A stretch of DNA of 64,000 nucleotides. It comes from Atractiella rhizophila. Lineage: Eukaryota. The notes below the pieces were generated by a model, which worked only from the letters and a program-made list of their open reading frames with translations, had not been told where the DNA came from and did not search any database. The stretch is taken from assembly GCA_021432655.1 (NCBI GenBank), contig MU271293.1, positions 1-64,000 on the forward strand. The letters are read 5' to 3'. The translations under genes and the position numbers were made by a program. This document shows, piece after piece, positions 1-64,000 of this stretch. Position 1 is the first letter of the stretch, and each line of letters starts with the position of its first letter.

Positions 1-943
1 TCGGGAACAGGTACTTCGGATCTGTCAATATCGTCTCTCCTCAGTTCTTCGATGCCCCACCAAATGGTTTACACCCTGCCAATTCAATCATTTGAACAAA
101 TTGTTGATAGTTTCGCTGCTGGGTCCAGGTATTATGGGGATGGGATTTCAAACCATCGCCAACTCGGGAAAGCCATCCTTCGTTGAAAATCTCATCGCTA
201 GCAATCGACTGAAGCAAAATCTCACCGCCTTCTACCTCACTCGCGGAGAAGAAAATGGATCGATGCTCTCCATTGGACAAGTCGACGAATCCAAGTACAC
301 CGGTAGAATCGCGTACACGGATGTCACGAGAAAAGGCTACTGGTTAGCCTTCAGCCTTCCTCTTGGGATCGCCTAGCTGAAGCATTGGTGTAATACAGGC
401 AGGTCGCTGCTCAGGAACCCGTGGTTGGAGGAAAAAGCGTTGGATCCTCCTACCCTGCTGCCATCGATACCGGTTGGTCTTGTTTCTCGCTTTACCAGTC
501 CAGTGGGAGTGAACTCTGCTTGTTTGGTGCGGGCTGATACAGGAACGACTTTGATTTATCTGCCTAAAGCGGTTGCTAAAGCGATTTACGATGCGATTCC
601 TGGTGCCACACTCGACAAGACGGATAGCGCTTCTGGCGGGGCGGACATCTACCAGTTTCCCTGCGCCGCTTCCTCTCCAGCGCTCCCCACCATCGCACTC
701 GCATTCGAAGGCATCACACAAGCCCTGGAAGTTGATTCTAGGGATTTTAACCTTGGTTTAAGCGGCGAGAGCAAGACCGGAGACGAACTTTGCGTTGGTG
801 GAATCTTTGGAATGGATTTCAAGACCCAAGATGGGAATATGGCTATTGTTGGTGATGAGTTCTTGAAGTCTTGGTACTCTGTTTATGACTATGGAGATGG
901 TGCTACCGCGAGGGTTGGTTTTGCTCGTTCTAAAAACGAGTAA
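1..943 (+). CDS. Pepsin-like aspartic protease (family A1), 5'-truncated by window edge, multi-exon
   Basis: GIMGMGF...FYLTRG...LSIGQVDESKYTGRIAY...KGYW, then spliced second catalytic motif AIDTG|TTLIYLP and C-terminal IVGDEFLKSWYSVYD...VGFA; stop at 941-943. Confidence 0.93.
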
Positions 944-1191
944 ACAACTGGTCGCCTACTTCAATTTCTGATCTTATGTCCTTCGAATTTCGTGTTAACG
1001 ATATCTTGATGTGCAATTATAATTCGCCATGTGATCTTGAGACTTGAAACCAAGGCACACGCTCATTAACGCATGGGAATCATGAAGGCACATCTTTACG
1101 ATGTTTGAATAGGAGTATGAGCACTTTGAGGATATCCGACATACCTACCAACATAGATACAGCACCGAAACTTCTCCTGAGAAGTCTTCAA

Positions 1192-4100
1192 TCAAACCAG
1201 CTTTTTCCAATCATCCTGCTGCTTCCCCTTCCAGATATAACCTACAGCCACCAACACTAGCACAAGGAACACAGCGAAGAAAAGAAGTTTGTTTGGTTGT
1301 AGGCGCTCCTCATTATCCTTATTGATTTTTTCTACCGTCTTCTGTATCGACTCTGATGTGCGTTTGTTTTCGTGCAAACGCTGACTGAGATCCCTTTGTG
1401 CTCGATTTACGTCGTTCTGTCAAGCAAGGCCCTCATTCAGTATTGTTCGGTCTTATTGGAGAGTGGAACGGCGTACTTTGCATTGCTCAACTTGAGTCTT
1501 TACTAGTCGAAGCTCCTCTGCCAACGCGCTTACGACTCGCGCAACGTGAGAAATGTTGTCTTCAAGCGGTCCGTGTAGATTCTGCTCTCGGATTGTTGTG
1601 ATGACTGAAGAGATTGCGTCACTGATACGTTGTTCAATCCCCTTAATGCGTTCATCCAATCTGAACGTTCGAGATATTGTCAGTTTTACTATTTCTTTCA
1701 GGAGAGGGTGACAAGGAGGACGTACAAGTCGTAACCTTTGCTGTGTATGCTTCCCGCACTAGCTCCTCCGGCGTTGGAGAGTCTTCCAGCCAAAGCAGCA
1801 ATATTGCGATCCATCTGTTCTTGCTGTAGAAGTAGTTGCCTCAGCGCGTTATCGCCCTCCTGTTCCAATTATAAGCCACGTCAGTCATAAGCCAGCTATC
1901 GCAGGCCGTAAACTCACGCCGCTGCCAGTGGTTTGTGGAGCACCATAGTTCACTTCGTTAAACCTCTTCCTCGCCTCGTCCCTCTGCCTCATGATCTCCT
2001 GCATATTCTCATACGCATAGGGGTCGACCTTCTTCACTGCTCCGACGAGTTCTGTCATCTCGAACTGATAAACGTCCACCCCAGAGATTTTCGATCCTCG
2101 TCCACCACCTGTTTCAGTCTCGTCGTGGGACGAGCCGGTGAATCCGGAGTAATAGTTCGGTGGAAGTTCGATCCCCTCTACTTTGAGGCAGGGCGTGCTG
2201 TAGACGCGGTCCATTCCCGAGCTGGCAGTCATCCCGATAGGTGCGTCCTTTTCTGAAAGGTCAAGATCGACCTGCATTCTGTCAACCGGATTCTTTGTTC
2301 GGGCGAAAGAAAACTCACCCGGATGGTGCTGTTCACATGCGCGACTCGCACCCAGATCATGCCCTGGGACGAAAGAAGATCTGCCATGCACTGTTGCCAG
2401 ACCAAATCTCAATATACACCCACCACCAAAAGCATCGATGACGCACCTCTCCAATTGTGTTGTCCCTATACGTGGGCGTTCCTTGCTCATTCATCCATGT
2501 CCCAGTCCCATCATCCATGACTCCTGAAATGACAGCCTGTTGGTTGTCAGACTTGAGATCGATGACGATTCCCAACCCTTCAAATGGCGGTTTTTGTCCG
2601 AAAAAGCTCGCGCCGGAAAGTGCTGGAACTGCTGGACGGGCAGTATACCAGAAAGCGAGGCCACGGGGCACAGAGGGGGTTGCGCCTTCCCATTGTTGCT
2701 TCATAAGAAGGTTGATCAGGAGATGAACAAGAAACAAATACCGTTACCCACTACACGGAAAGCAAACTCGGCAACCCAGTATTTACTCTTGCTTGGTTCT
2801 TTTGAGTATATCGACCCTATGTGAACACGATGGATGGATGAGTATTAAGGGAGACTGAGGAACAACGAAAAAGCACACCTTGGGTCATACGTGCAGCAAA
2901 AGTAGTAGGATTGAGGAGGCGGAAGTAAGAGGATTTGAGAGAGTTTGGGAGAGCCACGGGGTGTCTAGCAGCTAAGTAAGTATGTTAGACTTGTGAAGGT
3001 GAAAAAGATATTCCTTTCAGATTAGTCAAACTGCATGTTAGGCCGCAGCAAATGGATCTAGATAGAAACTGCAACAGTGGTACGGGGTTTGGAAATTATC
3101 CCTTTCTTCCCCGCGCTTCTTGTTTCAGTTCTATCTCAATCCATACTGAGACAAAATCATGCTTAGCATAGGAACCAGAAACCAGAGCTACGTAGTTATT
3201 TCTCCAAGATAAGGAAATGTATTAGAAAGCCAGAAAAATGAGTGGTGACAATGTCACCTTCTGGTATTGCAGCGGCAGTATGAAACTTAAGCAATGGGCA
3301 TATTGAACAAAATAGTACTCAAGTACTCTATTACGGCATTTATTGGCAAGAAGGCGAGGCAAAAATCCTACACTCTGGAGCCACAAACCGAGCGCCAACA
3401 AATCTGGCTGCAAGTCGTAAGTCCAAGGCTCGGTTTCTCTTAGCAACATTGTTCGAGCAATGCTAGCCTCAGCAACGAATGTTCCCCCCTCCTTGCTTCC
3501 TGGTTCTTACGACAGGCGGAGTTTACTCAAGCGAGGGAATCAAGAATAACATTGACTTAGATGAAAGGTTCCATTGCCATTAACTCTAGGTAATCTTCGG
3601 CTTCGCCTGGGTTCCACATCAAACCGCCACATATCGATGTCGAGAGGCTGATCAAGCAGCATGCTGTGAAACTTCTTACGATGTAAGGAAAATGGAACTA
3701 AAGCGCTGGGCAAATTCCGAGGGACTAAAGGGCTACCTCTGAATATTTATCCCTCATTATCATGCTGTAGAATGAGAAATAGAATTTAACTCCTCTAAAA
3801 GAAGATTTTATACGTCAAAGGCGTGACGAATCTGGTAGGACGGAAACACAATGTTTAGCTTCTGCTGCACTGAACAAGTTGCTCGAGCGATGCGGGATTG
3901 AAGGATAAATGAGACAGAGAGACTGCAATCTGTTTACATGGGACTTCATTCTGCATTTGCATGAATGAAGGCGACATATCATGGTGCCCTTTGAATTTCG
4001 TGTTGAGTATTGTCAGGCTATTCGGGCCTTCACAACCGCATTGACACCGCCAACAGCGATTTTCCAGACCCATCATTGCTCCCATGAAAGGGAGAACACA

Positions 4101-4444
4101 AAAAAAACTCACCCAAATCCCTGAAAGACCCAATTATCGACATTAGTCTCCTGGACACCAGTCCAACTCCACCCCTCTCCCTTCCACTCTCCTCTACTCC
4201 CCTTTCCTCCATTCCACCCTCCTTCCGTTGCGACATCGTCCGTCCAATCAGTTAATCCGTTGGCCGTCGTGGGCGGCGCAGAGCCCATGTTCCCCGCGGC
4301 TGCTCGTCCGATCGGCGCTCTGCCTGAGTACAGCTGAGCAGCAGCCGGAACGCGCTGCCCCCCGGCTCCTCGACCGGTGGAGAAGTCCGGGACGCGCTGG
4401 GAGGTGGTGAGCGGGAGAAGGGCGAGGAGAAGGGGAAGTAGCAT
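1192..4444 (-). CDS. L-type (legume-like) lectin cargo receptor, ERGIC-53/Emp46/47-like, type I membrane protein
   Basis: Signal peptide MLLPLLLALLPLTTS in exon 1 (4444-4113). Spliced lectin motifs YFRLL..QGSIYSKEP..WVAEFAFRV..GLAFWY..FEGLGIVID; coiled-coil stalk; C-terminal TM LLFFAVFLVLVLVAVGYIW and di-lysine tail KKLV. The 5' exon link relies on a 1148-nt intron. Confidence 0.85.
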
Positions 4445-4610
4445 GGTGCTTGGATTCGGAAGGAAGGAAGGAAAGAGTGGTTTCGGTTCGTAGTCGACGT
4501 GTCACGATCGGAGCATCTTGCGACCACGCGCGTCTCCGTGCGCCCTATTATTGGTGAACTTATTTCTTGCAGCTCGTTATTATATTTTGATTAACCTCTA
4601 AAGCATAAAG

Positions 4611-5824
4611 ATGCAAGCTGTTCTGAGACGTAGGTATTATTTTGCTGACATATATGTACTAATTATATAAAAGGCACTTCGATTTTTGTCGCACGAAATC
4701 GCCCCTTCGCTCCCAGCCAATGCCTTGAGCTTCGTCCTATTCCCCTTTCCCGTCCTGGGCTGAACCACATTCGAACATTCTCTTCCACTCCTCTGCGACT
4801 ATCCTCAACGACAGGGGAGAAAGTTGAACAGGCAGCAGAAGCTGTTAAAGAGGAAGTGGAGGATTTGACGACGCGGTTGAGGGGTGCATTGAAGGAGGGA
4901 ATGAAGGCACGGGACAAGTTTAAGACGGGCGTACTCCGTGTTCGTCTTTCCTCCTCACCTCTTGTCTACTGTTCCTTTTCTCTGATATCCGCATTTTTAA
5001 CGCGTGGGGAACTCACTGTCTGAATACCTGCTTGTCTTATCCATGCACAAGTTTTTTTTTTGACTTTTTCCTTACAATAATTGAGAGTCGAAGTACTGTA
5101 ACAATTAACCTCGCTTCAGTTTTCTCCAGTGCAACAAATGCAATGGAGAGCTTTATCGTCAAAGACCAGCCCACTGAAACTGATTTTCATATTCATTCAT
5201 CTTAAAGCAGCAGGAGCATCAAAACCGCGACCAGGCTTGCCTTAACCTGCCAGTTCGCAACCTCAAAGCAGCTGACAGCTTCTTTTTTCACTTTTTTTTT
5301 GAGCATACATAAAATCTACCCTCATGGCAACGGTACCAGCTAAGCTTTCAAGCTTCAGGATCAATTTTGGTAGCATGAAAGCAGAAGACAGGTATCCTGC
5401 GCTCCTTCCAGCGTCTAGATTGAGTAGTATTGAGCATTCCAAAATCGCTGCCTCACATTTTTCAACCTACACACTCTTACACAATTATTCTCATGCACTC
5501 TTTCGCTCAGCATTACAAAAACCACATTCTAATGTCCTTAACATCTAGTCCACACTCGGCGAACTCGAAACGCTCTCCAAAAAATCACCAACTCCACCAA
5601 CGCCCAAGTTCCTCCAAAAGTCATTAATAACATTAATCACGCGTCGAATCGAGGCGCGATACAAGTTCATGGCGTCTGACAACCCACCTACAGAGCTGAT
5701 CGAGCAATACGAGAGGGAGGAGGAGTTTTTGGTCGGTTTCTTGGGCGAGGAGGAAAGAGAGATTGTGAGGAAGAAGGGAGAGAAAGTCAGGGAGGGCATG
5801 GAGAGGAAGAAGGAGGGTAAGTAG
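4611..5824 (+). CDS. AIM41: GatB/YqeY-domain mitochondrial protein (Aim41-like)
   Basis: Arg/Ser-rich presequence-like N-terminus (MQAVLRRTSIF...IRTFSSTPLR), YqeY-like LTTRLRGALKEGMKARDKFKTGVLR|STLGEL...LITRRIEARYKF...ELIEQYEREEEFL; a short first intron and a second intron 4940-5548. Not in the ORF track. Confidence 0.75.
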
Positions 5825-6346
5825 AAGAGGGCCGAGGGTGGTTGTGTTTGCGCTTTACGCTTGCAACGGGAATACTATGTTGGAACACCTCTCAAATCTC
5901 AGACCCCAGGCTCGCCTACCGTGACTATGGGCTCATTGTCCCAGCACGGCATTGTACAATACATGCGCCGTCGTCACTCTCTATGAGCAGGGTATTTTTG
6001 CTCAAATAATACATCCAGCAGTGAAGAGGCTCGAAGGCTCCGATATGCCCGGTTTGAAGCAAGGCGAGAAGTAATCTAATACCAGTGAGAGAGTGAGGAT
6101 GCCACGGAGTAGGGTTCCAGCTTGCTACCTCCTTGAGAGACCTATTTTAGCATACCATTCAATGTTACTCCTGCTCGCCACTTCGCTCGAACCCACCAGG
6201 ACTCCTGAGCACTCGCTCATTCGCCTGACTCTCCTCTGCCGCTCTCCCACTGCAGGGTGAAGCAAGAAGGAGTTCAGCATAAAAGGGCAACGATGGCACA
6301 CTCATCCCATTCACTCATACTCTTAGTTGCCACCTTTATTGACAAA

Positions 6347-7821
6347 ATGTTTCCTTGCACCAGTCCCCTCTTTCTCTCCCTCCTCCTGACAACCTCCCTT
6401 GCGAAGACATACACCATCTACGCCGGGACATTCAGCAACCAAATCCTCACCTTCGAGTACGAAGACTCGCAGAACGGCCTCCAACTGATAAACAACCAAA
6501 AACTCGGCGCTCCGTTCAACAACTCTGCGCCTGCTTGGTTCGAGCCGTTTCGAACGCCAGGGCAGACTAAACGCTCGAGGTTCCTCACCGTCGATGAGGC
6601 TGATCAGGCTGAAGGAAAGGTTCAGATTCTCGAACCACATGGAAAAGGCGTCAGACTCATCGCTTCTGTTCCTTCGGGAGGTGCGCTTCTCCATTCTTTA
6701 CATTTGTAAACGGTAGTAACGGAGTCATGATGTAGGTGAAACACCTGCTCATGTAGGGACCACCAATGATGGTTAGTCTACAGACCTTTCACTGGAAATA
6801 ACGCTTATGCAAATCGATAGGAAAATGGGCAATCGTTGCAAACAGATGTAGGTTTCTCATATTCATGGAGAAATTCCCGTCAACTCAACATCCGTCCCCA
6901 AACCAAGTTGGTGTAATTCAAGCCGCTCCACTCAACTCAGACGCCAGCGCCTTTGGCACCATTCAGACCTTCAATGTCACCAGCACCTCGGACACACCAT
7001 CACATCCTCACCAAGCGCTTAACACGCCAACTGGGACGATGTTCATCATCGACAAAGATGGTACGTTGCGTTAACGACTCCTTGTCGAAAATAAAAGACG
7101 GCGTGCCTTAGGTGACGCTGTTCACGAAATCGCTTTAAACAAGAGTGGAAATTGGGAAGTCATCAAAGTCAACCCCATCACTCCTATAGGCAGTGGACCA
7201 CGACATGGAGTGTTTTCTTCAGATGGTGAGTTTGTTCTTTCGAGTAGGCTCCGACTAAACAGAGCTGAGCTGAAAAGGGTACAGGTTCCGTCTTCTACCT
7301 TCTGAACGAATACCTCAACACGCTCTACATCTTCAAAGTCTCCAAAACAACTCCCATCGGCCTCACTCTCGTCACTCAAACCTCTATCCTCCCACCAAAC
7401 GCCAAGCCTCTCGCTCAAGTTCCAATTCTTCAAGCGGCCGAGATCTTGCTCTCAAACGATGGCAAATACCTCTATTGTTCGAATCGGTACATTCTAATCC
7501 CAATCTCCATCTTCTTAACCATCACGGCTGACAAAGAATGGGAACAGGGACGAGGATCATCCTCAAGGGGACGCGATCGCGATTTTCAAGTTGACAAGCC
7601 CCACGACGGTCAGTGAGCCAACGTTCATGCGAACCGAGGGCATACATCCCCGAGGAATGGTCTTTTTTGGAGAGAACGATGAATTCCTTGTTGTGGGAAA
7701 TGAATTTTCGTGGAGCGTGGTGGTTTTCAAGAGAGATATACAGTCTGGTGCGCTCACTTTGAAAACGATGTTGGATCTTCCAAAGGATACTCAAGTCTCA
7801 ACTTTCTTGGTTGATCCTTGA
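6347..7821 (+). CDS. Secreted lactonase-family 7-bladed beta-propeller (6-phosphogluconolactonase/YkgB-like)
   Basis: Signal peptide, then IYAGTF, SHPHQA, GSGPRHGVFS, AAEILLSNDGKYLYCSNR and GIHPRGM motifs across short exons. Confidence 0.85.
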
Positions 7822-8224
7822 TGCCTTCATCTTTGAACATGGATAATCAACTCTCGTATCATTCACTTTATTGACATTGAAGAACAGCAATAATTTTTTT
7901 ATAATGAGATACGCGTTTTCATCATAATTTTAAAAGAAGCCAATATATTTGCGAAAGATAGCTCCATTTATTGGACATGAATGTTATTCTTCTTCCGGCT
8001 CAATGGAAATGAGGTGAACTGCTTTACAGCTCTTCAAAATCCAGCAGGTTAAACAACCTAAGCGGAAGACACGCTCCACATTTCCTTCGTCGCATTTAGG
8101 GAGTATCCTTGAGGTTTTCTGGCACATACAACGCGTCGTGCTCCTACCACTGCCGCGAACAACAGAGAGACATTGTTCACTCCCGCTTCACACCTAGATA
8201 AGGAAAAAGCACACACCTTCTATT

Positions 8225-8518
8225 CTACACCTTCTTCACTTCTTCACCCACTCCTCCCTCTCCCTTTCCTTTCACCCCTTCCCTCCCTAAATTGAACGAG
8301 ACGCCCCTCCCATAGCTCCTCCACAACTCGGCGACCTCAACCGTCTTCTCGTTGTACGCGTTCACCGTCGCGAGCGCTTCGGAGAGGTGGACAGTGGCCG
8401 ATAGAAGTTTGTCCTAGTTCTCTGTTAAGAGGAAGGAAGATGAAGTGAAGGAGAGACGGACGACGTTGGTTTGGATGCGCTTGAGGATCACAACTTGTTG
8501 GTCCTCGTGCGGGTCCAT
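8225..8518 (-). CDS. DAD4: DASH/Dam1 kinetochore complex subunit Dad4
   Basis: Two exons (intron 8414-8461): MDPHEDQQVVILKRIQTNV|DKLLSATVHLSEALATVNAYNEKTVEVAELWRSYGRGVSFNL..., matching the Dad4 pattern (PHE..Q..IL.RI..NV....Y...V.FNL). Missed by the ORF track. Confidence 0.85.
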
Positions 8519-8793
8519 ATTTCGTTCAGTTTACGACTTTTCTTTGTAGCGGATACCTCGTTCTGCTTCTCCTCCGTATATAGCCTGCAGTAAAATTACA
8601 AGACAACGGTGGTGGAGTGAGATTTGGTCGTTCTGTTTGTTACATGATCGAATCCAGTCACGGGATTCGGGAGCAGTGATCTCAAACGACCGACTCGACT
8701 CATCAGCTTAGCTTCGCTTCCCTTTAAAAGCTACTTCTTTCGCTTCTGTATTCCTACCTATATCTTTTCTTTGTATCTGTATAACCGACCAAA

Positions 8794-11700
8794 ATGCCCC
8801 CTCGCGGCTCATCCAGAGGTAGATCCTCACCACGCGGCACCTCAACTCCCGATCGCACGTTCCGGGGTCGCGGAAATGGACGCGGGGGAGATCGAGGGAA
8901 CGGGAGTCCACGAGGGAATTGGAGTCCCCGTGGACGGGGTGGGAGGGGTGGAGGATCGTTCAATGCGAATGTGAACGTGAATGCGGGAGCTGGGGGCAAT
9001 TGGACTCCGAATGGGAGAGGTGGTGGTGGTGGTGGTTGGGCTGGGAGAGGAGGTAGAGGAAGAGGGAGGGGCGGAGGGACCAATAGGGATTGGAAGGCTG
9101 TGGGGTTCGATTATTCGGCTGCTGATTTGAGGGAGAGGGAGAAGGTGAGAAGTGGTTTGGGAGGGATGGGGAATGCGAAGGAGAAGGAGAAGGAGAAGGA
9201 AATTGAGGTCGATTGGAACGAGTTGGGCAATGTGGAGTTGGGATATAGCAGCGAAGGTGCGTTTTTGTTCTTGCTTCGATGTCGAAGGCAAGCTCAGATG
9301 TCCTCCCTCCATACATTGGGAATGTCTGGGCTGTTTACTTGAGGATTGGATCTTTCATCTGCATGCTTTTTGTGAAGGCGGGAGCCGCCATGCTATCGAA
9401 GAGTAGTTCTCATATTCTTCTGTCTCTTTTACTACAGCAGTGCAGTCAGAAGGAGAGCATGCCGAAGGAGAGGCATGCTCAGAGAAGACTAAGGAGCAAT
9501 AATTGTCATTCTCAATGTAACTTCCAACAACCACATTGTCTGTACAACGTGGTGCAGTGCTCTGGGAAACGAAAACGAGGACGATTTACTTGGCTCGTTG
9601 GGTTGTGTTAGGATCGTCCTACGCACTTCTCCAGAACCCATATCATCCTTTTCAATGAGGTCCTTTCCTTCTAATGATCTATGTGTTTTCTTTCGAGCTG
9701 CAACATTTGCAGAACGCAACAAGAGACAATCGGTTTCCTCATGCAATTGTCACATTATTTGGTACAGTCAGAATTATACGAGTTTCCTGGCTCTTGTTCC
9801 TCAACGATTGTACTTGAAATGGGACAACTACGTTCCAAGGTCTGGTGAAACCCCCATTAAACCGTCCGTGTATAGGCAACATTACATTACATACACTTCA
9901 GTTCTATTTTGCTCTTGTTCTGAGCATGCCGTCATTCCACTGTTCCGTCACACGGTTGATGGGAATGAATAGATCCTCTCCTACTCCTGGAGCCAAACCC
10001 GCGTCCACCGACCGGATACAACGTCCCACCTTCTCGTCGTCACCAAATCTATACCCACAACCCCTACACTGCCCAATCCGTTTTTGCACGCGCTCCCCCG
10101 CCACCTGCAGAACAAGCACCAGCACCAGAAGCGTCTGCATCTGCATCAGCAGAAGAGACATTCCAAGACGTCCGTCCAGGACGAGCGGGCCTGGGAAGCT
10201 CTGCCGCCGTCGCTGCGCTGAAAGGAGGTCGGGGAATGGGGACGACGAAGTTTTTTGTGGCTTCTAATCCGAAGTTTAGGAAAGCGATCGGTTTCGTGCC
10301 TGCGACTGAGTTGACGGTCAATGCGATGAAAAAGCTTGAGACTAAGAAAGCTGAGGATGTTCAGGCTGGGATGGAGGTCATTTTTGAGGAAATGGAGAAG
10401 AGGGTCGAGGTGGCTAGTGATGGAGAGGAAAGCGATGGAGAGGATGAAGATGCTGATATTGTGGAAGGAGACGAGACTATGATCGAGGGAACGTTCGCTC
10501 TTCCCCCACCCTCCATTCAGATCGTACAGCAATCTATCCATCCTACTGCCCGCGATCTTGACGTGGACGCCGTGGAACCTGTTCCCGCGGTCAGTGATTC
10601 GCAATCGTCTTCGACCCCAACTTCGTCTCTAGCACAGTCCTCCATCGACACACCAACGCATAATCCGCCCCAATCTCCCGACATCTCTCTAGTCTATAAA
10701 ACCCATCATTTGCTCGCAAGACATGTCGGCGACTCTCCGACCGTGAGCGAACTAGCTTTGAGTCCCAGATTTCCGAAGGAGGTAGCTAGGCTACGGAAGT
10801 GGAAGGGCGCAGAAAGCGATTCAGGAGGAGATTCAGATGTGTGGGATGACGGGGGCCGTCGGAGAATGGGACTCGGAATGGAGCACACGCAAGATGGTCA
10901 CCATCCGTCACGTCTGGGACTGCAAAGAATCGAATATTCCTCAACTTCTCAGTCTCCTGATGAATCCATTAGCGTCGCTGCAGAGGAAGAGTTATTCTTT
11001 TTGGACGCAACGGGAGAGAAGACGGTCGTGGAACCGTTGGATCAAGCCTCGGATAACATGGCGACTCTGGAACCTGTGAGCGGCACTGCCTTTCAGGGGG
11101 GAGCGGAAGGGAGCGATGACGAAGATGATAATGTCGTTTACGTTCCCCCATCTCTTTCACGACTACCTGACTCGAGTTCACTCGCTGTACCTCAGACGGA
11201 AGCTCCTCCTAAGATTACTGTCACACCACCTTCTACTTCTCCTCGCGTGGAAGCAGTTGCGGGTCCCGGTGGAATCATCAAAATCGAAGAAGACATAACC
11301 ATGTTTCTCGACATCCCCGGAAGCACTTCGGTGACCCAAGCGTCATCTAAACCACCTCTGATAAAGTCGAAGAAAGCGCTTAAGCAGCAGCGAAGGGCAG
11401 AGAAAAAGCAGAAGAGGAGGGAAAAGAAGAGGGAGAGAAGAGAGGAGAACAATATCTCAAAGAAGGGGAAGCGTAAGCAGGAGGGCCATGGGAAGAGGAG
11501 GAAATCCTTTGATTTGGCGCCGAGAGAAGATGACAGCGACCTCGATTGGGGTTCCAATGGACCACCTTCTGGTCCGTCAGAGGACGAGAACGACGTTTCC
11601 GTTGTAGTTCGACAGGAAGAGTCACATGCTAAAGTGAAGAAAGCAAAGCAATCCACTCGTGATGCAGCGTTGGAGGACTACCTCCAGAACATAGGCGACG

Positions 11701-13157
11701 GAGAAGATTCAACGGGAGGCTCAGCTAATGCGGACAGATTGGTTGACGTAGAACCATTGAAGCGAATCGCCGAGACACTGGGGACTAACCAACAGTCCAT
11801 GTACGACTTAGAAGTTGAGGAACAACTAGGTGCTGCACACGAAGAGCAAGAAGATGCCGAAGGCTGGCACACAAGCAGCGATTCCGATAGTGATAGTGAT
11901 GGAGAAGCTGCGATTGCGAACGACGAGTCTATGGTGGTGGACGTCGACGAGATACCAAGCGATGATGAGGATGCAGACGTGGTGATGGAGCGCAAGAAGG
12001 CGAAAGGGAAACAGCGAGAGGTTGACCTTGAATACTCTGAGGGGGAAAGGGAAGTAGTGGAGGCGTTCAATGCTTTCGACGAATTTGGGGCTTTAGCAGA
12101 GGAGCTAGAGATGATGGAGGTACGTCTCATCTACAGTATTCTACCATTGTATTTTCTGAAAAGTTTTCAATAGAAGTTGGAAGGAGGCTCAAAAGGCAAG
12201 AAAAAGCAGAAAGCACTCCTTCTTAATGCTCTTCGCGAGGAGATATCCGTTCGTTTCAAAGATGATCCATTCTTCGGTGGAGGTCCAAGTAAGCCTCTAC
12301 TTGGCCGAAAAGCACTGGTTGATTAAGCATTGGGATAGAACGTAAAAAACAAGCTCCTCAATTCACATCAGAGGATATTTTTGCGGACGAACTGCAAGCT
12401 AAATGGGAGGCTGACCGTCATAAAAAAGGCGAGATTAAGAGGAAACGTGCAGCCGATCGGGCAGCGGATGCGGATGCCAGTTCGAGAGTGCAAAAGAAAG
12501 ACAAAAACTAGAGCATGGCCTTCGATGACCTTCGCAATATCAATCAACAAATCAGGGATTGGCTTATGCTCGAACCAGGCAAAGAGTCCTTATCCCTACC
12601 TCCAATCTCCAAAAAGACTCGTGCTGCAGTGCACCTCCTTGCTCAGGTACCCTTCGCTACTAGTCATCCTTCCGCTATTCTAACTTTATGTTCTTATAGG
12701 CGTACAGCTTGTCAAGTCACAGCATTGGGAAAGGCAAGGAACGTTTTCCCATTCTGGAACGCACACCGCTCTCGAGCGTTATCGGGTGCGACGAAGGACG
12801 AATCCGTGCCATTTTACGATCAGACGAAAAAGACGGTCCACTCCCGCGCTGGCGCACTGAAAAGCAGGAAGCGAAACGAAGAGCGCGCGTTTACGGGCAG
12901 GTAGCGAAGGTCGGAAGTCTAGTAGCGGTGTGAGGATCGTTGGGGAATCGGCGAAGAAGCTGGGGGATGACAATATTGGATACAAATTGTTAGCTAGGAT
13001 GGGGTGCGTCGGCGTCGTCTTTCTCTCGCAGTGAGCAGGTTGCTGACTGGGTGCACCTTGCAGATGGAACGAAGGCATGAAGATGGGGTTGACGGGTGGA
13101 TTGGAAGAGCCCATCGCAGCAAAGATTAGGAGCAAGGGGAGTGGCTTAGGTGCTTGA
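8794..13157 (+). CDS. SQS1: Sqs1/Pfa1-like R3H + G-patch protein (Prp43 cofactor)
   Basis: RGG-rich N-terminus, long acidic region, R3H-like LPPISKKTRAAVHLLAQ|AYSLSSHSIGKGKERFP, terminal G-patch DNIGYKLLARMGWNEGMKMG...EPIAAKIRSKGSGLGA*. Confidence 0.85.
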
Positions 13158-13461
13158 TACTGTTCCTTGATGACGGACACAAATTTCAACGTGTACAATA
13201 TGAAAAAGTGGACTGGCAAGCAAAAGGTACTGAATTTCATAACGCAAGAAGCTTGAGCCATGGAGGTATTGATACAATGATTAGGGATGAGCATGGGACA
13301 TGCAAGAAAGCCATGGTAATGGTTATCTAAGCGTATACCTAGCGAAATACGAAGGGTACCCTAACTGCAGTCACATCAATCAACAAACTTTCAAGTGGCC
13401 AATGATCAAGAACTCGAACAAGAAAGGGGCACGAATCACAGTTACTTTGACGAAGGAAAGA

Positions 13462-16268
13462 TCATATCACGGCATGTCCTCTCCTCCCTCCCATACCTTG
13501 ACCACCCGAAGCGGTCCTCAGTCTCACATCACCGAAACGGAACTGGTCAAGTATAGGAGAGACGGAGCTGGTCTCCTTGCAGTGTAAGGCATCGTAAAGG
13601 CGCTTGATATGATCGGCCTAGATTCAATGCTATATTAGAATGTTGCATTACCGTAGACAAGAAAAGGCACGAACCTTAGCTTCTAGAGTATCGATACTCT
13701 CTTTCAAATGCTCTGCAAGGGTTCGCCTCCTCTGCGCATTCGATGCTGGGTCCATCGCTCGATACTGATCGGAGAGTTCAATGTAAATTCTGTGATCCAA
13801 CGAACCACGCTTCAGTGCCGTGTCAAAGAAAAAAATGCAGGAAGGGACACACTTCTTATGCACCGCGAAATCCTTCTCCAGTTCCCCCAGCGCTCGCGCA
13901 ACAACAGCCTGTGGGGGCAATTCTTCCCTTTCCGCATACTTCTCCCTCTCCTTCCTTTCCTTATTCCTCGGATAAACAGTCTCTTCCTCTTCGTCGGCAT
14001 CGTCAGCGTCATATCTGAACTGGGCCTGCTGCTGCATGCGTGGTGGAGCAGAGAACGGAGCTTCTTTGCCACCTGCTGTTGTGTGAGAAGCCTTGCGACG
14101 AAGACAGACGGGACATGTTCCCTGCACATGTGCCTTTGGAACATTCTTCAGGATCGTGTTGGCTCGCTGGAAGAGCGCCTCCTCATCCAAAGCTGCCTGT
14201 CTCTCTGGTTTCTTCAGGAGTGGATCAACCGCCTCCAGTCTTGATTTCGGACGCGGGGGGTTCTTCTCCTATTCATCCATCAATGCAAAAATTTCATCAG
14301 CGGCTTCCCTTTTGACTCTGGCAAAATAAAGAAAGAAGGTTACCAACCTTTCTCTCCCTCTCCATTTCAGCTGCTGAAGCTTCCTCCATCTCCTTTCTCA
14401 ACCTCTCCACCTGCTCTTCTCCCACAAAAGCCTTTCCCGTTCTTCTCGGCGTCACAGGTCTCTTCCACTTTCCAGTCTTCGCTGTCCTGACACTCACAGA
14501 GCTCCTCGGCGTCCCAGGGGTCCCGGGGAGAGCAAAGGAGTCGATTTCGGGCAGGGGTGGGAGGTTATCAAAGAGATGTTTTGGAATCGCAGTTTTTGGT
14601 GCCTGTGGTTGTAGTTGAGGTTCGGGTTGAGGAGCAGGAGCTGTGCTTCGCAGATCTCGGTGTCCTCGCTCTTGATGTCTTTCAGCCTCATCATCGTCGG
14701 AAGAGGCGGATTGAGTCCCTAGCAGTCGATCCACGAGACCTTTCACCTCGTCCACCTCCTTTTCCAAGCCTTCCAGCCCCTCTCGGACACCAATCACCTC
14801 GTCCCTCCACACGGCGATCTCCTTCTTCACATCCCCAAGCTCGGTCGCGTATCTTTCTCCTTGCGCAGCGTTGGGGTTGGCTGGTCCGGGTTTGGAGGAT
14901 TGGGGTTGGGATTGGGATTGGAGACGGGAGAGGAGGGTGGAGTGGGCGTTGAGGGAGCGTGTGAGGTGGGAGATGTGTGCGTGAAGGGTTTGGACGAGGG
15001 ATTCTAAGGCTGTTGCGCGGTCAAGAAAATATTTCTGGATCAGTAACATTTTTATTGAAGGAGAAGAAAGACGAACCGGCCCTCTTCTTCCCCTCTTCCC
15101 TCAACCTCTCTTCCACTCCCTCTTTTCCCGCCAGTGTGCCATTCGCTTTCGCATCTCCATCTAATCCGGCAATATGAGACTCAGTACTTCCAATGCCCGA
15201 GTCTCCTTCGCCCTCCTCCTCTTCGTCATCATCAAACTTAGCGCCCAACGACAAGCTACTCTTCCTCTTCAATCCCACCTTCCTCCCCTCGCCTTCTCTA
15301 ATCAAAGACTCCAAATCCCTCACCCTCGCCGCACTGACCGCATTCTCCCTCTCCAAACCCGCCAACCTGCCCCTCAACTGCGCCAAAAGCGACCCCAACG
15401 CCGCATCCTCCTCTTCCTCTCCACCCACCTTCCCACTCCCCGTCCCACTCCCCGTCCCGCTCCCCGTTCCGCTTCCGCTTCCACTGTGAGAGGAAAGCTG
15501 GCGATGACGAGGCGGAGGCGGACGCATGGGCGACGCGAGCCCATCCGTCAATCCCGTGACGTCCGGAACCCGTAGACGGCCTTTCCCGAGATGCGCGTGC
15601 GAGAGGGAGGGCTCGTGTGTTGTCGCGCGGGAGTTGTAGGGTGCGAGAAGGGGCGGGGCGGATTTGGAGATTGAGGACACGGTGGAGTCGACGTCGAGGA
15701 CGACTCGACGGCCTGACGAGGTTGGTTTTTGGACGGTGGATTGCATCGGTGGAGAGGCAGGCTTGATTGGGTTGTTTTTCTTCGAATGTTGAGTTTGATG
15801 CGAAGATGCCGGGTGGTGTATGGGATGATTGGAGGTAGGAGCTGATTTGAGCGCGGAGCCCATGATGGCTTCGAACTCCCTCCTGAGCTCTTTCGCTCGA
15901 TTGTCCATCTCCATCTCCTCCCCCGCTCCTCCCTTCTTCTTCCCAACCAAAATCTCACCTCTCTTAGCCGGTGGCCGTGGAGTAGAAGCCAAGCTCTCTG
16001 GAAAGTCCGTCAAGTTCCCAATGCCCCCTCCCCTCCCAACCTTCAACTGTATCTCGTCCTCAGACTCTGACAACGGTGCCTGGGCAGTCTGCTTAGGTCC
16101 AGAAGAGGAAGAGCGCTCGATGAGGCCACCAGAAGAGTTGGAGTGCATGATGCCGAGGATGGAGCGGCCGGGGGGACGAAGCGAGGTGGGTGGCGGATTG
16201 AGGGTGGGATGACCTGGATGGACGGAGGCGGAGGGACGCAGCGTTGGCGTCATGGGGAACGGCGACAT
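13462..16268 (-). CDS. Spindle pole body protein, Ppc89/Cep57-like (coiled coils + C-terminal Cep57 microtubule-binding domain)
   Basis: C-terminal LPPQAVVARALGELEKDFAVHKK|IYIELSDQY..MDPAS..RRRTLAEHLKESIDTLEAK|ADHIKRLYD; upstream coiled coils; start ATG tentative. Confidence 0.75.
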
Positions 16269-16518
16269 GTTTTCGCTGTGATGGGGTGGTTCACTCGTCC
16301 TCAAATCCTGCCTCAAATCGTTGGTCGTTCTGATGCGAAATTGTTGTTGTTCCTATCCTGTGAGTCACTAACGCGTGATCTTGTCACATGATTTAACTTC
16401 ACCAAGCAATGGACAAAATGGAGTGATAGGGAAAGAATTATTAGGATTCCTCTACGGTTTAATACACACATGCAACTCATCAAAAAGCGACACTGTACAA
16501 GAAAAGCGAATTCTCCAT

Positions 16519-19500
16519 CTACAGCTCCTCCTTCCTCCTCCGACACAGCTCCTTACACCCCGACACCTTTTCCACCTCCTGGCACATCTCCACCTCCGTC
16601 CTCCACTCCAGCGGTATCTCCCACTGCCCATAACGGCTCCACCGTCCCGCCGGGCCTTCGTCCGTCACGATCCTCACGTGTCTCCTTTCCTTGAACGTTT
16701 CCTCCTCCAACCGATTCTCGAGGTACGACCACAGCCAGAGTGGTCGTAGGTCCATATCTGCAGGTCGTAGGTCGGAGAGGTTGGCAGTGGTATGGTGGAG
16801 ATAATTCGGCTCGAGAAGGGCGAGCGTAGGGCGGGAGAGGGAGAGGCGTTCGAGGTCGATGACGGACCATATGAAGCGTCGGTGGAGCCTCACCCCTCGT
16901 CCCTCTTTCCCATCGCCATTGATGACAGTCAGAGCGCTCAGTACGGGGTTTGCGTCGTCTGTGCCGTCCTCGGGAGAGATGGGAGCGAGCACGTCGGCGA
17001 AGAGGGGCAGGAGGAGAGCGCGGTCGCTTTGGAGAGCGGCAGCGACGAGCAGTTGAACTGTGGATTGGATCTCCGCAGGTGTTCCGGACAGGGAGGCGAT
17101 GGAGAGTATGCGCGGCGGGGAGGAGTAGTAGGATCCAACGTCTTGCCAGTAGCCGTATGTGGCAGCGATGAAGAATTTCAAAAACTAGCTCACCAAATCA
17201 GTCGACTTCCAGCAAAAGATTGCAAAGAGAAGGAGCGCACGGTAGTCTCGCAACAAGTCATATGCAATCCCACGCCTTCTTCCCACACGAACCACCCCAT
17301 ATGTCCACCCCAAAAATACCTAGGCTCGAGCACCCTAACCCTCATCCCATTCCTCCCCGTGAACTCCATCGCCTGCTCCGCCTCGTTTCCGCCTTCCACT
17401 TCTCGTCCAGCTTCCGACTTCAACACGTCATTCACATGGTCTTGATCCCACCCGCCGTCCGCGTCGAGGCGGCGGAGGACTTCGACCCAGAGCGATTTGG
17501 AGAGGGGCGAAGGGGGGTGGCTGAAGAATCCGATGTTGACCCACCGTCTGTGGCCTTCGTTCTGGATCTGCAAATCCCATTTTCCTTCGTCGTCTTCCAT
17601 GATATCCCATGGGTCTCTGTATGATGTATCAATCTTTTTCTTCTTCATAAACAAGAGAGGAAAGAACAAACCTCTTCAGGAAGAAGTCTCCATCGGCAAA
17701 GACCACCCTCCAATCCTCTGCCACCTCCACCAACCCGCTTATCTTAGCTCTAACTGCTCGCCTCATTTGCTCCTCTTTATCCTTCGCCACCTCCTCATAA
17801 TCCTGCAAGAAAGCCCAAACTCCCATCTTTCCACACTGTTCCAGACAACCTTCGTCTAAACACAGAACAAGCAGTTCCTCTCTCCCTCTCCCCGAAGCGT
17901 GTTCGCTGTTCAAGTTGGACAGAAACATCGATAGGTGGGACGTCGCATGGGAAGCATACAATGTATCGGCTACTGTTAGCCACAAAGCATGGGTCCCAAC
18001 TGTCGGGATGTTAATCAATAGCTCAGTCAAATTCGTCCCTCTCATCTGTATCGGCTTGACGCTGTCATTGGGAGACAACGCGAGGGAAGCGTTCCAAGGA
18101 TCGAGGACGGAAGCGATGGGTAGACGGTCACGGAGGTGGGGTGCATGTGGGAGGACGAGGAGGAAGAGATACACCAAGCTCCAAAGCGCCTGAAAGATGA
18201 TTCGTTGCTTCGAGATCGGATCGGGGGAGTGCGAGGAGGCGATGGAACCTGCAGAGCGGGAGCGGGTCATCATCGCCATGCCTTGGGAAGCGGGCGAGGT
18301 GTTGGTGGAGAAGGCGAAGGCTGATACGGGTGTGTTTCCGTCGCTCTCTTCGTTCCATCCACTCGCATCCACGGTGTAGCTCATGCTGTCTTTGCTCCTA
18401 TTCCTCATATGCCCTTGTCCCTGCCCTTGTCCCTGACCTTGAGCAGGGATCGGTGCAAATAATTCCACACTGCTGCTTTGTGAACTCGTTCCTTGATGTC
18501 CTCTCCCACCCATTCCGACACTTCTGAGCCTACTCGATATTTGGGATTGTGTGAAAGGATGGGAACTGCGAGTGAAAGACAGAACGGTTAGTGTGTAGAT
18601 GGTGAAGCTGCCTATGGCGAACCCTGCGACTGAAGCCAAGAAGGAGGAAGAGAGTCGCAGATATGTAAGAATAACGAGCGTCGAGAGCGAAGAGAGGGGA
18701 GGTAGTAGCTGACTGTATCCCAAGTCGGAGAGAGATATATATGTCACTCTTGAAGCCAAGCTGGAAAGAACGTAGGTTCCCATCAAGACGCCGTCATGGA
18801 GGGAAAGGCGAACAATGAAGCCGTGGAGGGACGCGCGTTCGAATGAGAGAGAGAGGAGAAAGGCTGTACATGCTGCCGTCTTCGTTCGCCTCAATTAGCT
18901 TTGTATCCGCGCTATAGCGAAAAAAGATGAGAGGAGCAATCTCACATACAACCGCGCTTCTTCCTCTGAGTCCATCTGCTTTGCTCCACCATACCAGCCC
19001 AAATCCAACGACGCGCATTCCGACGTTGGAAAAGAAGACCTTGAATGCTTCTTGAGAGAGTGAGCTTGGGATTTGGAGGATCAGGAGGGAGATCGCGAGG
19101 AGGGAGAGGCGAGAAAGAGAGGTGGGGAGTGGGAGAGAGTGGACGAGGGACAGAAGCAAGAGGAGAGGAGGCTGTCCCACCAAACATCAGCTTCGTTCGG
19201 CCTCAAACTATTGTCCATCATGATGTGGTCTTATATATATTCACAGATGTTTTGCTAGCAAGCTAAGACCCAATTGCAAGACGAAAAGCAAAAACCCACC
19301 TCAACAGCCAAAATAGCAGCATTTCCCTCCGAACTTGATCCCAAGCTCCACAACGACAGAACAGCGCCAATCCCAGCAAGGAAGCCAGAAACGAGACCCA
19401 ATACACCCTCCGCCTTCTGTTCCACCGCCATGTACACGTCCTTTTGCCTGCTAAAAGCCCATGCAGCCAAAGTAGTTGCCCCAAATAACAGAGCGATTGG

Positions 19501-19647
19501 CACTCCGCCCTCGCTCCCTCCTCCATCCTGTGCCGAAGAGACGGTTGAAGGGCTAGGATAGGAAGATAAGAGCCAGAGTAGGGAGCCTACGCTGGCTGTA
19601 TTGGTTGTGAAGTGGAGGAGGGACGAAGAGACGAGTGGTAAATCCAT
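16519..19647 (-). CDS. Multi-pass membrane protein with C-terminal nucleotide-diphospho-sugar transferase (GT77-like) domain
   Basis: About 10 hydrophobic segments in the N-terminal region, a Ser-rich linker, one more TM, then VLCLD, VVFADGD (DxD), WDLQIQNE..VNIGFF, WDQDHVN and LHMTCC motifs. Confidence 0.72.
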
Positions 19648-20068
19648 TTCTGCCTCCAAAGTCGTCGATCACGGCGAGACGTGTCCAGCGTTTTCGAAAG
19701 CCCACGGTTACAGTGCCGTAGAAAGCATTGGAGAGTGGTCAGGACGTCAGGACGTCAGGGATGAGTGCTCGATGACTTGATTGCTAAACTGCAAAATGTA
19801 GCGTTGATTGTCTGTGGAAAGCGGTCCCGAACAAAATCTATGATGAGCGCGAGATTCATTTCGTAATGGTTAGTCAAGACAAATGCTGCAGCTTAATGCA
19901 AGGAAATTATGTGGGGGTCTGTTTCACTCGTTCGCTGTGTACGAAAAATGAGCATGACAGTCTTGCATCCTAGTTGTATAGCTCCAAAAAGCGTCTGACA
20001 CGAGCGCACAGTAAATGTCCATTCCCTTCCCTCCATCCTACTCTGCTTCCTTACCTACCGGCTCTTCT

Positions 20069-20401
20069 TCAATGCTTATCAGTGTACGGGACCTGGTAAG
20101 GGGACGAGTATGGTCCATCGTCATCAGCCCTCTCCAAATCGTCCTTCTCATCCCCATAATGCTCCTTCCTCTCCCCAGTGACCAATCCGGTCCTGGAGCT
20201 ATTAGCGCCAGGGTTCATAATGGGGTGATAGCTAGGCATGGGACCTGACGGTGTCGCAGGGACGCGATCACCAGAGACGGAGGAACGGGGTTGATTGCCG
20301 AACAAGGTGCTGGTCGGGAAGCCGCGGGAGGTCTGAAGCGCCTTGTAGGAGGTCTCTTCGAGTTGGCGGACGTAGGAACGGGTGATGTGGATGAGGTAGA
20401 A
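20069..20401 (-). pseudogene. Duplicate 3' fragment of the tetraspanin-like gene (probably allelic/assembly copy)
   Basis: Encodes YLIHITRSYVRQLEE...PYTDKH, identical in protein to 21970-22302; cut at the poly-A run. Confidence 0.6.
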
Positions 20402-20428
20402 AAAAAAAAAAAAAAAAAAAAAAAAAAA
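20400..20428. repeat. 29-nt poly-A run at duplication junction (possible masked scaffold gap)
   Basis: A29 sits exactly between the two repeat units. Confidence 0.9.
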
Positions 20429-21556
20429 CACTTCTGAGCCTACTCGATATTTGGGATTGTGTGAAAGGATGGGAACTGCGAGTGAAAGACAGAACGGTTA
20501 GTGTGTAGATGGTGAAGCTGCCCATGGCGAACCCTGTGACTGAAGCCAAGAAGGAGGAAGAGAGTCGCAGGTATGTAAGAATAACGAGCGTTGAGAGTGA
20601 AGAGAGGGGAGGTAGTAGCTGACTGTATCCCAAGTCGGAGAGAGATACATATGTCACTCTTGAAGCCAAGCTGGAAAGAACATAGGTTCCCATCAAAACG
20701 CCGTCATGGAGGGAAAGGCGAAAAATGAAGCTGTTGAGGGATGGCCGCTCGAATGACAGAGAGAGGAGAAAGGCTGTACATGCTGCCGTCTTCGTTCGCC
20801 TCAATTAGCTTTGTATCCGCGCTATAGGGAAAAAAGATGAGAGGAGCAATCTCACATACAACCGCGCTTCTTCCTCTGAGTCCATCTGCTTTGCTCCACC
20901 TTACCAGCCCAAATCCAACGACGCGCATTCCGAAGTTGGAAAAGAAGACCTTGAATGCTTCTTGAGAGAGTGAGCTTGGGATTTGGAGGATCAAGAGGGC
21001 GACAGCGAGGAGGGAGAGACGAGAAAGAGAGGTGGGGAGTGGCAGAGAGTGGACGAGGGAGAGAAGTAACAGGAGAGGAGGCTGCACCACCAAACATCAG
21101 CTTCGTTCGGCCTCAAACTATTGTCCATCATGATATGGTCTTATATATATTCACAGATGTTTTGCTAGCAAGCGAAGACCCAATTGCAAGACAAAGAGCA
21201 AAACCCACCTCAACAGCCAAAATAGCAGCATTTCCCTCCGAACTTGCTCCCAAGCTCCACAACGACAGAACAGCGCCAATCCCAGCAAGGAAGCCAACAA
21301 TGAGACCCAATACACCCTCCACCTTCTGTTCCACAGCCATGTACACGTCCTTTTGCCTGCTAAAAGCCCATGCAGTCAAAGTAATTACCCCAAATAACAG
21401 AGCAATTGGCACTCCGCCCTCGCTTCCTCCTCCATCCTGTGCCGAAGAAACGGTTGAAGGGCGAGCATAAGAAGATAAGAGCCAGAGTAGGGAGCCTACG
21501 CTGGCTGTATTGGTTGTGAAGTGGAGGAGGGACGAAGAGACGAGCGGCAAATCCAT
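20428..21556 (-). pseudogene. Duplicate 5' fragment of the multi-TM/GT77-like gene (probably allelic/assembly copy)
   Basis: MDLPLVSSSLLHF... to ...QISSRLRS, with introns retained and several amino-acid differences from 18518-19647; truncated at the poly-A run. Confidence 0.6.
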
Positions 21557-21969
21557 TTCTGCCTCCAAAGTCGTCGATTACGCGAGACGTGTCCAGCGTT
21601 TTCGAAAGCCCACAGTTACAGTGCCGTAGAAAGCATTGGAGAGTGGTCAGGACGTCAGGGATGAGTACTCGATGACTTGATTGCTAAACTGCAAAATGTA
21701 GCGTTGATTGTCTATGGAAAGCGGTCCCGAACACAGTCTATGATGAGCGCGAGATACTGAACGTAATGGGTTAGTCAAGACAAATGCTGCAGCTTAATGC
21801 AAGGAAATTATGTGGGTGTCTGTTTCACTCGTTCGCTGTGTACGAAAAATGAGCATGACAGTCTTGCATCCTAGTTGTATAGCTACAAAAAGCGTCTGAC
21901 ACGAGCGCACAGTAAAAGTCCATTCCCTTCCGTCCATCCTACTCTGCTTCCTTACCTGCCAGCTCTTCT

Positions 21970-22994
21970 TCAATGCTTATCGGTGTACGGGACCTGGTAA
22001 GGGGACGAGTACGGTCCATCGTCATCAGCCCTCTCCAAATCGTCCTTCTCATCGCCATAATGCTCCTTCCTCTCCCCAGTGACCAATCCGGTCCTGGAGC
22101 TATTAGCGCCAGGGTTCATAATGGGGTGATAGCTAGGCATCGGACCTGACGGTGTAGCAGGGACGCGATCACCAGAGACGGAGGAACGGGGTTGATTGCC
22201 GAACAAGGTGCTGGTCGGGAAGCCGCGGGAGGTTTGAAGCGCCTTGTAGGAGGTCTCTTCGAGTTGTCGGACGTAGGAACGGGTGATGTGGATGAGGTAG
22301 AATTGGATGAAGATTTGGACGATGAAGACGGCGAGGAAGATGTAGCGGTTGGTGGAGGACAGGTCGTGGCAAATGTCGTCGGCATTGTCGACCTTGTCGA
22401 GCGCCTTCAAGCTGCACCACACTCAGCTCTGTACAGATTGCTAAGATGGTGACAAGCACAAAACTTACCAGTCACGTTCGATCTTGTCACGGTTAGTGAA
22501 CAGGAAAACAATGTAGAAGACGCCAGTAGCGATGTAAACTCCCAATTGGTACTTTTCAACCACAAAATGTCAACCACAGCCATATGCCAAGAATGAAAGA
22601 AAATGCTTACAGTTTGAGCCCAAGCAAACGCCTTCACGAGCCGCCTGTTCCTGAAGATGGAGCCGAAGAATCCGAGCAAGGAGAGCAATGAACAGATGGC
22701 AGCGATTGATCCATACACAATTGCTGGTATGAGGATGCTTTTCGGTGGGCTATCCAGACCTGTCACCGACACAAAATGAAACCTTCGCTTGGCGGGTAGG
22801 CAAGCAACGCACGTCGAAGCTGGAAAAATATTCCAAAGGCTGTCAAGGCATTACCCAAGAATCCGAACAGGGATAGGATAAACACTCCAAATCGGACGGG
22901 GAGACTGTTCCATCCCACATTTCCTCTCAACACCGTTTCCATTGATACCAACAAAGGAAGGAGAGGCGCACCAAAACAGAAAGTGTCTACTCAT
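21970..22994 (-). CDS. Tetraspanin-like four-TM membrane protein
   Basis: Spliced start MSRHFLFC|LPVRFGVFILS, LLGFFGSIFRNRRLVKAF, Cys-containing loop (DDICHD), fourth TM YIFLAVFIVQIFIQFYLIHI. Confidence 0.65.
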
Positions 22995-24384
22995 TTTCGT
23001 AATGTATTCGGAGGGAAAATGAAGTCGTAAGGGGGGTTAGAGGGTGCTGGTTCGTGAGAGAAATGGATGGAGGAGGTACGGATATCCTCTTGGTCCTTTT
23101 ATGTTGAGAGTTACAGCCGCGTCCTAAGTAATTACCCCCGAACTGCGAAAGCTCCGTGGTCGTATTTTCCAAACGTACTGTGCGCCAGCGGATTCCTGAC
23201 TATGCACAGCCAAGAACTTTAAAGGTCAGCTCACAACTCCTTCGACACGGATATCGAGCTAAGTTATGGCGTGGCAGCTGAAGAACGCCTTTGCATCGAT
23301 TTACACAAGTCCACAATCACTACTTCCTGTGCCCGTAGTTTCGAGGCATGAAAGACTTGGCTTTTCTGCACATGGGCAGGAGGTTCCTTTACTAGTAGGA
23401 ACTGTATGATCGTGATGAAGAAGTCAACCAACTTCTCTGAGCTAGCCCACGTTAACATCTCTTCACGTGCGAGAAGTTATCATATTCAGTCCTAGATTTT
23501 CTTCTCTGAGTTCTCTCCATGAAAGAAACGAGAGGAGCCATTCAACGAGGATGTGTCCTAAGAAAAGAACTCTCCTCAATAGTGCCTGTGCGGGTTTACA
23601 CTCTCCTTGTTGTTCTTGGACTTTCATTTGCAACTATTTCAGTTCAAATAGCTTCAGTGGCGGGCGATGTTGCACTATGGTTAAAATTCAGAATAGATTT
23701 CAATGCAATCACCAGCCCTAAGTTACGCTGAGTAGAGGAGAGAGGTTTTTCAAACGGCAGAATCAGACGATTCGACCCAGACAGGCCCAAAAGAAGAGAA
23801 TCCCGAGACAACGCTGAGTCTATTAGAGGTAGAGGGTTAGATTTGAAAGTCGCACAAATCTGAAAGGCAGAGACGAAGGAAAAATCCAAAGTGGGAAGGA
23901 GAAAGAATAAAAAGGAACAAAGTTGGTTTGGGAGGAGAGGTGGAGGTGGAGGGAATAAATGCGCGTATCGTCCTTCACCAACGACTATCTGAACTTCTAT
24001 CGGAAAGCAGTCTATTCATACAACGAAAATCGAACTGTTAAACTGGATGTGAGTGGAAATAAGGAGGAGAATGGGTCGGAGATGCATCATGCAGGCTTGA
24101 GGAGGATGGGACACTAAATTCGATGGAGAAGAGAAGAAACCGGCAAAACACCCTCCAATCAAGCACTCCAAGGCATCCATTTGATTTGGGTCGATTTGAA
24201 AATCAGACAAAGTACAGAGCTACGGATAATGGAGGCAAGAGAGGCTAGAAGAGAAATCCGAATCGTTCGTGGTTCGGTAGGTGGGTGAATGGGATTGAGA
24301 TTGGAGAGGATGAATGATAAGATGAGGCACGGAATGCTTCGTGTGGATCGAGTGAATGAGATGGTGGTCGATGAAGTGGGTCAT

Positions 24385-25199
24385 TTATGAAATGGTGCAT
24401 TTGGACTCCTGTGGTTGTTGGTCCGGATTGAGCTCTTTCTCCATTTCCTGAACTATGAACTCAAAGATCCTGTTCACGTTCTCGCTCGTTTTGGCCGACG
24501 TTTCGATAAAAGGACAATGCAACTTTTTAGCCAGCTCCTGTCCTTGCTCGGGCGATACTTGTCTGTTCAACCGAGTGCCGGCAACGTCAGTGCCGTTTCA
24601 CTTACCAGATGAGGTGGCGAAAAAGTGCTCACCGAGCCTGATTGAGGTCGCACTTGTTTCCGACGAGGATCATGGGGAAAGAATCGCGCCCGGTGAAGTC
24701 TGAAATCTTCTGTTTGATGAGTTGGGCGACTTTGAAAGAATTCGGGTTGTCCACTGCATAGCACATTATCCAACCATGGAAACCGACCGCCTGTCGATTC
24801 TGAAGAATCGTATACTCATCCTACATCACTCGGTTCAGCATCTCTGCATATTTCACGAGCCGAATACATACATGCCCAGCCGTGTCGTAAATCTCCAACG
24901 CATAATCCTGACCCTTATACTTGATAGTCTTATTCAAAGTTTGTTCGATTGTTGGGTAATAATTATCGACGAAGAGACCTTCTACGAATCTTCCAGAAAT
25001 GGAGGATTTGCCTGCCGACGCAGAGGACAAACAAATCACGCATCAGCATGCCGCCACGACCACAATCCCGAAAGAGGAGGAACAAGTCATGAGCCGACTC
25101 ACCGACTGCTCTCGAGCCCATAATAGCGATTCTCCTCGTTCTAGGTCCAATAGGCTTTCCAGACGGCGTAAGTCTCGGTTTTTCTTCGACTCCAGGCAT
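24385..25199 (-). CDS. RHB1: Rheb small GTPase
   Basis: G1 GSRAVGKSS with the Rheb-type Arg, effector YYPTIE, G3 DTAGH|DEY, G4 GNKCDL, G5 ETSAK, CaaX CTIS. Confidence 0.92.
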
Positions 25200-26082
25200 A
25201 TTGAACAATCTTCACTCGCAAAAGCTCAAAAATCGACGTTTCAAATCGTGCGGTGCGGTTGTTATGAGGTCGTCTGAGGAGCTTGGAAAAGGAAGAGTAG
25301 GGGAAGAAAGGGTTTATGAGGGGGAGAGGAGCGTCGAAGTATAGATGGGAGATGAGATGGTTTGGGAGAGATATCGATGGAGGCGTCGTCGTTTTCGTTG
25401 CAAAGTTCGAGGCGGAAGAGGCGCAAAAAAGCGGGCAGGACCCCCGGATCTGAGCATGTACGTACATTCGACCTTATCTCGGTTATCGTCCATTCATCCA
25501 CAATCTTTTCATCTCCGCCAGGCAATTGGAATCTGAATTCCAAAGAACTTCTGAATTCTTTCATTTCTTCTCATTTTGGCTGAGCTTGGGCAAGGATGGA
25601 GTGCAATTGGGCACTCGAATACCTCAAACTGTCACAGATAAGCAATTCACTCGCCGATCATGTCAACGTCTGCTTCGAACTCTGTCCCCGGGACGTCTTT
25701 TGGAAACTTATCGCTGTTTCTGTTTCTGAGACCCCCTTCTTGGGATTGACGTGAAGATGAGGAAACATCGCTTCGAATCTATCAGTCGATGGAAAGGTTA
25801 ACAAGATTACAGATTACGAGATGAATCGATGCCCGGGTCTGCAAGATTAAGGAACCCATGTCGGGAAAGCGAGGAACGTGAGAGTCGGGAGAGCGACAAG
25901 GAGGATAGGTTCTGACCAGCTGATAGGTGCTAGAGCAGTAGACCGTTTGTGTACATTTATTGGATAATACATTTCACAACCAATACTTGCTTAGTACTAT
26001 AGAGAATATCACATTCGCCCAAGTCCACGTTCTCATCCACAATCTTTTTCTTTCAAGTCTTCCATGATAGAACAAAAACGAC

Positions 26083-27591
26083 CTAAGCGCCTCTATCCAC
26101 CCTCCGATTGATACCTCCAATGAGAGTCTATTCCCAATAAAATCACATCAAAACTCGAAAGTGTTTTGGACAATTGAAGACAGACCTTGATAATGAAGTC
26201 TCCAGTAATATGTCCAGGATACATAGTACAATCAACCATGTCCCTCTTGAGTCCGTGAGTCTGTTTCAACTCATCATCAAGGCTTCTCAAGAACTCAGTC
26301 GCTTCTGGATCGTTGCCGATTTGCACAAACTGTTCAAACCAATATACGTCAGCAACAATAGAAAGAAAATGCGTCAGGATGAGGTGCGAGAAGGGAGCGA
26401 GGCAAGGTGCAAGGTGAAGGTGAGACACGTAGGGTGACATACTTGAATGCCAAGCTGTGTGAGTGGGGCGTGGATGAGGTCTAGTCGCTCTGCAAAGCCA
26501 GCCAGTGCGTAGTTGAGAGTATCAGGGTCGTCTGCTGCTCCATCTTCATTCCCAAATCAACGTACGTCACAAAAAGTAGGAGGGTAACAGGTGGGAAACA
26601 CAAACCGGTGATGATTATCAGATTGAGGTTCTTGACGGGATGTCCTCCTGTCTTCTTGGCGTACTCCACCGCATCTACGTAAGGTCCGAGGATCTCCTCG
26701 ACTTTCACCTCTGTCGCTGTTTCCCCCACCCAAGCAGAAGCAATGTGGATGATGAGCCAAGAGACGTGGATTCGAGTAAAAGAGGGTAGCCACTAACGCG
26801 TTGATGCACCGATTGGACGGACTTGAGAGAAGAGTTGAGAGACGGCTTGGTGTGAGCGAACGGATTGGAGGTTCATGGGTGAATTTAAAAAGTAGAGGTC
26901 GATCCCATCGTCCTACGAAAGACATACATGAATACTCGACAGTGAAATCGTTAATGCACTGAAAGAAGAGAGATGGCGAACATCTGCACACCATGCGTGA
27001 ATAATAAGCACTCGTTTTGGGTATGGATGGAAGAGACTTACCGTATTGAATGACTTTAGCTACTACACCATCTATCGCTTGTCTAACTTCCTGCTTCTCT
27101 CTCAGTCAGACCTCTCACTCCATCCCCAAATTAGAACTGGAGATCGACGCACGTCCCAATAAGGATCCATGCTGGCAGAATCATCGACAAGGATAACGGT
27201 GTCATATCGCTTCACTATCCCACACAACATCCGTAGAAAACAATGCATCAAACTAACGCTCCACACCCACATGCAGTTCCAAGAGCAAAAACGCACGCGT
27301 AGCCAACTGATCCTCTCCCAATCTACTCGCTCCCCTCTGCACACTCGCACCCTGTGGAGGAGGTCCACCAGCAGCAACAGGGGGAGGATAAGCCTGTGAT
27401 CCCTGAGGCGGATACTGCTGACTACCAGCTGGCGGATATGCGCCCCCTGCGCTCGTCGGAGACTGAGGATAGGGGGTATTATGCTGCATGGTATAAGCGG
27501 GCGGGGGAGGGCCAGAGCGAGAATCGAAGGAGTCTTCGACGGCTGGACGACGCATCGACATCTTGGGATTGTTAGAGTCAGATTTGGACAT
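26083..27591 (-). CDS. Fungal vWA-domain protein with Pro/Tyr-rich N-terminus
   Basis: YDTVILVDDSASM (MIDAS), DGIDLYFLN, LIIITDG, FVQIGND...LDDEL...RDMVDC, ends TLIGGINRRVDRGA*; start ATG tentative. Confidence 0.85.
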
Positions 27592-27817
27592 GGACTTGGT
27601 CGTCTTTTCTTGTCCGCTGGGCTGGAAGATCTTCGATGGCGGGATCCGTGTGGCGAAGATTGGAACCGAGCCAAAAGTGGACAATGACGCACTGCGTCGT
27701 CCTGCGCCATCCCACGCGGTTCCCCAAACTTACGTCATACCATCCATATAAGAGTGTCCATTTCAGCAGCTCTCCCACACCAACAGCTATTACTATCAAA
27801 GCAACTATTTCGCCAAA

Positions 27818-28576
27818 ATGTCATCTACTAAGCTATACGGCGTACCTACCTCGTCCGACTCTTCCCTCGCCAAAGCAGTCGAAAACGCCAACCTCCCTCC
27901 CGATCACAACTCTGCAAACTTGTTCACTTTCTCCCTGTCCGCATGGCTCGCCATACTCTCTCTTCCTATGCTACTCTTTCCCAGGTTCCTCGCACTCGCA
28001 CTCGGAGGAAGCAACCTTTTAACGAGCGAAATCAACGTTGGAGGGGATAAGGAAGGGAAGGAGGCAGGCAAAACCGCAAGCTTCATTCGCGAACTAAACG
28101 GTACGTTCAACAACTTGTCCTAAAGACCAATAACTAATATGTTCCACTTTGAAGACCTAGAAAAGTTCTTCGCGGCCCTGACAGGCTTTGCCTTCCTCTC
28201 ACTCTCCCTCCTCCTCGTCCTCCAAACCGGCGCCGTGCCCGTGACATCATCCATGTCCCGTCCCTCAGACTCCGAGCACGCGAAGCACCTCCGCACTCCA
28301 ACCGTCACTGTCCTCACCCTATTCCTCGGTGCCATCAGCTGGCTAAGCTGGAGAGAGGATATGAAGGTCTTTGGCGGCATCAATGGAGCTTTCGCCTTTT
28401 GGGCCTTCTGGGTCGTCCTGTTCTCGAATGAGAAGAGGAAGAGGAGGGTCGAGGGTGGAAAGGACGATAAACTCAGCAGCTTCCCTTTCAAGAATAAGGT
28501 ATGCCGTTTCTCTCTCGTTCGACTGTAATGAGGGTTCATGTGTTTGTAGGTGGCGCATGCGAGGAAGGAGCAGTGA
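27818..28576 (+). CDS. Conserved fungal membrane protein of unknown function (about 4 TM)
   Basis: Three exons; hydrophobic segments, LLFPRF and C-terminal SSFPFKNK|VAHARKEQ*. Confidence 0.7.
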
Positions 28577-28858
28577 ATTTGGTCAGAAAACGAAAATGGA
28601 CTGTGAATAAGCTGAATTTGTGTATATTGATTGAATTTGCTGAAGAATCAGTCATATTTCGACCTTTCGTCAAAATAACCTGTTACATCGACGTCAAGTC
28701 CCATCACGCTTCCATGTTTTGTACTTTGAAAGGCAGACGATGCGCCGGGAAAGATGCTAGATTCAATCTGGAAACTCTTGTACCTACATGTGCCAACCAT
28801 CGCGTCTTCTCGTCTTCTAGGGCAGCACGCCGTGAATTGACCGAACTCGACACGCCAT

Positions 28859-28885
28859 GACTCCCCCAACAACTTCTTTATAAAA
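28859..28885 (+). promoter_or_regulatory. Putative core promoter: GACTCCCC motif + TATAAAA ~50 nt upstream of arrestin-like ATG
   Basis: TATAAAA at 28879-28885; GACTCCCC at 28859-28866 recurs upstream of the paralogue (48944-48951, minus strand). Confidence 0.4.
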
Positions 28886-28933
28886 GGCAGCCCTTTCTTC
28901 ACACTGTTCAGCGTTCAGCAAAAGTTTCGCACA

Positions 28934-30331
28934 ATGCTTTCCCTCTGGTCATCTCCAAGGCTGTCGCTGTCTTTGTTGGGACAAAAGCAGAGACAAGACC
29001 AATAATGTATCATCCAAGCTTCTCCATCATCCGCAGGTGAAGAGTGCCTTCTAAGGGGAACTTTGACCCTGCAAATACCTCGAAGCAGTAGGAGCGTGAG
29101 AGTAGATGCTTCGGAGGTGAAGATACAAAATGTGGCTGAGGTGTTGTGGCCAGACAGAGCGTGGGAGAAGAGAGTACTCTACGACCGAACGGTCACGACA
29201 ATAACGAGAGAAGGAAGTGTTGGAGGAGGAGAAAAGATTTGGGAGTTCCTTATTGCTCTACCCAGTACGGTAGCCACTTCTGAGGAGGGGAAATGGGGAC
29301 GGGTACGACTTGAAGTGTGTTGCTTCTTCTTTCTTGTCAAGGCTATAGCTGAAGACAATTCTTTGATGGGAAAAGATCACAGGCTCGGTATCCTATCAGA
29401 CACCTCTGGGAGTCACTCGCATCGAAAGCACCCTGCCCATCTTCGCAGTGCTCAATCCATATGGCAACGAAGATCCTCGTAGCACCTCGTTGGCAGTTCA
29501 CGACCACACCCCAGACCTCGGAGTGCGCAATTGTTCCTGCTCTTCTTTCGAAAGAGCTTACCATTGGAGGACAGGTGTTTGATGTAAACTATTCTTGTCG
29601 GCTTCTCACAGTCGGCTCTCCTCTCCTCGTCACGTTCTCACTTCCTCACCTTCCGTCCTCCCGCACCGTGCGCATTCAACGCTTGGAAGTTGGAGTCGTG
29701 CAACAGACGACACTGTGTACGAAAGAAGGCAAAGAATCGAAGATGAAGGAGGAAAGGCTCGTACTGTTGGAGATGAACCGGTCTTCGGCTCCTTCCACCG
29801 CGCCTGGTTTTGGGAATGAAAGGATGTTGAAGCTTCGGACGGCGGATGAAGGAGGTGGAAGCGAAGCTTACATTGCGCAGATCGGAGAGGGGGAGCATTG
29901 GAACCATTCTTCGGTCTTTAGGTACATATCCTAATTTTCATGCTCTCTCTCAACACAACAGTTGATCGCAAACCAGGCTTCCAGATCACCACGCCTTATC
30001 TCCATCAACACATCAAACTTCAAGCACACCAATTCGCCACTCTCACTCTCTCGAACTAACGCTCACTTATTCCCTCGCCGCTTGTCCAGAATCTTGGGGT
30101 CAATGGAAGACGCGCCGTCTTGTGAATCGAAAGGAGGTCTTCATCGCTTCCTGCCGGTTGAGAGAAGAAGATGTGAGCTTACCTGCTTACGACAGCATCC
30201 TGCCTGCTAGTGAATGTGGTCGTAGATGGAATGTGGGGTGTGTTTGTGAGATGAAGGCTGAGGAGTGGGATAGTTCGAACATGGACCATGGGATGGAAGG
30301 TGTGGACAGACCCAAGTGGGAGGTTATGTAA
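28934..30331 (+). CDS. Arrestin-fold (alpha-arrestin-like) protein, subfamily A, with in-frame TAA at codon 24
   Basis: Four exons splice cleanly; LLRGTL, NVAEV, WEFLIALP..GKWGRVR, LTVGS, PST...TPIRHSH, LPAY, CVC, RPKWE. Only lesion found: TAA at 29003-29005. Confidence 0.75.
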
Positions 30332-30763
30332 TCTGTTCTGTACGAAATATTGGAGCCCCATTGCCTTGTTGAAATAAACGCGTTAGCTGTGACATTACCG
30401 TTCACTGATTCCAAGTTTGCCTGCTCGAGAAGGGAAGGAACATGTGCTGAACTGAAGGTCTTCGACGAAAGGAATTATAGAAGCAGAGGCAAAGAACGAT
30501 GCATTCCACATTGACCCAAGGCAAAAGGAGACTTATTTGGAGAGACGGAAGTCTTGCGACCGTACAATACGTACTGGAAAGTCATATATACAAAGAATTC
30601 TGTATATACGTTCAAACTTGGCCGGTAAAGAGTCCGTTCTAGCTATTTGAACCGCGAAACTGACTGTGCTAGTCCATCGCTTCAGACTTTGTGACAAAAG
30701 AATGAAGGGTATAAAGAGTGTGAGTAACCAAGATGATCGGATGTTGTTCTCAGAAGCAAATGT

Positions 30764-36815
<6,052 letters not shown>

Positions 36816-39574
36816 TTTGATGCCTGATCAAAATGGGGAATGGTGTGTTTGGTTGTACTGAAGGAGAGTGATGGTCGAAGTGGAATTCGAGTAGAATATA
36901 CTGTCAAGCTGACTGGTGGAAAGAGGGAGTGGAATTGGGGTGGTGTGTATAATAAGAAGTACGAAAATGGATGCTATGATTGACGATCCTGAGGTCGTTG
37001 CTGAATCTGAAACAGTTGTCTTGTCAATGACCACACAGGTCTTGGCACAGGCTTGGCATATGCCTTTGTCCTCAAAAACCGGACTAAACCTGGGACCACC
37101 CGAATTACCCGGGGAAACAACAGGCACACGGCAGACGACCGGATATGAACCTAATCTGGTATTCATCGGCATAAGCTAAAACAGCGGCGGCGGAGAGGAC
37201 AAGATGACCGGGAACGTCCGGAGTGGATGTACGATACGAGGCGATCGAGAGGACGGGATTGAGTTCCGTCGCTCGTAAAAGGAGCGACCGACGTTCAAGT
37301 TGCCTCCTCTTTCCTTGTCACTCTCGGAACACCTTACGCCACCTGTCTCTCTCACTTCTACTTCCCCTTTCACCTTTCCTTCATCAATCCTAATCCAAGG
37401 TGAGCTCATTCTTTCTCGTTCGTTCTCTCAGTGCTTCTTCGCCTTGGATTGTCTATTCCGTGCCGAAATATCTTTCCTTAACTTTCTTTCCTTCTTCCAC
37501 GTCGAGTTCGAGTTCAGAGAGCCTACTCGAACAGATGAAGCACCTGTGCCGGGAAGGTCACCTCCGCCTCTCGGAGTGGTGGCCGTAAGACGTCGCTTCA
37601 GTGTTACTAGTGTTACTCCTTCCGATCGTCATTCAATATTCAGGAGTAATTTCAAGTTTCAATCTTGCCCGCGATGCATTGAAGCTGATGCTCTTCTCGA
37701 TGCTCTTGATCGGCGGGAGGAGAAGGCGGAGGAACCCGTTCGGAATGGAAGGAGAGACGTTGCTACCTCCAAGGAGAAGTTTTTCTCCTTCTTCTTCTCA
37801 GGTTTCAGTAAATTTCAGTCCCGGTTTCGGATTCGGATTCTCCTTCAATTCCAATTGATTTCTGATTTCTCCATTCCTTGCATTCTTAATTCAGTCTATG
37901 TATTCTCTTCGCCTTCATTCAAGCACTCAAGGATTCTCGTTCAATTCGAGTTTCTCATTCGAGACTTCACAGCTTCACCTGAGACTTGGAATTAGGTCTC
38001 GAGCTGCTGTTGGGTCGGGAGCGGATTGAGTCACGAGAAGGGAGAGATTGATTCGGAAAGGGATCTCCATTTGACCCACTCTTCATTCACTCCGTCACCG
38101 AATCTGCTGCGAATGCGTTCTGGGAGAACGGAATGTTTCCGGCTGTGCTCCATCTCGTCATCCCCTCATCTCTTCATCCATCTCATCCAGACCGATCGTC
38201 TGCCGTGTACCGACCGAGAAAGAAGGAGCAGATGACGGCCCGCTTTTCCTTTCACCTTTCACACCTTTCACGTTCTTTCTCTTTCCCTCTCCCGCTCACA
38301 GTTCTTAGTTCTATTTCGAGATTATTTCATTCGATTGAGGTCCTTTTCGTTACCTCCGTCACGCGTTCTCTCTCTTCACAGGACTTTCCAGCTGTGCGTT
38401 CTGTTCCCCCACAGCACACCTAGAATCCTGCCGAGACTTGAAATGTTCCCGAGGAGGAAAGCAATTGGTGTTTGGATGGATGGATCGATAGATTTTTTTA
38501 CGGCCGCGTTGTTCGCTTTACCCCATTACCCCAGAATTTGGCCAGCGGAGGTCCAACAATTATTTTGCAACGCCGGCGTAAAACCGTCTCTTCCGAATGG
38601 AAATCCAAGCCCAACGGGTAATTCGCACTTCCCGGTAATTCGCACTTCCCGAGGCCCTCAATCTCTCTGCTCTTTTGATTTTGATAGGCGAAAAGAGAAA
38701 GAGGAGTTTGAAAATGAGATGCCGAGCAGCAGAAGGTTGAAGTGGAGGACAACTGCTTAGAGACAGACAAGGACAAGTCTGGACAAGGGTGTGACCGTCC
38801 CCACGATGAAATGAGATGGATGAGCTGAAAGCGGAGTATTGCTGCTTTCAGCCTGTCAAGTCGGTTGGTCAAAGTCGGTGGCGGTCTTGTCGTGAGCCAC
38901 AAATTGGTTTTATGGCTCATTTGTGAGCGTGGAAGACGTCCCTCTGTGGTCCTTCCGATTGATTGGTCTCCTCCGATCCGATGCGAGTGAGGATGACGAT
39001 CATGAGCAGGTGAGGCGGTGACGCTTCAACCGGATGGAAGAGAAGGTTTCCCAGTTTTGGCATTGGCTTTGGCACGTAAACTCGGGCGAACAATTCGAGT
39101 GCCGATATGCACTCTAACTTTGGCGTTGCCCCCGCCCCCGTCCACTTTGCAGATTCTTGACACTTGACACATTCCTTCGTGGGGCTTCTGCCGCAGAATT
39201 CCAGTGATCCACTGATCATGAGCTTACTGTGATCGCGCGGAACTCGAGACCGAACTTAGCCACCCTTTAAGAGCAAGGTGTCCTCCTCTCCGTCTTTCCT
39301 TTTCTCTCCGCTTCCTCTTCCTTGGTTTGCTTTAGGAGCTGCCTGATCTTGGCTTTGGTTCATGATTTCCCTTTTCGTACGTGACACCGTCCGCTCCTTC
39401 CGTAGCGCATATTTCCTATCCCACCTTCAATCACACCAGTAGCTTAATAGTCTCAGTAGCCTGATCCTGGCGTGTCGTAGGATTAAACGGTTGGTTACCA
39501 AGAAGGGACCACAGATCCATCCATCCGTCAATCCTACAATTCCTCCATCGTCCACTTGAGCAAGTCAAGCAACC

Positions 39575-42500
39575 ATGCCCGCACCGAGCGCCTGTCTGGC
39601 TTGTCGAAGCGTGAGCGTCTCCTTTCTCTCCTCCCCGGACTCAGGATCTGATCGGTGACGGATAACGACGACATACAGCAAAAAAAGAAATGCATCCTCG
39701 ATAACGGTATCCCCTGCAAATCCTGCCTCGACGGAGGAAAGGAATGTATCGTCCCGGCTTCAAAGCCTTCGAGTTGTCAATTCTGTAAAATGGTGAGTAC
39801 GAGAACATGGTTTCCCGCCCCCTTTCTGTCTCCAACCCAAAATAACCTCCTCCCGGCTAATACTACCCCACTCTACCGTGGTATGGTTAGTATGTGCGCG
39901 GGTAAGGGCGGTAGTCAAGAGCTCGGTTTCGCTGACTTTGAACTTTTTGCTTCGGTTTTGGGTTGGGTTCCGGATTGGATTGTATTTATTTAGCAAAAGA
40001 CCAAGTGCGAAAAGGCGGAAAATGAAAGCTCCTGCATGATGTGTCAGGCGCATGGGAAGGAATGCGTTCCCGCCTCCCTATATAAACGCCATAATCACAA
40101 ACGCGGTCAGTCCTTCCTCCCTCCCCCCTTCCACCCTTAGCCCATCCCCGTCCTGACAACCAAAACCCGTCGGGTTCGACCTTGTATTGCTATATCAGAT
40201 CCCCTCCCTAATCCTAATCCTTCTCTCTCGACGACCATCGAAACCGGTTCCCCTGACCATAACAACCTCTACATGTCATCGTCCTCGACTTCCGTTCAGC
40301 ACCAGCAAGGATCTCCCGTCCCGAATAACAGTTATCCTCCTCACCTTGCGCAATTCCAACTCGCAAGTCCTTACCCCCCACCAGCGTCAGCATCAGCACC
40401 AGCGTCCGCGAGAGCTCCGCCAGTTGGAGGATTGAGGGAGGAGTCTTACGAAGAGGACCAGCTAGCGGGGGACCAATCAGGGGACGTTGAAATGCGAGGA
40501 GGAGCAGGCGACACGATATCGAGGAGGCACGATATCAATATCAATCTGAGCTCAGTGGCGGGTGCTGGCGCAAGTGGGAGCGGGAATGGGGAGGCAGCAG
40601 CACAGTATGGAGGCGGACACGGACAGGCAGGGTCAGGGGAGGGTGGGAGGAAGTTCACGGACCTGTTGGCGCTCTCGAGGTCGGCCGCTTCTGGACTGGA
40701 TGGGTTTGGGATGGACCCTTTGGATAGGTCGTCGAATGCGCTTTTGGATCCGAATGCGGAGGAAGGGAAGGATAAACGTAGGAAGAGGAGAGGCACTTCC
40801 TGTGTCGCTTGTAGAGCTGTGAGTCTCATCCTCGTCCCATACTTGCAGGCTCGCAGTGCTGACAATTCAATTTTTTTTGGTTTGGGATAGCAAAAACGAA
40901 AATGTATATCGGAGAATGGATTGCCTTGTAAGGCTTGTGCCGATCGTGGAAAGGAATGCGTCTATCCTCCTCCTGGGAGCACAGCTTCATGCCTCCAATG
41001 TCGTCAGGTTGGTTCTTAATGTCCTTCCTCCAGATCATGCCTAGATGACGACGGTTTTCATTGCAGATGAAGATTCGATGTCAGAAGAAAGACATGGACG
41101 GCTCCTGCTCAAACTGTACGCTGAACCATTGGCAGTGCGAGCCGTGGAACAGGAAGGCTGTGGCAGGGACGAGTGAGTGGTTTGTCCATCTGTTTAGCGC
41201 GGCCAATGTGAATGATATAGTTGAGCAGACGAAGACGCAACAATGAACAGCGCCGACGAGGAGCTCGCCTTCTCTGACAATGCCCCAGAAGGCTCAATCG
41301 TCGGAAACGCCGCTTCCTCTCCTCATCCGTCGGCTCCAAATCTCAATCACAATCAGAATCAACAGTCGGATATTCCTGTACAAATTCAGGGTCTCGTCCC
41401 TCATTCTAACTCACTTCTCGACCCCATCCTACAACCCCCTCCGGCCTCTAACCTGCCACCTCCCACCTCCCAATCTGTAAATCAAAACCCATCAAGCGTT
41501 CCAGTGGTGAAAGCCGAGCGAACCTCAGAAACCATGTCTGAATCCTCCATCTCTCCCGGCGGCGCTCCATCCCATCTATCTCAAGAAGGTCGTCCACCGT
41601 CATCACATTCCGAACCTCAAACCAGTTCAACCTACCAACCTCTAAGTTCTTCCCTTCCCACTTCGTCATCTTTGCCGGAGAGGGAAGCGACGAACTCAGC
41701 AGACAATCTGGGGTCGAATCCGGGGAAGAAGAAATCGAGGAAGAGCAGGGCGTCCGAGTTGAATGGGAATTCGGCCAGCAAAGCTTCCAAACCTCGTCCA
41801 AGACCCATAGCGCCTCTCCCGAATCGCGCATCTCCAACCGTCCCTGGTACGACGCCTACCCTGGCAACCGTTCCCCTCTCGTCAGCGACCGCCCCAACTC
41901 AAAACTTCAACGGCAATTTCGTCGTTGGCTCAATGCTCCCCCCACCTTTCCTAGGCTCCGCGTCGATGACGAACCCCGCAATGAACGTTTCCGGACCGGT
42001 TCAGGGCGGAAAGACCATGCTCCCCATCTCGAGCTACTACAGAGATCAACCACCGACCCCTTCTTCGACTACTTTCTCCCCATCTGCCTCTGCTTCCCTT
42101 CCTCCCACAGGTACATCCATCACCCTACCTGCCGCTCCTCTCCCCGCAATGACTATGTCTGCGCCTGCTTCAGATGCTGCCCCTCTACAAGTCTCCCAAT
42201 CCCAAGCTCCCCTCCCTACCCCTCTCGCTCCAGGAGCCAATACTATCGACGACCGCCTTGCTGCACCGATGAAACCAGTGATGGCTGTCCCAACTGACGT
42301 TCTAGCTGTCAAGGTTAGTAAACATTTCGATCTGCAGTAAAAAGCTGAAGCTGATCAATCGACCAATGGGAACAGGACGCCGTCTTCCTCTTCTTCAATC
42401 TACCCGGGGTGAAGAAGAACCAGATAGACCTGCGACTGGAAAAGGATCAGTTGGTCGTCTCGGGAGATTTCTCCGCCCCTTCTGAGTACTCTTTCCTCCC

Positions 42501-42738
42501 CCGAGCCTTCTTCGATCGGACCAGACCGCAGCCTCTCCCCGTAAATTTCGCCGTGCCCTCGAACCCGATGAGCGTCGCGGAACTGAATTGGCTCGGGAGA
42601 GCGTTTGGGAGGTTCGAACAGGTCGTTAAGCTAGAGCATGGTGCAAGTTATAGGTGTGAAGAGGCTAAGTTTGAGGATGGTGTTTTGAGGGTCAGGTTGA
42701 AGAGGATGGATGATACCAACAAGATTCGCATTGAGTGA
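39575..42738 (+). CDS. Protein with four Zn(II)2Cys6 binuclear clusters and a C-terminal Hsp20/alpha-crystallin-like domain (~850 aa)
   Basis: Exons 39575-39610, 39679-39792, 39994-40105, 40199-40818, 40891-41007, 41067-41172, 41229-42313, 42376-42738 (all GT-AG; 2553 nt, frame continuous). Four CX2CX6CX7-8CX2CX6C motifs; C-terminus FNLPGVKKNQIDL..LVVSG..FGRFEQVVKL..AKFEDGVLRVRL..KIRIE. Confidence 0.85.
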
Positions 42739-43516
42739 GGCAAACTCTCAAGATTTAATGACTGCAAAACGACGAATTCTCATTCACAGAGGTTTCTCAG
42801 TAACTTTTACACTATTTTCAGTATTTTTTTTTGGTAAAGAGCTTCTAAAGACTGAATTTTGTTCGATTCCATATGATAGTCTTTCGGTCAGTCGAGTACA
42901 GAGTCGAGCAGTGTTGTAGAAACAATGTTGGTGAAATGTATTTTCTCATCCGCCTCCACTCTTCCCTATCTCAAAACTGATAAGGTATTTGAAATTGCGC
43001 CGATCAAGTCGATCACCTCGTGGCGTGGTTCACTGCAATGTGTAGATGTGTCAACTTCAGGAATTCAGAATTCAGGGGCAAGAAAACGACGAGGTCGTGT
43101 GGGACTTGCAACCCTTGCAATCCTCGAAACTGCAGCGCTCAGAGGAGAACGGAGAACGGAAGTCAAGAACCTTCCAGGACTTTCAAGCCGTCCCTGCTGC
43201 CGAAACTTGTGACCTTTGCCATCCCGTGAGAGATTGATTTCAGCAACGGCCGGCAGTTCTGAGTCGAATTTTTATTCCAGTCAGCTCGAATCAACTCGAA
43301 TCCCAACGAAGGACGACGACAGTGCGGTGGAGACAACGGGAGATCGCAGGGTTCGATACAGAGCACATCTTGCCCCTTCGGAGCGGGCAATAAGAGCTAT
43401 TCCTGGCTCAGCATTGCGTGAGCTCGTGTTTTGCTTACGAGGGGTATATAATGCTTACACCAACGCAGCTGACTTGCCCAAGCGCATGCTGTTTATTCTT
43501 TCCTCAACTCACAACC

Positions 43517-45081
43517 ATGTCCAAGCTTATTCCTCAAATTTCTCTCGCCTCTCCCACCCTTTCCCTGTCGATCACACATCCCATCGTCTTCGTTCGTCCC
43601 AATGCGAATCCTTCCCTCCCTACCCACGACCCAATATTCAGCGGCACCGTTTCTCTCAACCTCCCGAAGGAACGACAGCTGAAGGAGCTTCGCGTTCGAC
43701 TGAAGAATGTGGCAGACGTTGCCTTCGGTGTCCCAATGGATCCGAGCATTACCAACTTTGTGTTAATGGAGAAGGAGCTGAAGATCGACTTGGGCGGCGC
43801 GGACGGAGTGAAGCTCTCAAAAGGAGTTCATACGTGCGCAGTCCCCTTTCTTCCCTCCGCCGAAGCCTGTGGTTCTGACAGCCTTCCTATATTGCATTAG
43901 ATGGGAGTTCTCGTTCATCGTTCCATCTTCTATAGCTCCTTATGAGCGCTGCAATTTCGGGAGAGTCTACTCCCGGATCTACGCCAGAGCTTCGTTCCCT
44001 GGACTTGGGAGGAAGCTCGAGGCTTCCACCAAAATTGACGTAGTCGCCAATCCAATGCAGGAGGCAGAAACACCAGGTCAGTTTGATTTACGGATTGACG
44101 ACTTCAACCGAGACATCGGCGTACGTTTCCCTCTCATATCTCTGAATAGGGTTGTTCTGATAAGACAGGAGTAGATATTCAGGTTACATTACGAAAGCCC
44201 ACATTTCACAGTCGCCGGACTCTTGCATTTCCATTTCTCCATTCCCGAACCTCCGCAGCGATTAACGTTTGAGAAACTCGAGCTGTTCATCCTCCAACAA
44301 CACACTTTGCGACGGCCAAGGAAGTCAGATAAGGAACCTGAGAGTCCACCTGTCATCCCTCCTCCTCAACGACGAAAGATTTTCGCGGCGGAGGGTGGCG
44401 AGATACATCGAGGATGGAAACTCAGTCGTTGGATTCGGTATGCTCTGTCTCCGTCTCTCGTTCCTCCCTGATCCATGACGTTCGCAATGCGGATAGTTTA
44501 CCAAACTCAAACATTTTACGATGCACAACCCAACCTGGAACGCAAACCCCAATCAGCAACTCACACGAACTCTCGTTTGAATTCACTTACCGCGTTCCTG
44601 ATCCCAAAGATCCTAGCAAATATGAGACGAAGATATTAACGGTGAAGAAGGACGTGACTTTACTTTCCGTGAGTCTCAAGTCTTCCTTTCGCCATACATG
44701 CTCAATCTAACCATACGCGTACAGTGCTTATTCATGATCGACAACGTCCTCACCCCTCCTTACGAAGGCTGCTGCTGCGCCGTCCAACCAGCAACCTTAA
44801 AACCGTACGGCGGGCCATTTTGCACCGTCCAATGTTTCTGTACCGTTTCAACTGAGGAGATGATGAAAGGAAAGGAAGCGACTTTGGCAGAGGAAGAGTT
44901 CGATGGCGAGCTCGAAAGTTTGCCCGCGGGAAGAAGGAGGAAGTGGGAGTGGGAGAATGGGATAGAGAGCACTCAGGCGTCTCCTTTAGGTTCCCCGAGC
45001 GGTTCGCCAATGGTTTCGTTGGGAAGCTTACATAGAAGCGTAACGACAGAAAGTACTGGATCGAGGTCGAGTGAATCTTGA
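43517..45081 (+). CDS. Arrestin-fold protein, subfamily B
   Basis: LSLSITHPIVFVRP..FSGTVSLNLP..WEFSFIVPSSIAPYERCNFGRVY..VVANP..FTVAGLL..TTQPGTQTPI..TPPY..CFC..RRKWE; intact. Confidence 0.8.
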
Positions 45082-45237
45082 TTTTGTTGATTGATCTTGC
45101 TTATCATGGTTCTTTTCTGGGAATATTGGAGTTTATGTCACTTGTGTGCATGTATTACTTAGGACAGATACCTAATGCCTTATAATCACACGTTTTCCAT
45201 CTGAGAAACTGAATCAGTTGCAATAATCCATCGAGCT

Positions 45238-46738
45238 TCATGCATCCACATTTTCCACTCCATCTCCCTCCGCCTCCTCTGGCCACTGATTCTGCCATTT
45301 CGCTCTCAATATGACCTCTCCATTAGTTCCGTTTTGACTGTCGGAATTTATTGAGTCCATGAAGAACTTGTTCAGGTCTGATTTGAGCAGTGAAGTGAAG
45401 CTCGTCCCACACTGGCACTCCATCGAACAATTAGGACGCTGTGGTCTTCCGGTTCTATCGATGCCAGTCGACTCTGTATCCTTTATTGATGTATATGACG
45501 GTAGCGTGAGTGATTCCATTAGACAACAACACTTTCGAGCCGAGTAAGTTGGTTTTACTTAGGAAATACGGGAGCAAAGAACATACGGAGGAGATCACAA
45601 CTTTCTTCGTCAGTGAAAGGGTCTGAACTTCGCCAAACAATGCACCATCTTCATCAAGCAGCTGGTACATGACCTGGAAGAGTATGGAAGTGAATGAGCG
45701 AATTGGAGTTATAGTTCCTGGCAGAGTGGTGGCTCGTATAAAGTCATCATCAGGCAACCTAATTACATTTGTATTTAATTAAAATCAAGCTGCAAAGAAA
45801 ATCACTCCCTACCTCGCAAGTTCTTTGAATCCCCAACTCTGTCCTTTCTTTAGGGTCCATCCATCCTTCCGCCCTTCCTCACCTCTTTTCTGAAATAATC
45901 CGCGCTTGACAGGCTTTACTTGGATAGGACCCGTCTGCTCATTTTGCAGATCGTGAAGTTCGAATGATTGCAGAATGGCGCATTCGATAATACTGATACG
46001 AAGGGCATGAGGAAGGGAATCAAAGGAGAAATCGACGTGGAGCAGGCCAGCAACTGTGAGGTGAGGAGAAGATAATTTTAAGCTGAACAGCTACACCCAG
46101 TTTAATTAGTAAAGTGCCACTCTGGAAACTTGCAGAGAGCGTCAAACCCCCAAATCAGACGTGAAGTCTCCAATGCTGACATTCGCCGTAACTGGCGCTT
46201 CCCCTTCTGGATCTGGGTTTGCAATGATTTCGATGGGATCACTAGCTGAGAGGTTGGAGTTGAACCCTGGACATTTAGCGGTTGCTGTCACCTATCGTGT
46301 TTTCAGCGCCAGCCCGTGAATGACGGGTAGGAGACAAACCTTGGACCAAATACGCCCATATCTACAACGTTCGTAGGGAGCAGCACTGGAAGGAATGATG
46401 AAGGAGAACACGAATCTATCCTTTTGTCAATGTCCTGCAACAATTCCAGCGGAAAGGACGGACGAATGGTCCCCTTTCTCCAATTCTCGCCCAATTTCAA
46501 TCTTCAGCTCCTTTTCTAGCAAGGGTACCGTAAAGGTATTTTTATCCGGAAAGGAGAGAGAAGAAAAGGTTTTAAGGACCACGACTACCTCCTTCACCTT
46601 TCGAGGTTGCGAAAGATGCAAGTCGACGTTTCCTTGGATGACGGGATCGTTCGTCGGCGCACTTGGGTCGAGGGAAGGAGTGGGATGCACGAAGACAACG
46701 TTTGGGTAGACAGCGAGCTTTAATGTGTTAGAAGGCAT
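45238..46738 (-). CDS. Arrestin-fold protein, subfamily B
   Basis: LKLAVYPNVVFVHP..FSFIIPSSAAPYERCRYGRIW..IIANP..LTVAGLL..TTLPGTITPI..ESLTLPSY..CQCG..RAKWQ; intact after splicing. Confidence 0.8.
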
Positions 46739-47428
46739 ATCGTTAGTCTCCCTGATCAAAATTGTCGCGCTGACAGAGAAAGCGAATCGTGGTAGGGTGG
46801 GTTTTCTTCCTTCAATGCCGAGTCAGATGTATTGATGACGGAACGGTGCGGCTTTGTGGCGTCTTCGCTCAAAGCTTTTCAACATCGCGTTATATTAAGC
46901 ACATCGTTCTTCTTGCTTCTCCGTTTAAGTTATGTAGCTGCTTTGAGGTTCTCCCTGAGCATGCCTCAATAGGTGTGAAGGTTTGGCTTGCGAAGACTGC
47001 TCTCGTGCATTTTAATCCGTCACTTTGTGCAGTGTCTAATACCATTATGTACAAGGTTGCAACTCTGACACAACTTCTCAATAACAAGCACTATTATCTC
47101 CAGCGCTATCATGCGCCACAACTGTGCTACTGGTTTGTTCGCACGTTTGAACTTCCGTTGGCCAAGAAGATACGATTTGTAAAATTCAGAACAAACGGAA
47201 CCAAACGAAACAAGAACGTGTTTTCCCACCTGACACAGTAAATAAATGTCTGACGTCTCCATCCTCCATCCAACGCAGCATTCAGTTCTCAAGGCACTTA
47301 AGTCTGGCATCTTCTTGAAAGGCTGACCTGGCACTTAGAGACCATATTAATTGTGTAACCTGCATCAGAACGTGGATAGATTCATTCTCAGTCAATTCAT
47401 CCCATATAACACACAAATCACTGTTTAG

Positions 47429-48856
47429 CTATTCATCTTCCCATTTCGCTCTCATCCTTCCTCCGTCCCTTCCATGCATTATGCTTTGTTGCACTTGCTC
47501 CTTTTCCATGGCACATGCGCAGGCACAAGTGGTCGTTCCTATCAGTTCTCCGTTCCTGTCGTGCGGAGGGAATCTGGAATAAGGAGGCAAAGTCAAGATG
47601 CTCTCGCTCAATCGACACGAAGCGAGAAAACACTCTTTCTTGTTGACCAGACGGCGCGTTTTCCATTCTTCCGTTCCTCCTCTCTGAGACGTCAAGATCG
47701 AGTAGGTGAGCCTGAGTTCGAAAGCGTGAGACAGACGGATTGGCGTGACTGTATTGGCGTGCGTGGAGGGTGAAAGGCTATCGTGCCTTGAGAGCCTGTA
47801 GTTGGACTAATATTAGAGAAGTAAAACCGAACAATAGGAAACTACGCACTGGACAACACGACTATATTCCCATTCTTCTCCTTCCGCAAGCAAGGCGATT
47901 GCTCCGCAGCCCATCCCATCCCTCTTCCTCCCAATTCCAAGGCCCTGCCCGATCCTACTCCCGCCTGGAGTAGATGCAGGCGATACACATTTATTCTCGA
48001 TTAGGACGAAGCGATCTTCTGTCTTCTCCTTTCCCTCTCCGTCCACGCTTTCCAGCACCACTTGTTGCAAGAGAGCAAGAGTCAAAGTCTCGATGCGAAC
48101 CCTCGCTCTTATTCCGTCAACGGTCCTGGGAAGGCACGGGAGTTTGAAAGCGAAAAGAATACAGGATCCAACGGTGAGATTAGGAGATGAATAGGTTACG
48201 TTGAAAACCTATAGAATGAACGATCAGTCACATTGTCCAGCAGAACAGGTCATTGCTCACCCCCAAATCATCAGTGTGATCCGTGACAAATGTTAAAGAC
48301 GCTGGTACAGCCTCTCCGTGCGGATGAGGATTGACGATCGCATGAAGAGGAAGGCCAACGTCAATGCGGGCTTCGCCGAAGGGACCTTCATACGAAGCAC
48401 TCGCGGTGATCTGTTTATTACATTGTTGCACTCATCAGTTCCAGTTCCATAGATGCATGAAAAGGTATAACTCACCTCCAGCCTCACACGTCCCCATCTC
48501 CCATCTTCGCTTGCCGCCAAATTCGCAGGCAGCGCGAAAATGAACTCAAAACCATGTCTTCCTCCCAATTCCACCCCACCTGCGCCATCCCACTTGATGT
48601 TCCTCTCATAGAGGACCCTTCTTTCCCACGCCTTCTCGGAGAACAAGACCTCCGCTACGTTCTTCACAGCGAGCTGAACGCCATGAACTTTCTTTTGCTT
48701 TCCCAGAAAAGACAGCAAAAGTGTTCCACGGAGGAGTGTTTCTTCACAAGCAGACGATGGAAGAGGGTGCAGGATCGTTAATCCTCACCCGTGCGCCATG
48801 TTGGATTGATTGAGGAGAGAAATGGACAGTTGAGGAGGCGAGAATAGCGCGTGCAT
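47429..48856 (-). CDS. Arrestin-fold protein, subfamily A, with in-frame TGA at codon 24
   Basis: Same three intron positions as 28934-30331; LLRGTL, NVAEV, FEFIFALP..GRWGRVRLE, LTVGS, WKTRRLVN, LPPY, CAC, RAKWE. Only lesion found: TGA at 48787-48785. Confidence 0.75.
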
Positions 48857-50011
48857 ATTCGCTCGTTTTCAGTCTTCGAGTGCTTGTTAGGTGAGGCTGA
48901 CGAACGTCAAGGTAAGCGACAAGGCTTTTTTATGCCTGTACATGGGGAGTCTGCTCGACTCAGCCAAATGACAAAGCAGCCTCTTGACCCCACAGCGTCC
49001 CACCTGACAGAACATTCTATGCACCACTCCAAGGATTGCAAGAACAAACCCACACGCAGCCGCACAGGAATGGAGCTTGAGCCGGTCTGACAAATTTCTG
49101 CATTTCATTTGTTTGCCACCAGCTTTCGTCATCATGAAGGGGATGGGGATAGAGATGAGAAATATGGCTTCATGGAAACGAACCTTAAACCGAGTTGAAT
49201 CACAAGAAATATGCCTTTGAGGCAAGGGAAGGCGTTCTTAGCGAGTTATGGGGGGACGTGATTGGTAGGCCGAGGTGGTGATCATGCATTGGGTTATGCT
49301 TGAAAATGAAATCTCCATTTGGTCGAGATTTCTTCACAATTAAAGATGCGTCCTGGTATGATAAATATTCTTTTCTGCCACTAAGGCTGCTAAGGTCCTA
49401 AATCCTGCCAAGAAGCGTAGGTTGGTGATCACCAAAATTATGGCAATGAACTTCGGACAATTATTACCAGCGGGAACAAATTGCAAACTGCAGCCTGTAG
49501 CATTCAAGTTACCAATTTGTTAAGCGATCTTATCACCTCAATACCAGTCAAGATCTGCTCAAGACCAACCCTTTCAAGATAGGGAGGTGTCTTGTAGACG
49601 CGTGGTCTGGGTATGAAAGCGCTTTGATTGAGACTTATTTGGGTTCAATGATGACCTTCTGCGGCCGAGCAGGACTACTAATACGACATCTCAAGCGAAA
49701 AGTGGTAACGTTGATAGCCGGGAACTGCTTCCCGGACATTCTTGCTGCTTCAACAGTTTCTGGCTCCGCACAGAAATAACACTGTTGTGGTAGCGTAACT
49801 AGTATTTGTGGGTCCTTCGACTTTCGTTGCCCAGCAGTTCCTTTAGGACCATCAGTTGTCGAATAACCGGTAGCAGCCGGTATGAGTAGGCGAAGTGGAG
49901 GGTAGCAGGTATACAAAAAGTCATGGAAGACACATTTTGTCATGAAAGGGTGAACTCTTCGGGTTCTCTTTTCACCGGACACACTCGTTGCAAGCCAAAA
50001 AGGGAGACAAC

Positions 50012-51469
50012 ATGTCATCTCAAGGTTCAATACTCAGCGTGCATCTGTATCCGAATGTCATCTTTGTTCATCCTTCTCCTTCCCCGACTCAAACCCCAAC
50101 AAATGATTCGCTGGTACAAGGCGTCGTGAAACTGATGCTGTCCAAGCCAAGAATGTTCAAAGAATTGATGGTGATGTTTGAGATTTCGTCTACCCTCTCT
50201 TTCCCGAACAAATCGCCTTCCTGCTTTGTCCCGATAATCAAAAAGGAACTTAAGATTGACATGGGAAAAGTATTCGAAGCAGGCGATCATTCGTAAGTAA
50301 TTTTCAGACAGTTTTCTCGCTTAATTTTGGAGTAGCTTTACTTTTGCATTCATTGTCCCCGCAAGTGCATCTCCTTATGAGCAGTGCTGTTTTGGGCACA
50401 TATGGTCCAGCGCAAGTTCCTTCTCTTGCCAAACAAGATGTACAGTGACGACAGATGTGCAGGTGACAGCGGTAGCAAAAAGTTCTGGCTTCAGCTCCAA
50501 TCTGTCAGCTTCGCAGAAACTTCACATTATAGCAAATCCGAGTCCTGAGGGAGAACCCCCGAATCCGACAAGTATCAGGATGGGGGAGCTACTAGACGAT
50601 TTAGGTGTTTGTCACCCTTTGTTGTTTCCAAGGCGAATCGTATGTTGACCCCGTATTTAGTTGTTCACGCTCGCCATATCTTCTCCTAATCTCACAGTTG
50701 CCGGACTTCTTCACATCGATTTCTCCCTTCATTGCCTCCTTCAAGCATTTCGAGTGGACCGTGTTGAATGTTTCATTCTCCAAAAGTTCGAGCTGCACGA
50801 TCTGAGGAGAAGAGACGGTAAGGGCGACCGAGCAGCGGTGGCAGAGGTGAGACAGTCACTGTTTATAAAGAAGAGAGGAATCGAAGATTATGCAGAGTGG
50901 GTAGCTGAAGCGGGGAGCGAGTGGATTTTCAAAGAGTGGATCCAGTTTGTTCTGTTCATCTGGTTCACCAAATTCTACTCAGAAACTTGACAGGTTACCG
51001 AACGATAAAGTGCTGCGTCCTTCCACACTGGAGGGGACAGACACTCCAATACACGTTTCCTCCACCATCGTCTTCCAGCTCACATATCATTTGTGTAACG
51101 AAAGTGGGACTTTCGGAGGTAGAGCGCTGATGCTTTCTTTGAAGCAAAAAGTCGACATCTCTTCTGTACGTTCGCTTCCCTACATAGCGGAGGCTGACGC
51201 TTTTAAAGTGCTGCTGCCTGATGGAATCTCTTACCCTCCCATCCTACCACGCTTCCACGTCTACATCCTCTTCAATAACAACCGACGTTTGGAGCTCTTC
51301 CCACCGGTCAATAAAATGTTCATGTGGAACTTCTATCGTGTCCCTCCTCAAGTCAGACTTGAACAAGTCATTCATCGATTCCCTCAACTCGGATACTGCA
51401 GGAACAAAAGAGAGTGCTCTTCGGCCTAAATGGGAGCAAGAACGAGATGGAGGGAATGGATGCAGATAA
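50012..51469 (+). CDS. Arrestin-fold protein, subfamily B (closest to 45238-46738)
   Basis: LSVHLYPNVIFVHP..FAFIVPASASPYEQCCFGHIW..IIANP..LTVAGLL..PSTLEGTDTPI..CCCLMESLTLPSY..CSCG..RPKWE; one GC-AG intron. Confidence 0.8.
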
Positions 51470-54400
51470 AGAAAGGACTGAAGAAGCGCGCGAATGCGTC
51501 GAACGTTGTGACGTTGTTGTGACAAAGGCTACTGTACTAAGGTATATTCATTTCTGTGTAGAACTAAACTGTATAATGTATAATGTTGCTGTAATCTTGA
51601 TTTGGTCTCACATCTGCAACTTGTGTTATTTGTACTACTTGCTCTTTCCAAGCGAGAACTATCTTTGTTGGATTTTACGACTGCCACCTTTGCTCTTACC
51701 ATTGTGAAATGCCCTATTCTCTGAAAACGCGAGCCTCGCGGCTCGCTATGTAACGCTACATGCCTACAGACGGAAATATATCTCGAACTGGATGACCGAA
51801 TATCTATATAGGTTTTGGTAGCAGTCTCGCTAAAATTTAGTCCAGGGCGTACGGTCCGCTGTATTACGCAGTCCTTTGTGTTCCTGCAATCTCACAGTAT
51901 GATCCACTTCCACGCAGTACTTGATGTGTTCAAAAGCCTCTCAGTTTGATTTCAACACCACTTCTAATAACGTTGGCCCATGTCTGTGCAGAGTAAGCCG
52001 GGCCACAGCGAAGCGGTCAATGACCTCTGACGGTCAAGCTTGTGGCTTCATGACCGTCATCACAGCTGGAGCAGCTCGAATTTACGACACTCCTTCTGAG
52101 AACTCATAGAAAGGCGGAACGGTAAGTGACTACTACTACCTCAGCACGTTTCTTCAAATGGTGAGGAGAAATATAATTGGAGGAGAGGTACACCTTGCAC
52201 ATCTGAAGCTCTGAAGCTCCTTTGGGATGAGGTGCTTTGAGACAAAGGCACGACTTTATGCTTACACTTCTTTGTTGTCACAGACTTCTACGCCTTCATG
52301 GAATGAAGACACACTGTATTTTTCCTAGGTCTCGCTGCAAGCACACCTACTCCGCGCACTCCTGATCCACCTAGTTCTCTCAGCTTCATTCAATCAGACG
52401 GATAGATGCTAGCTTATGGTAGTGAGCTGCAAAGGAAGAAAGAAAAATTCAGGGATATGGCGAGAACTAGGAATGAGAACCCTAAATTTTTTTCATGACA
52501 AGGAGATCTGAATAATGCACGTGGCGGCTGAAGGTAAATCTGAAATTGCCAACCAACGCCAACCTTGGAATTTGCATTTTACGTCGAGGTCAATCAGTCA
52601 ACGTAGCATTATTTTCATTATATTGGAACTAGACATATTGAAACATGAAGGCTAATACGCGCGGAAGAGGTGCTGCTCGGCTGCTGAAGGCACTTGCTCG
52701 TTTATTTGACGCTTCCTGGTGAGCAGGTATGTTCATGACGACACTTGCTATACTCTTAACCTACTTCCGATTTCATTCAGTAGATTGGCAGGGTACTTTG
52801 AACTCTCTGTGCATTTATCTGCCTCAGGTGTATCAAATCAGGCTGGAATGCAAGAAACTTGTTGGCGGATAAGCCTTTTCATTGAATGTCTTCACCAGTT
52901 TAAGCCATACAGCTACCTCAACAAATGACTCCGGGCTCTACACTCGCCTTCACCCGCTTCTGCTGCTGTGAGCAGCCTCTTTGCTAGAGTCACACATCTG
53001 TACTGTACCGAAGACTGTCTCAAGTCGTGGAGGTCTCGCAAATGGCCAAGTAGCCTGGGTATTGTCTGTATGTGCAAGGTGATGAATTTGAAGTCCTATC
53101 GAGGGACGAAAAGGAGGAGGAAAGTGGAGGCCGCGGTAGCCGTGGACGTCTTTCTTTCTTTCTTCCGCCTCCCGCGGTATCCTTGATTCACGAAGCGTGA
53201 AATTGGAGCGTTGCATGAGTGCTCGCAATGGTGCTGCTCACTTGTTGGGGACAGATCGCTGGCTCTGCAAAGGTGTCCAAGGGAAAGGGGCTGAAGCTGT
53301 TTATGACCGACGGTGACAGCCCCTCCGCCTCCTCAGCCCACACCTCATATCCCTGTACTGCCAACGTAAAAGCGGACCTCAATGAGTGGAGCGGGCATAC
53401 CACCTTTGTTGTGGCGCTCGTTATGCATTGGAGATTGTCCAGGGGATGTCCCTTTGCTGTCAGTCTGTTGATTTATTGATTTGTTCACCTTTCGATCGTG
53501 AGTTCGTGATCGTGGCTGTTGGCCAAGGTTGTCCTTGTGCAATCATTAGGTCGCGTTGTGCTTCCCGTCCCTCGTTCACACATCGGTTGGATCAACATGA
53601 TACCAGTATAGATATGTCTCAAGTTGTACCGCCAACATGAGGTATACCGTACTTCGTCATCCTCCTTTTTACCACGAATCCTCCTTCCTCCAAACTTTCA
53701 CGTAATCCCACCGACGAACCAGTCTGTACTTGGACTCTCTGAAAGTTTTGCTGTGTTCCACCGGCGCATCCCGCTGAATGCAGTTGCACGTCTTGATCGA
53801 ACCGATCTAGTGTGTGCGGATGTTTGAGAGGAGATGGGCACCTTCCTGCGAAGTGTTGACTCCTGGGCATCCATCCTCGCTTACCCACGGCGCCACGGTA
53901 GAAGGCTCATTGTGCCCTGGACATCCAGTTGGAGTTCCACTGCGATCTGTATCAGCCCACTGCTGGAATCCTTTGGAATCTTCACCAAAGGATCTGAAAG
54001 TATGTTTCTGGAATCTAACCCACCATACAAATTCAGTGGAATTTAGAGACACTCAAATTAACCCGAGATGAGGGAGCTTCCAGGGAGTGAGCTGCATTTC
54101 ATCGTCAATACGACCTTGCCATGTTTCTTTTCTCACGTTCCCATCTTAGTTCCGGACCGATTCATGGGGCAGGACTGTGCTGCTTGATTTGGGTTGGACA
54201 GCTTTAGTACTTGGAAGAGATTATCGCTGTTAGGACTCGTACTGAGCTGTCCGTAACTCCGTTCATTTTGCGGTCGTACCTCACCCGAGATTTAAAGACG
54301 CGACTCTCTCAGCTTTGCTCTTGTCATCCCACTTCAGCTCATTAGAGTCACACCGGACTCCGTTTTGCATCACCACTACGCCCGATTCGAGGATCCTTCC

Positions 54401-54511
54401 CACACAGGTTAAAACGGCGGTGAGCCATCCAGTGTGACTCTGGAGCCAACAAACGGACGAAGGGCAAGACAACAAAATACCATACTTAAGGAGTCGGCCT
54501 ATTAGTCAAGA

Positions 54512-56807
54512 ATGTTGGCGACCATCAATCCATCCCTTCTACAAGTTTACGCTCCTCAGATCCAGACAGGGAATATGGAGTTCACGCTCAATCCCCTCCT
54601 GCTCACAACAGAATCCAACTCCTCACATTCAGCCCCACAACCTCCCGAAACTGCACAGTCTGAACCCACCTTTTCTGGCTCAACATCGCGAAACTCAACC
54701 ACTGCGGCCGTTAAACCACCCCGTCCAAAGGGCCAGAAAGGTGTAGGAAGGGGGAGAGGCGGAGGCGAGCTCCAGTTCACTGTATGCTATCTGGAACCAG
54801 ACTGATTTGCGCTTCTCAGGGCGACCAGCAACCGCTTGCATTCAGGTCCGATTTTCAGCGTTATTTCGAAGGCTGAGCTGGGTTGACATAGAGTGAGCAG
54901 TGCAGGACCCGGAGGACACGATGCGATCAAGGAAGACCGTGTAGCAATTGCAGAGCGAGAGGTGATGACAAAGTGTGCACGCTCCTCACCAATGGACCGC
55001 AGTACGCCTGCCCTAGTTGCCTCTTTTTCCTGTCCTTCTCAGAGTTTTCGGTTGTTTGCAGGACATCGCAAGAGGCCCGAGCGGCGGCAGAAGCGTCATC
55101 TTCAACTCAGCCCGCAAAAGCGCCTCCTCCGAATCTCGGGGAGATCAAGGTGCCTCTGCAGAACAACAGCATGGCGCAAGAACTGTCCATGTCCTTGTTC
55201 CCCAGAGACGATGAAATCCGGATCCTCCAAAACGTTCGCCCGATCCCGCTGACTTTTCCTCCGTATCCTGCTGACTTGCTTCCACTCTTCAGAGCCCGGT
55301 CGACAACCTTGGCGCTCCTCCTTTGCCTTACCCTCAAACGATTCAGCATTTTCCAGATGCCGACGTTCTCCCGACCGAAATTCAAGCAAACCTCGCAATC
55401 GATTCCTTCTTCAACACGTCTTACACTCCCAGTCCACTCATCGCTCGTGGGAAGTTCAGAATAGATGTCCAAAACTACTACCTCTTCATCAACAACAAGT
55501 CTGTCCTTGGACGCCCAGAAGGACTCGACAATCATTGGGTGTCAAAATTCCTCTTAGTTTGCGCGATCGGATTGGCAGTGATGGATGAGCAGAAGCTGAG
55601 AGACACCGGCTTTCCTCCGAAACAGGAGGCAGCACTCCTCGCCCGTTTCTGGGTAGATGCTGGTGTCAAGATGTTGAACGTAGGACGTAAGTTTTCTTTC
55701 CCTGAACATCGTCTTTGTCCCTTAATTATCATTGGTAGCTGGGTGGACGATAGAGCCGACATTGGATGCGGCTCGCGCATTGGCGCTCATGTTTCATTAC
55801 TGGCTCTCCTTCTCGGATGGGGTACACGTCCCCTCCGCTAACAATTTCTGGACTGGCGCTTCCCAGCTTCTTCAGACCCTCAACCTACTCAAAGATCCAG
55901 CCGATCTGCCTTCCGGGATGTCTTACGACGAAGTGGAAGACCGTAGGCGTCTCTTCTGGCACTTCTATAACATCGATGTGTAAGCTATCTACCTTTCCCA
56001 CTTTTCTAGCTGACCTTGGAGAAGTTGGCTGTCCATCTATCGAGGGCGAATGTGGCCATCACTGGACACGAACACCGTTTCTTACACAGCCGAGACGGAC
56101 CCAGGAACGCTCGATGAGTCTTTTGGCGGATCTGTTCTAGCGATGCGAGCGATCCAGCACACTCTCGTCGTCGCCTTTGCGCGAATTCAACAGCTCACAG
56201 CTCACGACTCAGTCACGTACGACAACATCAAAGAGCTGAACAAGACCCTTGAGGACATCTCCACCAATATTACCCATTTCGAGAAGGCAGGAACTCCCAA
56301 GTCTCCCAATCAAGTCTATACCCTCAAGATCCTCCTCGCGTTCGGTTACGTCCTGTTACATCGTCCCTTCCTCACCATGCAGCGAAACGAGGTCGGCGGG
56401 ATCAACTTGGATTGGCATCGTTTCGTAGCCATCTCGAACGCCAGTTCGTTTTTGTTTATTCTCATTTCCCAAGAGCATACTCTAAACAAGATACAGCGCA
56501 ACTGGCTCAGATCATGAATAAGAGACCCTCGTTACCGGCGTTCCAGCTCCTCTTCATACATTTGACGTGAGTGCGTGCCTGTTCATTGACACAATGCTGA
56601 CCAATGTCTTCGTGCAGCGGGCTCATTTGCCTCGTGTGCGATCTTCAGTGTACCCCTTCGAGCGAAGAAGCAGCGGCGATCCGTCGAGAGCTCGAGACGC
56701 GAACGGCGGAATTGGGTGTCGTGGTACAACACACCAATGCTCCGAGCAACAACACTGTTCCGTCAAAAGCCATGAATGTGCTTTTGGCACTCCTGCAAGC
56801 ATCTTAA
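54512..56807 (+). CDS. Zn(II)2Cys6 transcription factor with fungal-specific TF middle-homology domain
   Basis: Spliced ACIQ|CRTRRTRCDQGRPCSNCRARGDDKVC; later LNLLKDP...EVEDRRRLFWHFY..D and LLHRPFL motifs. Confidence 0.85.
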
Positions 56808-57158
56808 GTACATCAAGCACGCATCGTTTCCTCGTCTCGCTTCAATCTGATCTGCTTCCACCCTCATTTCGGTTTAGCCTGGGTTTCGCGTGAAAAGTTA
56901 TTACAGATTTGTTGGGATAATATTGTGCAACTACTACTTGTTTACCTATGAGTACATGGCAGAGGGAAGCAGAGCATATTCACATTTCGACTGTGTAAGT
57001 ATGTACCAGTTAGCGGAAATCCTGGGCCCAAAAATGCATTGAATGTGAAGGAGTCGTGTATTTCCTCAAATACTGTTGCGGTTGAATTTGTCAAAGAAAT
57101 GAAGGAGAGCGCTGGCTGTCGTGTATCCTTGCAGAGCGGTGGATGTCATCATTCCTGT

Positions 57159-59949
57159 CTATGGTAGAATCTCATCGACCTTGCTAGCGCTGATCGAGAA
57201 GCCAGGACAGACCCACTATCCAAAGAGGTCAATCTCCCAAGTGGTGGGATTCAGGGAAGAGAGAACTCACGCTGCCACAGGAGCACTGAATTCCAGCCCA
57301 GTCGTAGTTTCCCAGCTTAGCGCCACACCTCTCGTTAGGACAAGAGAGCTTCCCACTCATCTTCCCCTCCTTTAACTCAGGATCCATCCAACTGAGAGGC
57401 TCCACGAAATATGCCGTACACTTCGTCGTCGGGAGAAGTGGTGGCTCATCCTCACGCCTCTCCTTCTCCATCGACACGTCCGTACTTACAACCTCCTCCT
57501 CACTCTGCTCTTGCAAGTCTTCGAAGGCGGCAGGCATTGCAACTCGCAACCCTGAAGGAAGATGGTGAGGATTGAGCCCGTTTTTATGTGCTTGCGGCGC
57601 GAATTCCTCACTTGGAGTGATTGGGGAGTCGACGGGTGGAGTTGTAGCTTCGGTATTTGAGCGTGAAACCATAGCTGCGCCGGTCTCGCTCCCACTCGCG
57701 CTGCCTACGCTAGTGGTGGAGAGGGAACGAATGGTCGTTACCGAGGCGTCGGAGTTTATGGTCGGGAGAAAGGGACGGCGTGGTGGGATAAACTGTTGAA
57801 TGGGTGTGGTGGATCGGCTGCCGCTTCCACTTCTCTCTCTATCCATCTCTGCGCTTAATGAAAGAGGCGGAGATGTCGACATATCAATCGGTCTCTTCAT
57901 CTCCTTCTCCTTCTCCTTCTCGTCCTCCCTCTTCTTCCTTTCAATCTCCTCCCTCCACTTATTCATATCCCTCCTCCTTGGCGCAAAAGCATCCTGTCCC
58001 TGCCCTTCCTCATGTACCAACACATTTTCCCTCGCCGCCAACTCCCGCCTACATCGTTTACACCTGATCCTCCTCCCAGTCACCACGACCTTCTCCTCCT
58101 TCCCAATCGCAATGCTCTCCCTCTTCTTCTTCTCTTCCTTCTCCTTCTCCAACCGTTCGCGTTCCAGCCTCTCCTCCTCCTCCCGTCGCTGTCGCTCCCG
58201 CTCCTCTTGCCACGGCTTCAACTTTGTCTCTTTCTTCTTCGTCAGTCTCTCCCTCTTCGGAGGACCCATGGGCACGCTCGCCACGCTCGGCACAGGCACA
58301 TTCACCGCGTTGACCGGCGGACGAGAAAGGGCAGAGAGTCCCTCACTCGAGCTCGTCGACGGGCTCCTGCCCATCCTAGTCGACGTGGCGGACGGAGGAG
58401 GAGTGGGTAAAGGCGAGGCGGGGAGACCGTGAGGGAAGGGCGAGTGGAGTTCAGCGGTGCTCTGAACGCCGAGCAACTTCCTCACTCCACGGACCATGTC
58501 CAATTCGTTCGTCCCATCCTTCAGGTTCGAGCTCCTTCTGCTCATAGACCCCGTTCTGGATGCCGAGAGAGTGAGTGAGTTCGCGCGAGAGGGGGTTCGC
58601 GATCCGGTTCGTTGGGCGGTGATTGAGGTCATCTTCAGGCTATGAAACGGGTCGGCGATCGAGGTGGAAGATGGAGATGGAGTGACGGCTGGGGACGGGT
58701 AGAGAGAGGATACTGGGGATGGGTAGTATGCTAGTACAAGAGGTGAATCCGGGTTACCGCCACCTGTTCAGGAGCGAGATTTAATCCCCATCCACCGGCA
58801 ATGATACAATGAAGGAGCGAGGAATGGGACGAAGGGACGTACTTAGCCGAGATGAAACCATCTCATTCATCAGGAACCTCCTGTAGTCTGGGTACTTTGC
58901 TGGGTTCACTTCACAATTGCAAAGCTCATACATTTCGAGTTGGAGAAGGAAGAATTCGGAAGGTTGGACGATGGAACGGACTCGGGAGATGTATTCGACT
59001 GCGCCTGCAATGAGAGAAAGTTGTTAGGATTTTCCTTTCATCTCTGCGGCGGTGGATGAAGGCGAAGTAAGCGCAAGCACAATCAAAAAGGAATGAGAGG
59101 TGGATGCACCTCAGCCAGGCTAAAGCAACAATGTCTCTCATGCATAAAAGGATCAACAATGATGTCATGCAAACAAAATTACCATCGCTGTCACTGGAAG
59201 TACGAAAGGTTCCGAATGCCATCTCAGTTTCTCAGAACACGAGTAGTGAATCGGTGGGAACACATGACGCAATAGGGTAGGAGATGAAGCGGACGAGTGC
59301 ACCGTGCTTGTAGCTAAGTGCAGCAACGAAGTCTGTAAATGAGGATTGTAGACTAGGCATTCGCGAGTTCTCGACGGCTCATGGTCTAACAATACCGTAA
59401 CAAAGAGGAAAAGGGAAGAGACGTACTGTCTGCATTGATTCCCAGTTCCTTCATCAAAAACGCCGCCAATAGCGTCGTACTCCGACTGATACCAGCCTGA
59501 CAATGTACGAGCACTCTATTCCCCTCTTCCTTATCCCACTCCTCCATCAACTCTTCCTCCGTCTCCGTCCCCTCCTCAGCCTCCTCCATCGCCTCATCCA
59601 CCTCAATTTCCAGCTTTCCTCCCCCTCCACTCCTCTCCATCCCACGTCCATGTCCAAGCACAATAGCAGGATCGCTCCTATCGCCATCCTCTCCCCCATC
59701 CCTCTCCTTCCCCTCCTCCAAAGCGCTCTTGATGAACTCGCTCGTAACGTCGAACCACCTAAAAATATTCGTCCGACTCGTATCGTCCACCGGCACCTGA
59801 AACACCTTCACGTGAGGCAGAGGCGGCTCGTAGGATTGGCGCATGGCGCAGACGATGTGCGTGATCTTGTTCGTTTGCAGCGAGGTGACGTCCTGGGAGG
59901 ATTGGTAGTCCCCTATGTAGACGCGGGGGAGGACGCGCTGCATTGGCAT
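57159..59949 (-). CDS. YVH1: Dual-specificity phosphatase Yvh1/DUSP12-like with C-terminal zinc-binding domain
   Basis: VYIGD, PVDD, VLVHCQAGISRS catalytic loop; IRCKRCRRELA...YFVEPLSWM..GKLSCPNERCGAKLGNYDWAGIQCSCGS|WVCPGF..KVD. Confidence 0.92.
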
Positions 59950-60805
59950 CTTGCGTTGCTACTGTGTAGCTAAATAGTAGGCGGTACGCTGATGCTGGGG
60001 AAAGAAAGGTGAAGCTGTGAAAGAAAGTGAAGAGATGGTCGTCGAGCTGGGCTCGTGATCTTGAGAGATTGGGATTTCGCCGGACCGGTTCCCGGTCTCC
60101 GGTTTCCAGAGCAAGACACAAGATTAACTTCAAGCTTGCAAGACGTGATGGACTTGCCAACAGACTTTAGTAACACAGAGCATACACAGAGGGCCCATAG
60201 GATCTGCAGAGTTGTGGAGTGAAGTTTGAAGAAACAGAAGACTGAAGCCAAAGGGGTGGAGAAAAAGCTGTCAATCTTCGAATCCTTGGTCGCCTCTTGG
60301 AATTCTGTCCGACGCGACGAGACTGGCAAGGACCATGTTGTAGAATCCATTCTCTCTGCTTCAAGCCGCCTCAAAGACCTAGAATCTCCCGCGCGTCATG
60401 ACAAGTTTGGCCAATTGGCGGCAGTTTCATCTTTTGAGTTGAATTGACACGCCATAGTGCAGAATTTAGACGACTAATTTGTTCTGGGATTGTGCAGTTC
60501 GCAAAGCGAAGCTGATGCACCAGAGCGGTCGGAGTGTCATTCGCTACTCCCTTTCGATCACACAGGTGACCTGAGGCGGAATAGCTTGTCAAGCGAATGG
60601 TCTCCTAAACTCTTTCGACAGACTTTGTGACAGCAACAATATGTAAGTTATCGAATACAATGTAACACAAAAATGTAAGATGATTGTTTGATATTGAACA
60701 TTTCAAGCCGGAGGTTTACACTTGCTATGACAGATCGTAATTCAAAAATACCCAACGCCCACCCAAAAGTTTGAGACCATTTGAAGCACTAATCACCTCA
60801 AGATC

Positions 60806-62476
60806 TCAAGAGAAATCCATCTCTGGGTCCTCTCCGCCTTCGTATATCGTGAGCCGATCCATGAGAACTGGAAAGCCTCCCCAAGTGTTGATAACCTCTC
60901 CCTCTTCCCATTCATCAAAAAATAAGACCAAGACCATCCTGCTATCCCATTCTGTGAAGCGTGCCGTCCTGAAAAAGAGCGCACAAAACTCCCTGAAGTG
61001 AGAGAATCCAATGGAACAGTACTTGAGTGAAAGGTATTGCAGCTTTTCCGAATATCCTTGAAGCATGTGGGCGAAGAAGTCGTATGGAACGAGCAGCGAC
61101 GATTCATCGTAACCTTCAAGTATAAGATGGGTCAATTCTCGAAATTGCAAAATGGGCAATGGGGCAGAGAGCGTCAAAAGATGCTCGTTGTTTGACAGCT
61201 GATAAGGCAAACAATCAAGGCGAAGATGCCTGAGGTTAGCGAGCGATGGGAAACCACGGCTGAAGAGCTCTTCTTCCAAGCCATCGGGAAGGGGGAAGCT
61301 GCGTACGATCTCCAACATTTGAAGTTGGTTTTCCGTCAGCTGGGATGACATGGCCGAAATCTTGGCGAGAATGGATCCAAAGACCCTACATTTTGAGAAT
61401 GGTACATGGAAAAAGCTCAGGCGGTTGTAGGTACCAGGCGATCGTGTAAAGCCTTCATCTAAAGCTTCAGGAACGAGGACAGGGTCGTGAACTTGGAGGC
61501 TGCGAAGTGATGAATGGCTGTGTTCGATAAAAGTAAATATGTCTTTCGTTGTCCAAGGCGGAGCGAAAGCAATCGATTCTATCACAGAATGTCGAACCAA
61601 CTGATCAAGCAGTTTTTTACGCTCCACTGAATCTACGGGGCCAGCTTCTAAGGACACAGACGTAATGTGACGAGACGATAGTAATACTGGAAGGAGGTCA
61701 AGATCCCGTTTAACGTCCTCAGCTGTGTAACGAAAGGTTCGCCATAGACTTGATGACGATGGTTGAGAGTGTAGGAGGCGCAACTTCTCACCATTGTTGT
61801 TCGGTTCTGCTAAATAGTATGAGGCAACCTCATTTAACTTTCGGCAAACCTGCCTGATTGTAGGCGACCAGCCCTGGGATCGTCGAAACTCCGTCATGAT
61901 TTGATGCAGGATTTCGTCGGGAAGGCGATGGATGGCACCAGCTGCTGGTACGTGAGATAACTGGAAAATAATCGACCGAGCATAATATTGTCGGGTCCTG
62001 AATGGAAAGGGGCCCCAGACGATATCCGAAGATTGACGCGCTTCGAAAGCGATGGGATAGATAACGCGATCAAGAGAAATTTGGATAGAAAGTTCTTTCC
62101 AATAATCCGGAAGTTTCTCACTCGTAAAAGATATCTGACATTTTTGAGGAAGGAGTTCATCCACGTAAATAGTTAGTTCATCAGTTTCGCACAGTGGGAG
62201 CATCACAACCTGCTCGTCAAGCTCGTTGGTAGGTACTCGGCTCGACTTGATGGAGGATTCATGATAATAAACTCGAATAGCCTTGAATCCGCTTTCGACG
62301 ACAAAGCGGGGGGTAACAGCGAGCAACAAAGGGAACCTCGTCCTTGTGCGTTCGATGACGATTGGGGCGCAGTGAAAGTTGGAAAAGTAACCCATGCTGT
62401 TGGCCAAAACGTTTGCAGATTCTCGCAATGCTAAAAAGAATTTAATGAGAAGACGGGATATCAAATCAGAGCCCAT
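60806..62476 (-). CDS. F-box-like protein with C-terminal leucine-rich (RNI-like) repeats
   Basis: 556-codon uninterrupted ORF; IHRLPDEILHQIM...IRQVCRKLNEVA F-box-like motif; LRSLQV, LRHLRL, LTHLIL, LQYLSL repeats. True 5' end uncertain. Confidence 0.65.
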   Translation of the reverse strand: MGSDLISRLLIKFFLALRESANVLANSMGYFSNFHCAPIVIERTRTRFPLLLAVTPRFVVESGFKAIRVYYHESSIKSSRVPTNELDEQVVMLPLCETDELTIYVDELLPQKCQISFTSEKLPDYWKELSIQISLDRVIYPIAFEARQSSDIVWGPFPFRTRQYYARSIIFQLSHVPAAGAIHRLPDEILHQIMTEFRRSQGWSPTIRQVCRKLNEVASYYLAEPNNNGEKLRLLHSQPSSSSLWRTFRYTAEDVKRDLDLLPVLLSSRHITSVSLEAGPVDSVERKKLLDQLVRHSVIESIAFAPPWTTKDIFTFIEHSHSSLRSLQVHDPVLVPEALDEGFTRSPGTYNRLSFFHVPFSKCRVFGSILAKISAMSSQLTENQLQMLEIVRSFPLPDGLEEELFSRGFPSLANLRHLRLDCLPYQLSNNEHLLTLSAPLPILQFRELTHLILEGYDESSLLVPYDFFAHMLQGYSEKLQYLSLKYCSIGFSHFREFCALFFRTARFTEWDSRMVLVLFFDEWEEGEVINTWGGFPVLMDRLTIYEGGEDPEMDFS

Positions 62477-63581
62477 GTTAAGCAGGTGTGTTCACAACAC
62501 ACTCTTTGTCAAAGCTCACAAACCTGTCGAGTTAACTGAACCTACTCTAATCCGCTGCGTTTTCGTGAGGCTGCAAGCAGTATTGAAAGCAGAACAGATG
62601 TATCCATGTTGTCTTTTGTGGAATTTTTGGACACATAAACCAGTGGCTACGCTTGGCATGAAATGACCGAGCTTTGTCTGCCAATCTCCCAGAACTGCCT
62701 CCGCAACCAACCTAGATAAACCCTTCGCGCGCATCAGCAGCGCCAACTCAAGACAGCGCATCACATTAAGACACAGCGAAAGGGGTGACATTCTGCAGCA
62801 GCAACCTCGGGTATTTCTCACACAACTGTTAGAGAGTCGTAGGACTAGTGACACTAGTAGAACACTAAAGATAAAAGAACATGGCGGCAACAGCTAAACT
62901 CACCGGAAAGATCTCAGCCAGGGGCCAACAGCGGATGAGAGATTTTAACACATTGAACCAGAACGGGAAGGAGAGGACGGGAGGAAGAGAGGAGGTGGGG
63001 ATGTATATATGCTCGTTAGCGAGGTTGAAGCCTAGGCACGACTAACACTGGCTGTCACCCGGTTGTGACAAGGTAAGTTTGGCAAACAACAACATTACTG
63101 CACCACTAGAGCGTTACGACTGGGAGATGAATAGCGGCCACATCGGAGCCCGAAAGTCATGGGAGAAATGATCCTGTGAGCCTTGATGGGACTTGGGGAA
63201 TTATTGTTAAAGTTTCAGTCGCTCGGGGCTTATCTAGTCTGTCTTGTGGACATTCATGGGATACTCGAACATCCACAATCCGACTCTGCAACCAGGATGA
63301 AATCAGCTTCCATATGTTAAAACAAGCAGAGTTCTGTGTCCGTACTAGTGTTTTATGCATCAAGCCAGAGAAACTCGAGCTGCCAGAAATTTGACGAAGG
63401 ACTAACGAACGAATGTTCCAGCTCGTGTTATTCAATTTAGGTGATAATACAACATAAAGACTTCCAAATGACAGATTATGCTATGCAGGTATCGTGAACC
63501 AAAATATTTTGGGTTTAAAGAAAGAATTGGCGTGGATTTCTTCACAAAATCGAATTAGACGACCCAAAGGGAGGATTCAAA

Positions 63582-64000
63582 TTATTCGAAGGTGCCGCTG
63601 GCAGCCGACTTGATCGGCGGTCTGCTCAACACCAGTGTACTAACTGGAGGTCGTATGTCTTCATCCTTCTTCATTGACAGTTCGCTCCCCTTTCTCATAC
63701 CCATTATCCCTCCACCCAAGCTTTTTCTGGTCAAAGAGGTGGACGAGCTATTCTTCCTGTTCCTCGTCAACGTCGCACCACCATTGCTACTTTTAGTCTC
63801 GGGAATGATGACATTCGAGCTACTCCGACGCCCAGGCGCAGGTGTTGAACGTCCCTCGTTGAAGTTCAGATGAATGGGACTTCCATCCAGAGGGAACTGC
63901 GGCGGCAGCTTCGCTGCGCTGCTCGTCCTTTTCCTCAACTTATTCGGCATCCTCACGGTTCGCTTCTTCGTCTTCAACTCCAAGTCAGGCGTATCAGGCT
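63582..64000 (-). CDS. 3' end of an unidentified gene (Ser/Lys-rich low-complexity C-terminus), truncated by window edge
   Basis: Frame open from the window edge to the stop at 63582; composition looks coding; no recognisable domain. Confidence 0.5.
   Translation of the reverse strand, partial: PDTPDLELKTKKRTVRMPNKLRKRTSSAAKLPPQFPLDGSPIHLNFNEGRSTPAPGRRSSSNVIIPETKSSNGGATLTRNRKNSSSTSLTRKSLGGGIMGMRKGSELSMKKDEDIRPPVSTLVLSRPPIKSAASGTFE

Follow-up and report, generated by a model that had tools for sequence, protein, structure and literature searches.

Can a stop codon that lies only 23 codons behind the start be a kept part of a gene? Two diverged genes, here called g1 and g2, raise this question in the 64,000 nt of contig MU271293.1 that were analysed as a whole (the window). 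The DNA is deposited under the name Atractiella rhizophila, a root endophyte. In each gene an otherwise open coding sequence is interrupted by a single in-frame stop exactly 69 nt past the ATG, so that codon 24 is TAA in g1 and TGA in g2, as the preliminary description of this DNA had reported. The same description regarded the stop as selectively maintained and as bypassed or used conditionally. We have examined where the stop sits in the encoded protein, how the reading frame has been constrained on its two sides, whether the transcript retains it, and which explanations are compatible with these observations. The features discussed are collected in Table 1.

Table 1. Coordinates, in the numbering of the window, of the two interrupted genes and of the related genes around g2
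Feature	Position	Strand	Remarks
g1 exon 1	28934-29314	+	381 nt
g1 codons 1-23 (MLSLWSSPRLSLSLLGQKQRQDQ)	28934..29002	+	aligned with arrestin beta-strand 1 and the first part of the enlarged loop
g1 in-frame TAA (codon 24)	29003-29005	+	ATG at 28934
g1 exon 1 remainder, starting CIIQASPSSAGEECLLRGTL	29006..29314	+	in the frame of codons 1-23; 103 codons; without ATG
g1 exons 2-4	29376-29522, 29575-29921, 29977-30331	+	terminal TAA; LPAY motif
g2 codons 1-23 (MHALFSPPQLSISLLNQSNMAHG)	48788..48856	-	ATG at 48856
g2 in-frame TGA (codon 24)	48787-48785	-	5' base of a local hairpin without significant stability
g2 after the stop, starting GLTILHPLPSSACEETLLRGTL	47429..48784	-	exon 1 remainder 48784-48476, exons 2-4, three introns
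g2 exons	48856-48476, 48410-48261, 48208-47850, 47795-47429	-	exon 1 381 nt; terminal TAG; LPPY motif
Arrestin-like cluster (three stop-free paralogues and g2)	43517..51470 (end approximate)		from tblastn, sequences and alignment
ATGs of the stop-free paralogues	43517 (+), 46738 (-), 50012 (+)		turn of 2-3 residues where g1 and g2 have the insertion

Two alpha-arrestin-like genes and the place of their stop

Both genes were rebuilt from three-frame translations and from their mutual alignment. The introns of g1 (61, 52 and 55 nt) and those of g2 (65, 52 and 54 nt) lie at matching positions, and all six are of the GT..AG type. The clean splicing and shared intron positions claimed earlier are thus borne out, and each gene holds one internal stop, no frameshift and intact splice sites throughout. 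Frame 0 of the spliced genes contains the internal and the terminal stop only, and each of the other frames contains 14 to 16 stops. Past either stop no in-frame ATG follows for more than 200 codons, again in agreement with the earlier account. Neither gene therefore displays the several lesions or the relaxed constraint by which a pseudogene is usually recognized, a result that a very young pseudogene would give likewise. The window also contains a 1,940-bp tandem copy with 99.9% identity.

When 1.84 billion representative proteins were searched with a profile, five matches were obtained at E <= 0.001, two of them from the same genome: P0001 and P0002, which are the deposited models of g1 and g2, and the distant stop-free arrestins P0003, P0004 and P0005. 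P0001 is deposited as a partial hypothetical protein of A. rhizophila and is 99% identical over 57% of the g1 exon 1 query. A profile built from g2, the g1 exons, and P0003 to P0005 was compared with the PDB and matched the N domains of ARRDC3 (E 2.3e-7) and TXNIP (E 4.1e-4). With Pfam Arrestin_N, g1 and g2 reach 17 to 18 bits, under the cut-off of 24.9, and their homologue P0005 reaches 42 bits, above it. The family-invariant glycines are kept in both genes in the alignment, and near the C terminus an LPxY sequence is found (LPAY in g1, LPPY in g2, LPQY in P0005), which corresponds to the ligase-binding motif of alpha-arrestins ([L/P]PxY, recognized by WW-domain ubiquitin ligases). Judged by these sequence features, g1 and g2 are alpha-arrestin-like, and they probably encode adaptors for a ubiquitin ligase. 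They share with the alpha-arrestins or ARTs (ARRDC3, TXNIP, and the fungal trafficking adaptors) the N-domain homology and the LPxY in the C-terminal part; unlike these, they fall below the Arrestin_N cut-off, have an enlarged turn with a stop between beta-strands 1 and 2, and have very few detectable relatives. With exon 1 as query, none of 599 longer candidate proteins proved to be a relative and P0001 alone did so among 21 candidates of similar length; the 66-residue N terminus returned no candidate. In metagenome contigs, peptide patterns matched 209 stretches, none of which was confirmed as a relative, and a DNA pattern beside the stop had 0 matches. An AlphaFold2 model of P0002 is all-beta, with a mean pLDDT of 52.2 and a pTM of 0.42, and is too uncertain for use.

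In an alignment of g1 and g2 with six stop-free proteins (the three paralogues in the window and P0003 to P0005), the stop sits between beta-strand 1 (xLSLSL) and strand 2, in the turn of the first beta-hairpin. The peptide ahead of the stop aligns with strand 1 of all six stop-free homologues, which confirms its earlier identification as an arrestin strand. The two strands are joined by only 2 or 3 residues in the six proteins, whereas g1 and g2 have 8 extra alignment columns that enclose the stop; the insertion described before is thus real. Since exon 1 of g1 and g2 is 46% identical, and only 17 to 29% identical to the other homologues, the enlarged turn is most simply read as a derived feature inherited from the common ancestor of the two genes. 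The stops had further been described as offset by two codons relative to the downstream alignment. MAFFT indeed opens its 2-codon gap ahead of the g1 stop. Since the alignment has no gap in the 23 codons upstream, however, it is just as good if the gap follows the stop, and the two stops then stand in register. The length difference beside the stop is 6 nt and in frame.

Coding constraint and transcription across the stop

Synonymous divergence between g1 and g2 has reached saturation. In codons 1 to 23, pS is 0.79 and pN is 0.46; the corresponding values are 0.76 and 0.38 in the rest of exon 1, and 0.79 and 0.39 in exons 2 to 4. A comparison of selection on the two sides of the stop had been proposed at the outset, and pN is lower than pS both before and after it. 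Identity at codon positions 1, 2 and 3 is 11, 15 and 6 of 23 before the stop, and 11, 14 and 5 of 17 in the PSSA...RGTL stretch after it, where PSSAGEECLLRGTL of g1 matches g2 at 13 of 17 residues. The other two frames give merely 3 to 5 matches of 16 to 22 residues. The similarity noted earlier on both sides of the stop is therefore that of a coding sequence in frame 0. Saturated pS, low pN, and the pattern of codon positions indicate that both parts have been under protein-level selection in one frame. Ever since the duplication, which is very old, the parts before and after the stop have thus mostly been translated in the same frame, and this rules out a stop that killed the ancestral gene.

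Introns that could remove the stop were enumerated as GT/GC-AG and AT-AC pairs enclosing it, with a length of 15 to 200 nt divisible by 3. Conventional and U12-type introns were rejected on this basis. In g1, none of the 63 candidates spares PSSAGEECLLRGTL. In g2, 5 of 32 spare the conserved PSSAxEExLLRGTL, all of them AT-AC pairs of 30 to 90 nt with donors that depart from the U12 consensus (ATATCC). A good-looking GTGAGG donor overlaps the TGA of g2, but no in-frame acceptor is available to it ahead of codon 78. The earlier statement that no in-frame GT-AG intron takes out the stop while leaving the conserved residues thus holds for both genes.

Four public RNA runs (X1, X2, X4 and X8) were aligned to positions 22400 to 30700, the region of g1. 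X1 behaves as RNA of a relative that is roughly 96% identical, most of its contigs being 95 to 99% identical to the window. In this run the neighbouring genes and g1 intron 2 are joined (29522>29575), and loose ends at 29922 and 29975 match the junction of intron 3. One X1 contig covers about 28946 to 29027 and two cover 28998 to 29210, the spans being inferred from distances to contig ends; no joint among those listed falls in the stop region of g1, and the mRNA therefore passes it unspliced. Differences are listed only for places more than about 31 nt from contig ends, a range that does not include 29003-29005 in any of the three contigs. A deletion of 3 nt at 29084, which preserves the frame, occurs in one haplotype. 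The listed contigs still contain intron 1, and one of them lacks 1 nt within it. The tiny non-canonical intron once suggested as a way around the stop thus finds no joint in the X1 contigs of g1. X2, X4 (soil metatranscriptome), and X8 have contigs on exons 3 and 4 of g1, and the uncovered parts of the gene in these runs carry no weight either way. Together with the X1 contigs, these matches place part of g1 in all four runs; g1 is transcribed.

The X1 relative offers a second view of selection. Of the 15 listed coding differences between it and g1, 10 are synonymous, against a null mean of 4.07 (P = 0.00125); for the null, substitutions of the same types were distributed randomly over the CDS, and the 15 belong to the 40 listed of 159 differing places. 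Downstream of the stop, 9 of 13 listed differences are synonymous. This excess fits a gene that works despite its stop, and equally a stop that is younger than most of the divergence.

A possibly maintained stop and the alternatives

The reading that we favour, and put forward tentatively, is that the stop has been maintained and is bypassed during translation, with readthrough as the leading and simplest route. It is suggested by the position of the stop at codon 24 in both genes, behind 23 ungapped codons and within an insertion common to g1 and g2 only, by the in-frame indel beside it, and by two genes that are otherwise clean and constrained, one of them demonstrably expressed. The in-frame coding constraint that readthrough requires downstream of a stop is present in pN/pS, in the codon positions, and in the synonymous excess. 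The surroundings of the stop speak against it. The contexts (CAA-UAA-U in g1, continuing UAA-UGU-AUC; GGG-UGA-G in g2, continuing UGA-GGA-UUA) are not the classic leaky motifs, as the preliminary description had already seen; UAA, moreover, is generally the least leaky of the stops. Nothing in the local context is kept between the two genes. Local RNA folds are not unusual (z of -0.2 to -1.6) and have no structure in common; downstream of the two stops z is -0.26 and -1.57, and for the g2 hairpin it is -1.4 to -1.6. A stimulatory downstream structure is thus missing along with a leaky context. The retention of intron 1 in X1 also counts against a maintained stop, because it fits a poorly processed transcript. 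Farther upstream, GACTCCCC occurs 68 to 88 nt ahead of both ATGs, with no excess (3 copies in the window, 3.09 expected); two promoters of 130 nt would share an 8-mer by chance in about one of five such comparisons.

If the stop is indeed maintained, the surface-exposed turn joining beta-strands 1 and 2 would have become enlarged in the common ancestor of g1 and g2 and would have held an in-frame stop. The stop would have been kept since then, the change between TAA and TGA being a single transition that never leads through a sense codon. The mRNA would start about 20 to 50 nt upstream of the ATG and leave the stop unspliced. The majority of ribosomes would then end after a peptide of 23 residues, and the full arrestin would come solely from the fraction that bypasses the stop, in the simplest case by near-cognate tRNA readthrough, which would place a variable residue in a tolerant loop. 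Such a stop might be a strong, possibly condition-dependent throttle on translation; it could be opened by general or stress-induced readthrough, by a natural suppressor tRNA, or by an undescribed correction of the U-to-C type, and would tie the dosage of the adaptor to the state of the translation apparatus. As to a suppressor, no tRNA gene was found within the 64-kb window. The fuller proposal, in which a start-proximal stop is kept as a heritable translational gate in two anciently duplicated alpha-arrestin genes and the adaptor is made when termination fails, we consider doubtful.

Readthrough of internal stops is familiar from Drosophila kelch and headcase and from viral gag-pol and replicase genes. 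Programmed readthrough of this kind resembles the case of g1 and g2 in the single in-frame stop, in the coding constraint that continues in the same frame beyond it, and in a stop whose identity can change while its position stays fixed. The known systems, in contrast, have leaky contexts, and g1 and g2 have neither these nor a conserved downstream structure. In g1 and g2 the stop also comes only 23 codons from the start, so that almost the whole protein depends on bypass, and the arrangement is known from these two paralogues alone.

A reading that is almost as plausible holds that the stops are two young and independent nonsense alleles, either pseudogenes in the making or strain-specific knock-outs, which have hit the same codon by coincidence. 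A single substitution from a plausible sense codon in a Q-rich or G-rich loop would suffice in each gene (CAA to TAA in g1; CGA or GGA to TGA in g2), and one lesion per gene is what a very recent loss predicts. Poor readthrough contexts, the lack of a conserved signal, the intron 1 retained in RNA contigs, and the failure of the annotators to build a normal model for either gene are in keeping with such alleles, as is a lineage-specific, clustered family of five copies in which gene loss is common. The main difficulty is the position. If a single nonsense mutation fell at random on the roughly 410 codons of each gene, the two would agree in codon index with a probability of about 1/410 and would share a loop of about 10 codons with one of about 1/40, and this loop is the sole insertion common to just g1 and g2. 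Such a coincidence is improbable, yet a 1-in-400 event can occur when about 250,000 windows are surveyed. Both events would also have to be recent, at less than about 1.7% neutral divergence (a rough estimate that takes about 0.15 disabling changes per neutral substitution and asks that a 1.2-kb ORF with three introns remain clean at more than 5% probability), whereas the X1 relative differs from g1 by about 4 to 8%. The transcription of g1 in 4 of 4 runs likewise argues against young alleles. The present data fit a kept translational gate and two recent knock-outs of the same codon about equally well.

In a third reading, which we judge improbable, the first 23 codons are a uORF, and an arrestin lacking strand 1 is produced by reinitiation at a near-cognate codon past the stop. 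An ORF of 23 codons is short enough for reinitiation, and regulatory uORFs such as that of the fungal arginine attenuator peptide, which has about 24 codons, are similar in being short, of fixed length, and placed before the main coding region, at the mRNA 5' end. Candidate start sites exist: an in-frame ATC with A at -3 is found at homologous positions (29009-29011 in g1, codon 28 in g2), and in g1 the last A of the TAA opens an overlapping ATG (29005-29007), which creates a UAAUG stop-start overlap. That AUG, however, leads into an out-of-frame ORF of 11 codons; in frame, the long stretch without AUG offers the near-cognate ATC, ACG and CTG alone, and AUC is a very weak initiator. Regulatory uORFs differ, too, in that the peptide of g1 and g2 forms beta-strand 1 of the domain downstream, conserved as such and in frame with it, rather than an independent peptide, and in that the downstream ORF is without an AUG. 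Reinitiation would not require the indel at the stop to be in frame.

Somewhat less probable still is removal of the stop in the RNA, by A-to-I editing of UGA, by U-to-C editing of both stops, or by an unconventional short excision. Excision meets the absence of an in-frame intron with usable sites and, in g1, X1 contigs that are colinear with the genome through the region. An Ire1-type excision was rejected as well: searched by eye, g1 has one CNGCNGN-like site (about 29031-29037) with no in-frame partner, and g2 has nothing comparable. A single U-to-C change would, we infer, repair both stops, but such editing of nuclear mRNA is not known in fungi. A-to-I editing has better precedents. In PMC10776026, Fusarium graminearum and Neurospora crassa are described as carrying "pseudogenes" with one stop that are, like g1 and g2, otherwise intact and constrained, and that are conditionally rescued by correction of the premature stop. 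This editing is placed in the sexual development of filamentous ascomycetes, where it corrects UAG to UGG, with TAA serving as the uneditable control allele in Fusarium. The deposited label, A. rhizophila, is that of a fungus of the Pucciniomycotina and not of a Sordariomycete, which weakens the parallel drawn in the preliminary description. From the same subphylum, UGA>UGG changes are reported for Microbotryum in PMC13608869. The idea of an A-to-I change to TGG consequently survives in part: the g2 TGA would be converted by one edit, whereas the g1 TAA would need two, and g2 alone could qualify.

Errors of base calling or assembly are a very improbable source of the stops: the 1,940-bp tandem copy could itself be an assembly artefact, but two stop-creating substitutions would have to fall on one and the same codon in genes separated by 19 kb, the deposited protein models rest on the same letters, and contigs of the relative align across the site from 28998 (with differences at the site itself lying outside the listed range). 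Two other explanations were discarded. Ribosome hopping has no parallel basis in the two genes, the sequence being GGG-UGA-GGA in g2 and CAA-UAA with a further CAA 12 nt later in g1, and the residues that would be skipped are conserved. A reassigned genetic code is at odds with the use of TAA as terminator by g1 and with the lack of any further in-frame TAA or TGA in either gene.

Bearing on fungal gene annotation

Were the stop maintained, nearly all output of two regulators of membrane-protein turnover would depend on its bypass, a kind of control for which the documented cases come mainly from viruses and insects and, by way of RNA editing, from a few ascomycetes. No start-proximal maintained stop in a basidiomycete was found in the literature searched, and the present case, if true, would be the first evolutionarily maintained internal stop close to the start to be described from a family of fungal nuclear genes, the A-to-I editing of ascomycetes set aside. 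It would follow that what is annotated in fungi as a "one-stop pseudogene" can in fact be functional. If the stops are instead young knock-outs, the case is an ordinary one and mainly a warning on positional coincidences.

Gene predictors hide such genes by means of out-of-frame starts and tiny introns, and both loci provide an example. The start of P0001 is the ATG at 29005, which shares a letter with the g1 stop and lies in another frame; the model removes 29037-29088 as an intron, a segment that is unspliced in the X1 contigs. P0002 starts at an ATG upstream of a TATA-like box, removes 32 nt, runs out of frame for 39 residues, and removes another 58 nt. These introns were rejected as natural ones: they fuse the conserved frame to one that shows no conservation and lie at positions that are not homologous in the two genes. 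We regard the deposited models as work-arounds by which the predictor avoided the stops. Residues 53 to 417 of P0002 are identical to the rebuilt g2 model.

Deposited gene models and splicing

The deposited protein models of the two alpha-arrestin-like genes that carry an in-frame stop at codon 24, P0001 for g1 (TAA) and P0002 for g2 (TGA), sidestep these stops by means of out-of-frame start codons combined with short introns, which measure 52 nt in P0001 and 32 and 58 nt in P0002. The six introns supported by homology, three in each gene, span 52 to 65 nt and are thus all longer than the 32-nt intron of P0002. P0001 also has one donor placed 12 nt upstream of its homology-supported counterpart, so that the residues VRLE are lost.

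In X1, a public run behaving as RNA of a ~96%-identical relative, introns 2 and 3 of g1 are spliced, unlike intron 1, which is kept in the contigs listed (depth, ~21) and contains a 1-nt deletion in one of them. This retention could represent a detained intron or unprocessed RNA, and a spliced form of intron 1 could also be present in X1 beyond the joints listed.

Upstream elements and local RNA fold

Both genes have GACTCCCC followed by a TATA-like box, ATAAAA(G/A)GC, 5' of the ATG. This arrangement may constitute a promoter element common to g1 and g2; the 8-mer common to their upstream regions did not reach statistical significance. A local hairpin of g2, GGGUGAGGAUU-AAC-GAUCCUGCACCC, begins one codon before the stop and is present in both fold windows, with a z-score of only about -1.5, and no counterpart of this stop hairpin was found in g1.

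Genomic surroundings and differences from RNA contigs

Within its cluster of four arrestin-like genes, g2 lies 19 kb from g1, and a search of 1.84 billion representative proteins detected almost no relatives of this arrestin-like family. Beyond the Zn(2)-Cys(6) ORF, Pfam searches with 17 further long ORFs in the window were without a match.

Features of the window and of the two stop-containing genes
Feature	Coordinates	Strand	Remarks
Tandem direct repeat, 1,940 bp	30766-32705 and 32707-34646		99.9% identity; duplicated ORFs on - strand
Second tandem pair, ~1.9 kb	18518-20401 and 20428-22302		95.4% identity
Four arrestin-like genes	43517-51470	alternating	g2 and three stop-free paralogues
ORF with fungal Zn(2)-Cys(6) binuclear cluster domain	54892-55461		Pfam match, E 9e-6
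Stop-avoiding region, P0001	28934-29100		
Stop-avoiding region, P0002	48698-48943		
g1 intron 1	29315-29375		
Upstream element, g1	28859-28886		
Upstream element, g2	48925-48951	-	
g2 hairpin	48765-48790	-	

When the window was compared with the X1 contigs (22400-30700), A>G differences (39) were far above T>C (14), G>A (17), and C>T (15), and several A>G sites (22846, 23016, and 23022) are common to X1 and two further public runs, X2 and X8. The A>G differences could stem from alleles private to the reference, from mutation biased between the strands, or from RNA-DNA differences. Either the 1,940-bp tandem repeat arose by duplication very recently, or it was created artificially during assembly.

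Follow-up and report, generated by a model that had tools for sequence, protein, structure and literature searches.

An in-frame stop at codon 24 shared by two sister arrestin-like genes of Atractiella rhizophila

An arrestin-like gene of Atractiella rhizophila, here called gene E, opens with an ATG, meets an in-frame TGA at codon 24, and then continues in the frame of that ATG for approximately 395 open codons distributed over four exons. A sister copy, gene D, carries a different stop triplet at the same codon number. The question raised by this locus is whether the early stop is a lesion or a retained part of the gene and, if it is retained, how the protein encoded behind it could be made. 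We addressed it in the window, i.e., the whole stretch of 64,000 nucleotides analyzed here (contig MU271293.1 of assembly GCA_021432655.1, positions 1 to 64,000 of the forward strand), together with assembled RNA contigs, public gene models, homologue searches, and structure models.

Layout of genes E and D and their relatives

The exon model of gene E comprises the following features:

47429..48856, minus strand: gene E, arrestin-like (exons 48856-48476, 48410-48261, 48208-47850, and 47795-47429)
48788..48856, minus strand: start codon and 23 codons before the stop, modeled as the family N-terminus (short helix plus beta-strand 1)
48785..48787, minus strand: in-frame TGA at codon 24, seen in the sequence and in RNA contigs
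48765..48790, minus strand: predicted hairpin of 11 bp whose 5' arm (stem) contains the UGA; z score of -4.44 for the 111-nt fold
48476..48784, minus strand: remainder of exon 1, open in the frame of the ATG and without an in-frame ATG
48411..48475, minus strand: intron 1, 65 nt, GT..AG, RNA joint in three of four runs
48209..48260, minus strand: intron 2, 52 nt, RNA joint in four of four runs
47796..47849, minus strand: intron 3, 54 nt, RNA joint in four of four runs
47579..47590, minus strand: LPPY, an LPxY (PY-type) motif at residue 366, with coordinates converted from the exon model

Gene E starts with the ATG at 48856-48854 on the minus strand and contains 418 sense codons, codon 24 included, before its final TAG. 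An earlier note, made from the letters alone, had placed the start at 48856 and the TGA at 48787-48785 with the frame continuing beyond it. The sequence bears this out, the frame being open to 48476, and a GT donor directly after this position closes exon 1. The listed open reading frame at 48293-48718, which the same note described as starting at a near-cognate codon, does so with TTG. Upstream of the ATG, an in-frame TGA is located 15 nt away and no in-frame ATG lies between the two. Short GT..AG introns of the fungal type occur across the window.

The TGA of gene E had been described as the second instance of a codon-24 stop in this family. This was correct, with the first instance being the TAA of gene D:

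28934..30331, plus strand: gene D, sister paralogue of gene E (exons 28934-29314, 29376-29522, 29575-29921, and 29977-30331)
29003..29005, plus strand: in-frame TAA at codon 24, from the sequence, overlapping an out-of-frame ATG (TAATG)
30179..30190, plus strand: LPAY, an LPxY motif at residue 360

Gene D begins with the ATG at 28934-28936 and comprises 409 sense codons, again including codon 24. Its introns of 61, 52, and 55 nt match the three introns of gene E in position and phase, and its first exon past the stop is likewise free of in-frame ATGs. The two stops lie at the same codon when numbered from the ATG. The MAFFT alignment sets a 2-residue gap before the stop of gene D, which leaves the stops two columns apart. 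A 2-residue indel near the stops cannot be placed, and the exact positional homology of the two stops is likely, although not proven. The frame opened by the TAATG of gene D (29003-29007) ends after 11 codons unless a 52-nt candidate intron is used. The TAATG pentamer resembles the stop-restart signals of some fungal viruses.

Five arrestin-like genes are found within approximately 22 kb of the window (28.9 to 51.4 kb), with starts near 28.9, 43.4, 46.8, 48.9, and 50.0 kb. The early stop is confined to genes D and E among these five, and for the copies starting at approximately 43.4 and 46.8 kb, the annotation gives complete proteins. Against the Pfam family Arrestin_N (PF00339), exon 1 of gene E scored 20.5 bits and exon 1 of gene D scored 20.8 bits, both below the gathering score of 24.9. 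The annotated protein of gene E (P0001) also remained below the cutoff, at 18.3 bits. Among the seven proteins scanned, three homologues (P0005, P0006, and P0010) passed at 33.5 to 35.7 bits, and P0001 matched these three by phmmer at 2.4e-20, 1.1e-17, and 1.1e-14, respectively. Genes D and E are clearly homologous to proteins of other Pucciniomycotina (Rhodosporidiobolus, Sporobolomyces, and Meredithblackwellia).

A HMMER search of 1.84 billion representatives returned 113 proteins at E <= 0.001. Apart from the public models of D and E themselves, no homologue in this search exceeded 33% identity. A word-indexed protein search confirmed 1 of 851 candidates, the record of gene E itself. When metagenomes were scanned with protein patterns, none of the 209 pattern matches was confirmed by tblastn; both peptide patterns are altered by variants in some haplotypes, so that variants of E could have been missed. 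The exact DNA pattern around the stop of E had no match in metagenomes.

Spliced RNA across the stop and the public gene models

Logan contigs of four runs (X1, X3, X19, and X20) were aligned to positions 47400-49000. Only X3 is recorded as RNA, yet exon-exon joints located exactly at the introns of gene E were present in all four runs, which therefore derive from spliced RNA. The contigs differed from the window at 1 to 3% of letters and thus represent other strains or alleles. The X19 contig (1,844 nt) was unbroken over 48476-49000 and further, and the X20 contig was unbroken over 48476-48889. The X3 contig, unbroken over 48490-48802, stops 15 nt past the TGA and therefore counts for little, and the X1 contig ends at 48565, short of the stop. 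In the contigs of the runs covering the span between 48476 and 49000, no joint was found within it, and no alternative letter at 48785-48787 was reported in X19 or X20 (nor, marginally, in X3). The codon-24 stop of gene E is retained in mature spliced mRNA, and production of the full protein would require ribosomes to pass it. It should be noted that contigs drop rare variants, so that a minor edited or spliced form could escape a contig-based check.

Two findings would have spoken against the earlier note by its own account: a dominant mRNA from which an in-frame splice removes the stop, or a gene that is silent and decaying. Neither was seen. The assembled transcripts contained no such splice, and gene E is transcribed with its introns correctly spliced. 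A sequencing or assembly error at the TGA was rejected because contigs of other runs carry the identical triplet, which is common to haplotypes 1 to 3% diverged from the window. Of the 39 strain differences listed for gene E, 25 were nonsynonymous and 14 were synonymous, and there was neither a nonsense change nor an indel. The ratio of 25:14 departs only weakly from neutrality (P = 0.06 to 0.26). The sole variant listed in the first 23 codons was found in X19 at position 48798, where the in-frame ATG at codon 20 is changed to AAG (Met to Lys).

The RNA contigs also reach upstream of the start codon. The X19 contig extends 417 nt past 49000, i.e., over 48857-49417 and beyond, upstream of gene E on the minus strand. 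It would imply a leader of more than 500 nt with up to 10 upstream ATGs, including that of an in-frame 18-codon open reading frame from 48943. The X20 contig ends at 48889, approximately 40 nt below the TATA-like CATAAAAAAG. This upstream RNA may belong either to an extended leader of gene E or to a different transcript that overlaps it.

Several splice events that might remove the stops were considered on the sequences. The hexamer GTGAGG, which overlaps the stop of gene E and had been noted as donor-like, is followed by the next AG (beyond the hexamer's own, by hand count) after 47 nt, as previously stated. This is not a multiple of 3, and the candidate was rejected as out of frame. A 50-nt GT..AG candidate in gene E, inspected by eye, was rejected since it yields no frame started by an ATG. 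The GTs in the first 23 codons of gene D, also judged by eye, are all in phases that misfit the CAG acceptor. The distance from codon 18 to the conserved block downstream of the stop amounts to 39 to 45 nt, compared to 52 to 65 nt for the real introns, so that an in-frame intron does not fit.

These observations bear on the proposal that repair at the RNA level, through editing or an infrequent alternative splice, eliminates the stop from a minor share of transcripts or from stage-specific ones, which we consider very unlikely. A minor form of this kind could be lost from contigs, and gene D does contain a 52-nt GT..AG candidate intron (29037-29088) that is used by its public model. Premature stops retained in Fusarium are reported to be corrected by stage-specific A-to-I editing (PMC10776026). 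However, the contigs covering the stop of E held neither an altered letter nor an additional joint, the space before the conserved block is too short for an in-frame intron, and the candidate intron of D would delete the conserved EE-LLRGTL block. According to PMC11156358, fungal A-to-I editing prefers a U at position -1 and hairpin loops, an edited UAA becomes UGA and is still a stop, and editing reports in Basidiomycetes were judged to be artifacts. The UGA of gene E has a G at -1 and is predicted to lie in a stem, and the stop of gene D is UAA; neither has the features of an editing target.

The public gene models of this locus avoid the stops by other means. Gene E is represented by NCBI KAH8924524.1 ('hypothetical protein BT69DRAFT_1349389 [Atractiella rhizophila]'), in which exons 2 to 4 are identical to those of our model. 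This record could be reproduced exactly by starting at the ATG at 48943 and removing a 32-nt 'intron' (48905-48874) and a 58-nt 'intron' (48755-48698). The two mini-introns change the frame around the TGA, and 20 residues, including the conserved EE-LLRGTL block, are lost. We rejected both, as the RNA contigs run through them and the conserved block would be lost. The public annotation divides gene D between two records, KAH8924517.1 (partial) and KAH8924518.1, although its exons join into one 409-codon gene with the intron pattern of E. KAH8924517.1 starts at the out-of-frame ATG overlapping the TAA and uses the 52-nt intron at 29037-29088, which was again reproduced exactly. This intron was rejected on conservation, since it removes the EE-LLRGTL block of the PSSA-EE-LLRGTL region. 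The public models of both genes are workarounds that avoid the stops via frame-hopping introns, and early-stop genes such as D and E stay hidden in automatic annotation.

Age of the shared stop

Genes D and E share 45% amino acid identity and form a sister clade with an SH-aLRT value of 100 in a quick tree, the careful search being unfinished. Over the whole gene, pS was 0.77 (saturated), pN was 0.39, and identity at third positions was 33%, with the four exons behaving alike. Codons 1 to 17 gave a pS of 0.77 and a pN of 0.34, and identities at the first, second, and third codon positions were 10/17, 13/17, and 5/17, respectively. The amino acid identity of this segment was 10/17 in frame 0 versus 4/16 and 3/16 in the other two frames. 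Codons 18 to 23 are free to vary (pN of 0.73), and the PSSA-EE-LLRGTL block begins 7 to 9 codons past the stop, with most of its conserved residues showing synonymous differences. Coding constraint on both flanks of the stop argues that one frame is translated on either side of it.

In a neutral, substitution-only simulation with 25% change, the frame behind the stop stayed open in 0 of 5,000 runs. Together with the saturated pS and the low pN, this indicates that the downstream frame has long been under selection. Because selection has acted on the frame during most of the period after the duplication, a single ancestral dead gene that was copied later is ruled out. At 2% change, the frame was still open in 1,922 of 5,000 neutral runs (38%), so that the lack of further lesions among strains says little. 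If each gene had received one random nonsense hit, the probability of both falling on the same codon number would be 0.0036 (0.013 within ±2 codons). Given a coincidence of approximately 0.004, the stop is most likely ancestral and kept by selection. Judged from the sequences, it would date from the common ancestor of D and E and would have been inherited rather than hit twice.

The earlier note had suggested that either the stop itself or the 23-codon length is conserved, and this was upheld in part. It agrees with the sister relationship of the two genes, the saturation of their synonymous sites, their integrity apart from the stop, and the coding-like pattern of codons 1 to 17. Its reach is limited by the fact that it concerns two genes of one species only and that the alignment near the stop is ambiguous by two codons.

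The coincidence value also weighs against reading D and E as twin transcribed pseudogenes that were hit recently and independently and match in codon number by chance. Each stop is one common C-to-T transition away from a sense codon, CAA to TAA in a glutamine-rich loop of D and CGA to TGA at a CpG in E, and the recent variants of E are not clearly different from neutral in their N:S ratio. The informative value of intact strains is much reduced by the neutral simulation at 2%, and the long stem of the D and E clade, the two-column offset in the MAFFT alignment, and stop contexts that are not known to be leaky (see below) all point in the same direction. On the other hand, each gene carries exactly one lesion and is otherwise intact, and pN has remained far below pS over the long term. 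The stop of E was kept across the diverged haplotypes with 0 of 39 differences being nonsense or indel, and a dead gene would have to be transcribed with three correctly spliced introns. Overall, a pair of pseudogenes appears unlikely to us. The stem branch leading to D and E is very long (2.18 changes per site), which fits a relaxed or changed constraint.

Protein fold and passage past the stop

To place the stop on the protein, an AlphaFold model of exon 1 of gene E was built with the TGA read as W. It had a pLDDT of 85.2 and a strand at residues 9 to 14, and its best match was the N-lobe of the human alpha-arrestin ARRDC3 (4r7x; E value of 2.3e-4, TM score of 0.59), followed by TXNIP and VPS26. 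The model of the uninterrupted full-length homologue P0005 (pLDDT of 87.8) has a strand at residues 10 to 15 and a turn at 16 to 18. It matched ARRD-6 of Caenorhabditis elegans (7usy_J; E value of 6.7e-15), VPS26, and beta-arrestins within a range of 1e-11 to 7e-15. On the basis of these two models, the family is predicted to adopt the two-lobed beta-sandwich fold of arrestins. Codons 1 to 17 carry the N-terminal P-x-L-x-x-x-L motif of the family, and in the models of E exon 1 and P0005 this segment folds into a short helix followed by the first beta-strand of the arrestin N-lobe. The stop falls in the turn behind that strand, which is 6 to 8 residues longer in D and E than in relatives and has low model confidence. 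Near the C-terminus, each protein has one LPxY motif (LPAY in D and LPPY in E) that aligns with the conserved LP-x-Y of the family. By sequence, these resemble PY-type motifs and may be putative binding sites for a Nedd4/Rsp5-type ligase.

Fungal ARTs (arrestin-related trafficking adaptors) are the alpha-arrestin group for comparison. The fold matches of the exon 1 and P0005 models are to alpha-arrestins (ARRDC3, TXNIP, and ARRD-6), with which D and E share the LPxY motif. They differ from typical alpha-arrestins in scoring below the Arrestin_N cutoff and in their very long branch.

Based on the continuous frame, the structural role of the N-terminal peptide in the fold, and the location of the stop in a disordered turn, we favor low-level readthrough of the codon-24 stop, an explanation that is plausible but held tentatively. 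Initiation would take place at the conserved AUG, and most ribosomes would release a peptide of 23 residues at the stop. A small fraction would pass the stop by means of a near-cognate tRNA and stay in frame, and the product would be a full-length, two-lobed alpha-arrestin-like adaptor with its LPxY motif. Any residue inserted at the stop should be tolerated, since it would fall in the extended, low-confidence turn. In this way, the stop could serve to throttle or gate the translation of an arrestin-like adaptor.

The surroundings of the stops offer little that would promote such readthrough. UAA is generally the tightest stop. The contexts are UGA GGA in E and UAA UGU in D, neither of which is a known leaky context, and no nucleotide motif common to the flanks of the two stops was found. 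The hairpin predicted over the UGA of E has no counterpart at the stop of D (z score of -0.20), and no RNA structure was common to both genes. As given in PMC4207609, the basidiomycete readthrough motif is UGA CU(A G). With nonleaky contexts and no common sequence, readthrough is expected at the basal level unless an unknown factor acts. Selenocysteine insertion was rejected because the stop of D is TAA. No tRNA gene was found within the window.

Conservation of both the 23-codon length and the peptide encoded by codons 1 to 17 also fits an upstream open reading frame with a conserved peptide. In that case, ribosomes would restart at a near-cognate codon behind the stop (ACG, AUC, or CUG in E and AUC AUC in D) and make an arrestin that is devoid of beta-strand 1. 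Short open reading frames favor reinitiation, an in-frame ATC lies no more than 4 codons from the stop in both genes, and a leaky context would be unnecessary. However, AUC initiates very poorly, and D and E have no near-cognate codon in common at an aligned position. Constraint returns 7 to 9 codons after the stop and leaves a very short window for the restart. The conserved peptide corresponds to the helix and strand 1 of the family, which belong to the fold of uninterrupted relatives, and its conservation is most easily explained if it remains joined to the downstream part of the protein. The fungal arginine attenuator peptide is encoded by a conserved-peptide upstream open reading frame of approximately 24 codons ahead of a main coding region. 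In such systems the main open reading frame has its own AUG, whereas the main frame of D and E is a continuation of the short one, the remainder of exon 1 is free of in-frame AUGs, and the peptide is the N-terminus of the family itself. Taken together, translation by restart strikes us as an improbable source of the protein.

A further option would be hopping, with the peptidyl-tRNA skipping the stop and landing on a matching codon, from GGG across UGA to GGA in E and from CAA across UAA and three further codons to CAA in D. Synonymous take-off and landing codons flank both stops, the stop of E is predicted to lie in a hairpin, and the process would resemble the bypassing in gene 60 of phage T4. 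We know of no efficient hopping by cytoplasmic ribosomes of fungi. Moreover, it is not unusual for matching codons to occur within a few positions of each other, and the products of D and E would differ in the region of strand 2. Hopping is therefore regarded as extremely improbable.

Extending the readthrough explanation, an ancient start-proximal stop, regardless of which triplet it is, may serve as a built-in gate, with the adaptor being made in proportion to termination failure. We regard this extension as rather doubtful. If it were true, the level of the adaptor would report or respond to termination efficiency, e.g., under stress, release-factor limitation, or in a prion-like state. It would also define a class of cellular recoding that works independently of a leaky-context signal and places nearly the whole protein behind the stop.

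Systems with partially similar features have been described in other fungi and in animals. As in D and E, the readthrough isoforms of metabolic enzymes in Ustilago maydis, also a basidiomycete, and in animals have an in-frame stop between coding stretches of the same frame (PMC4207609). These isoforms involve the normal C-terminal stop, a short extension with a peroxisome signal, and the UGA CU(A G) context. D and E differ from these isoforms in that the stop is at codon 24 with approximately 95% of the protein behind it, is a TAA or TGA, and has no such context. The stop between gag and pol of Tf1/sushi elements in fission yeast is likewise conserved among related copies and keeps the downstream product low (PMC10085805). 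It lies in a strictly conserved 8-nt context (GAA TGA CT), whereas D and E have no nucleotide context in common. Premature-stop 'pseudogenes' of Fusarium graminearum (PMC10776026 and PMC11156358) combine selected stops in otherwise intact genes with a full protein that is made conditionally. There, UAG is edited in sexual tissue of filamentous ascomycetes, whereas D and E are basidiomycete genes with UAA and UGA, and the contigs of E showed no edited form.

Within the terms searched, no literature report was found that dealt with genes D and E or described an early stop conserved in an arrestin gene. The conserved cellular cases available for comparison, among them those of PMC4207609, add short C-terminal extensions, while here approximately 95% of a folded protein follows the stop. 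The arrangement has outlasted a duplication whose age was sufficient for synonymous sites to become saturated. If the stop is functional, D and E would offer a natural system in which to study readthrough or restart that does not depend on context, and the reasons for throttling a trafficking adaptor. If it is not, they form an unusual pair of parallel nonsense hits at one codon.

In addition to the arrestin-like genes, the window contains two tandem duplications. The region at 30766-34400 is a tandem repeat with a period of 1,941 nt. The 300-nt copies reported for it are 100% identical, and it holds identical open reading frames at 31029-32432 and 32970-34373. It represents either a very recent duplication or an assembly artifact. 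The second tandem duplication, at 18518-22068, has a period of approximately 1.9 kb, 95 to 97% identity, and paralogous open reading frames.
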